The notes below the pieces were generated by a model. That model had not been told where the DNA came from. It was given only the letters and a program-made list of their open reading frames with translations, and made no database searches. The position numbers and the translations under genes are program-made. From the NCBI GenBank assembly GCA_964421045.1, contig CAYQVF010000010.1, forward strand, positions 118-64,117: 64,000 bases of DNA. The letters run 5' to 3'. The stretch is from an uncultured Chromatiaceae bacterium. GTDB taxonomy: Bacteria > Pseudomonadota > Gammaproteobacteria > JAADHS01. This document shows, one piece after another, positions 1 through 64,000 of this stretch (positions within the stretch are counted from its first letter, which is position 1; every line of letters begins with the position of its first letter).

Positions 1-460
1 CTCGTTTTCATGTTCCTGTGAAAAAATGTGTACACTGATGCCTGGAGGAAACGGCAGCTTCGCTGCGCGCATCCTGGAACAGCACGATTTTTTGTAAAGT
101 TACAAAACCAAGCTTTATTGGATCAAGTGCTTGCTGTGCTGAGGAGGTTCCCCCTCCCCTCCCCCCCAATTTAAAAGTGCATAATCAAAACATAAGACAT
201 CACACAGGATTAGTCCGCCCGGAAATCAGGCTGTGGTTTTTTGAAAAAATAGCGGGTTAACCTGATTTGGGCTGATATCGATTGCCCTACTTGTGTAAAA
301 AATGGGTCTTTAAGACTGAATGGAGCGACGACGAGGCTCTATGTGTGGATTTGAGCCTCACTTTAGCTTTGTTTTTACCGCTTGCTTTTTATTCTAACTG
401 AATGGTTGAAGTCAAACTTGGCTGGGATATTGCTAGTAGAGTTGGGTAGCGGTTGATATA

Positions 461-862
461 TTGCATCAAATGAAGAAGAGTTGCCAAAATTTTGGCGAAT
501 ATGGGAGAAGGACGATGACAGATCCAATTGGTTCTAACAGAATAACGACCCTCTTAGGGGGCGCGGGTAACGGGAAAGGAAAGGTTGACACGGAATCGTC
601 AGAGAGTCGTCAAGGCTCAGGTCAAAAAACTTCAGCTGAATCCTCTCAAGGCCGTGATCATTCCGATCAGCTTGTTTTAAGTTCAGTTGCGAGGGGGTTG
701 AATGAGCAGAGTCGTTCAATGTCGCAAGCGATTGAAACACCACAACAGGCAAAAGAAGCCGTGACGCAGCTCAGGGAGGCATTAGTTGGTGGCGCTGGAG
801 GAGCAGAGGTGCATGGTAATGCGATCCCTGGTTTGGTCACTTTATTGAAGCAACCTGCTTAA
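461..862 (+). CDS. hypothetical Gly/Ser-rich protein (uncertain whether real)
   Basis: 133-aa ORF with low-complexity G/S/Q-rich composition and no motif I recognise. Its 3' end overlaps the convergent reductase gene by 4 nt. It sits in a low-coding leader region. Confidence 0.3.
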   Translation: MHQMKKSCQNFGEYGRRTMTDPIGSNRITTLLGGAGNGKGKVDTESSESRQGSGQKTSAESSQGRDHSDQLVLSSVARGLNEQSRSMSQAIETPQQAKEAVTQLREALVGGAGGAEVHGNAIPGLVTLLKQPA

Positions 863-1860
863 TCGGGTTTTATCGGCGTTTCAACGTGATGGCTGTGAAC
901 AAACGCATCCATATGAATCGCTTGCAATGCTGCACCTTGTAAAAAAGATTTTTTCTTCATGGTGTTAACCATATCGGGATGACCACATAAGAAAATTTGC
1001 CAACCCTTTAATTTTGGGTATTGCAACAAAGCGATAACATCGGCACGTCCTTTGGACGTGCCAGAAAAGGATGAATTTCCCGATAAGCAGGGTGTATAGT
1101 TGAAATTTTTATGTTGTTTTTCTAGTGCCAATAACGTGTCGATTAAATAGAGGTCGGTTGTTGCTCGGCCACCGTGAAATAGATGAATGGTTTGAGTATG
1201 TTTTTGATGGAGTGCGTCTTGTATTACTCCGTATAAAGGGGCTAGACCCGTTCCCGTACCTATCAATAATAAAGGTTGGTGCTGGTGATGTTCAGTCATA
1301 TAGTAACAATCACCGTGAGGGCCTGAAATCACCACTTCTTGGGCGATCTCTAGTTCGTCGAATATCCAGGTAGATAAGTTGCCAGATGCGATTTTTTTGA
1401 TATGTAGCTCAATTTGATTGTTTGCCTGAGGGCGGTTCGCTATAGAGTAGCTGCGAGTTATACCGTTTGCGCCAGTCAAGTTTAAGAATTGTCCTGCCTG
1501 GTAGTTGAAAGGGCTTTGGCTTTGTAAAATCAGCTGTAAAATATCGGGTTGTAGTTTATTTTTTTGAATTACAGTTGCAATAACTCTGGGGTTAATGTCT
1601 TCGTCAGGCAAATGAATGTTCATGTCTTGTGTTGGTTTGCAAACACAGGCAAAAAAATAATTCCGATTGACCAGGCTTGGTTTGAGGTCAAGTTGGGCGT
1701 CTTCGGGGATCTTTCCTTTAGAGCCGCGCATTAAGCAAGTTTGGCATACACCACTTTTACAGGATGAGGGAATGGACACGCCGTGACGTGTGAGACAGTC
1801 TAATACAGACTCGTTGTTTACACAGTGATATGCCTGGCCATTAAACGTAATACGCGCCAC
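859..1860 (-). CDS. ferredoxin-NAD(P)H reductase: N-terminal plant-type 2Fe-2S ferredoxin domain fused to an FAD/NAD(P)-binding FNR-like domain
   Basis: N-terminus CKSGVCQTCLMRG is a C-x4-C-x2-C 2Fe-2S cluster motif. RSYSIAN matches the FAD-binding RxYS motif. GTGTGLAPL is an NAD(P)-binding glycine motif. It lies immediately downstream of the truncated haemoglobin gene on the same strand. Confidence 0.8.
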   Translation of the reverse strand: MARITFNGQAYHCVNNESVLDCLTRHGVSIPSSCKSGVCQTCLMRGSKGKIPEDAQLDLKPSLVNRNYFFACVCKPTQDMNIHLPDEDINPRVIATVIQKNKLQPDILQLILQSQSPFNYQAGQFLNLTGANGITRSYSIANRPQANNQIELHIKKIASGNLSTWIFDELEIAQEVVISGPHGDCYYMTEHHQHQPLLLIGTGTGLAPLYGVIQDALHQKHTQTIHLFHGGRATTDLYLIDTLLALEKQHKNFNYTPCLSGNSSFSGTSKGRADVIALLQYPKLKGWQIFLCGHPDMVNTMKKKSFLQGAALQAIHMDAFVHSHHVETPIKPD

Positions 1861-1881
1861 GAAGTGTCTTGTCCCGTTATC

Positions 1882-2250
1882 TTATCGCCCTAAAACATCA
1901 TTGCGTGTGGATTCTGCGATTGCCGCCGCTTCAGAGATCAGCTCAGCAGGTACTTTTAACTCGGTTAAGGTTGCGCCAAGATTTTCCATTACGGCATCAA
2001 AATGGCTATCATTTAACCCCTTTGCGACTAAGTGTGCATGGCCTTCACGCATGTCTTTGCCGGAGTAATTGTTTGTACCGCCAAATGCCAGAGTTAAAAA
2101 CGCTTTTTGCTTAGATGCTTGCTTGTCCATATCGACGCCTTCAAAAAATGAGGATATGCGATCATCAGCTAAGACTTTTCTGTAAAAAATATCGACAGCC
2201 GCATTCACTGCGGCTTCACCACCAATTTTTTCAAACAAAGATGTGCTCAT
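1882..2250 (-). CDS. glbN: group I truncated haemoglobin (trHbN-like)
   Basis: 122-aa protein MSTSLFEKIGGEAAVNAAVDIFYRKVLADDRISSFF...HAHL... with the 2/2 haemoglobin signature (FEKIGG and the F-Y-x-K-V pattern). AGGAG RBS 8 nt upstream of the ATG on the minus strand. Confidence 0.85.
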   Translation of the reverse strand: MSTSLFEKIGGEAAVNAAVDIFYRKVLADDRISSFFEGVDMDKQASKQKAFLTLAFGGTNNYSGKDMREGHAHLVAKGLNDSHFDAVMENLGATLTELKVPAELISEAAAIAESTRNDVLGR

Positions 2251-2289
2251 AAGTAAGGCTCCTGAAAGTTATGATAAGAAAAGTGATAT

Positions 2290-2312
2290 AAAGTATATTT
2301 CAAATACATCTT
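2290..2312. promoter_or_regulatory. NsrR-like 11-1-11 inverted repeat upstream of glbN (putative NO-responsive operator)
   Basis: AAAGTATATTT-C-AAATACATCTT lies about 40 bp upstream of the glbN start. The right half matches the enterobacterial NsrR half-site AAATGCATCTT at 10 of 11 positions, and the left half at 7 of 11. Confidence 0.3.
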
Positions 2313-2859
2313 TATACATTTGCGTTGTTTTGTCAAGCTTTATCCTGCCCGACGACACGTCTGTTTTTTTAGAAAATTTAAAATTCAAATCTTTAAAATC
2401 CCTGTTTTTAGCGCCCATTTTTATTTGTATAGCGATATGAAATGTTTCGGAAATAGTAACAAAAAATTCAACTTAACGTTGTCATTCGCGCTTAGGGACT
2501 GAAAATAAATAACTTAACATTTTACTTGTCCATCATTCCATCTCCGGTGTTGCTCAAAGGTTTATATACCAAAGAGTATGAGCATTTTAGAGACGAAATG
2601 CTAGTGTTAGTTCTGTTTTTACGGGCTCTTAGACTCCATATTTTTTATTGCGCAAAGACGATCATTTTCAGGGGCGAGGTAAAACTTCAATCGTTATGAG
2701 CCTCTTTAGAAAGGTTAAAAACTAACGTGGTATGGTTGGCTTACAAGAGGGTGGGCTGTATGATTTTAAAAAATGCGGTTGATCCACGAAGTGCCCTTAG
2801 GGTACATTCGCGTTCAGCCGCGTTTTTCAGGATAATTAGCAATACTTAAGGGGGAGGGT

Positions 2860-5703
2860 ATGTTGAGTGGCTTGCGAGTTGTTTTTACATTAGCACTGTT
2901 GTGTTATGGATTTTCTGCTTGTGCCGGTATTTTTCATGACCCTGATTTAAACTGGAAAACTTTACATAGCCCGCATTTCAAGGTGCATTATCATACGGGG
3001 CTAGAATCGCAAGCACACACTGTTGTTGTTATTGCCGAAGAAGTGCATGAACGCTTAACAACACTTTTCGATTGGTTTCCTCAGCAGAAAACGGATGTGG
3101 TTCTAACCGATGAAACGGGTTTTGCTAATGGTTCGGCGACACCGTTACCCTATAACCGGATGTTACTTGTTGTGACGCCCCCCGACGAAGGTCTGATGGA
3201 TTATGCGATGTGGCTTGAGTCGCTGATTGTTCATGAATACACGCATATTCTTCACATAGACAGGGTGGAGCGTAATCCGCAGCGTCTGCGATCTGTATTG
3301 GGTCGCCATCCTTTGTTGTTTCCCAGTTTATATCAGCCTCTCTGGCTTATTGAAGGTCTCGCGACTTATTTGGAAACAGATGTAGCACGTGGTATCGGGC
3401 GAGGTCAGAGCAGCTATTTTGATATGTTAATGAAAGCAGAAGTGGCATCTGGACTGAAGCCGATCCGGCAAATCAATCAATCTATTCGAACCTGGCCTGC
3501 GGGGGTCACCCCTTACTTGTACGGTGTTTATTTTTATCAATTTCTAGTTGACCGTTACGGTCAAGCGACCTTGGCAGCCTGGCTGAAAAGTTACAGCAGC
3601 AATGTCATTCCTTTTCGCATTAATGGCAATGCCAATGCCTTTTTTGGTGTGAATATGACGGAGCTATGGCAACAATATGAAATTTATTTGCAAGAAAAAT
3701 TTGCCTCAAAGGAATGGCAAATAACAACAGACAATAAAATAGGCGAGCGTTTGACACATTATGGCTATAACACCATGCAAATCCGGGTTGATGATGCGGG
3801 CAATCAGTACTTTATCAAAAATGATGCGCGTACTGAACCTGCGTTGATGCGCAGAACGCAGACTGGAGACATAGAGAAAATTTCAGATGTTCATGTGGGG
3901 GCTCGATTTGATTTGCACGAGACGGCGGGCATCATCATTGCTCAGCCGGAACGATACAACAACGCCAACCTATTTTATGACTTATATCATATTGATGTTC
4001 ATTCAGGAAAAAGCCGAAGATTAACGACAGCAGCACGATATCGTTTTGCTTCCTGGTCCAATGAGGGCAAAAAAATAGCAGCAGTTAAAAGCGAAAGAGG
4101 TCGTTACAGTCTTGATATTCTCTCCCAAGAAGGCGAATGGATTGAGAATTTATGGGAGGCAACGAATGGTGAAATACTTTCTTTTATAGATTGGTCGCCC
4201 GTAGACGATTTGATTGTTGCTTCTGTTTGGCGTCCATCAGGTGGATGGAATCTGGAAGTGTTTGATATGGGAAAAGGCGTTTGGAGGGCGTTGACTGCAG
4301 ATGCGGCTATTCCGTTACATCCTCTATTTTCCAGGACGGGTTCGCGTGTGATCTTTAGTGCGGATTATGACGGTATCTATGATATTTATGAATTGGATAT
4401 CACGGAGACGATGATGTCGAACTTCTCGCGAAGAACACGAGTGACCGGCGGTGCTTTTTTCCCTTCTGAGTCAACAAACGGGGTGATGTATTATGTAGGT
4501 TACGATCAAGAGGGCTATGATCTTTACCAGTTTAATGATGACGTTCGGTTGCTCGCTCCAGTACCACCACAAGGGAGTACAGCGACCTATCGACCATTGG
4601 CAAAAAGTCTGATTGATGTCACAACAACAGCTTATCAACCAATGGAAGGGTTGCAGCCTGGCTGGTGGTTTCCTCTCTTCGCTCTTGCTGATGATTTGTT
4701 TTTATTGGGGGCGACGACATCGGGTTCTGACCCCTTAAATAAACACAATTATAGCGCGATGTTGGCTTATGAGTTTTCCAATGAGCAGTTAATAGGTAGT
4801 TTGGATTATCTCTATGATGGTTGGCAACCAAGCTTCGCATTGCATGGTTCAAGAAATATCGCTTTACATCGCGCATCAAACCGTGATCTTGAACGTGTGA
4901 GACAGTCCGATTTTTACCGTGCCACTTTAAGTTTTCCTTTTCTTCGTTATCGTGATCAATGGGCGCTTTCTTTTGGAATTGAGGCTGAAATTTTGTCGGA
5001 TAGTTATGTTGCCCCTAATGTGCGGGCAGCGGTTGATGAAAAAGACTATGTGCTGGGTAGCGCCCTCACCTACAATTCTGCTAGGAATTATCTGTTAGCC
5101 ATTAGCAGCAGTAATGGTCGTGCTGTGAGTGTGCTTGCAGAGACCAGCGAAATAGGTAACGGGAGTTATAAAGGAGAAGTTTATTCATTAGACTGGCGTG
5201 AATATCTAAAGCTAAAAAGAGAGCACGTTCTTTCATTGAGGGGGTTTCTGGGTTGGGGAACGGATCAACCGAGACAATTTCAATTAGGAGGTAGCGATAC
5301 ATTGGGTGGCGTGTTTAATGCCTTAACCCCCACTTTGGCTTCTCCTTTTAATCGACGTGATTATGCGCTACGAGGTTATGCTGATGGTTTAGCTATACTG
5401 CGTGCACGTCGTGCGGTGTTAGCGAGCGTAGAATGGCGTTTACCTTTATTGCGTTTAGAGCGGGGATGGATGGCGCCGCCGCTCGGTCTGGATCAATTGT
5501 CAGCGGCTTTTTTTATAGATAGTGGTGCAGCTTGGCAGCAAGGTTCAACGCCAGATCGTTATTTTACGGGAGCTGGGGTAGAGCTCAATAGCGATGTACG
5601 GGCTTTCTATTATTTGCCTTTACGTTTACGATTAGGTTATGCGTATGGTTTTGCCGATGAAGGAGAGCACCAGCTCTATTTACAATTAGGGGCTTCATTT
5701 TAG
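2860..5703 (+). CDS. outer-membrane Omp85-family barrel protein with an N-terminal HExxH zinc-peptidase-like domain and a TolB-like beta-propeller
   Basis: Signal peptide (LALLCYGFSACAG). HEYTH at aa 125-129 followed by EGLATY (gluzincin-like HExxH...E). The middle region has TolB/PD40-like repeat character (WSPVDD, VFSADYDGIYDIY). The C-terminus has FQLGGSDTLGG...YALRGY and a terminal Phe (QLGASF), typical of Bac_surface_Ag/Omp85 barrels. Strong GGGAGGG RBS. Confidence 0.75.
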   Translation: MLSGLRVVFTLALLCYGFSACAGIFHDPDLNWKTLHSPHFKVHYHTGLESQAHTVVVIAEEVHERLTTLFDWFPQQKTDVVLTDETGFANGSATPLPYNRMLLVVTPPDEGLMDYAMWLESLIVHEYTHILHIDRVERNPQRLRSVLGRHPLLFPSLYQPLWLIEGLATYLETDVARGIGRGQSSYFDMLMKAEVASGLKPIRQINQSIRTWPAGVTPYLYGVYFYQFLVDRYGQATLAAWLKSYSSNVIPFRINGNANAFFGVNMTELWQQYEIYLQEKFASKEWQITTDNKIGERLTHYGYNTMQIRVDDAGNQYFIKNDARTEPALMRRTQTGDIEKISDVHVGARFDLHETAGIIIAQPERYNNANLFYDLYHIDVHSGKSRRLTTAARYRFASWSNEGKKIAAVKSERGRYSLDILSQEGEWIENLWEATNGEILSFIDWSPVDDLIVASVWRPSGGWNLEVFDMGKGVWRALTADAAIPLHPLFSRTGSRVIFSADYDGIYDIYELDITETMMSNFSRRTRVTGGAFFPSESTNGVMYYVGYDQEGYDLYQFNDDVRLLAPVPPQGSTATYRPLAKSLIDVTTTAYQPMEGLQPGWWFPLFALADDLFLLGATTSGSDPLNKHNYSAMLAYEFSNEQLIGSLDYLYDGWQPSFALHGSRNIALHRASNRDLERVRQSDFYRATLSFPFLRYRDQWALSFGIEAEILSDSYVAPNVRAAVDEKDYVLGSALTYNSARNYLLAISSSNGRAVSVLAETSEIGNGSYKGEVYSLDWREYLKLKREHVLSLRGFLGWGTDQPRQFQLGGSDTLGGVFNALTPTLASPFNRRDYALRGYADGLAILRARRAVLASVEWRLPLLRLERGWMAPPLGLDQLSAAFFIDSGAAWQQGSTPDRYFTGAGVELNSDVRAFYYLPLRLRLGYAYGFADEGEHQLYLQLGASF

Positions 5704-5744
5704 GTTAGAGGTGGTTTTTGGGCGTGTTAACTCTAAGCATATAA

Positions 5745-5818
5745 TCGCATAAAGTGTGCTCCAGAACCGTTTCACTGCTTTTAGATGCGGCTCTAAAAGC
5801 GCCTGACCCTGATTTTTT
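5745..5818. repeat. extragenic repeat copy A plus hairpin and T-tract (bidirectional terminator between convergent genes)
   Basis: CGCATAAAGTGTGCTCCAGAACCGTTTCACTG core, then GCTTTTAGA-TGCGGC-TCTAAAAGC hairpin and a TTTTTT run. Related copies occur at 9379-9438 and 25348-25377. Confidence 0.5.
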
Positions 5819-5897
5819 ATGCAATGGTGGGTTTTGTTGCTGTAATACAATCATAGAGCGTATGCGGAGTGAACGCGAGTTATTACGTGCCCATTCC

Positions 5898-6710
5898 TTA
5901 GTCTATTAGGCTACGATCAATCCACCCTAACGTTTGCTGATCATGTAGCAATACGGCTGTCCATTGACCTTGTTGAGAAAGTGTATAGATGTGTTGTCCT
6001 GCATCTACACGTGAAACGACATCGGCGTTACGGTCAGGTGAAAGATAAACATTGACTTCTGCTGATGTGATCGCTTTATTTGTGTCTTTTAATAAAAGGC
6101 GCAGCCCAGTTTGTGCTCTTGTCGCTCCGGTGTTAATTGCGGTTATAAACCATTTTACCGCTTGTACATGGTCTTGTGGTACGCCATGCCCCTTATGATA
6201 CATTACACCGAGGTTATATTGTGCAGAGGCAAACCCTTGCTCGGCTGCTTGAGTTAACCATTGTCTGGCTATTGTATAATTTTGCTTAATGCCCGCCCCT
6301 TCATAATGCATGAGTGCATAATTGTACTGGGCACTAGGTAACCCCTGTTTCGCTGCGAGCAGGTAGTATTTTTTGGCTATGGCAAAATCTTGCGGTACGC
6401 CTTGCGCGCTTTCATATAACATAGCAAGATTGTTTCTCGCCATGGCGTAACCTTGTTCAGCTGCTTGCGTATACCACTTTGCTGCAGTGCTATAGTCATG
6501 TTTTACGCCTTGTCCGAGTTCATGCATTACGCCAAGCGCATATTGAGATCGTACATCTCCTTTTTGAGCGAGATGCTGCCACATTGCAATCGCTGCTGGA
6601 TAATTGGCTTCTTGGTAAGAGGTAAAGCCGATAATGAAGCTGTTGTTATGGGATTGGATTGGCGCACTATTGAGTAATGCGACGAACAAAATATTCGATA
6701 ATATTGTCAC
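5898..6710 (-). CDS. secreted Sel1-repeat (TPR-like) protein with a C-terminal bacterial SH3-like domain
   Basis: Signal peptide. Six or more Sel1 repeats (AxxWYxxAAxQGxxxAQxNLGxMY pattern repeated). C-terminal segment VNVYLSPDRNADVVSRVDAGQHIYTLSQQGQWTAV resembles an SH3b domain. Confidence 0.8.
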   Translation of the reverse strand: MTILSNILFVALLNSAPIQSHNNSFIIGFTSYQEANYPAAIAMWQHLAQKGDVRSQYALGVMHELGQGVKHDYSTAAKWYTQAAEQGYAMARNNLAMLYESAQGVPQDFAIAKKYYLLAAKQGLPSAQYNYALMHYEGAGIKQNYTIARQWLTQAAEQGFASAQYNLGVMYHKGHGVPQDHVQAVKWFITAINTGATRAQTGLRLLLKDTNKAITSAEVNVYLSPDRNADVVSRVDAGQHIYTLSQQGQWTAVLLHDQQTLGWIDRSLID

Positions 6711-7048
6711 TACAAGTGGCCTCTATGCTTTCAAGTCGGGAAGGGTTGAGTAAAAACTACTTTAGACCTGTATTGCTATTTAGGTCAAGTTTCGTCTTCA
6801 TTTGAGTTTTGTTTTAGAGTGTAGCAAACTTTATGCCGGATTTTATCTTCTTGTTAAATAAAGATATTTTTTATTGTGGTCGGTGCTTTTGTCAGGGTTT
6901 CCGACAATAAGGAACGCTCGTAATAACTTTCGGATCTACATCCTTGCAGGCCATTAGAGCGAGCAAATATAAACTAAATTTGAGCCCCTAAGCCGTGTTT
7001 TTTTGTTGTCAGGGGAAGGGTTTGTATCTTGGATCGCGTTGTTTCTTC

Positions 7049-7840
7049 TCAGCCCGCAATGTGGACATTATGGGGAATAGAGATTTCAACGGCGATAGGT
7101 AGGTGGTCTGATACAGCATGATTAATTACGCCCGCTGAATGTACTTTAAGGGAGGGGGTGAGTAAAATATAATCGAGCTTTTTTGTGGGTCGCCAGCTGG
7201 GGAAGGTGACATCGTTAATAATAGGTGGGCAAAGGTGCGTGAGCGAAAGGAGTAAATCAATTTCTTCGCTGTGCGGTTGGCAGTTTAAGTCACCCATTAG
7301 AACAACATGAGGGTACTGATTGGCAATTTCTGAGATATATCGGAGTTGCATCAGGCGCGCGCGTTTGCTGAGAGCTAAATGGACTAACAACAAAACCAGG
7401 GCGTTATTTTTTTGCCCGAAGCGTATCAGCATGGCACCGCGCCCAGGGATGAGTCCGGGGAGTTTATATTCTTTGATTTCCTTTGGGCGAAAATGGCTTA
7501 AAAGCCCATTGCTGGCCTTGGCTATTTTCCCTAAATTACGATTGGTTTGATGGTGCCAAAAGGGGAATTGTCCTTTGTTGGCCAAGTACTCAACCTGATT
7601 GACAAATTGACTACGGATGCTGCCGGCATCAACTTCTTGCAAGGCAACGATGTCATAATTACGGGTCAAATCAGAAATTCGGTCGAGATTGGAAAAACTT
7701 TGTTGGTGAGGCAAGACATGCTTCCAGCACTCGGTGACATAATGTCTTAAGCGGGAAGAGGCTATTGCAACTTGAATATTGTAGCTGAGTAATCGCAGCC
7801 GGGTGTTCGTCGGTCGACTGTCTGATATCTCATTACTCAT
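7049..7840 (-). CDS. endonuclease/exonuclease/phosphatase (EEP) family protein
   Basis: N-terminal LRLLSYNIQ motif, and conserved Asp/His residues near the C-terminus (DHLPI) typical of the EEP fold. Confidence 0.7.
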   Translation of the reverse strand: MSNEISDSRPTNTRLRLLSYNIQVAIASSRLRHYVTECWKHVLPHQQSFSNLDRISDLTRNYDIVALQEVDAGSIRSQFVNQVEYLANKGQFPFWHHQTNRNLGKIAKASNGLLSHFRPKEIKEYKLPGLIPGRGAMLIRFGQKNNALVLLLVHLALSKRARLMQLRYISEIANQYPHVVLMGDLNCQPHSEEIDLLLSLTHLCPPIINDVTFPSWRPTKKLDYILLTPSLKVHSAGVINHAVSDHLPIAVEISIPHNVHIAG

Positions 7841-7959
7841 AGATTATTGCCGCCACTGCTGATTTTTGCAGTACGAATGCGCGGATGTTCGAGACAGGAC
7901 AACGCCGGGGATGCCGTTGTCGAGGTTCTCTATACTTGGGGAGGCATGCCTCTGAATAA

Positions 7960-8616
7960 TTAGCTTTGATCTTCATATTCTTTTTTGGCAAGAAAGTCTG
8001 TGATTTTCAATATTTCAGGGAAGCTACATTTGCAAATTGTTCCATCGACGCGATATTTTCCATTGATGACGATGCCTGGCGTGCCAGTTAAACCGTAGCG
8101 TCGTCCCATTTCCTGGGATTGGCGAACTTTGGCTTCTACACCAAAAGAACGGAATGCTTTGTTAAATGCTTTTTTATCAACGCCGTTTTCTTCGAAAAAA
8201 TCAGCGAGTGCAGTTTGTGTGTTGAGCTTTCTTTTATGGGCATGAATGGCAGTAAATAGAGGCAGATGAATGTCTTCTACAACGTCAAGGGCTTGCGCAG
8301 CATAGAATGCGCGAGCATGTATTGCCCATTCGGGTCGGAAAATTGCAGGTAATTGTACATATTCAATATAGTCTGCTTTTGACTCTAGCCATCTCTCTAT
8401 ATAAGGTTCAAAACGGTGACAGTGAGTGCAGCCATACCAAAAAAGCGCAACAACCTCTATTTTTTCTTTGTTCGATGTGGGTTGCTTAGGAATAATGCGT
8501 TGGTATGAAACCCCTTCTTGGTATTCCTTGGGAAATAAATCTGCATTGACTGAAAAACTGATTGCCGTCATCATAAGTATGAATAGTGTGAGTATCGTCG
8601 TTTTTAGTGGATTCAT
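7960..8616 (-). CDS. dsbA: thiol:disulfide interchange protein DsbA
   Basis: Signal peptide, a CTHC (CxxC) active site within WYGCTHCHRFEP, and a thioredoxin-fold length (about 218 aa). Confidence 0.85.
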   Translation of the reverse strand: MNPLKTTILTLFILMMTAISFSVNADLFPKEYQEGVSYQRIIPKQPTSNKEKIEVVALFWYGCTHCHRFEPYIERWLESKADYIEYVQLPAIFRPEWAIHARAFYAAQALDVVEDIHLPLFTAIHAHKRKLNTQTALADFFEENGVDKKAFNKAFRSFGVEAKVRQSQEMGRRYGLTGTPGIVINGKYRVDGTICKCSFPEILKITDFLAKKEYEDQS

Positions 8617-8726
8617 CTTGTGGTCTCGTATTTGTTCTCGGTAAATTGTAAATAATGGATAGATTAACTCATATATTTAGCGCAACATAGTTTATTTTAA
8701 AATGCTATTTTAATACGAAATAAAAA

Positions 8727-9356
8727 ATGAATACATTGTATAACAGAGCAGAATTTTTGGATGGCATCGCTCGTTTAAATCAGCTTCCTGAAGATGTCGG
8801 CTATGAAGTGGCCTTTGCGGGTCGTTCTAATGTGGGTAAATCAAGCGCTTTAAATACGATAACGAGCCGCCGGGCATTGGCCAGAACCAGTAAAACACCG
8901 GGACGAACACAACAGATAAATTTGTTTACCCTGGATGCCGAACGTCGTTTGGCCGATTTACCCGGTTACGGGTTTGCTAAAGTACCCAATGCCGTTAAGA
9001 AAAAGTGGTATACTTTGCTGGAAACGTATTTGCAAACGCGTGTCTCGCTGCGCGGTATTATTATTTTTATGGATCTGCGTCGACCTTTGATGGATTTTGA
9101 CGTGCGTATGCTGGATTGGTGTACGGAAGCAGGTGTCCCCACCTACATTGTTTTGACAAAATCAGATAAGTTAAAGCGCGGCCCCGGATTAGCCGCGGTC
9201 AATACGGTTAAAAAATATGTAGCCGAAAAATATGCCCCTATCACACCGCGCAATGGGGGGCCGGCTGAAGAAATTAAAGTGCAATTATTTTCTTCATTAA
9301 AAAAACAGGGCATAGAAGACGCACATAATCAACTGGATTATTGGTTGTCGGTGTAA
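8727..9356 (+). CDS. engB: ribosome biogenesis GTP-binding protein EngB/YihA
   Basis: G1 motif GRSNVGKSS, DLPGYG, and overall similarity to YsxC/EngB. Confidence 0.9.
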   Translation: MNTLYNRAEFLDGIARLNQLPEDVGYEVAFAGRSNVGKSSALNTITSRRALARTSKTPGRTQQINLFTLDAERRLADLPGYGFAKVPNAVKKKWYTLLETYLQTRVSLRGIIIFMDLRRPLMDFDVRMLDWCTEAGVPTYIVLTKSDKLKRGPGLAAVNTVKKYVAEKYAPITPRNGGPAEEIKVQLFSSLKKQGIEDAHNQLDYWLSV

Positions 9357-9378
9357 GTTTGATACTTCACCTATCATT

Positions 9379-9438
9379 GCATAAATTATGACCCAGAACC
9401 GTTTTACTGTTCTAAAAGCGTCTGGGTCTGATTTTTTA
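9379..9438. repeat. extragenic repeat copy B plus hairpin and T-tract (terminator between convergent engB and crp)
   Basis: GCATAAATTATGACCCAGAACCGTTTTACTG core. GACCCAGA...TCTGGGTC forms an 8-bp stem, followed by TGATTTTTTA. Confidence 0.5.
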
Positions 9439-9458
9439 GATGACGATAGGGTTTATTT

Positions 9459-10127
9459 CTAATCCGGCGCTCTTAGTTTATCGCGGTCGCCGAGTATAAC
9501 TATGGTTTTACCTTTTGAGGTCACAATGTTTTCTTCTTCAAGATTTTTCAATACGCGACCAACCATTTCTCTTGAACAGCCGACTATTTTTCCTAATTCT
9601 TGACGGGTGATGCGAATTTGCATGCCATCAGGGTGAGTGACGGCGTCGGGTTCTTTGCAGAGGTCTTGTAAAGTACGGGCAATGCGCCCGGTAACATCCA
9701 TGAATGCCAAGCGACTGACGCTACTGCTGGTACGACGTAACCTGAGTGCCATTTGCCCTGCAAGCGCAAACAAAATATCAGGGTCTTCGCGCGCTAAAAT
9801 ACGAAATTTACTATAGCTGATTTCGGCAATTTCACAATTATTTCTGGCACGAATCCAGGCGCTGCGGTTATGATTTTGTGCAAAAAGCCCCATTTCACCA
9901 AAAAAATCACCTTGATTCAGGTAGGCCAGTACAATTTCTTTGCCTATGTCCGTTTCGATCAGAACACTGACTGAGCCTTTGATTACGTAAAAAAGCACAT
10001 CAGGGGTATCTCCGGCACAGATGATAATGTTTTTAGCTGGGTATTTTCGCAGACGGCAATGTTGTAGGAAGCGGTCAATAACCATTTCTTCTTTTGATTG
10101 AGGTTTCGGTGTCGCTAGTCGCTCCAT
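9459..10127 (-). CDS. crp: cAMP receptor protein (Crp/Vfr-type global regulator)
   Basis: cNMP-binding domain (GDFFGEMGLF) and C-terminal HTH RQELGKIVGCSREMVGRVLK, very close to the E. coli CRP helix. Confidence 0.9.
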   Translation of the reverse strand: MERLATPKPQSKEEMVIDRFLQHCRLRKYPAKNIIICAGDTPDVLFYVIKGSVSVLIETDIGKEIVLAYLNQGDFFGEMGLFAQNHNRSAWIRARNNCEIAEISYSKFRILAREDPDILFALAGQMALRLRRTSSSVSRLAFMDVTGRIARTLQDLCKEPDAVTHPDGMQIRITRQELGKIVGCSREMVGRVLKNLEEENIVTSKGKTIVILGDRDKLRAPD

Positions 10128-10285
10128 AGCAAGTATCCCCCTTATTATTTATAGCAACGTTCTCTTGCTAAAGTATCGGCATTCATGGGGTTAAAGTTTA
10201 GATTAGGGCTGATGCAATGGTAGCTGCTATAATTTTCTTACCCCAGAACAGTTAGTTTTTCTAGGCGAAATGGAGAAAAAAATCT

Positions 10286-10717
10286 ATGCAGGCGCGAATA
10301 AAATGGGTAGAAAAAGCGACTTTTATCGGTGAAAGCGGTAGTGGTCATGCTGTTGTGATGGATGGCCCTCCCGAGGCTGGAGGGCGTAATCTTGGTGTAC
10401 GGCCGATGGAAATGTTGTTGCTTGGTATGGGAGGGTGCGCTGCCTTTGACGTTGTGCATATTTTGAAAAAATCGCGTCAATCAGTTGAAGATTGTATTGC
10501 GGAAGTAAATGCTGAGCGGGCTCAGGATGAGCCTAAAATATTTACAAAAATACATCTTCATTTTCAGGTTAGTGGTGCAGGTTTGACAGAAAAAAATGTG
10601 GCGCGGGCGGTGAGCTTGTCCGCTGAAAAATATTGTTCTGCATCGATCATGTTGGGCAAAAGTGCTGAAATTACACATGACTTTGTCATCGTGGATAGAG
10701 CGTATGACAAGACTTAA
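10286..10717 (+). CDS. OsmC/Ohr-family protein (YhfA-like)
   Basis: OsmC-like fold signature around the GMGGCAAFD and CSAS cysteine regions; 143 aa. Confidence 0.75.
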
Positions 10718-11495
10718 ATTACACGGGTTTAATAATCTTACTAAAACTTTGAGTTTCAATATTTACGATGTGTGTTATACCAGCACGACTGAACAGCGCA
10801 ATAAATATATTGAATATATCGATGAGGTCTATAATGCAGATCGCTTGACTCAAATATTGACGGATGTTTCTAATATCATAGATGCCAATATTTTGAATAT
10901 TGCCCACCAGGATTATGATCCGCAAGGTGCGAGTGTCACGATGTTGATCTCTGAAGAATCAGTGATATCCGACGCCATATCAAATACAGAGGCACCAGGG
11001 CCCTTGCCTGATGCTGTGGTGGCGCATTTGGATAAAAGCCACTTAACGGTGCATACCTATCCAGAGAGTCATCCAGAAAATGAGATCAGTACATTTCGAG
11101 TAGATATTGATGTTTCAACCTGCGGCCGGGTTTCCCCGTTAAAAGCTTTGAATTATTTAATACACAGTTTTGAGTCGGATATCGTGATTATGGATTATCG
11201 TGTACGTGGATTTACAAGGAATTTACAAGGGGAAAAATATTTTATGGATCACAAAATTTCATCTATTCAAAATTATTTATCTAATGATACTAAAGAGCTT
11301 TATCAAATGATTGATGTGAATGTTTATCAGGAAAACATTTTTCATACTAAAATGATGTTAAAAAATTTTTCTTTAGATAATTATCTATTTGAAGTGAAGG
11401 CGGCAGATCTAAGTGAAAGAGCCTGGAATCGTATTAATACCCTATTAAAACACGAAATGGCAGAAATTTTTTACGGGCAAAATATAGCGGATTAG
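10704..11495 (+). CDS. speD: S-adenosylmethionine decarboxylase proenzyme
   Basis: [26 protein letters not shown] is near-identical to the E. coli SpeD N-terminus. The start was moved to this internal ATG, which overlaps the osmC-like gene end. The longer six-frame ORF start at 10662 is unlikely. Confidence 0.85.
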
Positions 11496-11528
11496 ACATT
11501 TCATAATGATGAATTTACACCTTTAACA

Positions 11529-12527
11529 TTGAATAAAAAACTAAAATTTGTAGCCTTTCTGGAAAAAGAGCGTGAAAGCTTAGGTGTTGGGGTGATAGGT
11601 CGCTATGCGCCCAGCCCAACAGGTCATTTGCATAGGGGTAATCTCTTTGCGGCATTAATGGCCTGGTTACAGTGCCGTTTGGCAGGAGGCCAGTTTTTCC
11701 TTCGATTTGAAGATTTAGACCGGCAGCGTGTACGCTCTAATAGTTTCGATTCAATTTTACAGGATTTGCAATGGTTAGGGCTAAACTGGGATGCGGTGCC
11801 AGGCGAGCTAAAAGACAGTTTTATAAGCCAGTCCAAGCGAAAATTTATTTATGATGCTGCTTTAGCATACCTTGGTGAGCAGCAAAAAATATTTCCCTGT
11901 GGTTGTTCTCGAAAAGATATTGCATTTGCTGCCAGCGCACCTCATAAAGGAACGCAGAAGGTGTTGATCTACCCCGGAACCTGTCGTAATGTGTCCACGA
12001 ATGAATCTCTTGAATCACGTGTTTGGCGTTATCGAATGCCAAAATCTGATGTTGTATTTACTGATGAGGTCTCAGGAGTTTATAGTCAATCATTAGCTCG
12101 GGACGTGGGCGATTTTGTCTTGCGACGAGCAGATGGGGTTTATGCCTATCAATTTGTTGTCGTTGTTGATGATATTTTGATGGGGGTTACCGATGTTGTT
12201 AGAGGCGCAGATTTGCTCGAGTCAACGCCACGACAAATCGAATTATTTAATAGCTTAGGGGGCGGGGTTCCTCGCTTTTGGCATGTCCCCTTATTATGCG
12301 ATGCGTATGGTGTTCGTTTATCAAAACGCGATGGCGCAAGTTCAATATCAAGCTTGCGTGAGGCCGGTGAGTGTGCTGAAGTGCTGGTTGGGCAATTAGC
12401 CGCTTCTGTTTCTTTAGTGACGGAAGGTACTGTTTTGTCGGCGAAAGAATTATTGGAAGAGGTTGGAACGCTTCATCATTTCCGACAAAAATTGCAGCAA
12501 GCCCCAAAAGTTATAAATCATTTTTAG
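11529..12527 (+). CDS. gluQ: glutamyl-Q tRNA(Asp) synthetase
   Basis: Class I aaRS motif GRYAPSPTGHLHRGNL (HIGH region), with a truncated GluRS catalytic-domain length and no anticodon-binding domain. The true start may be a few codons downstream. Confidence 0.85.
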   Translation: MNKKLKFVAFLEKERESLGVGVIGRYAPSPTGHLHRGNLFAALMAWLQCRLAGGQFFLRFEDLDRQRVRSNSFDSILQDLQWLGLNWDAVPGELKDSFISQSKRKFIYDAALAYLGEQQKIFPCGCSRKDIAFAASAPHKGTQKVLIYPGTCRNVSTNESLESRVWRYRMPKSDVVFTDEVSGVYSQSLARDVGDFVLRRADGVYAYQFVVVVDDILMGVTDVVRGADLLESTPRQIELFNSLGGGVPRFWHVPLLCDAYGVRLSKRDGASSISSLREAGECAEVLVGQLAASVSLVTEGTVLSAKELLEEVGTLHHFRQKLQQAPKVINHF

Positions 12528-12672
12528 GTTTTTTTGTTTTGAATGAATTTCATCTGTCCGAATGGAAACGTACCTGTATGCCTCCTAATTTAAGCGCCTG
12601 AGTGTTATAATCTCCATCGTTGTGCCTGGTGGAAATAAGCGTGGATAAAAGAGGTGATCAAGAGGCAAAATC

Positions 12673-13122
12673 ATGCGAAAGATTGATGCAATAAATAGAG
12701 TGGGTGTAAAGGTAAGGGGGGGTGTCAACCTGTTTCTGGTTATTTTTACACTTGTTTTGGCGGGATGCAGTGACCATGTTGCTGAGTTGCCGGCGGCATC
12801 TTTTGGCGATATTACTGTCCTTGAAAAACTGGCAAAGAGCTATGAAAAAATTGCAGAATACATTCCTGTCCGTCCGCAAAAATTAAGACAGGAGGATAAA
12901 AAGAAATTTGTTGAAGATGTGTTTAAGGATGCAGGGTATAATTATAAGAAAACGCTACTTTCCCCGGCAGCACAGCAAGTGATGAAGAGCAAGCATCATC
13001 GGGATTTGGCTGAGCTTGTGTTGTTGCCGACTACGGGGCTCGATGAGCAAAGTCTAACCGAGTTGTATGATGCGGCTGAGTTGCTCGCGATTGCGGCACT
13101 GAAGTCTAATACGAAAAAATAG
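12673..13122 (+). CDS. hypothetical lipoprotein
   Basis: Signal peptide with a lipobox LAGC. Extended -10 (TGTTATAAT) about 50 bp upstream. No recognisable domain. Confidence 0.5.
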   Translation: MRKIDAINRVGVKVRGGVNLFLVIFTLVLAGCSDHVAELPAASFGDITVLEKLAKSYEKIAEYIPVRPQKLRQEDKKKFVEDVFKDAGYNYKKTLLSPAAQQVMKSKHHRDLAELVLLPTTGLDEQSLTELYDAAELLAIAALKSNTKK

Positions 13123-13125
13123 AGT

Positions 13126-13437
13126 TTAGTGTCCGCCTCCTAGGCAGGGTGGAGAATCGGGCGGGGGGGTGTGTTGAGTTGCCCACTCTTCGGGCGTATA
13201 AGTATGTAAGGCCAAAGCATGAATAGACCCCTGTAATTCTGCAGCAAGTAGTTTATAAATCAGTCGGTGTCTTTTCACTGCGGTCAACGAATTGAAAGCG
13301 GTGGTAGCAATAACAATTTTAAAATGCGATTCTGAACCTTCCGGCACGTTGTGTTGGTGGCTTTCATTGACGATTTCCATGAAAGCAGGCTGAAAATGAT
13401 CGGTGAGCTTGTGCTGTAGTCTGTTCTGAATTTTCAT
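13126..13437 (-). CDS. bolA: BolA family transcriptional regulator / morphogene
   Basis: ESHQHNVPEGSESHFKIVI...RHRLIYKLLAAELQGSIHALALHTYTPEEW...PPC aligns closely with E. coli BolA. Confidence 0.85.
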   Translation of the reverse strand: MKIQNRLQHKLTDHFQPAFMEIVNESHQHNVPEGSESHFKIVIATTAFNSLTAVKRHRLIYKLLAAELQGSIHALALHTYTPEEWATQHTPPPDSPPCLGGGH

Positions 13438-13770
13438 TTACGACTCTGTTTCCGCTATCCATTTTTCAAGTGCTTCAATGATTGATTTTGCTTGTTCTGT
13501 ACTTGAAATGTTAAATTTTGATTGTTGTTTGTACTCTCCGTGACGTTTTCGATAGCGCCGGATTGTATATTTATCTTTACTGTATTCTTCTTTACGCCCG
13601 TCCCAGTCTTGATATTTAAAAATAATAGTTGACCAAGCGCCTTTGGTTAAGACAATTTTGTCGAGTTCCTTTACGGTCTCTTTACCATCTTCGGAGTAAG
13701 CGATGGTGATCTCATCAATAGTTTCAGCCATTTTTCTCTTTATATCTGTGTGTGGTGTGTAATAATCCAA
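13438..13770 (-). CDS. hypothetical protein translationally coupled to bolA
   Basis: 110-aa Lys/Glu-rich ORF whose stop abuts the bolA ATG (13438/13437). No domain recognised. Confidence 0.5.
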   Translation of the reverse strand: MDYYTPHTDIKRKMAETIDEITIAYSEDGKETVKELDKIVLTKGAWSTIIFKYQDWDGRKEEYSKDKYTIRRYRKRHGEYKQQSKFNISSTEQAKSIIEALEKWIAETES

Positions 13771-13870
13771 GGTGATTTATTTATATTTACCATTTTTACC
13801 ATAATTTTGACCTTTTTTCTATTAAAATAGAGCGTGAGTTTGAGTTTTTGGGGTCGCTTTTCATAGGTCT

Positions 13871-14374
13871 ATGTCAGTGTGTGAGTCAGAGAATAAATTT
13901 GAAGAAAAAAGTAAATCTCAGCGCAAGAGAGAAGTGGAAGCCTTGCAAAATATCGGGGAAAAGCTTGTTAACTTAAAATGTGCTCAGCTCAACAAGCTGG
14001 CATTGCCAGAAAGACTTCGTCAGGCTGTAGACAGCGCTCAGCAGATGCGTTCTAGAAGTGCATTACGCCGTCAGCGTCAATATATAGGTCGGTTAATGCG
14101 CGAAGAAGGGGAGGAGGTTGAGCTGCGGTTGGAGAAATTATTGCGCCCCCATGTCGAAGAAACGGCGTATTTACATAAACTAGAGCGTTGGCGAGATCGT
14201 TTGATTGATGAAGGGGAGGGCGCGATTGACGATTTAATAGCTGAGCATCCGTCAGCAGAGAGGCAAGTCGTTAGGCAATATGTGCGTAGTGCCAAAAAGC
14301 AACAGGAAAAATCGTTGTCTCAAAAGGCGGTGCGTAATTTATTTAAATATCTCAAGACGCTTATTTCTACATAA
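13871..14374 (+). CDS. yjgA: ribosome-associated protein YjgA/DarP (DUF615)
   Basis: Aligns with E. coli YjgA (RRQLQLIGK..., RDRLIDxGDxAI...). Confidence 0.85.
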   Translation: MSVCESENKFEEKSKSQRKREVEALQNIGEKLVNLKCAQLNKLALPERLRQAVDSAQQMRSRSALRRQRQYIGRLMREEGEEVELRLEKLLRPHVEETAYLHKLERWRDRLIDEGEGAIDDLIAEHPSAERQVVRQYVRSAKKQQEKSLSQKAVRNLFKYLKTLIST

Positions 14375-14477
14375 AAAGTCATTATTTGTTTTACCTGGAG
14401 ATATCTATCGTCTATACTCCCTATAATGCCAGTTTGGTCATGTTTATCGTAATATATATCTTCACGGAGTAGTTTGT

Positions 14478-14960
14478 ATGAAAATATCTTCTCGTTCTCG
14501 TCATGCAGTCACGGTAATGCTTGAGTTGGCATTACAAGAGCGTGAAACAGAGACGCCGGTTATAGATTTGGCGCGAAAGTATGGAATATCTCAGTCTTCA
14601 ATGGAGCAATTGTTTGCGAAGTTACGGCATTGCGGTTTAGTGACGGGGCGTCGTGGTCGCAGAGGAGGATATAAGCTCGCTGAGTCAGCAACAAAAATTT
14701 CGTTGGCTGATATTATTGGCGCAGTAGATTCTACGCGCGGGCAAATGGATCAGCAGTCAGGCGCACCCGCCGAGGTGGTGTGGAAAAAATTGAGTGACCG
14801 CTTGTATCTGTATCTGGAAGAGATGACTTTGGCGGAATTAATGGAGTCTGCTCAGCTGGATAAAACGACATCCATAGAGAACTCGATTATTGCTGATGGC
14901 ATGGATCCCACTTTAGGTGTACAAGCGACTGAAAGTAGTCTACGTCTCAACCATAGTTAA
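14478..14960 (+). CDS. Rrf2-family transcriptional regulator (cysteine-poor, unlikely to bind Fe-S)
   Basis: N-terminal MKISSRSRHAVTVMLELA is an Rrf2 winged-helix signature. It has only one Cys, so not IscR/NsrR-like. Confidence 0.7.
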   Translation: MKISSRSRHAVTVMLELALQERETETPVIDLARKYGISQSSMEQLFAKLRHCGLVTGRRGRRGGYKLAESATKISLADIIGAVDSTRGQMDQQSGAPAEVVWKKLSDRLYLYLEEMTLAELMESAQLDKTTSIENSIIADGMDPTLGVQATESSLRLNHS

Positions 14961-15226
14961 GCGCTTCGGCTTTTCATGGAAGGGTGAAGGATTAAAGAGG
15001 GCTGTGCAAGGATGCACACAGGGATGATCTGCGGATTACTTCAATAAAAAAAGGCCACAGCAGTTCGGTTGTAATTTTTATATATACCTACTAGCGTTAT
15101 GAATGTAGGCCTTTTCACGTGCCGCTATACTTCATTTTCAGCTTTTTCTCCGTTCTCTGCGTTGCCTTTATGTCTGGTTCTTTGGGTGCTGATGCCTCAA
15201 TCTTAAACGCCACGGAGATACAGCAA

Positions 15227-15706
15227 TCATTCGTAACGCTGGCCGGCGTGTTCCAACCAGCCCCCTGGGCGACGGCCACGAGGATCGTGGTGGGTCCAGT
15301 GAACGACCCCCCCTTTATTGTTCCATTCATATTCGCCGCGAAAGCGAATCGTATCCTGTTTTTTGAGTTTGGCGACCCGGGGGGCAAGATCAATATTATG
15401 AGCAATCAATATGGTTTTTCCGGAGGCGAGTTTTACTATAAAGCGCTGGTGTTTTGATCCCTTCAAATCGTCGCTGAGTACTTTTATGACACGTCCTTGA
15501 TCTTCAACGATAACATCGCTTTTTTGATTTTGGATGGCTTGTTCAAGTACGCCCAGGGGGGGAGTCTCCCCTGTAGTTTGTTCGGTGCTGAGAGATTGAT
15601 CTCTATTTCCGGGTTGTTGATCATCATCTAATTGTAACCACAGTGCGCCGATGATGACGGCAAGTAATATGATAATTTGACCGAATTTATTTTTAGTTAC
15701 TTTCAT
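15227..15706 (-). CDS. DUF3465-like exported protein
   Basis: N-terminal TM/signal segment. C-terminal motif ...FRGEYEWNNKGGVVHWTHHDP is characteristic of DUF3465, as far as I recall. Confidence 0.5.
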   Translation of the reverse strand: MKVTKNKFGQIIILLAVIIGALWLQLDDDQQPGNRDQSLSTEQTTGETPPLGVLEQAIQNQKSDVIVEDQGRVIKVLSDDLKGSKHQRFIVKLASGKTILIAHNIDLAPRVAKLKKQDTIRFRGEYEWNNKGGVVHWTHHDPRGRRPGGWLEHAGQRYE

Positions 15707-15813
15707 GCGGGTATAGATTCAGTTATGAGGTCAGTGTTTTATGGTGAGCGTCGTACCGTGAGAGATTCAGGGTACGACGCACTATATGTGAAACGACTAC
15801 TTTTAGTTATATC

Positions 15814-17730
15814 TTATGGTGTCTCATTTATCGCCGGTTCAAGTGGTGGCTCCTCTTCCCCTGTGGTCGCCCCTGATGAGGGGGGGGGCTTTTCGCCGGG
15901 TTGTTTATATTCAACAGGGGGTCGAGGGGGGTTGCCTGCCATGATGTCATTGACTTGGTCTTTGTCTAATGTTTCATATTCCATGAGCGCATCGGCCATG
16001 GCATGAAGGATGTCGATACGATCATTTAGTATTTTTTCAGATTGTTCATAGTTCCTTTCGATAAGCGATTTGATTTCGTTATCAATGGTTTCGGCAGTGC
16101 TATTCGCCATGGCTGACTCGGTTTGGTTTTGTCCTAAAAACCCTTGGTTTTCATCTTCAAGAAAGGCGCGTGGGCCGATGACGGAGGACAAGCCCCATTT
16201 TTTTACCATATTCGTTGCCAGCTCTGTAGCTCGTTGAATATCATTGCTGGCTCCTGTGGTGACCGCATCAGCACCAAAGATGATTTCTTCAGCGATACGT
16301 CCGCCAAACAGACTGGCAAGCTGGCTTTCTAAGCGTCGTTTGCTATAGCTGTGACGGTCTTCTTCTGGCAGGTACATGGTGACCCCTAGTGCTCGTCCTC
16401 TTGGGATGATGCTGACTTTGTGCACGGGGTCATGTTCGGGTACGGTTAAACCAACAATGGTATGTCCCGCTTCATGATACGCCGTGAGTTTTTTCTCCGA
16501 TTCGCTCATCACCATAGAGCGGCGCTCTGCACCCATCATGATTTTATCTTTAGCGTGTTCAAAATCTTCGTTGGTAACGGTATCTCGTCGTTCACGGGCG
16601 GCAAATAATGCCGCTTCATTGACGAGATTAGCCAGGTCAGCGCCCGAAAACCCAGGGGTGCCTCTTGCTATAGTGGAAGCATCGACATTGTCGCACGAAG
16701 GGATTTTACGCATGTGGACTTTGAGGATTTGGGCTCGACCCCGAACGTCAGGTAGGGGGACGGTGACTTGGCGGTCAAAGCGTCCTGGTCTAAGCAAAGC
16801 ATTGTCAAGGACATCAGGTCGGTTGGTTGCAGCAATAACGATGATGCCCTCAGTTCCTTCAAAGCCATCCATCTCTACCAGCAATTGATTGAGTGTTTGT
16901 TCACGTTCGTCGTTGCCACCGCCAATGCCGGCGCCTCGTTTACGTCCAACCGCGTCGATTTCATCGATGAATATAATGCAGGGTGCCGCTTTTTTGGCTT
17001 CTGCAAAAAGATCTCGTACTCGCGATGCGCCCACTCCGACAAACATTTCAACGAAGTCGGAGCCAGAAATGGAGAAAAAAGGAACTTCTGCTTCGCCAGC
17101 AATGGCTTTGGCGAGCAAGGTTTTACCCGTTCCTGGTGCGCCAACCATTAAGATGCCACGCGGGATTTGTCCTCCTACTTTTCTGAAGCGCTCACCATCG
17201 CGAAGGAAGTCGACAATTTCGCCTACTTCTTCCTTGGCTTCTTCAACTCCGGCGACATCAGTGAATTTAATATTGACTTGTCCTGCGCTAAACGTTTTTG
17301 CATTGGTTTTGCCAAAACGAAACGCACCACCATTCTGTCCACCGCCTTGTGAACGTTTCAGGAAATAGACCCACAGTGCAATAATAATGATGAAGGGGAG
17401 CCAGGAAATGATTAAACTGCCAAAAAAAGATTGTTTTTCTTTGGGTGCCGCTTTGATTATTACACCGTTGCTGATTAAATCTCCTATCAAGCCATTATCA
17501 TTGGGCGTATGGGCTTTAAAGGGGCTTCGTTCTGCATCCAAGCCATAGATAACGCCGTCATCAATCATGACTTCGACTATATTTTTATCGTTTATTTTCT
17601 TTAAAAACTCTGAATAAGGGATGGTATAGCGACTTTCCTCAATGTCAGCGGTCGAGCTGAGAAGAAAAAAAACAGACAAAGTTGCGAATGCCATTGTCAA
17701 AATAATGGCAGGTGCGCCAAAGTTTTTCAT
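15814..17730 (-). CDS. ftsH: ATP-dependent zinc metalloprotease FtsH
   Basis: Two TM segments, AAA+ Walker [12 protein letters not shown], and the zinc site HEAGH. Confidence 0.95.
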
Positions 17731-18194
17731 AGCTTACTCCTTGTTATGCTAAGGTGATATTCTTTGAAAGAAATCACCATAAGTGCGATGAACTCAATAC
17801 GCACTCTATTTTTGGACAGTTTTTCGAACCAACTTTGCCCATCGATGAGGAAGTAGAACGTGGTAAATCAGAATAAAGACGATGTACTATGAAGAGCGGT
17901 CTAAGTTGTGAGAGATAAAAGGAGGCCTGGTCTTTGGCAAGCGCCAAGCCCATTGTACTCCTGGAACAATATAAATCCTTCTTATGGTCAATGCAATGCA
18001 TGGACAATTACTCCTCAGAATGCTTGTCAGCTCTGAAATGACCTACTAAGGTGTCATTTTAATGCTGGCAAGCTAGCTGATGCAAATAATAGGCCTGTAT
18101 ACTCTATAATTAGGTCTGTTTGTCGATGAGGTAACGGATCAGCATATTTTATTTTGGTGCAAAATTTAAATAACTGGGTCGTTATGCTTTAGGT

Positions 18195-18476
18195 TTAATG
18201 GTGTACAGCGCGTTTCATTTCATCTTCTGATTCGGGTAATACAATATTAAGCTCCAAAATTTCACAGTCACCATCATTATCCAGGTTGACCTGAATGTCA
18301 CTCAGGTCAATTTCTATATAACGACTGATCACGGCCAGTATGTCCCTTTTCATTGCGGGAAGATAATCGGGGCCATCTCGGTCTGTATGCTCCCGCGCCA
18401 AGATAATTTGTAGTCGATCTTTGGCAACCGTAGCGGTTTTCTTTTGTCTGCGCAGTAAATAATCAAGTATTGACAT
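18195..18476 (-). CDS. minE: cell division topological specificity factor MinE
   Basis: MSILDYLLRRQKKTATVAKDRLQIIL conserved MinE N-terminus, immediately downstream of minD. Confidence 0.9.
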   Translation of the reverse strand: MSILDYLLRRQKKTATVAKDRLQIILAREHTDRDGPDYLPAMKRDILAVISRYIEIDLSDIQVNLDNDGDCEILELNIVLPESEDEMKRAVHH

Positions 18477-18479
18477 AGT

Positions 18480-19292
18480 TTAGGTTCCAAATAAGCGGCT
18501 GAAAAATCCTTTTTTTTCCTCCGAAACAAAGCGCATGGGCTTTTCATCACCAAGGAATCGGTCTACAACATCACGGTAAGCTTTGCCGCTGTCACTTTTT
18601 TCGTCGCGAATAACGGGAACACCTGAATTGGACGCTTGAAGTACCGACTCTGATTCTGGGATGACACCCAGTAATGGAATGCCCAGTAGTTCTTGTATAT
18701 CTTCAATGGCCAACATTTCTCCCTGGTTGGCGCGCCTTGCACTGTAGCGTGTAATTAGAAGATGTTCGCGTATGGGTTCTTCATCTCCTTGCTCTGCACG
18801 TTGGGATTTTGCAGCTAGAATACCTAGAACCCGGTCTGAGTCTCTGACAGATGAGACTTCAGGGTTAGTGACAACAATCGCTTCGTCGGCAAAATATAAA
18901 GCCATGACTGCACCGCGTTCAATTCCCGCTGGCGAGTCACATATAATATAGTCAAAATTTTTCCTGAGTTCGTCAAGAATTTGGCCAACACCTTCTTGGG
19001 TGAGGGCTTCTTTATCTCGTGTTTGCGAGGCAGGCAGAATATAAAGGTTATTTTCATGTTTATCTCGGATTAACGCTTGTTTTAGAGAGGCTTCTCCATT
19101 CAAAACGTTGACAAAGTCATAAACTACGCGTCGTTCGCAGCCCATGACCAGATCCAAGTTCCGTAGGCCGATATCAAAATCAATAACGACCGTTTTTTGT
19201 CCGCTTTGTGCGAGACCGGTTGCAATATTTGCGCTGGTGGTTGTTTTCCCAACACCACCTTTACCAGAGGTGATTACAATTACTTTAGCCAA
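18480..19292 (-). CDS. minD: septum site-determining ATPase MinD
   Basis: Deviant Walker A GKGGVGKTT; 270 aa. Confidence 0.95.
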   Translation of the reverse strand: MAKVIVITSGKGGVGKTTTSANIATGLAQSGQKTVVIDFDIGLRNLDLVMGCERRVVYDFVNVLNGEASLKQALIRDKHENNLYILPASQTRDKEALTQEGVGQILDELRKNFDYIICDSPAGIERGAVMALYFADEAIVVTNPEVSSVRDSDRVLGILAAKSQRAEQGDEEPIREHLLITRYSARRANQGEMLAIEDIQELLGIPLLGVIPESESVLQASNSGVPVIRDEKSDSGKAYRDVVDRFLGDEKPMRFVSEEKKGFFSRLFGT

Positions 19293-19366
19293 ATGCTACT
19301 CTCCCTTGTCCAAACCAGTCGTTCGTGTGCTACGTACAGATTAGGTTAGGTAAATGGTTGTTAAAA

Positions 19367-20197
19367 TTAATTAAGCAGTTCTATCTGAAGCTGCCCATCA
19401 GTTAAGAAGACCTGCACCGTTTGCTGTTTTAGTTCGCTTGGCATTTGATCTTCAAAAACACGGTAGTGGCCATCGACAGAGACGAGTTCCGCCTCCATGT
19501 TTTGACAGAAAATTCTTGCGTTTTTATCGCCTTTAACGCCGGCAAGCGCTCGCCCTCGTAGGGGGGCATAGATGTGGATGTTACCGTCAGCAACGACTTC
19601 GGCGCCCGCATTAACAGCGGCCAGTACGATCAGATCGCCCCCTTGGGCGTAAATTTGTTGCCCAGAGCGTATGGGCTGGCGGACGACCTTGGTTGTTTCA
19701 GGTATCGGGCTATCAGTGGCGGCAATATCCGGTAGTTTGGGTTTGTTTACTGGCGTGGTTTGTTTTTGTGTCATAGGTTTGTTGACGACGGCTTGTTCAG
19801 TTTTCATGCCTGGTAGGTCTTTGATTGCGCCGCCTTTCATTAGTGCAAGCCCCGCTGCAATTGCAGCCTGTTGTTGCTTTGGGTTTCCATGTCTCACGCC
19901 GACAGGGATTAATCTTAAGTTGCGCATAAGTTGACTTAATTCTTTGAAATTTAAGTCAATATCTTGGTTTTTCAAGTCTTCTATGTCGACCACTATGGGG
20001 GCATCTTCAAAGAATCGAGGGCCTGCGGCGAGCCGTTTTTTAAGTTCAGCTTCGATGCTGGGTATGTCTCCGCTGTGGAGCCTGAGTACGGTTAGAGTGA
20101 ACACCGACCCCTTTAATTCAATGGCTGTTTTGTTTTCCTGCGGGATCAGTGGCTCATGTGAGCTGTTCCGATGGTTTATTGTTGACTCAGTTTTCAT
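19367..20197 (-). CDS. minC: septum site-determining protein MinC (long Pro/Thr-rich interdomain linker)
   Basis: C-terminal beta-helix repeats (GNIHIYAPLRGRALAGVKGDKNARIF) with the minC-minD-minE order. At 276 aa it is longer than E. coli MinC, because of a linker. Confidence 0.85.
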   Translation of the reverse strand: MKTESTINHRNSSHEPLIPQENKTAIELKGSVFTLTVLRLHSGDIPSIEAELKKRLAAGPRFFEDAPIVVDIEDLKNQDIDLNFKELSQLMRNLRLIPVGVRHGNPKQQQAAIAAGLALMKGGAIKDLPGMKTEQAVVNKPMTQKQTTPVNKPKLPDIAATDSPIPETTKVVRQPIRSGQQIYAQGGDLIVLAAVNAGAEVVADGNIHIYAPLRGRALAGVKGDKNARIFCQNMEAELVSVDGHYRVFEDQMPSELKQQTVQVFLTDGQLQIELLN

Positions 20198-20335
20198 GCT
20201 AGCCAGCCAGTTTCCTTAGTTTTTGTGTATGAGACACGACTTTTTATGACTCTTCGCAATTGTACGCAGTCGTCGCGGTCTACACAATCCCTATAAACAA
20301 GCTTATATTATTGTTCAGTCGCAGGCGGGTTATTA

Positions 20336-21154
20336 TTATTGGTAAGTAAATTGGCTAGTTTCCAATGGGTTACCTTTTCCATTCTTAACGATAACTTGCC
20401 AGTCGCCTTTTTTATGGGGTTGTAAATATTTGCTGGAGTAAACGCGCCAGCGGTTACCGCGTATTTTAAATTTAATTTTTGCAACCACTTTATTGTCATA
20501 TTGCCACTGGTGCGTGATGGTTTGTCCCTTAAGTCCTCGTAACTCAGTGAAATAATAGAGTTTTTTTAATTCTTTCGGCGCGGCGGTTAACTGGCCAGTA
20601 ATATTGTCGATCGGTTCGCGTTTGCTTATACCATTGGTAAATAGGGCTCTGGCGATATTGTTTTTATCATTTGCGAGTGTGTTGTTGCTTGTGTTGTCTG
20701 ATTGACTTGTTATGGTGGTTTTAATTAGGGGGTAGGTGGCGATTTTAACTTGAGGTGCAGGTTGCTCTAAGGATTTAATGGGTTCAGAAGTCGAGGCTGT
20801 TTTTTGGTTTGTTAATACAGCAACGGAAGGAGTCGGTGTTTTGGTATTAGTTTTTTGAGTCATCGTCTCTGATATCGGGGTGAGCTCTTGGTTTGTTGTG
20901 CTTGCTACGGTACTCAACAAGGGCGCTGTAGTTGGTGTAGAGGTTGTTGTCGGAGCAAAAAATAACCAGGATATTATGCCAATCATGCTGAGGGTGAGAA
21001 ACACCGCTAATTTAACAGGTTGCTCCGATTTTGAGTCGGGTAAGGGGTTGTTGTTAGCATGGTCTCTCTCTTGGGCTGTCGCAAGGCGGGGTTTATGTGC
21101 TGCACCATTTCCTGAGCCTAAGCTGATTTTAATCTTAAGCGTTTTAGCTGACAT
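20336..21154 (-). CDS. membrane-anchored protein with Thr/Ser-rich linker and DUF2914-like C-terminal domain
   Basis: One TM helix (LAVFLTLSMIGIISWLFFA), about 100 aa of T/S/P-rich low complexity, and a C-terminal YYFTELRGLKGQTITHQWQY...RWRVYSSK motif reminiscent of DUF2914. Confidence 0.5.
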   Translation of the reverse strand: MSAKTLKIKISLGSGNGAAHKPRLATAQERDHANNNPLPDSKSEQPVKLAVFLTLSMIGIISWLFFAPTTTSTPTTAPLLSTVASTTNQELTPISETMTQKTNTKTPTPSVAVLTNQKTASTSEPIKSLEQPAPQVKIATYPLIKTTITSQSDNTSNNTLANDKNNIARALFTNGISKREPIDNITGQLTAAPKELKKLYYFTELRGLKGQTITHQWQYDNKVVAKIKFKIRGNRWRVYSSKYLQPHKKGDWQVIVKNGKGNPLETSQFTYQ

Positions 21155-21296
21155 CGCTGAACATTGCCCCTGAATTCAATTTACTTAGGAGAGAGCACGA
21201 AGTGACCTTGCATCATTCTTTATCGGCCTTCTAGAAAATTGTAGGCGTTGTTAGCGATAAGTCAAATTGAAAAGTGCAGGATCGCCAGATTCCAGG

Positions 21297-22508
21297 CTAT
21301 ATTTTTTGGAAGACCAGTGATGCGTTGGTACCACCAAAGCCAAAGCTGTTTGACATGGTGCAATTAAGTTGCACGTTGTCACTGCGTTTGGTTGTAATGT
21401 TCATGTTTTTTGCTGCGGGATCCAGGTCATGAATATTGGCTGAGGCACTAATGAAATGATGTTCCATCATGAGTAACGAGTATATGGCCTCGGCGACACC
21501 GGCGGCACCTAATGCATGTCCGGTTAGCGACTTGGTGGAGCTGATTGCCGGGGCGGTTTCGCCAAATACAGATTGAATGGCTTCCAGTTCTTTTAAATCG
21601 CCAACAGGGGTGCTGGTGCCATGGGCGTTGACATAGTCGATGGGTGTTTTGACGGTGCTAAGTGCTTGTTTCATACAGCGTTCGGCACCTTCTCCTGAAG
21701 GTTGAACCATATCGTGACCATCGGATGTGGCGCCATAACCGACGAGTTCAGCATAGATTTTTGCGCCTCGTGCTTGAGCATGTTCCAGTTCTTCCAATAC
21801 AAGAACCCCGCCACCACCCGAGATGACAAAACCATCGCGGTTCGCGTCGTAGGGTCGAGAGGCGAGCAGAGGTGTGTCGTTGTATTTAGAGGATAACGCA
21901 CCCATGGCATCAAATAACAACGTCATCGTCCAGTGGACTTCTTCACCTCCGCCAGCAAAGACGATATCTTGTTTACCCATCTGAATAAGTTCGCTACCAT
22001 GACCAATACAATGTGCGCTGGTAGAGCAGGCTGAGCTGATAGAATAATTGACGCCTTTGATGCCAAAAGGGGTGGCAAGGCAGGCCGAATTGGTGCTGGA
22101 CATGGTGCGTGTGACCATATAAGGACCTACTCGCCGTAAACCTTTCTTGCGTAATGTATCGGTTGAGAGCAGTAAATTTGCAGTTGAAGGCCCACCTGAC
22201 CCCATAACAAGTCCAGAGCGAGGGTTAGAGACCAGGTTTTGTTCCAGTTTCGCATCAGCAATGGCTTGCTCCATGGCGATGTAGTTGAACGCGGCACCTT
22301 CACCCATAAAACGCCGTATTTTTCTGTCAATATGGTCTTCTGGGTTGAGTTTGATGTTTCCGTGAACGGCGGTACGAAATCCCAATTCACGGTACTCTTC
22401 GCTAAGGGAAATGCCTGATCGACCTTCTTTTAACGAAGCGAGAACTTCATCCTTATTATTGCCGATGCTCGAAACAATGCCCAAGCCTGTGATCACTACT
22501 CTGCGCAA
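21297..22508 (-). CDS. fabB: 3-oxoacyl-ACP synthase I
   Basis: Near end-to-end similarity to E. coli FabB ([18 protein letters not shown]..., active-site Cys in [12 protein letters not shown], His-His). Confidence 0.95.
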
Positions 22509-22519
22509 AGGGTTGCTCC

Positions 22520-23041
22520 TTAAAAACCTTCTGTAGATGTAAATAAGCCTACCCGTAGGTCATTGGCGGCGTAGACTTCTTTTCCGTCAACTTCCATGGT
22601 GGCGTCAGCGATGCCCATAACCAGTCTTCGTAATATAACTCGCTTCATGTTTATTTTATAGGTTACCATGGTTTTATCTGGTGTAACGGTTCCGGTAAAT
22701 TTCACCTCTCCTACCCCTAAAGCTCGGCCTCGGCCTGGGCCACCTGACCAGCCTAAAAAAAAGCCGATGAGTTGCCACATGGCATCCAAGCCCAAACAGC
22801 CGGGCATGACCGGATCACCTTCAAAATGGCAATTGAAAAACCACAGGTCAGGGTTGATGTCGAGTTCCGCTACAATTTCACCTTTGTCATATTTGCCTCC
22901 AGAATCACTAATGTGTGCAATGCGGTCAATCATCAACATAGGAGGGAGCGGTAGCTGCGCATTTCCTACGCCAAAAAGTTGACTGTGTCCGCACTCTATA
23001 AGTCCCTCTCGGGAATAGTGATTTCTTTTTTCAAATTCCAT
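22520..23041 (-). CDS. fabA: 3-hydroxydecanoyl-ACP dehydratase/isomerase
   Basis: [31 protein letters not shown] is near-identical to E. coli FabA. fabA-fabB operon. Confidence 0.95.
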
Positions 23042-23405
23042 CTGATAAGTTATGCTCTTGAAATGAAGGTTCGGCGCTTGTCTTGTGGATTGTTATTATC
23101 ATTTTTATATTCTTAGGTTGGCCTGTGTCAACCTAGATTGTGTGTAGTTTACTACATTAATGGTCATCGTAAAAATTAGTTTTTTACGTTTAAAAGTTTC
23201 CAGTAGCGATTGCCGTAAGGTGAGAGGAAGAGACGTCGTGTTTATGTCATGGGTGAACAAAGCTTCCGCATTTTCGGAATGGTTTCTGCCTTTTCGCAGT
23301 TATTTGGAGAGTGGAAAACCAGATTGTAACTTCAGTAGGGGTTCGGTTATCGTCAGGAGCGACCTGCTAAAGTCGTTCCTGACGTTTATCTAAAGAAGAT
23401 GGAGG

Positions 23406-24692
23406 TTAAGATTCTGCTCTTGAACGCTGAAATTTTTTAGATGAAGTATTGCCATAAGGGCGTGCAGTCGAATTGCGTGGATTAGAAAAGCGACGTCCTT
23501 TTTTGCTGAAGTTGCTGTTCCGTTTTTTAGCAAGCCCATTTGTTTTCGGTATGGGTTTGCTCGGCTCTAGACCTTCAATGGTTTTTCTTTCGAGTTTACT
23601 GCCTGTTAAGCGTTCGATGCGGCTTAGTTTGATCCAGTCTTCGGGGCCAATCAGGGACATAGCGATTCCGGTGGCGCCGCCTCGTCCCGTTCTACCTATG
23701 CGGTGGATATAATCTTCGGCTGCCATGGGTAAATCAAAATTGATGACGTGACTGATTCCTTTGATATCAAGCCCTCGTGCCGCAACGTCAGTGGCAACTA
23801 ACAGTTGTATTTTTTTTCGTCTTAGTTGATCGACAGTACGATTGCGACTCCCTTGTTTCATATCCCCGTGCAGAGCGGCACAGCGATGTCCTTGGTTCGC
23901 CAAACTTAAGGCCAATCGATCGGCACTTTTTTTAGTTGCCGTAAAAATGATGGCTTGTGTGAGCTGGGGGTCTTCAAGTAGATGGGTGAGCAGGGCGCGT
24001 TTGTGTTGTATATCGTCAGCCTGGTGGACATGCTGCGTAATCGATGAGTGATTGTCTTTGACGCTTGCAACAACAATTCGTACAGGGTTGTTAAGTATTT
24101 TTTTTGCTGTTTTTTCAATGGCACCCTCTAGTGTTGCGGAGAACAATAAAGTTTGTTTGTCTTTTGGTGCTTCGGCGGCAATGCGTTCAACATCACTGAT
24201 AAAACCCATATCTAACATTCTGTCTGCTTCATCAAGAATGAAGAGTTCGAGGCGGGAAAAATCAACCCGACCCTGGTTCATGTGATCAATAAGTCGTCCA
24301 GGTGTGGCAACTAAGATGTCTGACGGGCGCGCAAGCATGCGCTCTTGAGGGGCATAGGGTACCCCGCCTACGATCGTTGCGAAATTTATTCGTGTAAACC
24401 GTCCAATTTGCCGGGTCGCTTGTGTCACTTGCCTGGCAAGTTCGCGAGTGGGCGTTAAAATGATGGCGCGTGGGCCCCGGCCGCTTCTTGTTGAAGGGGT
24501 GAGCAATCGTTGTATCGCCGGGAGTGCGAAAGCGGCGGTTTTACCTGTTCCGGTTTGCGCTGATGCCATAATATCGCGTCCCTCTAAGCTGGGAGGGATG
24601 GCTTGTTTTTGTACCTTTGTGGGTGTTTCGAAGTTGCTGGCTGTGAGTGCTTCAAGTATTTTTGGATGTAAATCAAAGCTGGAAAAAGACAA
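23406..24692 (-). CDS. rhlE: DEAD-box ATP-dependent RNA helicase (RhlE-like) with basic R/G-rich tail
   Basis: Q-motif, AQTGTGKT, DEAD, SAT and HRIGRTGR motifs, with a C-terminal RG/K-rich extension. Confidence 0.9.
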   Translation of the reverse strand: MSFSSFDLHPKILEALTASNFETPTKVQKQAIPPSLEGRDIMASAQTGTGKTAAFALPAIQRLLTPSTRSGRGPRAIILTPTRELARQVTQATRQIGRFTRINFATIVGGVPYAPQERMLARPSDILVATPGRLIDHMNQGRVDFSRLELFILDEADRMLDMGFISDVERIAAEAPKDKQTLLFSATLEGAIEKTAKKILNNPVRIVVASVKDNHSSITQHVHQADDIQHKRALLTHLLEDPQLTQAIIFTATKKSADRLALSLANQGHRCAALHGDMKQGSRNRTVDQLRRKKIQLLVATDVAARGLDIKGISHVINFDLPMAAEDYIHRIGRTGRGGATGIAMSLIGPEDWIKLSRIERLTGSKLERKTIEGLEPSKPIPKTNGLAKKRNSNFSKKGRRFSNPRNSTARPYGNTSSKKFQRSRAES

Positions 24693-25055
24693 ATTTATTC
24701 TCCTGTGACCGCCACGTTTGAATGGCCGTAATTGTAATGAATATCTGACTGGTTACTGTTTGGAGGCTGGTCGTTGGCGGGAGAGGGTGCGCTTGGCTTA
24801 CTGCAATGTAAATTAGGCGTCTGAATCCGCGTGGTGCGCGAGCTAACAGTATTGTAAAATATTTCGTTATTTGTTTATGGTATATATACCGTCGACTCAG
24901 GCTGGCACAAGTTGGATCAGACCTAAGGTTTGTGCCGATTTTTCGATGGGCATACGTTTGTGTGTGACTGGATGATGGGTCTCAAACAAATTATTGAGTT
25001 CCCAGTCTCAGTCAGGAGTGTGGGATTATACGGATTTATTTAAAAAAATCCAGCC

Positions 25056-25156
25056 TTAAAGCGGAAATGTTTAATACCTAGATCCTGCAAGTGCTTACAC
25101 TGAGTGAGTGCGAGCACTTGCAGGATCCAGGTATTATGATATGGTTCCGCTTTAAA
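25056..25156. repeat. roughly 100-bp imperfect palindrome (long stem-loop; candidate structured RNA, MITE-like element or operator)
   Basis: TTAAAGCGGAA / TTCCGCTTTAA, TAATACCT / AGGTATTA and AGATCCTGCAAGTGC / GCACTTGCAGGATCC arms surround an 18-nt loop. Contains a GGATCC site. Confidence 0.5.
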
Positions 25157-25347
25157 ATGCGCGTAGAGCTGGGTACGTGTATTTTTAATACGTTTAACTC
25201 TACTTGTGACATGAAAAATTAGGCTTAGGCGCTTTTAGAGTCGTGTATTTAAGGTACGAACGGACTATTTATCTGGGTTTGATCCTGGTGACATCAAGTG
25301 AATTCCAAAAAATAGGTGTATCGCGCTAGATGTTGCTATGAAATGCC

Positions 25348-25377
25348 GTGAAACGGTTCTGGAGCACAATTTATGCG
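25348..25377. repeat. extragenic repeat copy C (inverted orientation)
   Basis: GTGAAACGGTTCTGGAGCACAATTTATGCG is the reverse complement of the copy A core (29 of 30 positions). Confidence 0.5.
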
Positions 25378-25424
25378 GCTAGTAGGGCTAACGACAGGTT
25401 AACTTAAAGGAAGGGGTTTGGGTC

Positions 25425-26024
25425 ATGGTAGAAATAATTCCGAATTGGCATCCGCTTTTTGTACATTTTACTGTAGCATTACTCACGATTTCCGTTGTGT
25501 TGTTTACCTTGACAAAGGTGGTGACAAATTGGCGATTGGAAGACCAGTGGCTGGCAACAGCTTATTGGAATTTGTGGATTGGTGTTGCTATTTCGGTGGT
25601 GACTGTCATTGCCGGATTTATCGCTTTTAACTCTGTCGAGCATGATACGCCGTCACATGTTGCCATGTTAGACCATCGTCTATGGGCTTTGCTGACGTTT
25701 GCTTTATTTTTCGTGATGGCAATCTGGGCAGTGATTCAGTATCGCAGTGAAAAACCCCCCACGACCCTTTTCATTTGTATTTTGTTGGTTGGTTTGTTTA
25801 TGTTGTCCAGTACGGCCTGGCGCGGTGGTGAATTAGTTTACCGTCATGGCTTGGGTGTGATGTCTCTTCCGGATAAGGATGATCATGGCCATTCGGTGGA
25901 TACCCAGGCGCATGAGCACGGCAATGATCGTGAGCAGCCGGCGGAAGAAGGTCATGGTGAGGAGGCGGAAAAAAAAGGAAGTCATGAAAAAACACCTGGT
26001 GAGGCGCCTGATCATTCCCATTAA
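25425..26024 (+). CDS. DUF2231-like integral membrane protein with His-rich C-terminal tail
   Basis: Four predicted TM helices. N-terminal WHPLFVHFTVAL motif is typical of DUF2231. C-terminal HGHSVDTQAHEHGN...HGEE...SHEKTPGEAPDHSH looks like a metal-binding tail. Confidence 0.6.
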   Translation: MVEIIPNWHPLFVHFTVALLTISVVLFTLTKVVTNWRLEDQWLATAYWNLWIGVAISVVTVIAGFIAFNSVEHDTPSHVAMLDHRLWALLTFALFFVMAIWAVIQYRSEKPPTTLFICILLVGLFMLSSTAWRGGELVYRHGLGVMSLPDKDDHGHSVDTQAHEHGNDREQPAEEGHGEEAEKKGSHEKTPGEAPDHSH

Positions 26025-26100
26025 TAAACAGCAGAGAAAAGCAGTAAGGAAAATGGTAGACTGTCGAACTTGCTTAAACGTTTAGATTGGGGAGCATTTC

Positions 26101-26730
26101 ATGGGGTTGGTTGCCAATCGTAAATCTGCGATGACTTTGCACTCAGGGTCTTTAGATCCGATGAGTCATCGTGTACGTATTGTTCTGGCTGAAAAAAATG
26201 TTTCGGTAAAGATTATAGATATTGCCCCTGATGAAAGCTTATCAGAGGATTTGTTAGCGCTCAATCCGTACAATTCGGTTCCGACCCTGGTGGATCGGGA
26301 TTTGGCGTTATACACCCCCCATATTATAATAGAATACCTTGATGAGCGTTATCCACATCCTCCTTTGATGCCCATTGATCCTGTGTTGCGTGCTCAATCA
26401 CGTACTTTCTTGTATCGTATAGAAAGGGATTGGTATGGTTTGCTGGATGATCTTCAGAGTAAAAAGACACCCGTGGCAGAGAATGCCAGAAAAATATTGA
26501 GCGATAGTTTAACGGCAGTGGCTCCTATCTTTTTGCAAAAACCTTTTTTTATGAGTGATGAATTTAGTTTGATTGATTGTCATGTTGCTCCTATTTTGTG
26601 GCGACTTAAATCTTATGGTATTAATTTACCCCCACAAGCCAAACCCTTGATAGATTATGCGGATAAACTCTTTGTTCGTGAAGGTTTTCAAAATAGTTTA
26701 ACGGTTGCAGAACGAGACTTGGGCAATTGA
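26101..26730 (+). CDS. sspA: stringent starvation protein A (GST-like RNAP-associated protein)
   Basis: Strong similarity to E. coli SspA (HRVRIVLAEK...NPYNSVPTLVDR...YLDERYPHPPLMP). Confidence 0.9.
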   Translation: MGLVANRKSAMTLHSGSLDPMSHRVRIVLAEKNVSVKIIDIAPDESLSEDLLALNPYNSVPTLVDRDLALYTPHIIIEYLDERYPHPPLMPIDPVLRAQSRTFLYRIERDWYGLLDDLQSKKTPVAENARKILSDSLTAVAPIFLQKPFFMSDEFSLIDCHVAPILWRLKSYGINLPPQAKPLIDYADKLFVREGFQNSLTVAERDLGN

Positions 26731-27122
26731 TGACTTCTAGCCGACCTTATCTGATAAGAGCAATTCATGAATGGATTGTGGATAACGAATATACACCCTA
26801 TGTTTTGGTTAGTGCCATAGAAGATGGGGTGGTTGTTCCGCAGCAGCATGTTGAAAATGATAAAATCATATTAAATTTGAGCCCCAAAGCAATACAAAGC
26901 TTACATTTGGGTAATGACCTAATAGAATTTGAGGCGCGGTTTAGCGGTACGGCAATGATTGTTAGTGTGCCTCCCGTAGCGGTTATGGCTATTTATGCAC
27001 GAGAGAATGGCCAGGGTATGATTTTTGAGAAGGAAGAACCGGATAGCAGTCCACCTCCAGGGTTAGGTAAATCAACACGACCTAAGCCTAAGCCGCGACC
27101 TAATCTAAGAGTTGTAAAATAA
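26727..27122 (+). CDS. sspB: ClpXP specificity-enhancing adaptor SspB
   Basis: RPYLIRAIHEWIVDNEYTPYVLV conserved SspB N-terminus, overlapping sspA by 4 nt. Ends in the ClpX-binding tail ...RPNLRVVK. Confidence 0.85.
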   Translation: MMTSSRPYLIRAIHEWIVDNEYTPYVLVSAIEDGVVVPQQHVENDKIILNLSPKAIQSLHLGNDLIEFEARFSGTAMIVSVPPVAVMAIYARENGQGMIFEKEEPDSSPPPGLGKSTRPKPKPRPNLRVVK

Positions 27123-27134
27123 GTGATTCGTTCT

Positions 27135-28529
27135 TTATTCTACATGCGGAAACATTTTTCCGGGGTTTAAGATTCCTTTAGGGTCAAAAACCTGCTTTAT
27201 ATTTTTCATAATATTCAAGGTTGCTGGGGGGATTTCTAAAGGGATAAAATTTCTTTTTACCATTCCAATACCATGTTCTCCTGATAGCGTTCCCTCTAAT
27301 TTCAAAACAAGTGCAAACACGGCGCTTAGGCATTCTTCAGCGCGTTGCATTTCATCATTGTCATCTGGGTTGACGAGCAGGTTGACGTGAATATTGCCAT
27401 TGCCTGCATGCCCGAAATTAACAATAGAAATGTTAAAGCGATGTGATAGGTGATCCAAGCCGTCTATCAGCTCGGCCATCCTTGATACCGGTACAACAAC
27501 ATCTTCGTTAATTTTTTTTGGCGCGATATTTCTTAATGCGGGTGAAAGTGCTTTTCTGGTTGCCCATAGCTCATCGACATCTTGTTGCGTGGTTGCGGCT
27601 TTTAGTTCAATAAGCCCCGTTAAATTAGCGGCATCAGAAATAGCTTGAACAGCAGATTGCATGCTGCTTTCAATGCCGTCAACTTCAATCATGAGCATGG
27701 CTTTAGCGTTTGTTGCGATCGCTGTGCTGGCGTAATTTCGCACCGCGTTGATCGCATGTCCGTCAATAAATTCTAATGCACAAGGGGTAACAGGTTGTGC
27801 CATGATGCGTGATACGGCTTGTGCTGCGGCTGTCATAGAGCTGTAAATGGCTCTTAATGTACGCTTACTTTCGGGGGTGGGTGTCAGGCGTAATGTGGCT
27901 TCCGTAATAATAGCGAGTGTGCCCTCAGAGCCAATTAAAAGCCGGGTTAAATCATAACCCACAACGCCTTTGGAGGTGACAACGCCAGTCTTTAGTGTTT
28001 CTCCCTTACCGGATACCGCCATGAGCCCAGAGACATTTTCTCTTGGGGTTCCATACTTGACGGCGCGCGGCCCAGCGGAGTTATAGGCAAGGTTGCCGCC
28101 AATGGTGCAAAATGCAGCGCTTGTCGGGTCGGGTGGCCAAAAAAAACCGTGTTTTTTAGCCATGTTTTGTACCGTTTGGTTGGTCACGCCGGGCTGTACA
28201 ATCATGTACCGGTCATCAGCAAAGATAACGGGCTCCTTGTTCATTTGTTCCATCGACATGACCAGTCCACCCTGGGAGGGTACGCTCGCGCCGGTAGTGC
28301 CACTACCGCGACCGCGAGCCGTAAGCGGAATTTCGTATTGGTAGCAGGCGAGCACACAGGCCATGACTTGTTCATGTTGCTGTGGAAAAACAACATAGTC
28401 GGGGAGGTGGTGTTTGCGGCTGTTATCATAACCATAAGTCCAACAGTCGGCTTTGTCGGTCAAGATTTGAGCGGTAGAAAATATATTTTTTAACTCGAGC
28501 AAAAAAGTAGCGTTGTGGCGATTTTTCAT
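27135..28529 (-). CDS. FAD-linked oxidase (GlcD / D-lactate dehydrogenase family)
   Basis: FAD_binding_4-type N-terminal domain and C-terminal FAD-oxidase_C domain; 464 aa. Its stop is 2 nt from the dolP start, so it is probably the last gene of that operon. Confidence 0.8.
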   Translation of the reverse strand: MKNRHNATFLLELKNIFSTAQILTDKADCWTYGYDNSRKHHLPDYVVFPQQHEQVMACVLACYQYEIPLTARGRGSGTTGASVPSQGGLVMSMEQMNKEPVIFADDRYMIVQPGVTNQTVQNMAKKHGFFWPPDPTSAAFCTIGGNLAYNSAGPRAVKYGTPRENVSGLMAVSGKGETLKTGVVTSKGVVGYDLTRLLIGSEGTLAIITEATLRLTPTPESKRTLRAIYSSMTAAAQAVSRIMAQPVTPCALEFIDGHAINAVRNYASTAIATNAKAMLMIEVDGIESSMQSAVQAISDAANLTGLIELKAATTQQDVDELWATRKALSPALRNIAPKKINEDVVVPVSRMAELIDGLDHLSHRFNISIVNFGHAGNGNIHVNLLVNPDDNDEMQRAEECLSAVFALVLKLEGTLSGEHGIGMVKRNFIPLEIPPATLNIMKNIKQVFDPKGILNPGKMFPHVE

Positions 28530-28531
28530 TT

Positions 28532-29104
28532 TTAATCTGTGTATTCAAAAGCTCGAATTACTTTGCGAACACCTTCAATTCGTGATGTAATCTCAGCCGC
28601 AGTATCAGCCAGTTCGCGAGGCACCAGCCCCATTAAGTAGACCGTCGTATCGGAAGAAACGACCTTGATTTGCAAGGCTGCTAATTTTTTTGTTGCGAAT
28701 AACTTTGTTTTTACTTTGGTCGAAAGCCAGATATCGAAGTTGCGGGCTCTGAGGGGTAAGGGGTCTCGGAGGGTGATTCTGTTGTGAATTTGTTTGACTT
28801 TAGGGTCTCGATCGACAATGTTATAGACACGTTCTCTTAAGGCTTCATTTGGTGATTCGCCGGTTAATAAAACAATATTGTTATAGCTGATTGCACTGAT
28901 ATGAGCCTGATTCATTAGTTCGGTATCATTATGTAAACCCTTTGCAATCCGAAATTCAATGGCCTGGTCTTCAATAACCGTTCCTGCAGTACGTTTGTCA
29001 ACGGCGACGGCTGCGACCCCGGCGCTCCCTGCAATAATACTTGCAGCGCAGCCCTGGATAAGTAATGCACTGATTACAATAAGGGTAGTGGTGCGATTTA
29101 GCAT
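28532..29104 (-). CDS. dolP: BON-domain periplasmic lipoprotein DolP/YraP-like
   Basis: Signal peptide with lipobox-like LIQGCAAS, and two BON domains. Position downstream of diaA-yraN-lpoA matches E. coli yraP synteny. Confidence 0.75.
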   Translation of the reverse strand: MLNRTTTLIVISALLIQGCAASIIAGSAGVAAVAVDKRTAGTVIEDQAIEFRIAKGLHNDTELMNQAHISAISYNNIVLLTGESPNEALRERVYNIVDRDPKVKQIHNRITLRDPLPLRARNFDIWLSTKVKTKLFATKKLAALQIKVVSSDTTVYLMGLVPRELADTAAEITSRIEGVRKVIRAFEYTD

Positions 29105-29118
29105 TTATATGTGTGCCT

Positions 29119-29736
<618 letters not shown>

Positions 29737-30005
29737 TTATATTCGCGGAAGAATAACATAATCTTTATTGTGATTTCCGAAACGTTTTATATCGCTATAC
29801 GGATCAATAGCTTGTGATGAATGCGTGAGAGCACGAGCAGGCTCTAAGTGTCTCATCATAATTATTTTAACTCACATTTCTGCAGGGTTTTTCGGGTGAA
29901 TCAAGTGCGTAGCGAAACGAGCATAGTGCGCTATGTGACTGGAGCTGCAACGCGGAAAAGACCAATAAATGTTAAAATAGTTATGCTGGGGTATTTATGC
30001 GAGCG

Positions 30006-30383
30006 TTAAAATGCATCTTTGATCCACTCTATGCTGAACTCCGTTTGAGTTAAATCAATTGCAACTACATCAAAACGGCATGTGGGCGGGTGGTTTTGAT
30101 AATGTTTGTTGAGGTAGTGTTCAGCAGTAAAACGTAGTTTTTTTTGCTTGCTGGGGGTGATAGATTCTATTGCATCGGCATAATTATTTTTATAGCGCGA
30201 TCTAACTTCAACAAAGACCAGCTCGTCCCCCTCTTTCATCACAAGATCGATTTCACCATATCGAGTATTATAATTTTTTTCAATTAAGGTGAGTGACCTT
30301 TTCAGCAAATATTCACACGCTTGCTGCTCTGACTTTACGCCTAGATCCAGATGTTTGTTTTTTTTAAATAATGTCAGTTTCAT
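30006..30383 (-). CDS. yraN: UPF0102 family protein YraN
   Basis: GEIDLVMKEGDELVFVEVRSRYKN core typical of YraN (PD-(D/E)xK-like). Confidence 0.85.
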   Translation of the reverse strand: MKLTLFKKNKHLDLGVKSEQQACEYLLKRSLTLIEKNYNTRYGEIDLVMKEGDELVFVEVRSRYKNNYADAIESITPSKQKKLRFTAEHYLNKHYQNHPPTCRFDVVAIDLTQTEFSIEWIKDAF

Positions 30384-30396
30384 CGACGTCTAGTCA

Positions 30397-32091
30397 TCAA
30401 AAATTGCTGGGGTTTGTTATTGCTTTTGGTTTTCCTCTGACAAATTGAGCCCATTGCAAGCCGCGAAAGATGCGGTTGTTGTCCTGGATGCGTAAGAACC
30501 CTGTCTTTCCGGAAAAATGCTGGTAACGGTATTTGCTTAGGCGGGGTAAATGGGGTAGGAGCGCATAACTATCTATACCTAAGGCGTAGAGTCGTTTCAA
30601 GGGTTTGATGTTGCCTGTTGATGCAGACTCGATGGTTTGCCAGAGGGGGTTGGGTTGTGCGGTATTAATGATCCATGGCATATCGCAAAAGCGGATACCA
30701 TTCAGATCTCTATCGGCGCTGGGGTCGGGGTTGCCTGTGTAGACATGGGAGGTCGCATAAACAGGTAAATCAGCTGCATAGAAAAATTTGAGTTGAGGGC
30801 GAATTTGTCTTGCTTGCTGGGGTTGTGCGGCAATAAAAACAAAATCAATATCTTGTCTTCGTCTTGGTTCGCTATGTACTTTTTTCCCGAGAAAGCGGCC
30901 AATTTCTTTTATTCTAGCTTTACTTTCATCAAGATTGAGCACGGCCTGCAGCGGACTTGAAAAATTATTTGTGTTAGGGGTATAGGTTGTTGTTTCTACG
31001 GTAATTCCCCCTAGTTGTGACCAGGTTTCGTTGAAGGCGTTGGCAATTCGGTGACCCCATGGCGAGTCGGGTGTGATTAAAATAGCTTGGTTATGGCCAT
31101 CTAGCCAGGCTTTTTCTGCGACTTGTTCAGCCTCATCTTCGGGCGCCAGGCCAAATTGAAATAAATTTTCGGGGGGAGGCGTTTTGTGGGTGCTGTAGTT
31201 GAGCGCCAGCGTAGGCACAGGTAGTGATTCCTGGGTTGCTAGAATATTGACACCCTCTTTATTGAGTGGGCCGATAATGACGTCAGCGCCTTCCGCCACA
31301 GCTTTTTCGTAGGCGATCCAAGTTTGTTCAGCCAGTGTGCCGGAGTCGTAAAAGCGTAACGTAGGGCTGAACTCTTCCTTTTGGGATTGGTAAAAAGCCG
31401 CAGCAAACCCGTCTCGAATCGCCGTGGCGGGTTTGGCAAAAGGGCCGGAAGCGGGCAGGAGTAGCGCGATATTACGAGGTTGAAAAAGGTCTGAGCGTTC
31501 AAGTTCCAGCAATGATGTTAATAGTTTTGATGAGGCGGGGTGGTCAGGATAGGTTTCTTGCCATAAAGAGAGTTCTTGTTCAAAATCAATGCTAATTTTG
31601 TTTTGTCGATGGTAAAGTTGGGCAAGTGCAAGCCATCCTGTTTCAGAATTTTCTATAGTATTATTATTGAGATTTTCTAGGTTTTGAGGTGACATCATGG
31701 CCAATAACGGCCATAGCTGTTCTTCTATCGCAATGCGTTCTTCAGCCGAATTTTCTGGTGATCGCATGAGTGTTTGAGCGGCAAGTTCACGTTGTCCGGT
31801 TTGTTGATAGGCTTGAGCACGAAGTTGATAGAGCTCGGGGATCAAATGTTCAGATATCGCATCGGATGATAAGGGAATAAGTAATGTGAGCGCCTCCTGC
31901 GGCATTTTTTTATTGAGTAATTCGCTGGCGTTAAACAGTAAGGCTTGGGTCTTGTTTTCACCTTGATCATCTGGGTTCGAGTCTGGGGGTGAGATGGGTG
32001 TTGTGGTGCATCCGTAAAGGAACAGGGCTGAAATTAAGAGTATAATGCTGCGTATGCGTATTATAGGTAAAACAGAGTATGGATTATCCAT
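30397..32091 (-). CDS. lpoA: penicillin-binding protein activator LpoA (outer-membrane lipoprotein)
   Basis: The six-frame ORF extends to 32463, but the plausible start is ATG at 32091 (MDNPYSVLPIIRIRSIILLISALFLYGCTT, lipobox LYGC). N-terminal TPR-like region plus a C-terminal periplasmic-binding-protein-like domain. Divergent from rsmI as in E. coli. Confidence 0.75.
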   Translation of the reverse strand: MDNPYSVLPIIRIRSIILLISALFLYGCTTTPISPPDSNPDDQGENKTQALLFNASELLNKKMPQEALTLLIPLSSDAISEHLIPELYQLRAQAYQQTGQRELAAQTLMRSPENSAEERIAIEEQLWPLLAMMSPQNLENLNNNTIENSETGWLALAQLYHRQNKISIDFEQELSLWQETYPDHPASSKLLTSLLELERSDLFQPRNIALLLPASGPFAKPATAIRDGFAAAFYQSQKEEFSPTLRFYDSGTLAEQTWIAYEKAVAEGADVIIGPLNKEGVNILATQESLPVPTLALNYSTHKTPPPENLFQFGLAPEDEAEQVAEKAWLDGHNQAILITPDSPWGHRIANAFNETWSQLGGITVETTTYTPNTNNFSSPLQAVLNLDESKARIKEIGRFLGKKVHSEPRRRQDIDFVFIAAQPQQARQIRPQLKFFYAADLPVYATSHVYTGNPDPSADRDLNGIRFCDMPWIINTAQPNPLWQTIESASTGNIKPLKRLYALGIDSYALLPHLPRLSKYRYQHFSGKTGFLRIQDNNRIFRGLQWAQFVRGKPKAITNPSNF

Positions 32092-32134
32092 GTTAGGCCT
32101 TTTTGTCTCTTTAACTATAAATGGGTCGTGATTT

Positions 32135-32980
32135 GTGTCAAACCTGACGGGAACATTATACGTGGTTGCGACGCCGATAGGGCATCTGGGCGATATTTCC
32201 GCACGTGCCTTAGAGGTTTTACAAAGTGTGGATTGTATTGCCGCTGAAGACACGAGACGAACTTTATCACTCTTAAGACATTTTGGCATCCAAACACGCT
32301 GTATTGCTTGCCATGACCACAATGAAAAAAATGCAGCGAAGGGCTTGATCAAGTTATTGTCAGAAGGCAAAAATATTGCGTTAGTGAGCGATGCGGGTAC
32401 GCCTTTAATCAGCGATCCAGGTTTTATTTTGGTGCGCAACGCGATCAACAGGAAAGAGATCAATGTTGTTCCTGTTCCGGGGCCGTGTGCCGCTATTGCG
32501 GCATTAAGCGCTGTTGGGATGACGACCCGAAAATTTATCTTTGAAGGGTTTTTGCCTGCAAAAAAAACAGAACGACAACGTTACCTGAGTACCTTGCAGA
32601 AAGAGCAACGCACTCTGGTTTTTTATGAGTCCAGTCATAGAATTGTTGCATTGTTCGATGATTTGGTGGCACAATTTGGAGCGCAACGCAACGTGGCTCT
32701 TGCCAAAGAAATAACAAAATTACATGAAACGTTTAAAGTCGGTGAATTGCAACAAATTGCGGATTGGTTAGGCGAGCAGGACGTTCGTCGCAAAGGTGAA
32801 TTTGTCGTTATTGTCGAAGGCGCGAGTAAAGAGCATGATGATGCCGATCGTATCGAAGCCCGTCGGGTATTAGCAGCACTGCTAACTGAGCTCAGCGTAA
32901 AAAAAGCAAGTAAAATTGCCGCTCAAATCGTTAACTTGAACAAAAATGAGCTGTACCAATTAGCGCTGGAACTTAGGTGA
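32135..32980 (+). CDS. rsmI: 16S rRNA (cytidine1402-2'-O)-methyltransferase RsmI
   Basis: LYVVATPIGHLGDISARALEVL...DCIAAEDTR is a tetrapyrrole-methylase-fold signature of RsmI. Confidence 0.9.
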   Translation: MSNLTGTLYVVATPIGHLGDISARALEVLQSVDCIAAEDTRRTLSLLRHFGIQTRCIACHDHNEKNAAKGLIKLLSEGKNIALVSDAGTPLISDPGFILVRNAINRKEINVVPVPGPCAAIAALSAVGMTTRKFIFEGFLPAKKTERQRYLSTLQKEQRTLVFYESSHRIVALFDDLVAQFGAQRNVALAKEITKLHETFKVGELQQIADWLGEQDVRRKGEFVVIVEGASKEHDDADRIEARRVLAALLTELSVKKASKIAAQIVNLNKNELYQLALELR

Positions 32981-34196
32981 TTGTGGGTAATGAAAACTGA
33001 AATGTGGCACCCTGGCTATGTTCATTATTACGAGCAGTAATACGGCCGTTATGTCCCAGTTCAATAATTTCTTTGCAAATAGCCAGGCCAAGACCTGTGC
33101 CTCCGGCATGGGTATTCGTCATCGAACTTTGTGTGAAAGGTTGAAATATAACATCAAGTTCACCGGGAGGAATGCCGGGTCCTTCATCGATCACTGATAC
33201 GATAGCCTGATTATTGTTTTGTAGTTCAACCTGAATTTGAATGGTGCTGTGCGCCTGCGAAAATTTGACCGCATTAGAAAGTAAATTACGTATGATTTGT
33301 TTTATTTTGTCGGGGTCTGCATCTATGGCAATGCTGGGTTTGCTGTGCGTTAATAGAATCTGAAGTTGCTGCTCTTCTTTGAGTGTTCTAAACTCACTCA
33401 GTGTATTTTTGGCGAGCATGACCAGGTCACAGGTCTCAATATCATAAACCAGTTTCCCAGCTTTGAGCTTGGAAAGGTCGAGTAGATTATTGAGTAAGCT
33501 GAGCAAATTTTCACCGCTGTCTTTGATTTCTTCAAAGTAAAGAGCAAGTTTTTCTTTGTTTGATGTCGCCACTTTTTTAATGCCAAAACGGGCAAAGCTG
33601 AGGATGCCATGAAGTGGTGTGCGTATTTCGTGAGACATATTCGCGACAAAGGCCGACATCGCACGTTCTGCGGCTAAAGCGGCATCGCGAGCTTCTATCA
33701 GGTCTGTAGCTTGTGCGTCAAAATTATCTTGTAGCCGAGCGCGGTACTTTACGAGCTCTTCTTCAATTTGTTTTCTTGCCGTGACCTCTTCCACTGTTGA
33801 ACACAGGCTTGAAGGCTTGCCATTTTTATCGTATATCGTATCCGCACGTTCGAAAATGGTATGTTCTGAGCCGTCTCGGTGGACAACGCGGTATTCTATG
33901 GACAGGGGTTTATTTTGATTCTGGCATCGTGTACGCTCCTGAGTAGTGACCCTTCTATCTTGAGGGTGGATGCGTTCATTGATTTGCTTAATGTCGTGTA
34001 GGTCATCAGGGTTGATGTCGAAAATACGACAAGTTTCTTCAGAAAAAGTAATGCTTTTATTGTCTAAATTGATATTCCAGCTCCCTAATCCAGCAATATG
34101 TTGTGCATTGCGCAAACAGGTATTTTGATAGTTTAAATTTTGCCTTTCTGTTTGTTCATCAGAAGCTAGGTTAATGGCTGATTTTCCTAAAGTCAT
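32973..34196 (-). CDS. cytoplasmic PAS-domain sensor histidine kinase
   Basis: No TM segments. PAS region (WNINLDNKSITFSEE...YRVVHRDGSEHTI), HisKA H-box SHEIRTPL, and N/G1/G2 boxes (LLSNAVKF, DEGPGI, GGTGLGLAICK). Overlaps the response regulator gene by 4 nt. Confidence 0.85.
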   Translation of the reverse strand: MTLGKSAINLASDEQTERQNLNYQNTCLRNAQHIAGLGSWNINLDNKSITFSEETCRIFDINPDDLHDIKQINERIHPQDRRVTTQERTRCQNQNKPLSIEYRVVHRDGSEHTIFERADTIYDKNGKPSSLCSTVEEVTARKQIEEELVKYRARLQDNFDAQATDLIEARDAALAAERAMSAFVANMSHEIRTPLHGILSFARFGIKKVATSNKEKLALYFEEIKDSGENLLSLLNNLLDLSKLKAGKLVYDIETCDLVMLAKNTLSEFRTLKEEQQLQILLTHSKPSIAIDADPDKIKQIIRNLLSNAVKFSQAHSTIQIQVELQNNNQAIVSVIDEGPGIPPGELDVIFQPFTQSSMTNTHAGGTGLGLAICKEIIELGHNGRITARNNEHSQGATFQFSLPTIT

Positions 34197-35323
34197 GCTT
34201 CGCTTACCTCATTTAGTTTGTTAATCAGGCGTTCAAAGCTTGAGTCAATACCGATCCCTGAATTAAACAAGGCGCTGGTTTTAGAGATTCCTTTTTCAGT
34301 AATCTGTGTCAGTGCTTCTTCTTGTGGTAAGGTTAATCCAAATCCAATAATGAGATCGTCTACATCATCTTTTAAGTCTTCAACGATTCGCGCTCCATCC
34401 ACTCGTAAGTGATGATAGGCTTTGCGTATTTCATTCATGCTGTTGTTTGCGGCTTCTATCGTTTCCAATAAATTGTTTTGTTGCTTTTCCAGCTCCAATG
34501 AAGCCATAAGCGCTTGTATTCGTACATCGACCCCGCTTGCGAAGAAGCAAACATGGTCTTTAATGGTGCCATAAAGTACTTCGTTATCAACGGGCATATT
34601 TTTTATGAGTAACGAGACGTGATCAAAGTTAACTATCGTGCGATTACGAAAGTCAAAAAATCGACCTTTCCCTTTTAATTGCTCTAGCAAGGATTTTTCC
34701 AAAGAGCTGATCATGCCAGAGTCACTTAAATAGTGCGTTTGAGCGTTTACTTTAATGCTTGCACTGCAAGACCAGCCTAAAGCTTGGGTGGTGTTAAATA
34801 GCCGTATAGCAATATCTTCTATGGTGTGCGCTTTATAGCTATCATCAATGAATCGTAAAATAATACCGAGTTTGCTCGTGTCTTTCATGGCTTGCAATGC
34901 CATTTTTGTCGCGGTACTGGTTTTCGATAATAAGTCCGAGCGTTGCATCGCCAGCTTGAGGGCGTAGTTTATTTTTAATATTAGTTGATCGTGATCAAAA
35001 GGTTTGACAAAATAATCATCCGCACCGACATCAAATCCTTGCATACGTTCTTCCAGGGAGTTTTTTCCGCTCACGAAAATAACCGAAATTTTGTTCATTT
35101 CTGAATCTTGTTTGAGCTTGATACAGGTTTCATAACCATTGATGCCTGGCATCATAATATCCAATAAAATTAAATCTGGTTTTTCCTGTGCGCTTAGACG
35201 GAGGCATTCCTCTCCGCTGGAGGCGATGAAGAGTGTGAAGTCATCTTCCAGAAGGTTTTCCAGTATGCGTTGGTTCCTTAAGTCATCATCAACAATAATG
35301 ATTTTCTTTTTTTTAGAACACAT
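34193..35323 (-). CDS. response regulator: REC domain plus a roughly 250-aa uncharacterised C-terminal output domain
   Basis: Start reset to ATG at 35323 (MCSKKKKIIIVDDD), which has an upstream GGAGA RBS. The six-frame ORF start at 35428 is unlikely. REC motifs DD, phospho-acceptor D in LILLDIMMPG, T and K. The C-terminal region has no GGDEF/EAL/HD/HTH motif I recognise. Confidence 0.75.
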   Translation of the reverse strand: MCSKKKKIIIVDDDLRNQRILENLLEDDFTLFIASSGEECLRLSAQEKPDLILLDIMMPGINGYETCIKLKQDSEMNKISVIFVSGKNSLEERMQGFDVGADDYFVKPFDHDQLILKINYALKLAMQRSDLLSKTSTATKMALQAMKDTSKLGIILRFIDDSYKAHTIEDIAIRLFNTTQALGWSCSASIKVNAQTHYLSDSGMISSLEKSLLEQLKGKGRFFDFRNRTIVNFDHVSLLIKNMPVDNEVLYGTIKDHVCFFASGVDVRIQALMASLELEKQQNNLLETIEAANNSMNEIRKAYHHLRVDGARIVEDLKDDVDDLIIGFGLTLPQEEALTQITEKGISKTSALFNSGIGIDSSFERLINKLNEVSEA

Positions 35324-35605
35324 CGTTAGTCTCCTTTCCATTTCTGTTTTAACGGCAGAGACAGAGAATGCTATAGAGCTTACATTAAGAGTAAAAAACA
35401 GGACAAATATCAATGGGAAAAGGTACATGATGATTGGGGGAAGCCATTGATAATACGTTACAGCTCAAAAGCTGGAAAAAAGAGAGACCTATCGTGCTAA
35501 TTGCCGTCTATTTTCAGATTTATCCTAAGTCCGACAGGCTCTTAGGTTAAATCACTTTTTTACTTTTAGAGGGTGTGATTGTTACTTTAGTCGAGTATAC
35601 TGATT

Positions 35606-35962
35606 GGCGAGAGTCGGCTGAGTGATCGCGGAAATCTGATTTGGATTTTCGAGGAAAGTCCGGGCTCCATAGGGCAGGGTGCCAGGTAACGCCTGGGAGG
35701 CGCGAGTCTACGGAAAGTGCAGCAGAAAGTATACCGCCGAAGCAAATTCAGCATCGGTAAGGGTGAAAAGGTGTGGTAAGAGCGCACCGCGTCGATGGCA
35801 ACATACGGCGGCAAGGTAAACCCCACTCGGAGCAAGACCAAATAGGGGGGCATTGATGTGGCCCGCATTGCCCCCGGGTAGGTTGCTTGAGGCGTATGGT
35901 GACATGCGTCCAGATGAATGATTACTCACGACAGAACCCGGCTTACAGGCCGACTCTCTCAT
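35606..35962 (+). ncRNA. rnpB: RNase P RNA, bacterial type A
   Basis: GAGGAAAGTCCGGGCTCCATAGGGCAGGGTGCCAGGTAACGCCTGGG..., AGGGTGAAA.GGTG.GGTAAGAGCGCACC and ACAGAACCCGGCTTA match the universally conserved P4/P10-12/P15 regions of E. coli M1 RNA. P1 pairing is GAGAGTCGGC / GCCGACTCTC. The minus-strand ORFs here are artefacts. Confidence 0.9.
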
Positions 35963-36187
35963 TTACATTCTTATAATCCTAAAAACGCAGTCATGTCCAA
36001 CTGCGTTTTCTAGGATAATTCATTTTCAGCAAATCAAACTTCACCGTCTAAGGTTAAAAACCAGATTCTAATTCTAACCGTATGATTTGATAATGGATGT
36101 GGTCGCTTGCTTTTTGCTTCTTCTGAAGTTCTTCGTAAGTATTTGTCTCAAAAGAAAGAATTCCATTGAAATCCTCTTCGTTTTTTC

Positions 36188-36216
36188 TTGACAGGCCTCA
36201 GGTTTACTCTATATTT
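36188..36216 (+). promoter_or_regulatory. sigma70 promoter of the dcw cluster (Pmra): TTGACA-17-ATATTT
   Basis: Perfect -35 TTGACA at 36188-36193, a 17-nt spacer, and a -10-like TATATT/ATATTT about 55 bp upstream of mraZ. Confidence 0.55.
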
Positions 36217-36222
36217 CTACTA

Positions 36223-36258
36223 TGTGGGAATTTGTGGGATAATGTGTGTCATTGTGGG
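36223..36258 (+). promoter_or_regulatory. putative MraZ operator: direct TGTGGG repeats at 10-bp spacing
   Basis: TGTGGG at 36223 and 36233, TGTGTG at 36243, and TGTGGG at 36253, between the promoter and mraZ. MraZ is known to bind TGGGN direct repeats at its own promoter. Confidence 0.55.
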
Positions 36259-36271
36259 CTAGAAGGGGTTT

Positions 36272-36724
36272 TTGGTGGCGATTTCGTTCCGTGGTGCGTC
36301 AGAGTTGAGCTTGGATGCCAAAGGGCGTCTGGCTATGCCTGTACGTCATCGCGAAACGTTACTTGATTTTTGTGGTGGCGATATCGTCGTCACTGTTGAT
36401 TATGCACGTGAAAAATATTTATTGGTCTATCCCCGGCCTCATTGGGAAGTTTTTCAAGAAAAATTAGATGCATGGCCTACTTTTAACCCTGATGTACGGA
36501 TGGTGCAAAGATTGATGCTGGGTTATGCCACAGATACCAAAATGGATGGGAATGGAAGAATTCTCTTGACGCCCGCGTTACGAAAACATGCCGGTTTGGA
36601 AAAACAGGTGGTGCTCATAGGCCAGAATCAACGGTTTGAATTATGGGATAAAACAACATGGGATGAAACTCTTGACGCAGTGGCGTGGTCGGCAGAGCTT
36701 GCGGAAACACTGGAATCTTTGTGA
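36272..36724 (+). CDS. mraZ: division/cell wall cluster transcriptional regulator MraZ
   Basis: FRGASELSLDAKGRLAMP matches the MraZ N-terminus; 150 aa. Confidence 0.9.
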   Translation: MVAISFRGASELSLDAKGRLAMPVRHRETLLDFCGGDIVVTVDYAREKYLLVYPRPHWEVFQEKLDAWPTFNPDVRMVQRLMLGYATDTKMDGNGRILLTPALRKHAGLEKQVVLIGQNQRFELWDKTTWDETLDAVAWSAELAETLESL

Positions 36725-36747
36725 TTAGAGATGAGGTGGTAAAGGTG

Positions 36748-37677
36748 ATGACAGATGCAGATTACCAGCATCAGTCCGTCATGATGACTGAAGCCATCGA
36801 ATCATTGATGATTAAGGCTGAAGGGACTTATGTAGACGCGACTTTTGGTCGGGGTGGGCATGCTATGGCAGTACTTAAAAATTTATCGGATGAAGGCTGT
36901 TTGATGGTGATTGATAAGGATCCTCAAGCCATAGAAAAAGCACAATCATTATTTGCCGATGACCCTCGTGTTTATGTTAAACAGGGCAGCTTTGCTGATG
37001 TCCCGCATTTTTTTGAGGAAGAAAGCTGGACGCAATGTGATGGATTTTTCCTAGATTTGGGTGTTTCATCCCCGCAGTTGGATGATCCACTACGGGGATT
37101 CAGTTTTCAAAAGGAAGGGCCTCTTGATATGCGAATGAATCCGCATGAGGGGCAAAGCGTTGCGCAATGGCTGGCAGGTGCGAGCCAGCACGAAATAGCG
37201 CATGTCTTGTGGGTTTATGGTGAGGAACGTTTTTCAAGGCGGATCGCCCGTGCCATTGTTGCGGCGAGAGATGAGGCGCCTATTTTGACAACAACACAAC
37301 TAGCTCGGTTGATTGCTTCTGTTATACCGACTCGTGAACGTAAAAAAAACCCAGCAACACGTAGTTTTCAAGCATTACGAATTTTTATCAACCGGGAGCT
37401 GGATGAAATCAGCACTTGTTTGCAGGCCGCGTTGAATTTGTTGAGGCCTCAAGGACGTTTAGTTGTGATTAGTTTTCATTCGCTTGAGGACCGTATTGTA
37501 AAACGATTTATCAGAGATCATTCCCGAGCTAAATCATTACCTGTGAGTTTACCCGTGGTCGCAAGTGATATTCACGTTGATTTAAAAAAACGGGGAAAAT
37601 TGAAGGCGGGCAAGGCCGAGGTCGCGCAAAATGCTCGTGCGCGTAGTGCGATTATGCGTATAGCGGAGAAAGTTTAG
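36748..37677 (+). CDS. rsmH: 16S rRNA m4C1402 methyltransferase RsmH (MraW)
   Basis: Start reset to 36748 (MTDADYQHQSVMMTEAIESL...YVDATFGRGGH), aligning with the E. coli RsmH N-terminus. Confidence 0.9.
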   Translation: MTDADYQHQSVMMTEAIESLMIKAEGTYVDATFGRGGHAMAVLKNLSDEGCLMVIDKDPQAIEKAQSLFADDPRVYVKQGSFADVPHFFEEESWTQCDGFFLDLGVSSPQLDDPLRGFSFQKEGPLDMRMNPHEGQSVAQWLAGASQHEIAHVLWVYGEERFSRRIARAIVAARDEAPILTTTQLARLIASVIPTRERKKNPATRSFQALRIFINRELDEISTCLQAALNLLRPQGRLVVISFHSLEDRIVKRFIRDHSRAKSLPVSLPVVASDIHVDLKKRGKLKAGKAEVAQNARARSAIMRIAEKV

Positions 37678-37997
37678 TGGCAGCATCTGCTGATACTGTT
37701 GGCGATTTTCAGGGTACGTTACCATTAGGCTATGGGCGGAGTGTGTCGGTGATATTGCTGGTGGTGGTTGTCATTGTGTCGGCAATTGGCGTCGCGCAAA
37801 CCCGATATGATACCCGGCGATTATTCGTTGAGCTGGAGCAGTTGAAAGCAGATTGTTTGAAGCTTGAAGAAGATTGGGGAAAATTGCAGTTAGAAGAAAG
37901 TACGTATTCAACTCATGGCGCGGTTGAACATAAGGCTCGTTCCCAGTTAGGTATGTTGATGCCCGCTTTAAAAGCCGTGGAGCACCTTTCTCCATGA
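37677..37997 (+). CDS. ftsL: cell division protein FtsL
   Basis: Small bitopic protein with a TM helix (VSVILLVVVVIVSAIGV) and a leucine-zipper-like periplasmic coiled coil, between rsmH and ftsI. Confidence 0.8.
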   Translation: MAASADTVGDFQGTLPLGYGRSVSVILLVVVVIVSAIGVAQTRYDTRRLFVELEQLKADCLKLEEDWGKLQLEESTYSTHGAVEHKARSQLGMLMPALKAVEHLSP

Positions 37998-39730
37998 TGA
38001 CTCACATATTGAAAATGTCATGGCGTCATAGCCTGGTGTTGACTCTTTTTTGTGCTGTTTCTGTGGTGCTGATATGGCGTGCTTTTGATTTGCAGGTGTT
38101 GAATAATACTTTTTACAAAAATAAAGGCGCAAGTACACATATTAGAATGGCGTCTTTACCCGCACATCGTGGCATGATTGTGGATCGTCATGGAGAGCCT
38201 TTAGCGATCAGTACACCGGTTGATTCGGTATGGGTTAATCCAACAAAATTTTCAAATGAAGTTGATGTGGTTTCTACAGTCGCCGACATATTGGATCTGG
38301 ATGCGCAAAGTTTGTTGCAGCGCATTGCCGCGAGGCAGCATAAGAAATTTGTTTATATCAAGCGACGCATTAACCCTGACTTAGCGTCAAAACTGGATCA
38401 GCTTGCCATACCCGGTTTGTATTTACAACGTGAATACCAACGTTTTTATCCAACGGGAGAAGTCAGTGCGCACCTGTTGGGGTTTACCAATATCGATGAC
38501 AAGGGGCAAGAAGGTGTTGAATTCGGTTATGACGCCTGGTTGAAAGGGCAATCGGGACGTTTGCGTGTATTGCAAAATCGTCGGGGACAAGTCGTTTCTA
38601 ATGTGGAAAAATTATCCGAGCGTCAAGAAGGCAAAAGTTTATCTCTGAGCATCGACAAACGTTTGCAATATCTAGCCTATAAAGAATTAAAAGCAGCCGT
38701 AAAACATCATAATGCCCGTTCGGGTTCTTTTATTATTATCGATGTGAAAACAGGAGAAGTACTGGCGATGGTTAACCAGCCTGCTTTTAATCCGAATAGT
38801 CGAGATAAAACGATGGATGGTCGTTACCGAAATCGAGCCTTTACTGATGTATTTGAGCCGGGCTCAACGTTGAAGCCGATTGCTATTGCTGCCGCTGTGG
38901 AACAAGGCTATGTTACTGAATCAACTATAGTCGATACGTCTCCAGGTCAGTTTCATGTGGGTCGTCATTTGATTAAGGATATGAAAAATTATGGTCGAAT
39001 TAATGTAGAGAGCATTATAAAAAAATCGAGCAATGTCGGTGTCAGTAAAATTGCGCTGGGTATGGATAAAGAAGTTTTGTGGCAGACACTTGTCGATTTT
39101 GGTTTTGGTTCTCTTACGGGTGCAGAATTTCCGGGAGAAGCTTTGGGAACGGTGAATGATTTTTATCAATGGCGTCGTATTGATCAAGCAACCGTATCTT
39201 ATGGTTATGGGCTCTCCGCTTCTCTTGCTCAGCTTGCAAGAGCTTATGCGGTCATTGCCAACCAAGGGCATATCGTACCTTTATCTATGTTAAAGGTTAC
39301 TTCAGATGTTGAATCGCATCAAGTTATTAGTGTGTCAACCAGTCGGTCGGTGCTAAAAATGATGGAGCAAGTGGTTTCTGCTGAGGGTACGGCGCCGCTA
39401 GCGCGTATTGCTGGATATCGGGTCGCGGGAAAAACGGGTACGGTTAAAAAAATGGATGCAGGTGGCTATAGTTCGAACCATTATTTATCCTTGTTCGCAG
39501 GTATTGTGCCGGTAAACAATCCACGCCTAGTTGGTGTGGTTGTGGTCGATGACCCTCGTGCCGGTGATTACTATGGTGGAATTGTCGCGGCACCTATTTT
39601 TTCAAAAGTGATGAGCGTTGCGTTAAGAACGATGAATATTTATCCTGATGACTTGCTGGCTGTGAAACCTGCAAAAAACACAAGTGAAATGGGTGCTTTC
39701 ATGAATGCGTCATCCCTGGGTACCTTATGA
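37994..39730 (+). CDS. ftsI: peptidoglycan D,D-transpeptidase FtsI (PBP3)
   Basis: SxxK (STLK), SxN and KTG(T) motifs, with an N-terminal TM anchor. Confidence 0.95.
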   Translation: MMTHILKMSWRHSLVLTLFCAVSVVLIWRAFDLQVLNNTFYKNKGASTHIRMASLPAHRGMIVDRHGEPLAISTPVDSVWVNPTKFSNEVDVVSTVADILDLDAQSLLQRIAARQHKKFVYIKRRINPDLASKLDQLAIPGLYLQREYQRFYPTGEVSAHLLGFTNIDDKGQEGVEFGYDAWLKGQSGRLRVLQNRRGQVVSNVEKLSERQEGKSLSLSIDKRLQYLAYKELKAAVKHHNARSGSFIIIDVKTGEVLAMVNQPAFNPNSRDKTMDGRYRNRAFTDVFEPGSTLKPIAIAAAVEQGYVTESTIVDTSPGQFHVGRHLIKDMKNYGRINVESIIKKSSNVGVSKIALGMDKEVLWQTLVDFGFGSLTGAEFPGEALGTVNDFYQWRRIDQATVSYGYGLSASLAQLARAYAVIANQGHIVPLSMLKVTSDVESHQVISVSTSRSVLKMMEQVVSAEGTAPLARIAGYRVAGKTGTVKKMDAGGYSSNHYLSLFAGIVPVNNPRLVGVVVVDDPRAGDYYGGIVAAPIFSKVMSVALRTMNIYPDDLLAVKPAKNTSEMGAFMNASSLGTL

Positions 39731-41286
39731 TGGTTGTTCATACATCAGGGTACGAAAAAGGTGGGATGACATTGGGTGCGTTATTGTTAGAAGGTATCGC
39801 TGATCTTCCTCTCTCTGCTGAAGCAGTTTTTATAAATGATCTGGCTTTGAATAGCGAAAAAGTCAGGCCGGGAAGTTTATTTTTTGCATGTCATGGCTTG
39901 CAGTGTTCTGGACATAACTATATTCAGCAGGCGATAAAACAAGGCGCAGTGGCCGTGTTGTATGAAGAACCTTATGACTTGCTTGAGTCAATAGAGAATA
40001 AAAATATTCCGCTTGTTGCTGTTGCCCATCTAAGAGAAAAAATAGGCTTGATTGCGGATCGGTTTTATGGCAATCCTTCACAGTTATTAAATATGATTGG
40101 TGTGACTGGAACCAATGGCAAGAGTTCTTGTTCCTATTTTATAGCGCACACCCTCTCTCAAGGACACCCTGTTCCTTGTGGTTTGATGGGGACGTTAGGT
40201 AATGGCCTATACGGGAACTTAAGTTCTTCAACTCATACTACGCCCGATGCGGTTAGTGTGCATAAAATGCTTTATCAAATGGGTAATAAAGGTGCAAATA
40301 ACGTAGTGATGGAAGTGTCATCTCATGGTTTGCAGCAGGGTCGAGTCAATAGTGTGCATTTTAAAACGGCGGTTTTTACAAATTTGACACATGATCATCT
40401 CGATTATCATGGTTCTATGGCTGCTTATTTAGCGGCCAAGTTGAAATTATTTGAAAATGTTAACCTGGAATCTGTAGTGATAAATATGGCAGATCGTTCG
40501 GCAAAAGAAATTTTAGCTTGTTTGAACAAGCAAGTTTCCGTTATTGGTTACCGATTGTATAAAACCGATTCAGAAAAATTTGTTGAAGTGGTTGACCCTG
40601 CTATCAGAATGATTAATGCAGTCTCTGTAGAGTCTTCGTTGTTGGGTATGACAGCTAAAATAACTTCACCTTGGGGGCAAGGTGTCTTACGCAGCAATCT
40701 ATTGGGTCATTTTAATATAGAAAATCTGCTCGCGACCTTGGGCGTGTTATTGTTAAACGGGGTTTCATTCGATGATGCTTTGGCTCGTCTGTCAACGGTT
40801 CGAGCTCTAGCGGGAAGAATGGAGACCTTCTTACGCCAAACGGGAAAGGGAATGGTCGTGGTTGATTACGCTCACACTCCCGATGCGTTGGCAAAAGTTT
40901 TGCAAACCTTACGTTCGCATACAGCAGGGCGTTTGTGGTGTGTGTTGGGTTGCGGGGGAGATAGAGATAGCGGGAAAAGATCGCAGATGGGCAAGGTCGC
41001 TGCGGATCTATGCGATCATTTCATAGTAACCGACGATAATCCACGAAGTGAAAAGCCAGAAAAAATAACTGAAGATATGACTTCAGGCCTGCATAGTGAA
41101 TATACCATTGTTCATGATCGAGCTTTGGCTATAAAATTTGCGATAGAGCAGGCAGAAACAGACGATGTGGTGCTGATTGCAGGTAAAGGGCATGAAACTT
41201 ATCAAGAAAAAAATGGCGTACGCCGCTATTTTAGCGACCGGAAAGAGGTGGCTAAACATTTAGATTGCGAGGGGTGTGTTTCATGA
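39727..41286 (+). CDS. murE: UDP-MurNAc-tripeptide meso-DAP ligase MurE
   Basis: Mur ligase P-loop GVTGTNGKSS and a DNPR motif near the C-terminus, consistent with a DAP-adding enzyme. The true start may be the internal ATG about 13 codons in. Confidence 0.9.
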   Translation: MMVVHTSGYEKGGMTLGALLLEGIADLPLSAEAVFINDLALNSEKVRPGSLFFACHGLQCSGHNYIQQAIKQGAVAVLYEEPYDLLESIENKNIPLVAVAHLREKIGLIADRFYGNPSQLLNMIGVTGTNGKSSCSYFIAHTLSQGHPVPCGLMGTLGNGLYGNLSSSTHTTPDAVSVHKMLYQMGNKGANNVVMEVSSHGLQQGRVNSVHFKTAVFTNLTHDHLDYHGSMAAYLAAKLKLFENVNLESVVINMADRSAKEILACLNKQVSVIGYRLYKTDSEKFVEVVDPAIRMINAVSVESSLLGMTAKITSPWGQGVLRSNLLGHFNIENLLATLGVLLLNGVSFDDALARLSTVRALAGRMETFLRQTGKGMVVVDYAHTPDALAKVLQTLRSHTAGRLWCVLGCGGDRDSGKRSQMGKVAADLCDHFIVTDDNPRSEKPEKITEDMTSGLHSEYTIVHDRALAIKFAIEQAETDDVVLIAGKGHETYQEKNGVRRYFSDRKEVAKHLDCEGCVS

Positions 41287-42686
41287 AAATACAGTCCTTT
41301 GATTTGGCAAAAATTTTGGACGGAAACCACATTGCTCATAATGTGACGATAACGGGTATTTGCACCGATACCCGCAGGTTAAAAAAAGGAAATTTGTTTT
41401 TTGCGCTGACGGGTCCTAATTTTAATGGTCATCATTTTATTGATAAAGCAATGGAAAAAGGTGCCGTAGCTGCTGTAGTGAGCGAAGATGTAGGGGCTGC
41501 AATTACATTGCTCAAGGTTGATAACGTCAAGCAAGCTTTGGGTGATTTAGCTGCTTATTGGCGCAGTCAGTTTGTTCGCCCTGTTATCGCGATTACGGGC
41601 AGTAATGGTAAAACGACTGTTAAAGAAATGATGATGGCCATTATGCTGCAAGATAGTCGAGGTATTGCTACGCAAGGTAATTTTAATAACGAAATTGGTG
41701 TGCCTCTGACGCTACTGAGAATTTCGCCAAATGAAGATCAATTCGCAATAATAGAAATGGGGGCGAATCATATTGGTGAGATCGCCTATCTTACTCATCT
41801 TGCTTGTCCTGATGTTGCCATTGTAACGAATGTTGCAGATGCGCATCTTGAAGGCTTTGGTAGTCGGGATCAAATCGCGCAAGCAAAATCAGAAATATTT
41901 TTAGGTTTGCATGAGCAAGGCGTCGCCGTGCTCAATGCCGATGATCAATATGCAGAGGTATTTAAGGAAAAGGCAATCGCTTATAACACTTTGACTTTTG
42001 GTTTTGCTCGCGATGCAGATATTAGAGTGACGCAAGCCAAACCTCTTAGTCATCGTGTTGACAATGTCATGGGTACGCATATAGAGCTGGATACGCCGCT
42101 AGGAAATATCCAGTTCGATTTGCCCTTGCCCGGGCATCATAACATTATGAATGCACTCGCTGCGACGGCGGCGTGTTGTGCCTTAAATTTACCCAGTGAA
42201 AAAATAGTGCAGGGGTTGCAATCAATGGCTGCTGTAACAGGTCGTTTGCAAATGAAAATGGGTGTGAATGGTCTTCGCTTGATCGATGATACCTATAATG
42301 CAAACCCCGCTTCATTTCGTGCAGCCATTGATGTGCTGGCTTGTAGTCATGGCCATAAAATTATCGTTATTGGAGAGATGGCAGAGTTAGGTAAAGAAAC
42401 CCAAAAACTGCATAGCGCCGTGGCGTTGATGGCAAAAGAAGCAAATATTGATGCGCTCTATGCCGTGGGTGATTCAGCTAAAATCATGGCTGAGTCTTTT
42501 GGTTCCAGTGGGGCTTATTTCGCTAATCAAGAGGCGCTTGTAGCTACGCTGAAAAATGATGTCAATAAACGGGGTTTTAAAGAAGTGGTGGTGCTTGTAA
42601 AAGGTTCGCGATCCAGTCGTATGGAAAAAATAGTCGAAGCCTTAGAAGCAACAAATGATGTTCTGCAATTGGCCATGAGAAAATAA
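41283..42686 (+). CDS. murF: UDP-MurNAc-pentapeptide synthetase MurF
   Basis: Start at the ATG overlapping the murE stop (ATGA). P-loop ITGSNGKTT. Confidence 0.9.
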   Translation: MKIQSFDLAKILDGNHIAHNVTITGICTDTRRLKKGNLFFALTGPNFNGHHFIDKAMEKGAVAAVVSEDVGAAITLLKVDNVKQALGDLAAYWRSQFVRPVIAITGSNGKTTVKEMMMAIMLQDSRGIATQGNFNNEIGVPLTLLRISPNEDQFAIIEMGANHIGEIAYLTHLACPDVAIVTNVADAHLEGFGSRDQIAQAKSEIFLGLHEQGVAVLNADDQYAEVFKEKAIAYNTLTFGFARDADIRVTQAKPLSHRVDNVMGTHIELDTPLGNIQFDLPLPGHHNIMNALAATAACCALNLPSEKIVQGLQSMAAVTGRLQMKMGVNGLRLIDDTYNANPASFRAAIDVLACSHGHKIIVIGEMAELGKETQKLHSAVALMAKEANIDALYAVGDSAKIMAESFGSSGAYFANQEALVATLKNDVNKRGFKEVVVLVKGSRSSRMEKIVEALEATNDVLQLAMRK

Positions 42687-42689
42687 TTT

Positions 42690-43772
42690 ATGTTGCTCTA
42701 TATTGCCGACTTTTTATCAAATTATTTTAGTGTGTTTAATGTATTTCAATACTTAACTTTTCGCTCCATTTTGGGGGTGTTAACCGCGTTGATTATTTCT
42801 TTTGTGGTCGGGCCAATAATGATTAAAAAACTGAGTCATTATCAAATTGGACAGACGATTCGAGAAGATGGGCCTGAGAGTCATCTGGAAAAAGCGGGAA
42901 CCCCGACCATGGGGGGTGCGTTGATTTTAGTTGCCATTGCGATCAGTACGTTGCTGTGGTCAGATTTGTCTAGTGGTTATGTCTGGATTGTATTGTTGGT
43001 CACCTTGGCTTTTGGTGCGATTGGCTGGGTGGATGATTATAAAAAAATAGTAGAAAAAAACTCTGATGGCTTATCCGTTAGGCAGAAATTATTGTGGCAG
43101 TCTGTGGCTGGATTATGCGCCGCAGTCTTACTTTATGCGACCGCCGCTTCGCCTGTTGAAACAACGTTGATCGTTCCTTTTTTTAAGGATATCGCCATTG
43201 ATTTAGGGCTGGGCTTTATATTGTTAACTTATTTGGTCATTGTAGGCTCCAGTAATGCTGTTAATTTTACTGATGGTCTGGATGGCTTGGCGATTATGCC
43301 AACCGTGTTAGTGGCTGGAGCGCTGGCTATTTTTGCATACTTAAGTGGTCATGTGAAATTCGCCGAATATTTGAGTATCCCTTATGTTGCCGGGGTGGGT
43401 GAAGTGATCATTTTTTGTGGTGCGATTGTGGGTGCGGGTTTGGGATTTTTATGGTTTAACACCTATCCCGCCCAGGTGTTTATGGGCGATGTCGGTGCAT
43501 TGGCGTTGGGTGCTGCACTCGGTGTTGTGGCTGTTGTCGTTCGTCAGGAGTTAGTGTTATTTATTATGGGTGGGGTGTTTGTTATAGAAATGGTGTCCGT
43601 TATCTTGCAAGTGGTTTCCTATAAGCTAACGGGTAAACGTATTTTCCGTATGGCGCCATTGCATCATCATTATGAATTACAAGGCTGGGCTGAACCCAAG
43701 GTAATTGTGCGATTTTGGATCATTACCGTCATTTTGGTATTGGTTGGTTTGGCAACATTGAAGTTACGATGA
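42690..43772 (+). CDS. mraY: phospho-MurNAc-pentapeptide translocase MraY
   Basis: Ten TM helices and conserved [12 protein letters not shown] and MGDVG motifs. Confidence 0.95.
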
Positions 43773-43775
43773 ACG

Positions 43776-45113
43776 ATGTTAGATAAACCTTCAACATTAA
43801 TCGTAGGTTTAGGTAAAACAGGTTTTTCGTGTGTGAAAAGTTTGGTGGCTGAAGGCATCCCTGTTGCTGTGACGGACAGTCGAGACCAGCCTCCTTTTTT
43901 GCAAATGCTGAAAGAGCAGTATCCTGACGTTGCTGTGTTTTTAGGTGGATTGAGTGAAGATGCATTTAGAATGGCTGAACAAATCGTGATTAGTCCGGGA
44001 GTATCGCTGGCTTTACCTGAAATACAACAGGCTGCAAGTCGAGGTTTGCCTGTTTTAGGTGACGTTGAGCTTTTTGCGCGTCGTTGCCAAGCTCCCGTTA
44101 TTGCTATTACGGGATCGAATGGTAAAAGTACGGTGACGGCCATGGTTAATGACATGATAAAAGAGGCTGGTTATACCGTGCGAGTGGGTGCGAATTACGG
44201 CACGCCAGCATTGGACTTACTTGCTGGCGAAAATCCCGATTATTACTTATTAGAGCTGTCTAGTTTTCAACTGGAGACGACAATGTCGCTCTCTCCCAAA
44301 GTGTCTGTATTACTCAATTTGAGTCCAGATCACTTGGATCGATATGAAAGTGTTGAAGATTATTACACAGCAAAGCGTCGTATCTATCGCGGAGCGGAGG
44401 GCATTGTCAGTACGATAGAGGAAGCCAATAATGACGTATTAAAAAATAGGGAAACGATTACTTTTGGGCCCACTGACGCGGATGCAAAAGTGGAAGAAAT
44501 TGAGGGGCAATCCTGGATTGTATATCGAACACAACCCATCATTACTGTAAATGAACTGCAATTGTTAGGGCAGCATAATTTGTGTAACGCATTAGCTGCG
44601 GTGGCCATCGCGAATGCGATCACTTTGCCTCGCTCGGCTATTGTTACTGTTCTTAAATCTTTTTCTGGTTTGCCACATAGAATGGAGTGGGTTGCCGAAC
44701 AATTCGGTGTTGTGTGGATCAATGACTCAAAAGCAACGAACGTCGGCTCTACCGAAGCAGCACTCTTGGGTTTCGATGATCCTGTGATTTTGCTTGCTGG
44801 AGGCGAGAGCAAAGGGGCAGACTTTATGTCGTTACGGGCAGCCGTTAAGCGGCATGTTAAAGCGCTCGTTTTCTATGGGCGTGATGCGTCTCTACTCTCT
44901 GTAGCGCTAAAGGGTATCGTGCCAATCAAGCAAGTCGCAACGTTGGAGGAGGCGGTGCAAAGTGCAGCCGAAATAGCCACAAAAGGGGATCGAGTCTTGT
45001 TTTCACCCGCGTGTGCAAGTTTTGATTTATATGATAATTACGAACGGCGAGGAGACGCGTTTAAATCTTTAGTATATCAGTATGTTGGCCGTCAGAGGCC
45101 TGCTGATGATTAA
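43776..45113 (+). CDS. murD: UDP-MurNAc-L-Ala D-Glu ligase MurD
   Basis: P-loop ITGSNGKST and Mur ligase middle and C-terminal domains. Confidence 0.9.
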   Translation: MLDKPSTLIVGLGKTGFSCVKSLVAEGIPVAVTDSRDQPPFLQMLKEQYPDVAVFLGGLSEDAFRMAEQIVISPGVSLALPEIQQAASRGLPVLGDVELFARRCQAPVIAITGSNGKSTVTAMVNDMIKEAGYTVRVGANYGTPALDLLAGENPDYYLLELSSFQLETTMSLSPKVSVLLNLSPDHLDRYESVEDYYTAKRRIYRGAEGIVSTIEEANNDVLKNRETITFGPTDADAKVEEIEGQSWIVYRTQPIITVNELQLLGQHNLCNALAAVAIANAITLPRSAIVTVLKSFSGLPHRMEWVAEQFGVVWINDSKATNVGSTEAALLGFDDPVILLAGGESKGADFMSLRAAVKRHVKALVFYGRDASLLSVALKGIVPIKQVATLEEAVQSAAEIATKGDRVLFSPACASFDLYDNYERRGDAFKSLVYQYVGRQRPADD

Positions 45114-46278
45114 ACAGCTAAAAGGCGTTTTCGTCAGTGATCCATGGTTACTTGGGTCGGTTGTCAGTTTGTTAAGCATTGGGTTGGTGATGCTGGCTTC
45201 GGCTTCAATGAATATCGGTTATGAGCAATATGGGTCACCCTATTATTTTCTTGGGCGCCAGGTTGTTTATTTGGTATTGGGCTTGTTGGTTGCGTGTGGG
45301 GTGTTATTGATGCCTTTGTCGGTGTGGGCCAGAAGCGGGAATGTTTTGTTGGTTTTTTCCATCGTCTTGCTCATTCTGGTTTTTGTGCCGGAGGTGGGGC
45401 GAACGGTCAATGGCAGTGCTCGTTGGATTGGTTTAGGCGCCTTTAATCTACAACCTTCTGAGTTAAGTAAATTGGCTATCGTGATTTATATGGCAGCGTT
45501 ACTTGCGGCCAAGGGTAATGAGATATTGAGCGATTGGAAATTATTATTATTGCGTTTACTTCCCCTGTTTTTAATGGGGGTGTTGCTGATGCTTGAGCCA
45601 GATTTTGGCGCAACTGCGGTGATTTTTGGTACGGTCTTGGCGGTCTTGTTTCTTGCCGGTGTAAAATTAAAATATTTTATTTCATTTTTATTGATACTGG
45701 GTTCTAGTGCGTACTTTTTAGTGATTATGTCACCCTATCGTTTTAGTCGATTGAAAAGCTATTTGCAAGCCTGCGAACCGGAATATTATTATAAAGAGGG
45801 TTATCAATTGTGCCAGGCGCTGATCGCCTTTGGTCGTGGCGATTGGTTTGGTGTCGGTCTGGGAAGCAGCGTGCAAAAGCTGTTCTACTTGCCGGAAGCA
45901 CATACGGATTTTTTACTGGCCGTGCTGGGTGAAGAGCTTGGTTTTATCGGGTCGTTGACTATTATTATTTTGTTCACTTTTTTGATTGTTCGGGCGTTTA
46001 GTCTGGGCGCAAAAGCAAAAGAAAAAAAACAGTATTTTGCTGCTTACCTGGCTTACGGTATTGGTGTTTGGGTTGCACTTCAGGCGTTCATTAATTTAGG
46101 TGTCAATATGGGTTTATTGCCGACTAAAGGTATTACGTTACCGCTGATGAGTTATGGTGGTAGCAGTATCGTGATGATGTGTATTAGTTTTGCTTTGTTG
46201 CTACGTATCGCTTATGAACAAAAAACACTGAAAATTAAATCAAAGCCAAAGGTTAATGTATGGGCGGCTGCGTCTTGA
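45082..46278 (+). CDS. ftsW: peptidoglycan polymerase / lipid II flippase FtsW (SEDS family)
   Basis: Multi-TM SEDS protein between murD and murG. Confidence 0.9.
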   Translation: MLAVRGLLMIKQLKGVFVSDPWLLGSVVSLLSIGLVMLASASMNIGYEQYGSPYYFLGRQVVYLVLGLLVACGVLLMPLSVWARSGNVLLVFSIVLLILVFVPEVGRTVNGSARWIGLGAFNLQPSELSKLAIVIYMAALLAAKGNEILSDWKLLLLRLLPLFLMGVLLMLEPDFGATAVIFGTVLAVLFLAGVKLKYFISFLLILGSSAYFLVIMSPYRFSRLKSYLQACEPEYYYKEGYQLCQALIAFGRGDWFGVGLGSSVQKLFYLPEAHTDFLLAVLGEELGFIGSLTIIILFTFLIVRAFSLGAKAKEKKQYFAAYLAYGIGVWVALQAFINLGVNMGLLPTKGITLPLMSYGGSSIVMMCISFALLLRIAYEQKTLKIKSKPKVNVWAAAS

Positions 46279-47357
46279 TTATGGCCGGTGGGACCGGTGG
46301 GCATGTGTTTCCTGCTTTAGCTGTGGCTAAAAAACTGGAAGAGCAGGGCTTTGACATTGTTTGGTTGGGTACAAAAACGGGTCTGGAGGCCAGGCTGGTT
46401 CCTCCTTTTGGTTTTGCTATTGAGTGGATAACGGTGTCTGGACTGAGAGGGAAAGGTTTGATGAGCTGGCTGGCTGCGCCCGTGCGAATAATTAAGGCGT
46501 TGTTTCAGTCGTTGCGCGTGATTCAAAAATGTAAGCCGGATATGGTGTTAGGGATGGGCGGATTTGTCTCTGGGCCCGGTGGTCTGGCGAGTTGGATGTT
46601 GGGTAAACCTTTGTTGATACATGAGCAAAATGCCATAGCTGGCTTGACCAATCGTTGTTTGGCACCTTTGGCAAAACGAGTATTACAGGCTTTTCCTGGC
46701 GCGTTTGCTGATGCCAAAAAAGTTTCGGTCGTCGGTAATCCGGTTCGGGATGAAATTATTAATTTAATTGCTGTTCCCAAAGTTGAACACAATGGGTTAA
46801 AAAAATTGAAAGTATTGGTTGTGGGCGGCAGTCTGGGCGCACAAATTTTTAATGATACTGTGCCTAAAGCCATTGCGGGCATGAAGGGTTGTGATCAACC
46901 TGAAATATGGCACCAGGCCGGTGCGCGTAATATAGAGAATGCGCTTGCAAATTATAAAAAATATGAAGTTGATGCCAAAGTGGAGGCCTTTATTGATGAC
47001 ATGGCAGCCGCCTATCACTGGGCGGATGTGGTGCTTTGCCGAGCGGGGGCGTTAACGGTGTCTGAGTTAGCTGTCGTTGGTTTGCCTTCAATTTTGGTGC
47101 CTTACCCTTATGCTGTAGATGATCACCAAACGTACAACGCGAAATTTCTAGCCGATGCAGGCGCTGCAATTTTAGTACCGCAATCGGCATTGACCGTACA
47201 CTATTTGGCCGAATTGTTTGCTGATCTATCAGCGAGCTCTGATAATAATAACAGAGGAAAAACGTTGCAAAAAATGGTCTCAGCAACGGCTAGGGTAGCC
47301 AGGCCTGATGCGACCTGTAATGTAGTAAAGGCTTGCATGGCGGTGCTTCATGTTTAA
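46260..47357 (+). CDS. murG: UDP-GlcNAc:lipid I GlcNAc transferase MurG
   Basis: [17 protein letters not shown]-terminal G-loop. Start may be 7 codons downstream. Confidence 0.9.
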
Positions 47358-47394
47358 CTCACTATTGCAAGCTCATCATTGCGAAGGTGTTGGT

Positions 47395-48843
47395 ATGGGT
47401 GCGTCGGTCAATCCATTAAATGACCAAACTAAAAATGTAGCGGACATGGGGCGTGTTCGCAAAATCCACTTTGTCGGCATTGGTGGTGCGGGCATGGGCG
47501 GCATTGCCGAAGTTTTACATAATTTGGGTTATGAGGTTTCTGGTTCGGACTTGGCGAAAAATGCGATGACACGTAGATTATCATCACAGGGGGTGGATAT
47601 ACGGCTGGGTCATGATGCCAGCTACGCCCAGGATAAAGACGTACTGGTGATTTCCAGTGCAATTGATGAAAAAAATCCTGAGGTTGCATTTGCCCATGTT
47701 GAGCGCATTCCGGTCGTACCCAGGGCTGAAATGTTAGCGGAGTTGATGCGTTTTCGCTATGGCATTGCGGTTGCCGGTACCCATGGAAAAACGACGACAA
47801 CCAGCTTGGTCGCCAGTTTGTTGGCAGAAGGCGGGTTGGATCCCACCTTTGTTATTGGTGGCAAGCTCAATAGTGCGGGTGTGCATGCTAGATTGGGAGC
47901 AAGTCATTATTTGGTTGCTGAAGCCGATGAAAGTGATGCCTCTTTTTTACATTTACAACCTATGATTGCCATTGTTACCAATATTGACGCTGATCATATG
48001 GAGACCTATGGCGGGGATTTTTCTCAACTCAAACAAACCTTCATCGAATTTTTACATCACCTTCCTTTTTATGGTTTAGCTGTGGTGTGCCTCGATGACC
48101 CTATTGTTTGCGAAGTATTACCAGAAATTAGTCGACCCATTGTGACCTATGGTTTGGCTGAAGACGCTGATATCAGAGCCATTGATCTTCACCAGGAAGG
48201 TGCGAAGACCCACTTTAAAGTGCAAGTGCATGGTGAGGAGCCACCTATAGAGTTCACTTTAAATCTTCCTGGGTTGCATAATGTGCAAAATGCCCTGGCG
48301 GCGATTGCGATTGCTTTTGAGCTGGGTGTTTCGGTAGAAAAAATTGGCAGCGGCCTGGCAGGTTTTCAAGGTATTGCGCGTCGATTTCAAGTCTATGGTG
48401 AGTTTGATACGGATAGCGGTAAAGTATTGCTCGTTGATGATTATGGACATCACCCCAAAGAAATTGCTGCAACATTGCAAGCGATACGAGCAGGGTGGCC
48501 GGAGCGTCGCGTGGTTTTAGTTTTTCAGCCTCATCGATATACGCGAACGCATGATTTATTTGATGATTTTTCCATCGTTTTGTCTGAGACAGATATTTTG
48601 GTATTGCTCGATGTTTATGCGGCAGGTGAGCAAATTATCGCGGGTGCAGACAGCCGATCATTAAGCCGAGCCATTCGTGCCCGTGGCAAAGTGGAACCCA
48701 TTTTTATTGAAGATAGAGAGCGGCTTGTGGATACCTTGAAAGAGGTGATTCGAGAAAATGATGTCCTTGTAACCATGGGTGCAGGCGATGTGGGTGGGAT
48801 TGCGGCACAACTGCAAAGTCAGTTGCAAAGGAGTACGACATGA
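47395..48843 (+). CDS. murC: UDP-MurNAc L-Ala ligase MurC
   Basis: [22 protein letters not shown] aligns with the E. coli MurC N-terminus. P-loop [10 protein letters not shown]. Start chosen at an internal ATG to avoid the long overlap with murG. The alternative ATG at 47446 is also possible. Confidence 0.85.
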
Positions 48844-49745
48844 TGTCCGCCGTTACGCTTGCTCCTGAATGTCGAGGCAAAGTAAAAAAACAAGAATCCA
48901 TGTCGCGTCATACATCATGGCGAGTGGGTGGGCCCGCTGATTGTTTTTATATTCCCGCTGATTTAGACGATTTGTCAAATTTTTTGTCACTCACTCAGTA
49001 TGAAGGTGAGTTGATATGGTTGGGGCTGGGGAGTAATTTGTTAGTCAGGGATGGCGGTATACGAGGTCGGGTTATTCATACGGTGGGTGTGCTTGACAGC
49101 TTGTATTTAATATCAGGCACCGATGTTTACCTGGGCGCTGGTGCGACTTGTGCCAAAGCGGCTCGTTTTTGTGCTGCGCAGGGTTTGGTTGGTGCCGAAT
49201 TTTTAGCGGGTATACCCGGCACCATTGGTGGTGCACTGGCAATGAATGCCGGTGCGTTTGATGGCGAAATATGGGATGCGGTCATTGAGGTCGAAACCAT
49301 AAATAAAGAAGGCGATAAATTTGTTCGCGCTGCAGAGGAATTTGAAATTAGCTATCGTAGTGCGCGTTTCCAGTTTCAGGAATGGTTTTTGGGTGCGCGC
49401 CTCAGGCTGACACGTGGTGACGCAGAGAGCAGTGTGCGACGCATTAAAGCTTTATTGGCAAAAAGAAATGAATCTCAGCCTGTGGGTTATGCCAGTTGTG
49501 GTTCCGTGTTTCGCAACCCTGAGGGTGACTATGCCGGGCGATTAATAGAGTCTTGCGGTTTAAAAGGTCACCGCTACGGAGGCGCTATGGTGTCAGAGAA
49601 GCACGCAAATTTTATCATTAATACAGGCCGTGCAAATGCTTCTGAAATTGAGTCTTTGATTCATTTTGTACAAAAGATTGTTTTTAAAAAACGAGGGGTT
49701 TCTTTATTCACTGAAGTGAAAATAATAGGGGAAACCTTGTCTTGA
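48840..49745 (+). CDS. murB: UDP-N-acetylenolpyruvoylglucosamine reductase MurB
   Basis: FAD-binding PCMH-type domain ([10 protein letters not shown]...LGLGSNLL). Confidence 0.9.
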
Positions 49746-50686
49746 TGGCTAGCGAACAACGGGTTTCTACTGATTATGGGCGAGTTGCTGTCGTGATGGG
49801 TGGTGCTTCTGCCGAACGTGACATATCGTTACAAAGCGGTAGAGCTATTTTGACATCTTTATTAAAAAGCGGAGTCGATGCCGTGGGTATTGATACGCAA
49901 TATGGCTTGTCCGGTCTGGTCTCTGAAGCGCATATTGATCGGGTGTTTATCGCATTACATGGCCGTGGGGGAGAAGATGGTTCGTTTCAAGGTGCCTTGT
50001 CCTGTATGAACTTGCCTTATACCGGAAGTGATGTTCTGGGTTCGGCGTTAGCCATGGATAAACTCAAAACAAAACAAGTATGGCGTGCTTGCCAGCTCCC
50101 TACTCCACCTTATGTTGAGGCGACGTCACTAGACGATATGTTGGCCTTGTCGGGCGAGCTGAATTTTCCGATTGCGCTTAAGCCGATCAATGAAGGTTCA
50201 AGTATCGGTATTTCAAAGGTAACGGACAAAACTTCTTTATCGGCAGCATGGCCAGAGGCGGCCAAATATGATGTTTCTATTTTGGCTGAACAATGGGTTG
50301 AGGGCGATGAATATACCATTGCTGTATTAAATGGGCAGGCATTACCTGCAATAAAACTTAAGACAAGCCATATTTTTTATGACTATGAGGCGAAATACAA
50401 TTCAAATGATACTCGCTATATTTGCCCTTGTGGTTTGTCTCCGAAAACAGAGCGTAGTTTGCACGAAATAGTTTTAAAAGCCTTTTCAGTGCTGGGTTGC
50501 AGTGGCTGGGGGCGTGTAGATTTTATGATAGATAAAGAGGGACAGGTTTGGCTGTTAGAAGTGAACACCATTCCAGGAATGACCGATCACAGCCTGGTAC
50601 CGATGGCAGCGCAACAGGCTGGGCTGTCATTTGATCGGCTGGTTTTAGCAATACTGGATACGAGTTTTAAGATTAAGGTTTCATGA
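49742..50686 (+). CDS. ddl: D-alanine-D-alanine ligase
   Basis: ATP-grasp fold. LHGRGGEDGSFQGAL and EVNTIPGMT motifs. Confidence 0.9.
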   Translation: MMASEQRVSTDYGRVAVVMGGASAERDISLQSGRAILTSLLKSGVDAVGIDTQYGLSGLVSEAHIDRVFIALHGRGGEDGSFQGALSCMNLPYTGSDVLGSALAMDKLKTKQVWRACQLPTPPYVEATSLDDMLALSGELNFPIALKPINEGSSIGISKVTDKTSLSAAWPEAAKYDVSILAEQWVEGDEYTIAVLNGQALPAIKLKTSHIFYDYEAKYNSNDTRYICPCGLSPKTERSLHEIVLKAFSVLGCSGWGRVDFMIDKEGQVWLLEVNTIPGMTDHSLVPMAAQQAGLSFDRLVLAILDTSFKIKVS

Positions 50687-51447
50687 TGGGCAATAAAAAA
50701 AAGGATTCAATTAAATCAAAAAATAGAGTATCAGGGCGTTTTGTATTTTTATGTGCTGGTTTTGTCGTGGTGCTGAGTCTTTGTGCAGGGGCATATCAAT
50801 TATTGGGTGATGCGGATTTTTTTCCGGTGAAAGGGCTGGAAATTCATTCACAATTTGAAAAAATAGACAGAGCCACGGTCATCGATGTGGTTGCCAGTGA
50901 AACAGGGTTAGGTTTCTATGGTCTTGAGCTGGAGGAAATAAAGTTAAAATTATTGGCAGTGCCCTGGATCCATAATGTTGCCGTGACTCGACGTTGGCCT
51001 GATCAATTGAGCATTACTGTGACAGAACAGCAGGCCGTAGCGCGTTGGTCAAAAGGGGGGTTAATTAATATATATGGACATGTTTTCTATCCATCAAAGG
51101 CATCTTACCCAAAAAATCTTCCTTTGATTATGGGTCAGTTCGGGGAGCAGGAAAAATTATTATTACAATATCGAGAAATGAATGAAATACTGGCCGTGTT
51201 GAATTTACGTATTGCCTGGCTGGAACAAGATGAGCGGCATGCGATAAAACTAGGTTTGAATCGTGGGACTTCATTATTGCTGGGCCGCAAAAATGAAATG
51301 CTCAGGTTGAAGCGTTTTGTCGATGTCTACAAAAAATCGTTTAAGGAAAAAAGTAGGGGGATGGACAGGGTCGATTTACGTTATTCCAATGGCTTTGCAG
51401 TTCAATGGACGGCGGTAAAAAATGAAGGGGCTGCTGATGGTGTCTAA
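50683..51447 (+). CDS. ftsQ: cell division protein FtsQ
   Basis: Single TM anchor followed by POTRA and beta domains. Located between ddl and ftsA. Confidence 0.85.
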   Translation: MMGNKKKDSIKSKNRVSGRFVFLCAGFVVVLSLCAGAYQLLGDADFFPVKGLEIHSQFEKIDRATVIDVVASETGLGFYGLELEEIKLKLLAVPWIHNVAVTRRWPDQLSITVTEQQAVARWSKGGLINIYGHVFYPSKASYPKNLPLIMGQFGEQEKLLLQYREMNEILAVLNLRIAWLEQDERHAIKLGLNRGTSLLLGRKNEMLRLKRFVDVYKKSFKEKSRGMDRVDLRYSNGFAVQWTAVKNEGAADGV

Positions 51448-52678
51448 GAACCCGGACAGTAATCTGATTGTTGCCCTTGATATAGGGACGTCGAAGGTGG
51501 TTGCCATTGTCGCCGAAGTGGATGAGTTAAATAACATCCATATTATTGGCATTGGCTCTCATCCGTCCTCAGGTTTAAAAAAAGGGGTCGTTGTTAATAT
51601 TGAATCGACCGTGCAGTCTATTCAGCGAGCAATAGAAGAAGCGGAGCTCATGGCCGATTGCAAAATAGGCTCGGTTTACGCGGGTATAGCAGGTAGCCAC
51701 ATTAGAGGTATTAATTCACATGGTAATGTGGCTATACATAATCAGGAGGTGACTCAAGGTGATGTCGACAGGGTGATTGATGCGGCTAGTGCGGTTGCGA
51801 TATCTGCGGATCAAAAAATACTGCATGTACTACCTCAAGAATTTATTATTGATGGGCAAGAAGGCATAAAAGAGCCAATAGGTATGTCTGGAGTGCGTTT
51901 GGATGCAAAAGTACATTTAGTGACGGGCGCTGTCAGTGCGGCACAAAATATTATTAAATGTGTTCGCCGTTGTGGTTTAGATGTTGCCGATATCATTCTC
52001 GAACAACTGGCTTCAGGGTATGCGGTGTTGACAGAAGATGAAAAAGATTTAGGTGTTTGCGTTGTTGATATTGGCGGGGGGACGACGGATATTGCCATAT
52101 TTAAAGAGGGTGCCATTCGTCATACTGCGGTGATTCCCATTGCCGGTGATCAAGTCACTAATGATATTGCGGTCGCATTGCGAACACCGACAAAAAAAGC
52201 GGATGAAATCAAGATTAAATATGCTTGCGCATTAACCCAGTTTGCTGGCGTGGATGAAAGTATCGAAGTCCCGAGTGTGGGGGATCGACCGGTACGACGG
52301 TTAGCTCGTCAAACCTTGGCTGAAGTCGTTGAACCTAGATATGAAGAATTGTTGGCGTTGGTGCATGCAGAGTTGCAGCGTAGTGGCTATGAAGAATTAT
52401 TGGCCGCGGGTGTTGTTATGACAGGTGGGAGTTCGAAGATGGAAGGCGTAATCGAGTTGGCAGAAGAAGTGTTTCATATGCCGGTTAGATTGGGTGTACC
52501 TCAGGGTGTAACGGGATTATCCGAAGTTTTGAGTAATCCAGTGTACGCGACTGGAGTAGGGTTGCTGTATTTTGGTTGTCAACATAAAGGCAAACATGGC
52601 GATGTTGAATCGTTTATGGGAGCGGGTTTTCAAGGTGCTTTAGGACGGATGAGGAATTGGTTTCAGGGTGATCATTAA
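51437..52678 (+). CDS. ftsA: cell division protein FtsA
   Basis: Start reset to 51437 (MVSKNPDSNLIVALDIGTSKV). Actin-like ATPase motifs (DIGGGTTD). Confidence 0.9.
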   Translation: MVSKNPDSNLIVALDIGTSKVVAIVAEVDELNNIHIIGIGSHPSSGLKKGVVVNIESTVQSIQRAIEEAELMADCKIGSVYAGIAGSHIRGINSHGNVAIHNQEVTQGDVDRVIDAASAVAISADQKILHVLPQEFIIDGQEGIKEPIGMSGVRLDAKVHLVTGAVSAAQNIIKCVRRCGLDVADIILEQLASGYAVLTEDEKDLGVCVVDIGGGTTDIAIFKEGAIRHTAVIPIAGDQVTNDIAVALRTPTKKADEIKIKYACALTQFAGVDESIEVPSVGDRPVRRLARQTLAEVVEPRYEELLALVHAELQRSGYEELLAAGVVMTGGSSKMEGVIELAEEVFHMPVRLGVPQGVTGLSEVLSNPVYATGVGLLYFGCQHKGKHGDVESFMGAGFQGALGRMRNWFQGDH

Positions 52679-52746
52679 TATGGTCAATAAGTTTGTAACT
52701 ACGTTAGATAGAAGTAAATATAAAATGGTTAATACGGAGGTGTATT

Positions 52747-53916
52747 ATGTTTGAGTTGATGGATTCTTATTCGCAACACGCGTTAATTAAAGTAGTGGGT
52801 ATTGGCGGAGGAGGTGGGAATGCTGTTGAGCATATGCTGGCAGCAGATATTGAAGGTGTTGAATTTATTACAGCAAATACGGATGCGCAAGCATTAAAAA
52901 ATTCAAGTGCACGGACGGTTTTGCAATTGGGTTCCAATATTACCAAATGTTTGGGTGCGGGTGCCAATCCTGACATTGGTAAACAAGCAGCTCTAGAAGA
53001 CAGGGAGCGAATTGTCGAAGTATTGGAAGGGGCGGATATGGTTTTTATCACTGCCGGTATGGGGGGAGGGACCGGAACAGGTGGTGCGCCCGTCATTGCT
53101 AAAGCAGCTAAGGAAATGGGTATTTTAACCGTGGCTGTAGTGACTAAACCCTTCCCGTTTGAGGGCAAAAAAAGAATGCAGATTGCCGAAGCAGGAATAG
53201 AGGAGCTGGCTCAGTATGTCGATTCTTTAATTACTATTCCTAATGATAAGCTGCTTTCAGTATTGGGTAAAGAAGTGACTTTGCTGGATGCTTTTTCTTC
53301 GGCGAATAATGTTTTGCTCGGAGCCGTGCAGGGTATTGCTGAATTAATAACACGTCCAGGTTTGATTAATGTCGATTTTGCAGATGTCAGAACGGTAATG
53401 TCAGAAATGGGTATGGCGATGATGGGCTCAGGTATGGCGACAGGCGAAGACCGTGCGCGTCGAGCAGCAGAAATGGCAATAGCAAGTCCGCTGTTAGAGG
53501 ACATTAATATCTCTGGAGCCCGAGGTATATTAGTGAATGTGACTGCGGGTCTGGATTTGGCGATCGGAGAATTTGATGAGGTCGGTCATACGGTTAAAGA
53601 GTTTGCTTCTGAAAATGCAACGGTGGTTGTGGGCACCGTTATTGATCCTGAGATGACCGATGAGCTGCGAGTCACGGTTGTGGCAACAGGAATAGGTGCG
53701 GAAGGAGAGTATGAAGAAGCGCCGATTACCTTGGTTCATAATCAATCACCTGATGTGGGGGCTACGGATGTCGATTACAACAACCTTGAGCGTCCAACGG
53801 TGATGCGCAAGCGGGCAGCAGGGGCTGGTGGAGGAGGGCGTTACAATAATAGTACGGCAGAGACCAGTATGGACTATCTGGATATCCCCGCTTTTTTACG
53901 AAGACAAGCAGACTAA
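52747..53916 (+). CDS. ftsZ: cell division GTPase FtsZ
   Basis: Tubulin signature GGGTGTG and T7 loop NVDFADV. Conserved C-terminal peptide DYLDIPAFLRRQAD. Confidence 0.95.
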   Translation: MFELMDSYSQHALIKVVGIGGGGGNAVEHMLAADIEGVEFITANTDAQALKNSSARTVLQLGSNITKCLGAGANPDIGKQAALEDRERIVEVLEGADMVFITAGMGGGTGTGGAPVIAKAAKEMGILTVAVVTKPFPFEGKKRMQIAEAGIEELAQYVDSLITIPNDKLLSVLGKEVTLLDAFSSANNVLLGAVQGIAELITRPGLINVDFADVRTVMSEMGMAMMGSGMATGEDRARRAAEMAIASPLLEDINISGARGILVNVTAGLDLAIGEFDEVGHTVKEFASENATVVVGTVIDPEMTDELRVTVVATGIGAEGEYEEAPITLVHNQSPDVGATDVDYNNLERPTVMRKRAAGAGGGGRYNNSTAETSMDYLDIPAFLRRQAD

Positions 53917-54075
53917 ATAGAGTAGCAGAGCAACAAACGGAGGCTATAATGTAGTAGTTGGCCATGATAAATTAAGGAGTAATTGTAGGTAATTTGCTAG
54001 GCACTGCTCGTTAGCTGTGATAATATGCAGCCGCTATTCTAAAGCGGATTACTCCGTCATATAGGCAATAATGCG

Positions 54076-54990
54076 ATGATCAGACAACGAACATTAAAAA
54101 ATGTTATCAGGGCAACCGGCGTTGGTCTCCATACTGGAGATAAGGTTTATTTAACGCTGCGCCCTGCTGCCCCTGATTCGGGTATTGTTTTTCGTCGGGT
54201 TGATTTAGCTCCGACGGTCGATATTCCGGCTCGGGCAGAAAACGTAGGTGATACACAGCTCTCTACTACACTAATAAAAGATGGGGTGCGTATTTCAACC
54301 GTAGAACATTTACTCTCTGCCCTTGCTGGCTTGGGGATTGACAATGCTTATATCGATTTGAGTGCAGAAGAAGTCCCCATCATGGACGGTAGCGCCGGCC
54401 CATTTGTATTTCTTGTGGAATCGGCGGGTATTATCGAGCAAAATGCGCCTAAACAGTTTATTCGTATAAAAAAATCAGTTGTTGTTAAGGACGGTGACAA
54501 GTGGGCCAGGTTTGATCCGTTTGAAGGTTTTAAGGTAACCTTTGAAATTGATTTCGATCATCCGGCATTTCAAAATAAAAGTAAGCGGGCGAGTGTCGAT
54601 TTTTCTACCACTTCTTTTGTTAAAGAGGTGAGCCGTGCACGAACATTTGGTTTTCTTAAAGATTTAGAATGGCTTAGGGACCGCAGGCTGGCTCTTGGAG
54701 GGAGTTTGGATAACGCCGTCGTTGTAGATGACTTCCGTGTTCTTAACGAAGATGGCTTACGTTACCATGATGAATTTGTAAAACATAAAGTCCTGGATGC
54801 AATAGGGGATTTATATTTGCTGGGGCGCAGTTTGATTGGCGCGTTTAGTGGGCATAAGTCGGGTCACTCGCTGAATAATCGTTTATTACATGACTTGATG
54901 GCGGATAAAAGTGCTTGGGAGTTAGTCACCTTTGAAGAAGAACAAGCCGCTGTTCCCATTTCCTTTGTGCAGCCTTTACCTGCGGCTTGA
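54076..54990 (+). CDS. lpxC: UDP-3-O-acyl-GlcNAc deacetylase LpxC
   Basis: [24 protein letters not shown] conserved LpxC N-terminus, with zinc ligands HKxLD and HxxxH. Confidence 0.95.
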
Positions 54991-55011
54991 TTATTAAACT
55001 GCTTTAAATTA

Positions 55012-55052
55012 TGGTAATGGCTCGGGTTGCACCTGAGCCATTACACGTTACC
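55012..55052. terminator. bidirectional stem-loop between convergent lpxC and the DUF721 gene
   Basis: GGTAATGGCTC-GGGTTGCACCT-GAGCCATTAC(A)CGTTACCA forms a 10-bp perfect stem with possible extension. AT-rich flanks. Confidence 0.5.
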
Positions 55053-55069
55053 AATAAATACTATTTGAT

Positions 55070-55519
55070 TTATTTTTCTCCATGTCTGGAAAGTCTGCGT
55101 AATGCCGCAGCCAGGCTCTCATTTGTGACATAATCCGCTAAATTATTTAGCGAGTCTGCCGTATTCTTAGTCATGCTTGCTTTTTGTCGAGTTAATGTTT
55201 CATATCTGTTGTAATTTGGCTTGGTTTTTATAGTGATATTTTTTAATTGAGCGAACTCCGGGTGCACTTTCAAGTCATATTTCATTGCCGGTATATGGAA
55301 GCGCAATTTACTTGACCAAAGAGCAGAATCAACGTGTAAAATCAAGTTGTTTTCTCTATAATTAGCCATTCTGCAGTGCTGAGCCAAATTATTTGGCAGG
55401 CTGTCATGAACAAGCTGTTCTAGTTGCAGGAGTTTTACAGAGTGTTGGACTAACTCGCGAGTAGCAAAACTCTTCTTTTTTAGTAAAAAGCTAATGTGAT
55501 TTGGTTTTGAACGAGACAT
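55070..55519 (-). CDS. DUF721 (DciA-like) protein
   Basis: 149-aa basic protein in the position occupied by a DUF721 gene between lpxC and secA in many non-enteric gammaproteobacteria. Assignment is by context and general composition, with no catalytic motif to check. Confidence 0.5.
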   Translation of the reverse strand: MSRSKPNHISFLLKKKSFATRELVQHSVKLLQLEQLVHDSLPNNLAQHCRMANYRENNLILHVDSALWSSKLRFHIPAMKYDLKVHPEFAQLKNITIKTKPNYNRYETLTRQKASMTKNTADSLNNLADYVTNESLAAALRRLSRHGEK

Positions 55520-55569
55520 ATTTTTTAGCCAGTTATGGTTTTGATTGGGCAGTTAGTTAGAGACTATAT

Positions 55570-56487
55570 ATGAATATTATTTTACTTTCAAAGTCTAATC
55601 GACAGGCACGTACAATTAATTTGCATAGTGGTGTGGCGTTGTTTCTTGTGAGTTTGGTGGTGGCGCTGGCATGTGGTTTGGCCGGGTATTCTATTGCGGG
55701 ATACCAAGCGCAAGTGGCGACGGTATCAGGTGAACATGTTGAGCGCAGTCTTGTTATTGAGCAGCAAGCAATAGTAGAAAAGGCGGTGCGTGAATCACGT
55801 GATGCGGTTAATGCCTTGAATTCGAAGGTAGCGGAAATACAGGCTAAAGCAATTCGTGTGGATGCACTGGGTAAGCGTTTGGTTGATTTGGCTCGCCTAG
55901 AGAAAGGAGAATTTGATTTTGATAGTGTACCCGCGCAGGGTGGGCCTTCAGGAACTTTGCTTGCGGAAGAAGTCGAAGTTGTTGATTTTATAGAAAGTTT
56001 GACGCGACTTTCCAAACAGTTGGAAGACAGGGAAGAGCAGTTGTGGGTATTGGAAACGTTGCTTCTGAATAAAACACTGAAGGATGAGGCCATGCCCGCA
56101 GGTCGCCCCGTGCGTTCGGGCTGGCTGTCTTCTCCTTTTGGTAAACGAACCGACCCTTTTACGGGTAAAAAAGCGAGCCATGAGGGCGTAGACTTTGCAG
56201 GAAAAATGGGTTCGGATATTTTGGTTGTGGCCGGTGGTATTGTGACCTGGTCTGGAGATCGTTATGGATACGGAAAAATGGTTGAAGTCGATCACGGAAA
56301 CGGTTACGTTACTCGTTATGGGCATAATAAGGAAAATTTGGTGGGCGTAGGAGCCACCGTAAAAAAAGGACAAGTGATCGCCCTAATGGGAAGCAGTGGA
56401 CGCTCAACGGGGCCGCATGTACATTTTGAAGTGTTGCACCAAGGACGGCCCGTTAATCCCGAAAAATATGTATGGGTCAAACGTTAG
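55570..56487 (+). CDS. M23-family metallopeptidase with N-terminal TM anchor and coiled coil
   Basis: HEGVDFAG...D...GPHVHFEV matches the HxxxD / HxH zinc-site arrangement of LytM/M23 peptidases. Confidence 0.85.
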   Translation: MNIILLSKSNRQARTINLHSGVALFLVSLVVALACGLAGYSIAGYQAQVATVSGEHVERSLVIEQQAIVEKAVRESRDAVNALNSKVAEIQAKAIRVDALGKRLVDLARLEKGEFDFDSVPAQGGPSGTLLAEEVEVVDFIESLTRLSKQLEDREEQLWVLETLLLNKTLKDEAMPAGRPVRSGWLSSPFGKRTDPFTGKKASHEGVDFAGKMGSDILVVAGGIVTWSGDRYGYGKMVEVDHGNGYVTRYGHNKENLVGVGATVKKGQVIALMGSSGRSTGPHVHFEVLHQGRPVNPEKYVWVKR

Positions 56488-56523
56488 TTTTTCGTTTGTT
56501 CGTGCGTCCTTCATAAAGCCTGT

Positions 56524-56570
56524 ACCTATAGCGATTCAGGTTTGAAGCTGAATCTCAGCCGCTATAGGTA
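56524..56570 (+). promoter_or_regulatory. nested stem-loop in the secA leader
   Basis: CCTATAGCG ... CGCTATAGG outer stem encloses an ATTCAG...CTGAAT inner stem, about 85 nt upstream of the secA ATG. There is no secM-like ORF. Confidence 0.3.
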
Positions 56571-56654
56571 ATAGACGACTCTAACTTACTTTGGTGGCTG
56601 TGACGGGCCTGATTTGCTCCTGCAGTAATAAATAAAGAAGAATTCTATAAATCT

Positions 56655-59384
56655 ATGGGTAATTTTTTAAATCGTATATTTGGTAGTCGAAATGATCGAC
56701 TTATTAAAAAACTGGGTAATCTTGTTGACAGCATTTCTGCGCTTGAAGAAAAAATGGCAGATCTGGATGACGCGGCATTACGAGCTAAAACCGAAGAATT
56801 TCGTCAGCGTCTTGCATCGGGGGAGACCGTAGATGCGCTATTGCCCGAGGCCTTTGCCACAGTAAGAGAGGCGGGCAAGCGGGTGATGGGGATGCGGCAT
56901 TTTGATGTTCAGCTCATCGGTGGCATGGTGTTAAATGATGGAAAAATTGCTGAAATGCGTACGGGGGAAGGTAAAACCCTGGTGGCGACATTACCCGTAT
57001 ATTTGAATGCCTTACCCGGTAGAGGGGTGCATGTTGTGACTGTCAATGATTATTTGGCACGTCGTGATGCGGAATGGATGGGTAAACTGTACGGATTTTT
57101 AGGTATGACCACTGACGTGGTTATCAATGGACAGTCTACGGAAGAGAAGCGAGCGGCTTATGCTGCAGACATCACTTATGGCACCAATAATGAGTTTGGT
57201 TTTGATTATCTACGCGATAACATGGCTTTTAGTACTGAAGACAAGGTGCAGCGAGAGCTTGCTTTTGCTGTCATTGATGAAGTGGATTCCATCCTTATTG
57301 ATGAGGCCAGAACGCCTCTTATTATTTCAGGCCCGACAGATACCAGTTCTAATCTCTATGCGCAAATTAATGAACTCATTCCTCAGCTCGTTTTACAAGA
57401 AGAGGAAGAGGGGCCGGGTGACTATACGTTGGACGAAAAGTCACGACAGGCTCATTTAACCGAAGCGGGGCACGAGCATGTCGAAACTTTGTTTGAAGAG
57501 GCTGGGCTCATAGGAGAAGGCGAAAGTCTTTATGATGTTGGGCATATTACGTTGATGCACTTACTGGATAACGCCTTGCGTGCGAATGCCTTGTTCAAAA
57601 TTGATGACCACTATATCGTTAAAGATGATGAAATTGTTATTGTTGATGAATTTACGGGGCGTACGATGCCCGGTCGACGCTGGTCAGATGGTCTGCATCA
57701 AGCGGTAGAAGCTAAAGAAGGCGTGACGATTCAGCAAGAAAATCAAACGCTGGCCGCGATCACTTTTCAAAACTATTTTCGATTGTATGACAAACTTTCC
57801 GGAATGACGGGTACCGCGGATACAGAAGCTTTCGAGTTTAATTCAATTTATGATTTGGAAGTGGTTGTGATTCCAACTAATAAGGCAATGGCTCGCGATG
57901 ATCGTAGTGATCTGGTTTATCTGAATACGGATGACAAATTCAAAGCCATTGCTGAGGACATTAGAGATTGCCAATCACGAGGGCAGCCGGTTCTGGTCGG
58001 TACCGCGACGATTGAAACATCAGAACTTTTGTCTGAGCTATTGAAAAAGGAAAAAATCAAACATGAAGTGTTGAACGCCAAACAGCATGAGAGAGAAGCT
58101 GACATTGTTGCCATGGCAGGGAGCCCCGGTGCCGTGACCATCGCAACCAATATGGCGGGTCGAGGAACGGATATTGTACTTGGCGGTAATTTGGAAGCTG
58201 AGCTTGCCGCGGCACAAGCTGCAGGTAAAAAAGAGGACGCTTTAGAGTCGATGCGAGTAGCCTGGGAAGAACGGCATCAGCAAGTATTGAAAAGTGGTGG
58301 GCTGCATATTGTAGGCACTGAACGGCATGAATCTCGCCGTATTGATAATCAATTGAGAGGGCGTTCGGGTCGACAAGGTGACGTGGGTTCTTCTCGTTTT
58401 TACCTCTCTTTAGAAGATAGCCTGATGCGTATTTTCGCCTCTGAAAAAGTATCTAAATTAATGCAAAAACTGGGTATGGAAGAAGGCGAAGCCATTGAAC
58501 ATCCCTGGGTGACTAAAGCAATAGAAAATGCGCAACGAAAAGTAGAAGGGCACAACTTCGATATTCGTAAACAATTATTGGAATACGACGATGTGGCCAA
58601 TGATCAAAGAAAAGTAATTTATGAGCAGCGGAATGAGTTAATGGCAGGAGATGATATTTCCGACTCTATCAGCGTGATGCGAGAAGATGTCGTTGCTTCC
58701 TTAATTGATGATTATATTGCCCCGCAAAGTCTGGATGAGCAATGGGATATTCCAGGTCTGGAAAAAGCGTTGGAAACTCAGTTTGAGATTAAAATGGATA
58801 TCTCAGGGTGGTTAGATGCCGATGATGCTTTGCACGAAGAAACGCTACGCCAGAGAATTCTTGATGAAATCGTGGCAGCGTATCAAGAAAAAGAAGATTT
58901 TGCAGGTACTGAGGTCATCAGACACTTTGAAAAGGCGGTGATGTTGCAGGTGTTGGATAGCCAATGGAAAGAACATTTAGCGGCTATGGATCATTTACGT
59001 CAAGGCATACATTTACGGGGTTATGCTCAGAAAAATCCAAAGCAGGAATATAAACGTGAATCTTTCGAAATGTTCACCGAGTTACTTGAAAATATTAAAC
59101 GTGATGTGATCGGAGTTTTATCTAAAGTTGTTGTTAAAGCGGAAGAAGATGTTCAAGCCGTAGAGGAGCAGCGACGGACGACGGTGCCGATGCAATTTGA
59201 GCATGCGACCAGCTCAACGGTTCTGGAGGGTGATGCCGCAGAATCGTCGGGTGAAACCGAGACAAAACGTAGTGCGGAAAGAGCCGAGCCTTATGTGCGG
59301 CAAGGGCGTAAAGTAGGACGCAATGAGCCTTGCCCTTGTGGTTCAGGTAAAAAATATAAACAATGTCATGGTAAGGTGGTCTAG
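56655..59384 (+). CDS. secA: preprotein translocase ATPase SecA
   Basis: 909 aa. Walker A MRTGEGKT and DEAD-like DEVD motors. C-terminal zinc-binding [14 protein letters not shown]. Confidence 0.95.
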
Positions 59385-59515
59385 GAGGTTGTCCGAAAAT
59401 AGAAATCGTAGCGAGGGTCTCGGTATCCCCATTCGCTCCCGATGAATGGGTATAGGGTAACGGTAATTACATTTATGGGTTTCATAATCCTGGCAGCAAG
59501 GTGAGAGGAAGGCGA

Positions 59516-60715
59516 ATGCAATCTGAGTGGCGACCTGTTGATGGTATACGTTTGGGCGTGACCTCAGCAGGGATTAAAACACCCGGACGTTTAGATCTTG
59601 TTGTTTTTGAGCTGGATGACAATACGGTGACGACAGCGGTTTTCACCAAAAATGCTTTTTGTGCGGCACCGGTCACCGTCGCACGGCAACACTTACAGGC
59701 CGCCGAGCCAAAATACTTTATTATCAATACCGGAAATGCAAATGCGGGAACCGGCAATCAAGGGGTTGACGATGCGTTGGCCTGTTGTGCCGCTTTGGCT
59801 GAACGTGTCGGTGTATTCACGGCAGAAGTCTTGCCCTTTTCCACCGGCGTGATTGGCGAGCCGTTACCCACGGCTAAAATTATATCGGCATTGGATGCGG
59901 CTGTTTCTGGCCGCACAGCCCAAGCCTGGGAATCGGCCGCGACCGGTATTTTGACCACAGATACAGTGCCTAAAGGGTGTTCTCGAACGCTGTGGCTGCA
60001 AGGGCAGCAGGTGACCATTACGGGCATAGCGAAAGGGTCGGGTATGATTCATCCCGATATGGCAACCCTGCTGGCTTTTATTGCGACGGATCTTGTGATT
60101 GATAAAGCATTGTTACATCGCTGTTTGCTGCAGGCGGTAAAAACTTCATTTAATCGTATTTCTGTTGATGGCGATATGTCTACTAATGATGCCTGTACGC
60201 TCTCGGCTACCGGGAAAAGCGGTGTGGTATTGGCGGAAAGCAGTGTCTTAGAAGTTGAGCAATTTCAAGCGGCGTTGACCGACGTTGCCGAAACATTGGC
60301 TCAAGCGCTGGTGCGAGATGGTGAAGGTGCAACTAAATTTGTCACCATTGAAGTGAGTGGCGGGCGAACCTCGGACGAAAGTCTGCGTGTGGCCAAGTCC
60401 GTTGCCAATTCACCTTTGGTCAAAACCGCCCTGTTTGCCTCTGATGCAAACTGGGGACGAATCCTCGCTGCGATTGGCTATGCCGGAGTTGAAAACATTG
60501 ATATGCAAGCGATAAAAGTTAAGCTTGGCGATGTCTGTATCGTCAGAGACGGTGGACGAGCGCCGGACTATCAAGAAGAGCTCGGCCAACAAGAAATGGA
60601 CAAACAGGATATTGTCATCGCCATAGATTTAGCTCGGGGAAACAGCTTCGAACGCGTCTGGACGTGCGATTTTTCGTATGATTATGTTCGAATTAATGCA
60701 GAGTATCGTACTTGA
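59516..60715 (+). CDS. argJ: bifunctional glutamate N-acetyltransferase / amino-acid acetyltransferase ArgJ
   Basis: Start reset to 59516. The ATML autoprocessing site (HPDMATLLAFIATD) is present, with the overall ArgJ alpha/beta chain pattern. Confidence 0.9.
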   Translation: MQSEWRPVDGIRLGVTSAGIKTPGRLDLVVFELDDNTVTTAVFTKNAFCAAPVTVARQHLQAAEPKYFIINTGNANAGTGNQGVDDALACCAALAERVGVFTAEVLPFSTGVIGEPLPTAKIISALDAAVSGRTAQAWESAATGILTTDTVPKGCSRTLWLQGQQVTITGIAKGSGMIHPDMATLLAFIATDLVIDKALLHRCLLQAVKTSFNRISVDGDMSTNDACTLSATGKSGVVLAESSVLEVEQFQAALTDVAETLAQALVRDGEGATKFVTIEVSGGRTSDESLRVAKSVANSPLVKTALFASDANWGRILAAIGYAGVENIDMQAIKVKLGDVCIVRDGGRAPDYQEELGQQEMDKQDIVIAIDLARGNSFERVWTCDFSYDYVRINAEYRT

Positions 60716-60909
60716 TATACCCATGGCGTTATGTTGTCGGTGTTAGCGCGTGTAATGAAGATGACCATTTTGTTGCCGAAGCTATTTCCGGCGCGGATCG
60801 ATATCTTGATTTTACTTTAACGCGGTGTCATTTTTTTCGTAGAAAGCTCAAGCAACTTATCGAGGAAAAACTGAAAATAAAGTGCAGGTGTGTGTGGAAA
60901 TGCCTAAAT

Positions 60910-62862
60910 TCATAACGCCATGGGAATAATGACGGGCATGAAGTCCTGTAATTTTAGATCCGAGTTGTTATTAAGTCGCCAGTTATAAATAGCAGTGAAA
61001 GCCATGACGCTTTCTAAATAGTGACGGGTCTCATCGTAAGGTATGGTTTCTATCCACGCATCGGTATTCATGGCTTGATCATTTGGAAGCCATCGGTGTA
61101 CTCTTGTTATGCCTGCATTGTAAGCTGCGGTGGCTAAAACCGGGTTATTATAGAGACGACTTTTGACGTGACGAAGATAAGCACTGCCTAAGGCTATATT
61201 TTTTTCAGCACTAAGTAAGTCGTACTTGTTGTTGAATTTTGTGTTAATACGCTTGGCAATATATTTTCCCGTTGAGGGCATTAATTGCATGAGTCCCAGC
61301 GCCCCTTTATGAGAACGCGCATCCGAGAGAAAGGCGCTTTCTTGGCGTAAAATACCATATACCCATGCAGGTTCAATATTGTTATAATTCGCTTGATGCT
61401 CAACCATTTTTCGGTAACCTAGAGGGAACCGTAAAGGGACGTTATTCCAGTATTTGGCTTGGGCGGCAGTCAATATGGCTTGGGAGTTCCAGTCCCATTT
61501 TCGGGCTAATTCCGCGGCTCGTGTCGCTTGTTGTTTATTCATAGATCTTCGTGCGAACTCCCACTCACTGCGTGCAGCAACAGTGCGATTTAATGCCAAG
61601 AGCTCTTTAGCTCGGGCGATGGCCGGAATGCGTTCGATGTCCGCAAGTTCTTCATGGTTAAAGGGAATCGGTGTATTCTGCCACGAATAGGGTAAGCCTA
61701 GGCGGTCTGCTGCGAGAAAACCATGGTAGTTGCGAGTTTTGGCCAAATCCGCGTAAATGGGTTTGGCTTCAGTCTCCGCGCCCAGTTCTTCTAATGCGCG
61801 TGCTCGCCAATAGCGCCAACGGTGTTCTTGTTGTTGCTCTGTGGTCAACCAGCCTATTGTAGTGAGCGTTAAGGGCCAGTTTTTGTTTTGAATCGCGCTT
61901 CTGATACGCCATGCTTTACTGCGTACTGTTTCCTGCTCGGGGGGGATGGCAATGAGCCAATTTAGTGCCTTGGGTTCTTTGCGTTGAGCCAGTAAAATAC
62001 CCAGTGTGTTATTAATGTATGCGGACTGTGTGGGTGAAAAATTAAAATGATTATCCAGGCTAGGCCAAATGTTCGTAACTTTCTCCAAATCACGAAATGC
62101 GAGTCGCCGTATACCTTGTGTAAGGATATCGTGGTGAAGTGGGTTTTTGTCAGTAAAATGTTTTTTTTCAATGACGGTGTGTGGTTTTCTATAGGTGTTG
62201 ATCCAGAGCTCAATGGTGTTGCGTTGTGCTTTGTCAAGATTCCGAGTTAAATATCGGGCAAGGCGAAGTTGCCCCTGTTTCATTGCGAGGCTAGCGCGTT
62301 GTAAGATTAGGTCTTGAGTGATGATTCCATTTTTTTTGCCCGCTTCAAAAAGCGGAGTACAGGCATCGGGTTGAGATTTTCCAACCAGCCAGATAGATTT
62401 GATGTTTTCCAGAGCTTTTTGTCTCTGTCCTTGACGTAACAATGCCGAGCGATATTGGCAATCTAATTTGGTGTTTCTGGAGCCGGGGTAGTATTGAATG
62501 AGCTTGTCCCACTGTTTGTGCTGAGCCAGTGATTTAAGCCATTTATATTGTAGTTTTTTTGCTAACGGTGAATTTTGATATTGCGTTACAAAAGTTTGTA
62601 TATCCGATGCTTTAGTGAGGTGGATACGGTAAGCCAAAGATTGATATTCCAGGTAAGGAAACAAGATGTAGTTTTCAATTTTAGCTCGACTTTTTTTGTA
62701 TTTTGTAATGTGTCCTTTTTGTATCGTTTTTTCAGCCATGAGATAAAAAGCACGTTGTTTCTCCAAAGAGCCCGCCTGCGCCATGGTCGAAAAACCGAAT
62801 AAAAAAGCAAAAATCAGGGCAGATTTTAAAATAAGTACACCTTTATGGAGAGCGGTTGTCAT
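60910..62862 (-). CDS. slt: soluble lytic murein transglycosylase (Slt70-like)
   Basis: Start reset to the ATG giving signal peptide MTTALHKGVLILKSALIFAFLFGFSTMAQA. Superhelical N-terminal region, plus a C-terminal SLT domain with catalytic E in LRQESAF and GLMQLMPSTG. Confidence 0.85.
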   Translation of the reverse strand: MTTALHKGVLILKSALIFAFLFGFSTMAQAGSLEKQRAFYLMAEKTIQKGHITKYKKSRAKIENYILFPYLEYQSLAYRIHLTKASDIQTFVTQYQNSPLAKKLQYKWLKSLAQHKQWDKLIQYYPGSRNTKLDCQYRSALLRQGQRQKALENIKSIWLVGKSQPDACTPLFEAGKKNGIITQDLILQRASLAMKQGQLRLARYLTRNLDKAQRNTIELWINTYRKPHTVIEKKHFTDKNPLHHDILTQGIRRLAFRDLEKVTNIWPSLDNHFNFSPTQSAYINNTLGILLAQRKEPKALNWLIAIPPEQETVRSKAWRIRSAIQNKNWPLTLTTIGWLTTEQQQEHRWRYWRARALEELGAETEAKPIYADLAKTRNYHGFLAADRLGLPYSWQNTPIPFNHEELADIERIPAIARAKELLALNRTVAARSEWEFARRSMNKQQATRAAELARKWDWNSQAILTAAQAKYWNNVPLRFPLGYRKMVEHQANYNNIEPAWVYGILRQESAFLSDARSHKGALGLMQLMPSTGKYIAKRINTKFNNKYDLLSAEKNIALGSAYLRHVKSRLYNNPVLATAAYNAGITRVHRWLPNDQAMNTDAWIETIPYDETRHYLESVMAFTAIYNWRLNNNSDLKLQDFMPVIIPMAL

Positions 62863-63051
62863 TTTGATGTGTTCATGTTTAAAATTATTGCACATTTTTG
62901 ACTGTTCGCCCACTAGCGCTTCGCGCTTCTTTTGGTGCTACAATGGCGGCTGGAAATCCGTAGTAGAAAGTTAGAGTTTCAATGGAGGCTCTAGTTCCTT
63001 GTATCGGCATGCTGTTAAAATCTCTGAAGACTAAGAGGCTGTTAGATTAAG

Positions 63052-63873
63052 TTGGAAAAAGTTTTACTTAAGCTATTGGATATCGTCGCATGCTTACGAG
63101 ATCCAGACCACGGTTGTTCCTGGGATTTGCAGCAAACACTATCAAGTATTGTACCTCATACTTTAGAAGAAATTTATGAACTTGCAGAAGCGATTGAAAA
63201 TGAGGATTATGATGCGGTAAAGGATGAATTGGGCGATGTGCTGTTTCAAGTCTTGATTTTATCAAAAATTGCTGAAGATGAAGAGCAGTTTGCATTCGCT
63301 GATGTGATAGAAAATTTGAGTGAAAAATTAGTCCGGCGGCACCCTCATGTTTTTGCCAAGAAAAAATTTGTTGCTGTAGCAGAGCAGCAGACATCCTGGG
63401 AGCAAATCAAGCGTAAAGAACGTGCACAAAAATGTTCTGATGGAGACACTAATCAAAGTATTCTGGATGGCATTTCTATCGCTTTACCCGCCTTGGTCAG
63501 AGCGCCAAAATTACAACGACGAGCGGCATCACTGGGTTTTGATTGGGAAAACTTAGAGGCCGTTTTTTCCAAGCTGGACGAAGAAATAAGAGAGTTACAA
63601 GCTGAGTTGGGATCGCCAAATGAGGAAAGCGAGAGCAATAAACTGCGTATTGAAGCCGAAATGGGCGATGTGTTGCTGGTTTGTACGAATTTAGCTAGAC
63701 GTCTGGGGGTCAATTCTGAAACGGCTTTACGCAAGGCAAACCAAAGGTTTGAGAGTCGTTTTCGTTACATTGAGTCACAGTTGAGTCAGCAAGGTCGATA
63801 TGTGAAGGATCAGGATCTGGGTAGTTTACAGCGGCTTTGGGAACGTGCAAAGCGGCAGGAGAAGCGATTGTGA
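63052..63873 (+). CDS. mazG: nucleoside triphosphate pyrophosphohydrolase MazG
   Basis: Tandem MazG domains, with EExxE-type motifs (EEIYELAEAIE and EAEMGDVLLV). Confidence 0.9.
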   Translation: MEKVLLKLLDIVACLRDPDHGCSWDLQQTLSSIVPHTLEEIYELAEAIENEDYDAVKDELGDVLFQVLILSKIAEDEEQFAFADVIENLSEKLVRRHPHVFAKKKFVAVAEQQTSWEQIKRKERAQKCSDGDTNQSILDGISIALPALVRAPKLQRRAASLGFDWENLEAVFSKLDEEIRELQAELGSPNEESESNKLRIEAEMGDVLLVCTNLARRLGVNSETALRKANQRFESRFRYIESQLSQQGRYVKDQDLGSLQRLWERAKRQEKRL

Positions 63874-63883
63874 GAAAGTGGCG

Positions 63884-64000
63884 ATGAGTGACGTAGAGGT
63901 GGTCGCAGTCATCGATGATGATGCTGCGGTTAGAGATTCTCTGGCCTGGTTGCTGATGTCGGCAGGCTGGCAGGTTAATTTATATGCTTCTGCCGAGCAG
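63884..64000 (+). CDS. response regulator, REC domain (5' partial, runs off the window)
   Basis: MSDVEVVAVIDDDAAVRDSLAWLL is a REC N-terminus. Truncated by the window end. Confidence 0.55.
   Translation, partial: MSDVEVVAVIDDDAAVRDSLAWLLMSAGWQVNLYASAEQ

Follow-up and report, generated by a model that had tools for sequence, protein, structure and literature searches.

What is the function of a 947-aa protein that ends in an Omp85-type outer-membrane barrel and carries a putative zinc peptidase and a beta-propeller where POTRA domains would be expected? The question is raised by a gene at positions 2860..5703 (stop codon included) of the plus strand, on which all features described below lie, in a 64,000-nt stretch of DNA from an uncultured Chromatiaceae bacterium (the window). 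The gene is complete, as judged from the ORF list, its homologues and an AF2 model of its product, and a Shine-Dalgarno sequence graded strong, GGGGGAGGG (2850-2858), can be read just 5' of its ATG (2860). No fewer than 727 full-length homologues of the protein were found, and relatives are encoded in at least 544 species genomes; 2860..5703 is therefore a real gene. The sigma-E consensus GAACTT-N15-17-TCNAA was not found 5' of the gene, its single match in the window lying at 55952, and a generic promoter and terminator scan of positions 2200-7000 gave counts not above those of shuffled sequences. A search of the whole window against Rfam returned RNase P only, the 610-nt spacer upstream of the gene being without a match.

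The protein begins with a Sec signal peptide of the signal-peptidase-I type (aa 1-23; 2860..2928), assigned from the AxA present in homologues and from a pLDDT below 50. The signal peptides of the homologues are ordinary, with the AxA placed just ahead of a conserved (G/A)xxHD start. A lipoprotein reading, suggested by a lipobox-like FSAC in the 947-aa protein, was rejected because FSAC is not conserved and the homologues carry AxA signal peptides.

The AF2 model of the whole three-domain chain (pLDDT 86.9, pTM 0.88) runs from an alpha/beta N-terminal domain through 24 short strands and a 36-aa linker to 16 long strands. The initial annotation had read the protein as a gluzincin peptidase with an HExxH and a later glutamate, a TolB/PD40-like propeller and an Omp85 barrel, and this three-part reading is borne out: the model contains the 16-strand barrel, the six-bladed propeller and the alpha/beta N-terminal domain, and the motifs (HEYTH at aa 125-129, EGLATY approximately 36 aa later, LRGY and the terminal aromatic residue) all lie where they had been placed. 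It can be taken as nearly certain, jointly with the family assignment given below, that zinc peptidase, TolB-like propeller and Omp85 barrel make up the protein and that it has no POTRA domains. The high pTM suggests that the three domains may pack as one rigid unit. Conservation was determined on a set of 39 sequences, homologues of 41-77% identity, and Pfam matches were counted over 39 members at E<=0.01. The 947-aa query alone lies below every Pfam threshold and likewise reaches no curated NCBIfam threshold, so the sequence assignments to Omp85 and PD40 rest on homologues, of which P0033 and P0071 pass the gathering scores for both. Invariant columns are most frequent in the peptidase domain (13.2%), followed by the barrel (10.1%) and the propeller (4.1%).

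The gluzincin (clan MA, M1-like) zinc-peptidase domain spans aa 24-296 (2929..3747), beginning right after the signal peptide and followed by the propeller in the AF2 model. It possesses the features that define a gluzincin, namely an HExxH active-site helix, a glutamate ligand on a later helix and a thermolysin-like alpha/beta fold. In the zinc-binding and catalytic motif HEYTH (aa 125-129; 3232..3246), H125, E126, Y127 and H129 are invariant in all 39 sequences, and hhalign places the motif opposite the HEISH of LTA4H. The glutamate helix WLIEGLATYLE (aa 162-172; 3343..3375) aligns with WLNEGHTVYLE of LTA4H, which contains E318, and its residues W162, E165, G166, A168 and E172 are invariant across the 39 sequences; E165 is predicted to supply the third zinc ligand. 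A third motif, YLYG (aa 219-222; 3514..3525), has all four residues invariant in 39/39 sequences, and a permissive hhalign of low confidence (probability ~10%) sets PYLYG opposite the PYEKG of LTA4H, which contains Tyr383, making Y219 the predicted transition-state tyrosine. H125, E126, H129, E165 and Y219 are also retained in a Vibrio homologue of only 30% identity.

The domain departs from M1 peptidases in several features. The spacing from H129 to E165 is 36 residues, as it is in 34 of the 39 sequences (38-42 in the others), against 18 in M1. The GxMEN motif, searched as G.MEN, is present in none of the 39 sequences, and the same permissive, low-confidence hhalign leaves a gap opposite the GGME of LTA4H. 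The query scores 14.2 bits against Peptidase_M1 (PF01433), where the cutoff is 27.7. The absence of the GxMEN anchor and of the domains that flank the catalytic domain in M1 favours an endo- or oligopeptidase, which on these sequence features is probably likelier than a strict aminopeptidase. Constraint is strongest in the peptidase domain, whose catalytic residues are invariant, the pattern expected of an active enzyme, and we infer from sequence that the domain is catalytically active.

The six-bladed TolB/PD40-like beta-propeller (aa 297-565; 3748..4554) is formed in the AF2 model by 24 short strands between aa 306 and 565, is structurally nearest to TolB and matches PD40 in 28 of the 39 members. 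Matches of homologues to Tricorn_N and Tricorn_2nd were described as 'faint' and 'weak', are absent from the Pfam scan at E<=1 and are read as generic propeller cross-hits. The linker (aa 566-601; 4555..4662), delimited from the AF2 model and from its length in the 39 members, is 34-40 aa long in all of them and contains one 4-residue strand and one 5-residue helix; it ends in the invariant P600. It is too short to be a POTRA domain, and at E<=0.01 none of the 39 members matched a POTRA Pfam family, in agreement with the earlier observation that POTRA domains are absent.

The Omp85-type beta-barrel (aa 602-947; 4663..5700) has 16 long strands between aa 602 and 943 in the AF2 model and the fold of BamA and TamA, with W603 and P605 invariant in its first strand. 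Strands 11 and 12 are joined by a 50-aa loop (aa 801-850; 5260..5409, from the DSSP string of the model), the equivalent of Omp85 L6. Conservation identifies within this loop an LRGY (aa 837-840; 5368-5379), which we take to be the (V/I)RG(F/Y) motif of BamA L6: R838 and G839 are invariant (39/39), and L837 and Y840 are each present in 38/39. Strand 13 (model strand 875-892) carries a conserved FxDxG-type motif, FIDSG (aa 885-889; 5512..5526), in which F885 is found in 39/39 sequences, D/E887 in 38/39 and G889 in 38/39. The terminal aromatic residue F947 and Y940 are both invariant (39/39). PF01103 does not match the query at E<=1 but is matched by 20 of the 39 members at E<=0.01, with scores of 25.1 and 27.9 bits (cutoff 24) in two homologues of 44-46% identity (P0033 and P0071).

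The protein had at first not been recognized as a described family. Its architecture, however, is already present in Tables S2 and S3 of Heinz & Lithgow (2014, Front Microbiol 5:370; PMC4104836), who defined a 'WD40-like' Omp85 subfamily. Table S2 gives the Pfam profile of the whole subfamily as PF01103+PF07676 with POTRA absent, and Table S3 lists Phyre2 matches of about 100 members to the BamA/TamA barrel, to TolB and to an M1/M9 'aminopeptidase', with 1z5h, 4kxd, 3qnf and 4ar1 as the peptidase templates (PMC4104836). The text of that paper treats only the propeller, as part of a BamA-BamB-like fusion, and the peptidase domain appears just in a supplementary column. Later descriptions, still in 2024, refer to the subfamily as uncharacterized and as having 'divergent WD40 and peptidase domains' (PMC11358297; PMC11116518). 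The present protein exhibits the PF01103 and PF07676 profile, no POTRA, a TolB-like propeller and an M1/M9-type N-terminal region, and so almost certainly joins the WD40-like subfamily, an assignment made by matching its domain profile to Tables S2 and S3. An indirect link to the sequences listed there is a colinear Vibrio nigripulchritudo homologue (WP_038125482.1) of 30% identity (BLASTP E=2e-125). The N-terminal domain gave 7,668 hits in all. At E<=1e-30 the peptidase domain recurs in 1,685 clusters of 50% identity, and the best 150 of these by score are nearly all ~950 aa in length. Literature searches found no characterized member of the subfamily and no experiment on any member, and its peptidase domain has no dedicated Pfam or NCBIfam model. 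WD40-like proteins are annotated as 'hypothetical' or misnamed 'TolB'.

All window neighbours were compared by tblastn with 80 related loci. The Sel1/SH3 gene downstream had been put forward as a possible partner, but over these 80 loci the Sel1 gene was found, and lies adjacent, solely in the 93%-identical relative L005, which leaves the proposal without support. De novo clustering of neighbours across the 80 loci gave ubiB (16), a rep/uvrD-type helicase (14), ubiE (12), ubiJ (12), ptsP (10) and hslUV (10); these best clusters represent housekeeping synteny and therefore point to no functional partner. The WD40-like gene has no conserved neighbour over the 80 related loci. It stands alone, and its genomic context provides no functional hint.

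The favoured explanation, to which a probability of roughly 0.6 is given, is that the protein is an outer-membrane-anchored, periplasm-facing, active zinc peptidase. A single polypeptide would leave the cytoplasm by Sec and be set into the outer membrane by its 16-strand Omp85 barrel. Its N-terminal 540 residues, the M1-like peptidase and then the six-bladed propeller, would hang into the periplasm, taking the place of POTRA domains. Zinc would be bound by H125, H129 and E165, with E126 acting as the general base and Y219 steadying the transition state, and the peptidase domain would cleave periplasmic or envelope polypeptides. The propeller probably acts as a substrate filter, docking platform, gate or recruiter, and the barrel would at minimum hold the enzyme at the periplasmic face of the outer membrane. 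As to substrates, the best guess is a role in the quality control or turnover of envelope proteins.

The topology follows from the barrel. In Omp85 proteins such as BamA, L6 is extracellular and lies between strands 11 and 12. The LRGY loop also lies between strands 11 and 12, so strand 1 would start at the periplasmic face, and from this topology rule, applied to the model, together with the precedent of PlpD, we infer a periplasmic orientation of the N-terminal domains. A surface-exposed or export topology appears less likely on the same structural and comparative grounds.

Retention of the LRGY and FxDxG-type motifs suggests that the barrel may do more than anchor the enzyme. An alternative, unlikely but worth weighing, is a working Omp85 machine in which the lateral gate engages barrel or secreted clients, the propeller replaces the POTRA domains and BamB, and the peptidase processes or destroys the clients, so that one chain would parallel BAM and BepA together. 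The motifs linked to BamA function are kept (R838 and G839 invariant in L6; FxDxG-type motif on strand 13), a barrel with 10.1% invariant columns seems to be conserved beyond the need of a passive anchor, and the residues at the start of strand 1 (W603, P605) and just before it (P600) are invariant. The machine would also be in keeping with the BamA-BamB fusion analogy proposed by Heinz & Lithgow (PMC4104836) and with the action of M48 proteases such as BepA at BAM (PMC13067283). More doubtful is a single-chain machine for OMP quality control or processing, its barrel serving as a functional lateral gate, in which misassembled beta-barrel or lipoprotein clients would be caught by the barrel or propeller and fed to the zinc site.

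There is only a slim chance that the protein is a type-V-like self-exporter, the export module of the initial annotation, whose barrel would move the peptidase and propeller to the surface to give a surface-exposed or released protease. The layout of N-terminal enzyme and C-terminal barrel superficially resembles the type Vd model first drawn up for PlpD, Heinz & Lithgow raised surface display, as a formal option, for Omp85 proteins that bear an enzyme (PMC4104836), and a 36-aa linker could in principle span the barrel. However, the N-terminal enzyme domain of PlpD is in fact periplasmic, as protease accessibility and disulfide mapping have shown (PMC11116518), and ~540 tightly folded residues, a closed six-bladed propeller among them, would need to be moved across with no source of energy. 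In the linker there is just a 5-residue helix, unlike the long helices that fill autotransporter barrels, the barrel lumen would be expected to hold L6, and the high pTM suggests that the domains are packed as one unit. Least credible is a non-catalytic scaffold in which a pseudo-enzyme with a propeller would bind, for example, peptidoglycan peptides or Pal-like lipoproteins and tether the outer membrane to the cell wall: the peptidase Pfam scores of the query are sub-threshold and TolB propellers are protein-binding modules, but pseudo-enzymes usually lose catalytic residues, whereas the five predicted catalytic and zinc residues are invariant in 39 homologues and kept in the 30%-identical Vibrio protein, and no part of the chain is more conserved than the peptidase domain.

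To our knowledge, the Omp85 proteins studied so far insert or translocate proteins, with the exception of PlpD, a periplasmic lipase on a barrel. Should the favoured outer-membrane-anchored peptidase prove active in the periplasm, it would establish a new class of envelope proteases tethered to the outer membrane, and the Omp85 scaffold would have been reused for enzymology a second time. If instead the quality-control machine is the true reading, one chain would do the work of BAM plus BepA/DegP and would be the first Omp85 protein with intrinsic proteolytic activity. The WD40-like subfamily has been known since 2014, is large and is uncharacterized; what is new is this sequence as a member. 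As starting points for biochemistry the analysis adds a complete, invariant M1-like catalytic set without the aminopeptidase anchor in the most constrained domain, the retention of functional Omp85 barrel motifs, and the solitary gene.

With BamA and TamA the protein shares the 16-strand barrel, an L6 (V/I/L)RG(F/Y), the strand-13 FxDxG-type motif and the C-terminal aromatic residue, but it has no POTRA domain, whereas BamA has five and TamA three, and sequence identity is ~15%. M1 enzymes (ERAP1, PSA, APN/PepN, LTA4H and tricorn factor F3) differ in their GxMEN and His-Glu spacing (18, not 36), and in possessing an N-terminal beta-sandwich and a C-terminal helical domain, both missing here. 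Compared with TolB of Tol-Pal, the propeller alone aligns and the N-terminal alpha/beta domain of TolB is absent; the score against TIGR02800 (TolB) is 38 bits where the cutoff is 343, and no tol-pal context was found around the gene, whose neighbours are globin, Sel1, EEP and DsbA genes. The lack of the TolB N-terminal domain, of tol-pal context and of an equivalog score makes the UniRef name 'TolB protein' of the 75%-identical P0005 misleading.

PF00149, which we take to be the calcineurin-like metallophosphoesterase family and not an HExxH peptidase, is unmatched in the query and in all 39 homologues, and membership of the 'Metallo' Omp85 subfamily is therefore rejected. That subfamily of Heinz & Lithgow, which combines PF00149 with PF01103 (PMC4104836), likewise places a metallo-enzyme domain N-terminal to a barrel and has no clear POTRA, but the N-terminal domain itself differs. 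BepA (M48), a periplasmic zinc metalloprotease that acts at an Omp85 barrel in OMP quality control (PMC13067283), may be a functional analogue. The patatin-like Omp85 proteins represented by PlpD (formerly 'type Vd secretion') likewise join an N-terminal enzyme to a C-terminal 16-strand Omp85 barrel; PlpD, however, is a homodimer with a patatin lipase and one POTRA, whereas the 947-aa protein combines a zinc peptidase with a propeller and lacks POTRA domains. We know of no other studied Omp85 protein with an N-terminal enzyme domain than PlpD, and of no other whose topology has been tested. With the WD40-like subfamily the architecture is identical, and this locus contributes a new sequence, that of an uncultured gammaproteobacterium of vent type.

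The open reading frame at 2860..5703 (+), which the initial annotation had taken to encode a 947-residue protein, is recovered as such in the ORF list and is preceded by a strong Shine-Dalgarno sequence, GGGGGAGGG, upstream of the ATG (2850-2858, +). Among 5.8 billion proteins searched, 727 or more match the window protein, with query coverage of 96-100% for the best 120, and a genome scan put the number of species genomes with a relative at 544 or more; the ORF is therefore a real gene. The hosts of these relatives in the genome scan are chiefly uncultured sulfur- and iron-oxidising Gammaproteobacteria (Acidiferrobacterales, Ectothiorhodospiraceae, Chromatiales, Thiohalomonadaceae and Ca. Tenderia) and Zetaproteobacteria (Mariprofundus and Ghiorsea). 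The closest relative found, at locus L005, exhibits 93% identity and comes from a MAG labelled 'Gammaproteobacteria bacterium'. A homologue with 75% identity from a hydrothermal vent metagenome, P0005, is named in UniRef 'TolB protein, periplasmic protein involved in the tonB-independent uptake of group A ...', which is a naming problem, as the likeness to TolB is limited to the propeller.

By itself, the window protein stays below every curated Pfam and NCBIfam threshold; its signals for Peptidase_MA_2, M61 and TolB are weak. In an alignment of 39 homologues (41-77% identity), PD40 was matched in 28 members and Omp85 (PF01103) in 20, two homologues exceed the Pfam gathering scores for both, and the alignment profile matches TolB structures with E=2.4e-16. 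An AlphaFold2 model built on this alignment is confident (mean pLDDT 86.9, pTM 0.88), and its secondary structure comprises an alpha/beta domain (aa 32-291), 24 short strands forming six four-stranded blades (aa 306-565), a 36-residue linker, and 16 long strands (aa 602-943), the eleventh and twelfth of which are joined by a 50-residue loop. The profile matches and the model bear out the original description of a peptidase-like domain, a propeller and an Omp85 barrel, and the reported lack of POTRA domains also holds: Pfam POTRA families are matched in none of the 39 homologues, and the propeller-barrel linker is 34-40 residues long in all of them, less than the roughly 75 residues that a POTRA domain takes up. 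The C-terminal 346 residues of this Sec-exported protein thus constitute an Omp85 barrel, and the N-terminal 540 residues an intact-looking zinc peptidase and a TolB-like propeller. A lipoprotein reading of FSAC in the window protein was rejected, as it is not conserved as a lipobox and the homologues possess ordinary AxA-type signal peptides. A peptidase-domain profile searched against 1.84 billion cluster representatives gave 7,668 matches at E<=1e-3, of which 5,064 remain at E<=1e-10 and 1,685 at E<=1e-30. Nearly all of the best 150 matches are 920-1,010 aa long and carry the domain at residues ~20-300; those that are shorter look like contig-end fragments. The three-domain architecture is therefore fixed and common and is no one-off fusion.

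The barrel retains LRGY at 837-840 in the strand 11/12 loop, with R838 and G839 present in all 39 homologues; the L6 VRGF/Y motif of BamA occupies the same place. Strand 13 carries FIDSG (885-889), as it does FxDxG in BamA; F947 is invariant, and so are P600, W603 and P605 at the junction of the linker and strand 1. Retention of the L6 and strand-13 motifs, together with the invariance of the junction residues, would also suit an Omp85 machine that engages clients and has a protease built in, a reading that we regard as unlikely. The LRGY loop would correspond to the extracellular L6, so that strand 1 would start on the periplasmic face, and the peptidase and propeller probably sit in the periplasm, in the usual place of POTRA domains; type-V-like display of the enzyme at the cell surface is improbable. 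The only precedent with a tested topology is PlpD, whose enzyme domain was long believed to be secreted and stays periplasmic according to protease accessibility, disulfide mapping and lipidomics (PMC11116518).

The peptidase domain has the highest proportion of invariant columns (13.2%, against 10.1% in the barrel and 4.1% in the propeller). H125, E126, Y127, H129, W162, E165, G166, A168 and E172 are invariant in all 39 homologues, as are the GRGQ motif (180-183) and Y219-L-Y-G222. An hhalign alignment to an LTA4H segment identical to residues 247-441 of PDB chain 8twx_A pairs HEYTH with HEISH and WLIEGLATYLE with WLNEGHTVYLE, such that E165 corresponds to E318 (pairwise E=0.0025), and reveals a 17-residue insertion in the family of the window protein. 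A permissive, low-confidence alignment (~10% probability) sets PYLYGVYFYQFL opposite LTA4H PYEKGFALLFYL, placing Y219 at the catalytic Tyr383, and leaves a gap facing GGME of the GxMEN motif; G.MEN is absent from all 39 sequences. Membership of M1 sensu stricto was rejected on spacing, GxMEN, flanking domains and threshold. The high conservation and complete invariant catalytic set argue for an active enzyme, and a tether devoid of catalysis is very improbable. A periplasm-facing, active, membrane-anchored peptidase is favoured, with a probability of about 0.6. In the absence of both GxMEN and the flanking domains of M1, its cleft would have neither the M1 N-terminus anchor nor the lid, and endo- or oligopeptidase behaviour is expected. 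The propeller may be a filter or docking module for the enzyme, as propellers are in tricorn, prolyl oligopeptidases and DPP-IV, and the most economical guess for the substrates is envelope protein turnover or quality control.

Upstream of the gene and divergent from it lie a truncated-haemoglobin gene (Bac_globin; 1882-2250, -) and, following on the same strand, an FNR-like reductase (FAD_binding_6/NAD_binding_1; 859-1860, -), which may form a globin-reductase pair; the longer ORF of the reductase has a Cys-rich ferredoxin-like N-terminus. The spacer between the globin and Omp85-peptidase genes (2251-2859) is AT-rich and unusually long (610 nt). Like the gene flanks as a whole, it contains no Rfam family or sigma-E consensus, and promoter-like and terminator signals in the gene flanks, including this spacer, are no commoner than chance or shuffles. 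The product of the convergent downstream gene (5898-6710, -) is secreted; it contains four Sel1 repeats (E=1.1e-40) and, at its C-terminus, a weak bacterial SH3 domain (E=2.7e-4). Beyond this gene come EEP, DsbA, EngB, Crp, OsmC, SpeD and GluQRS family genes. By tblastn of the window neighbours against 80 related loci, the Sel1 gene lies near the target only in L005, and its adjacency is therefore lineage-specific. De novo clustering of flanking ORFs from the 80 loci yielded no widely conserved neighbour, the commonest clusters being ubiB (16), rep-type helicase (14), ubiE and ubiJ (12 each), and ptsP and hslUV (10 each). The gene thus stands alone, and the Sel1/SH3 partnership initially proposed is unsupported. 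The window is ordinary core chromosome, with a full-length bacterial RNase P class A RNA (35610-35961, +; 334 bits) and a dcw-type cell-division/cell-wall cluster followed by lpxC and secA (36685-59384, +), in which FtsI-like PBP (37994-39730), MraY (42690-43772), FtsZ (52747-53916), LpxC (54076-54990) and SecA (56655-59384) were confirmed. Outside this cluster lie FtsH (15814-17730, -), an LpoA/LppC-like lipoprotein (30397-32463, -) and a Slt lytic transglycosylase (60910-62913, -).

A homologue on the 247-kb conjugative plasmid VIBNI_pA of Vibrio nigripulchritudo (NC_015156), WP_038125482.1, carries the annotation 'hypothetical protein' and the UniRef name 'FOG: WD40 repeat protein'. This homologue is colinear with the window protein end to end (30% identity, BLASTP E=2e-125) and retains HEYTH, EGLA, YLYG, LRGY, FIDSGAAW and the terminal F, apparently linking the window protein directly to the Vibrio branch. 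In the surrounding region (3697-11972), the genes immediately upstream on the same strand encode a response regulator and an ATP-binding, kinase-like protein, and an M66 family metalloprotease gene lies 1.2 kb away in convergent orientation, a context unlike the housekeeping contexts of chromosomal copies.

Identity with TolB itself was rejected, as there is no TolB N-domain or tol-pal operon context and the score is 38 bits against a 343-bit cutoff. Nor is the protein a member of the 'Metallo' Omp85 subfamily (PF00149), a domain that we take to be the calcineurin-like metallophosphoesterase family. PF00149 was termed a 'metalloprotease' domain by Heinz & Lithgow 2014 (PMC4104836), to our knowledge a naming problem. 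That study split the Omp85/TpsB superfamily into ten subfamilies, among them 'WD40-like' (PF01103 and PF07676; Table S2), in which a TolB-like propeller replaces POTRA and which was compared to a BamA-BamB fusion (PMC4104836). For about 100 WD40-like members, its Table S3 gives Phyre2 matches to BamA/TamA (confidence of 99.3-100% in nearly all rows) and TolB (99.9-100%, again in nearly all rows), and a 'best aminopeptidase hit' at about 99% to 1z5h F3, 4kxd APA, 3qnf ERAP1 or 4ar1/4ar9 collagenase (PMC4104836). 'Divergent WD40 and peptidase domains' were mentioned later (PMC11358297), the subfamily is counted among those 'not well characterized' (PMC11116518), and no experimental study of it emerged from the literature searches. 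The domains described in the initial annotation therefore stand, but its family is not undescribed: the window protein adds a member to a known, uncharacterised subfamily whose existence is familiar to specialists. For this large subfamily, the analysis names specific residues that can be mutated and poses a well-defined question of topology, and, as matched through the published domain profile and Phyre2 tables, the window protein has the same architecture as the WD40-like Omp85 members.
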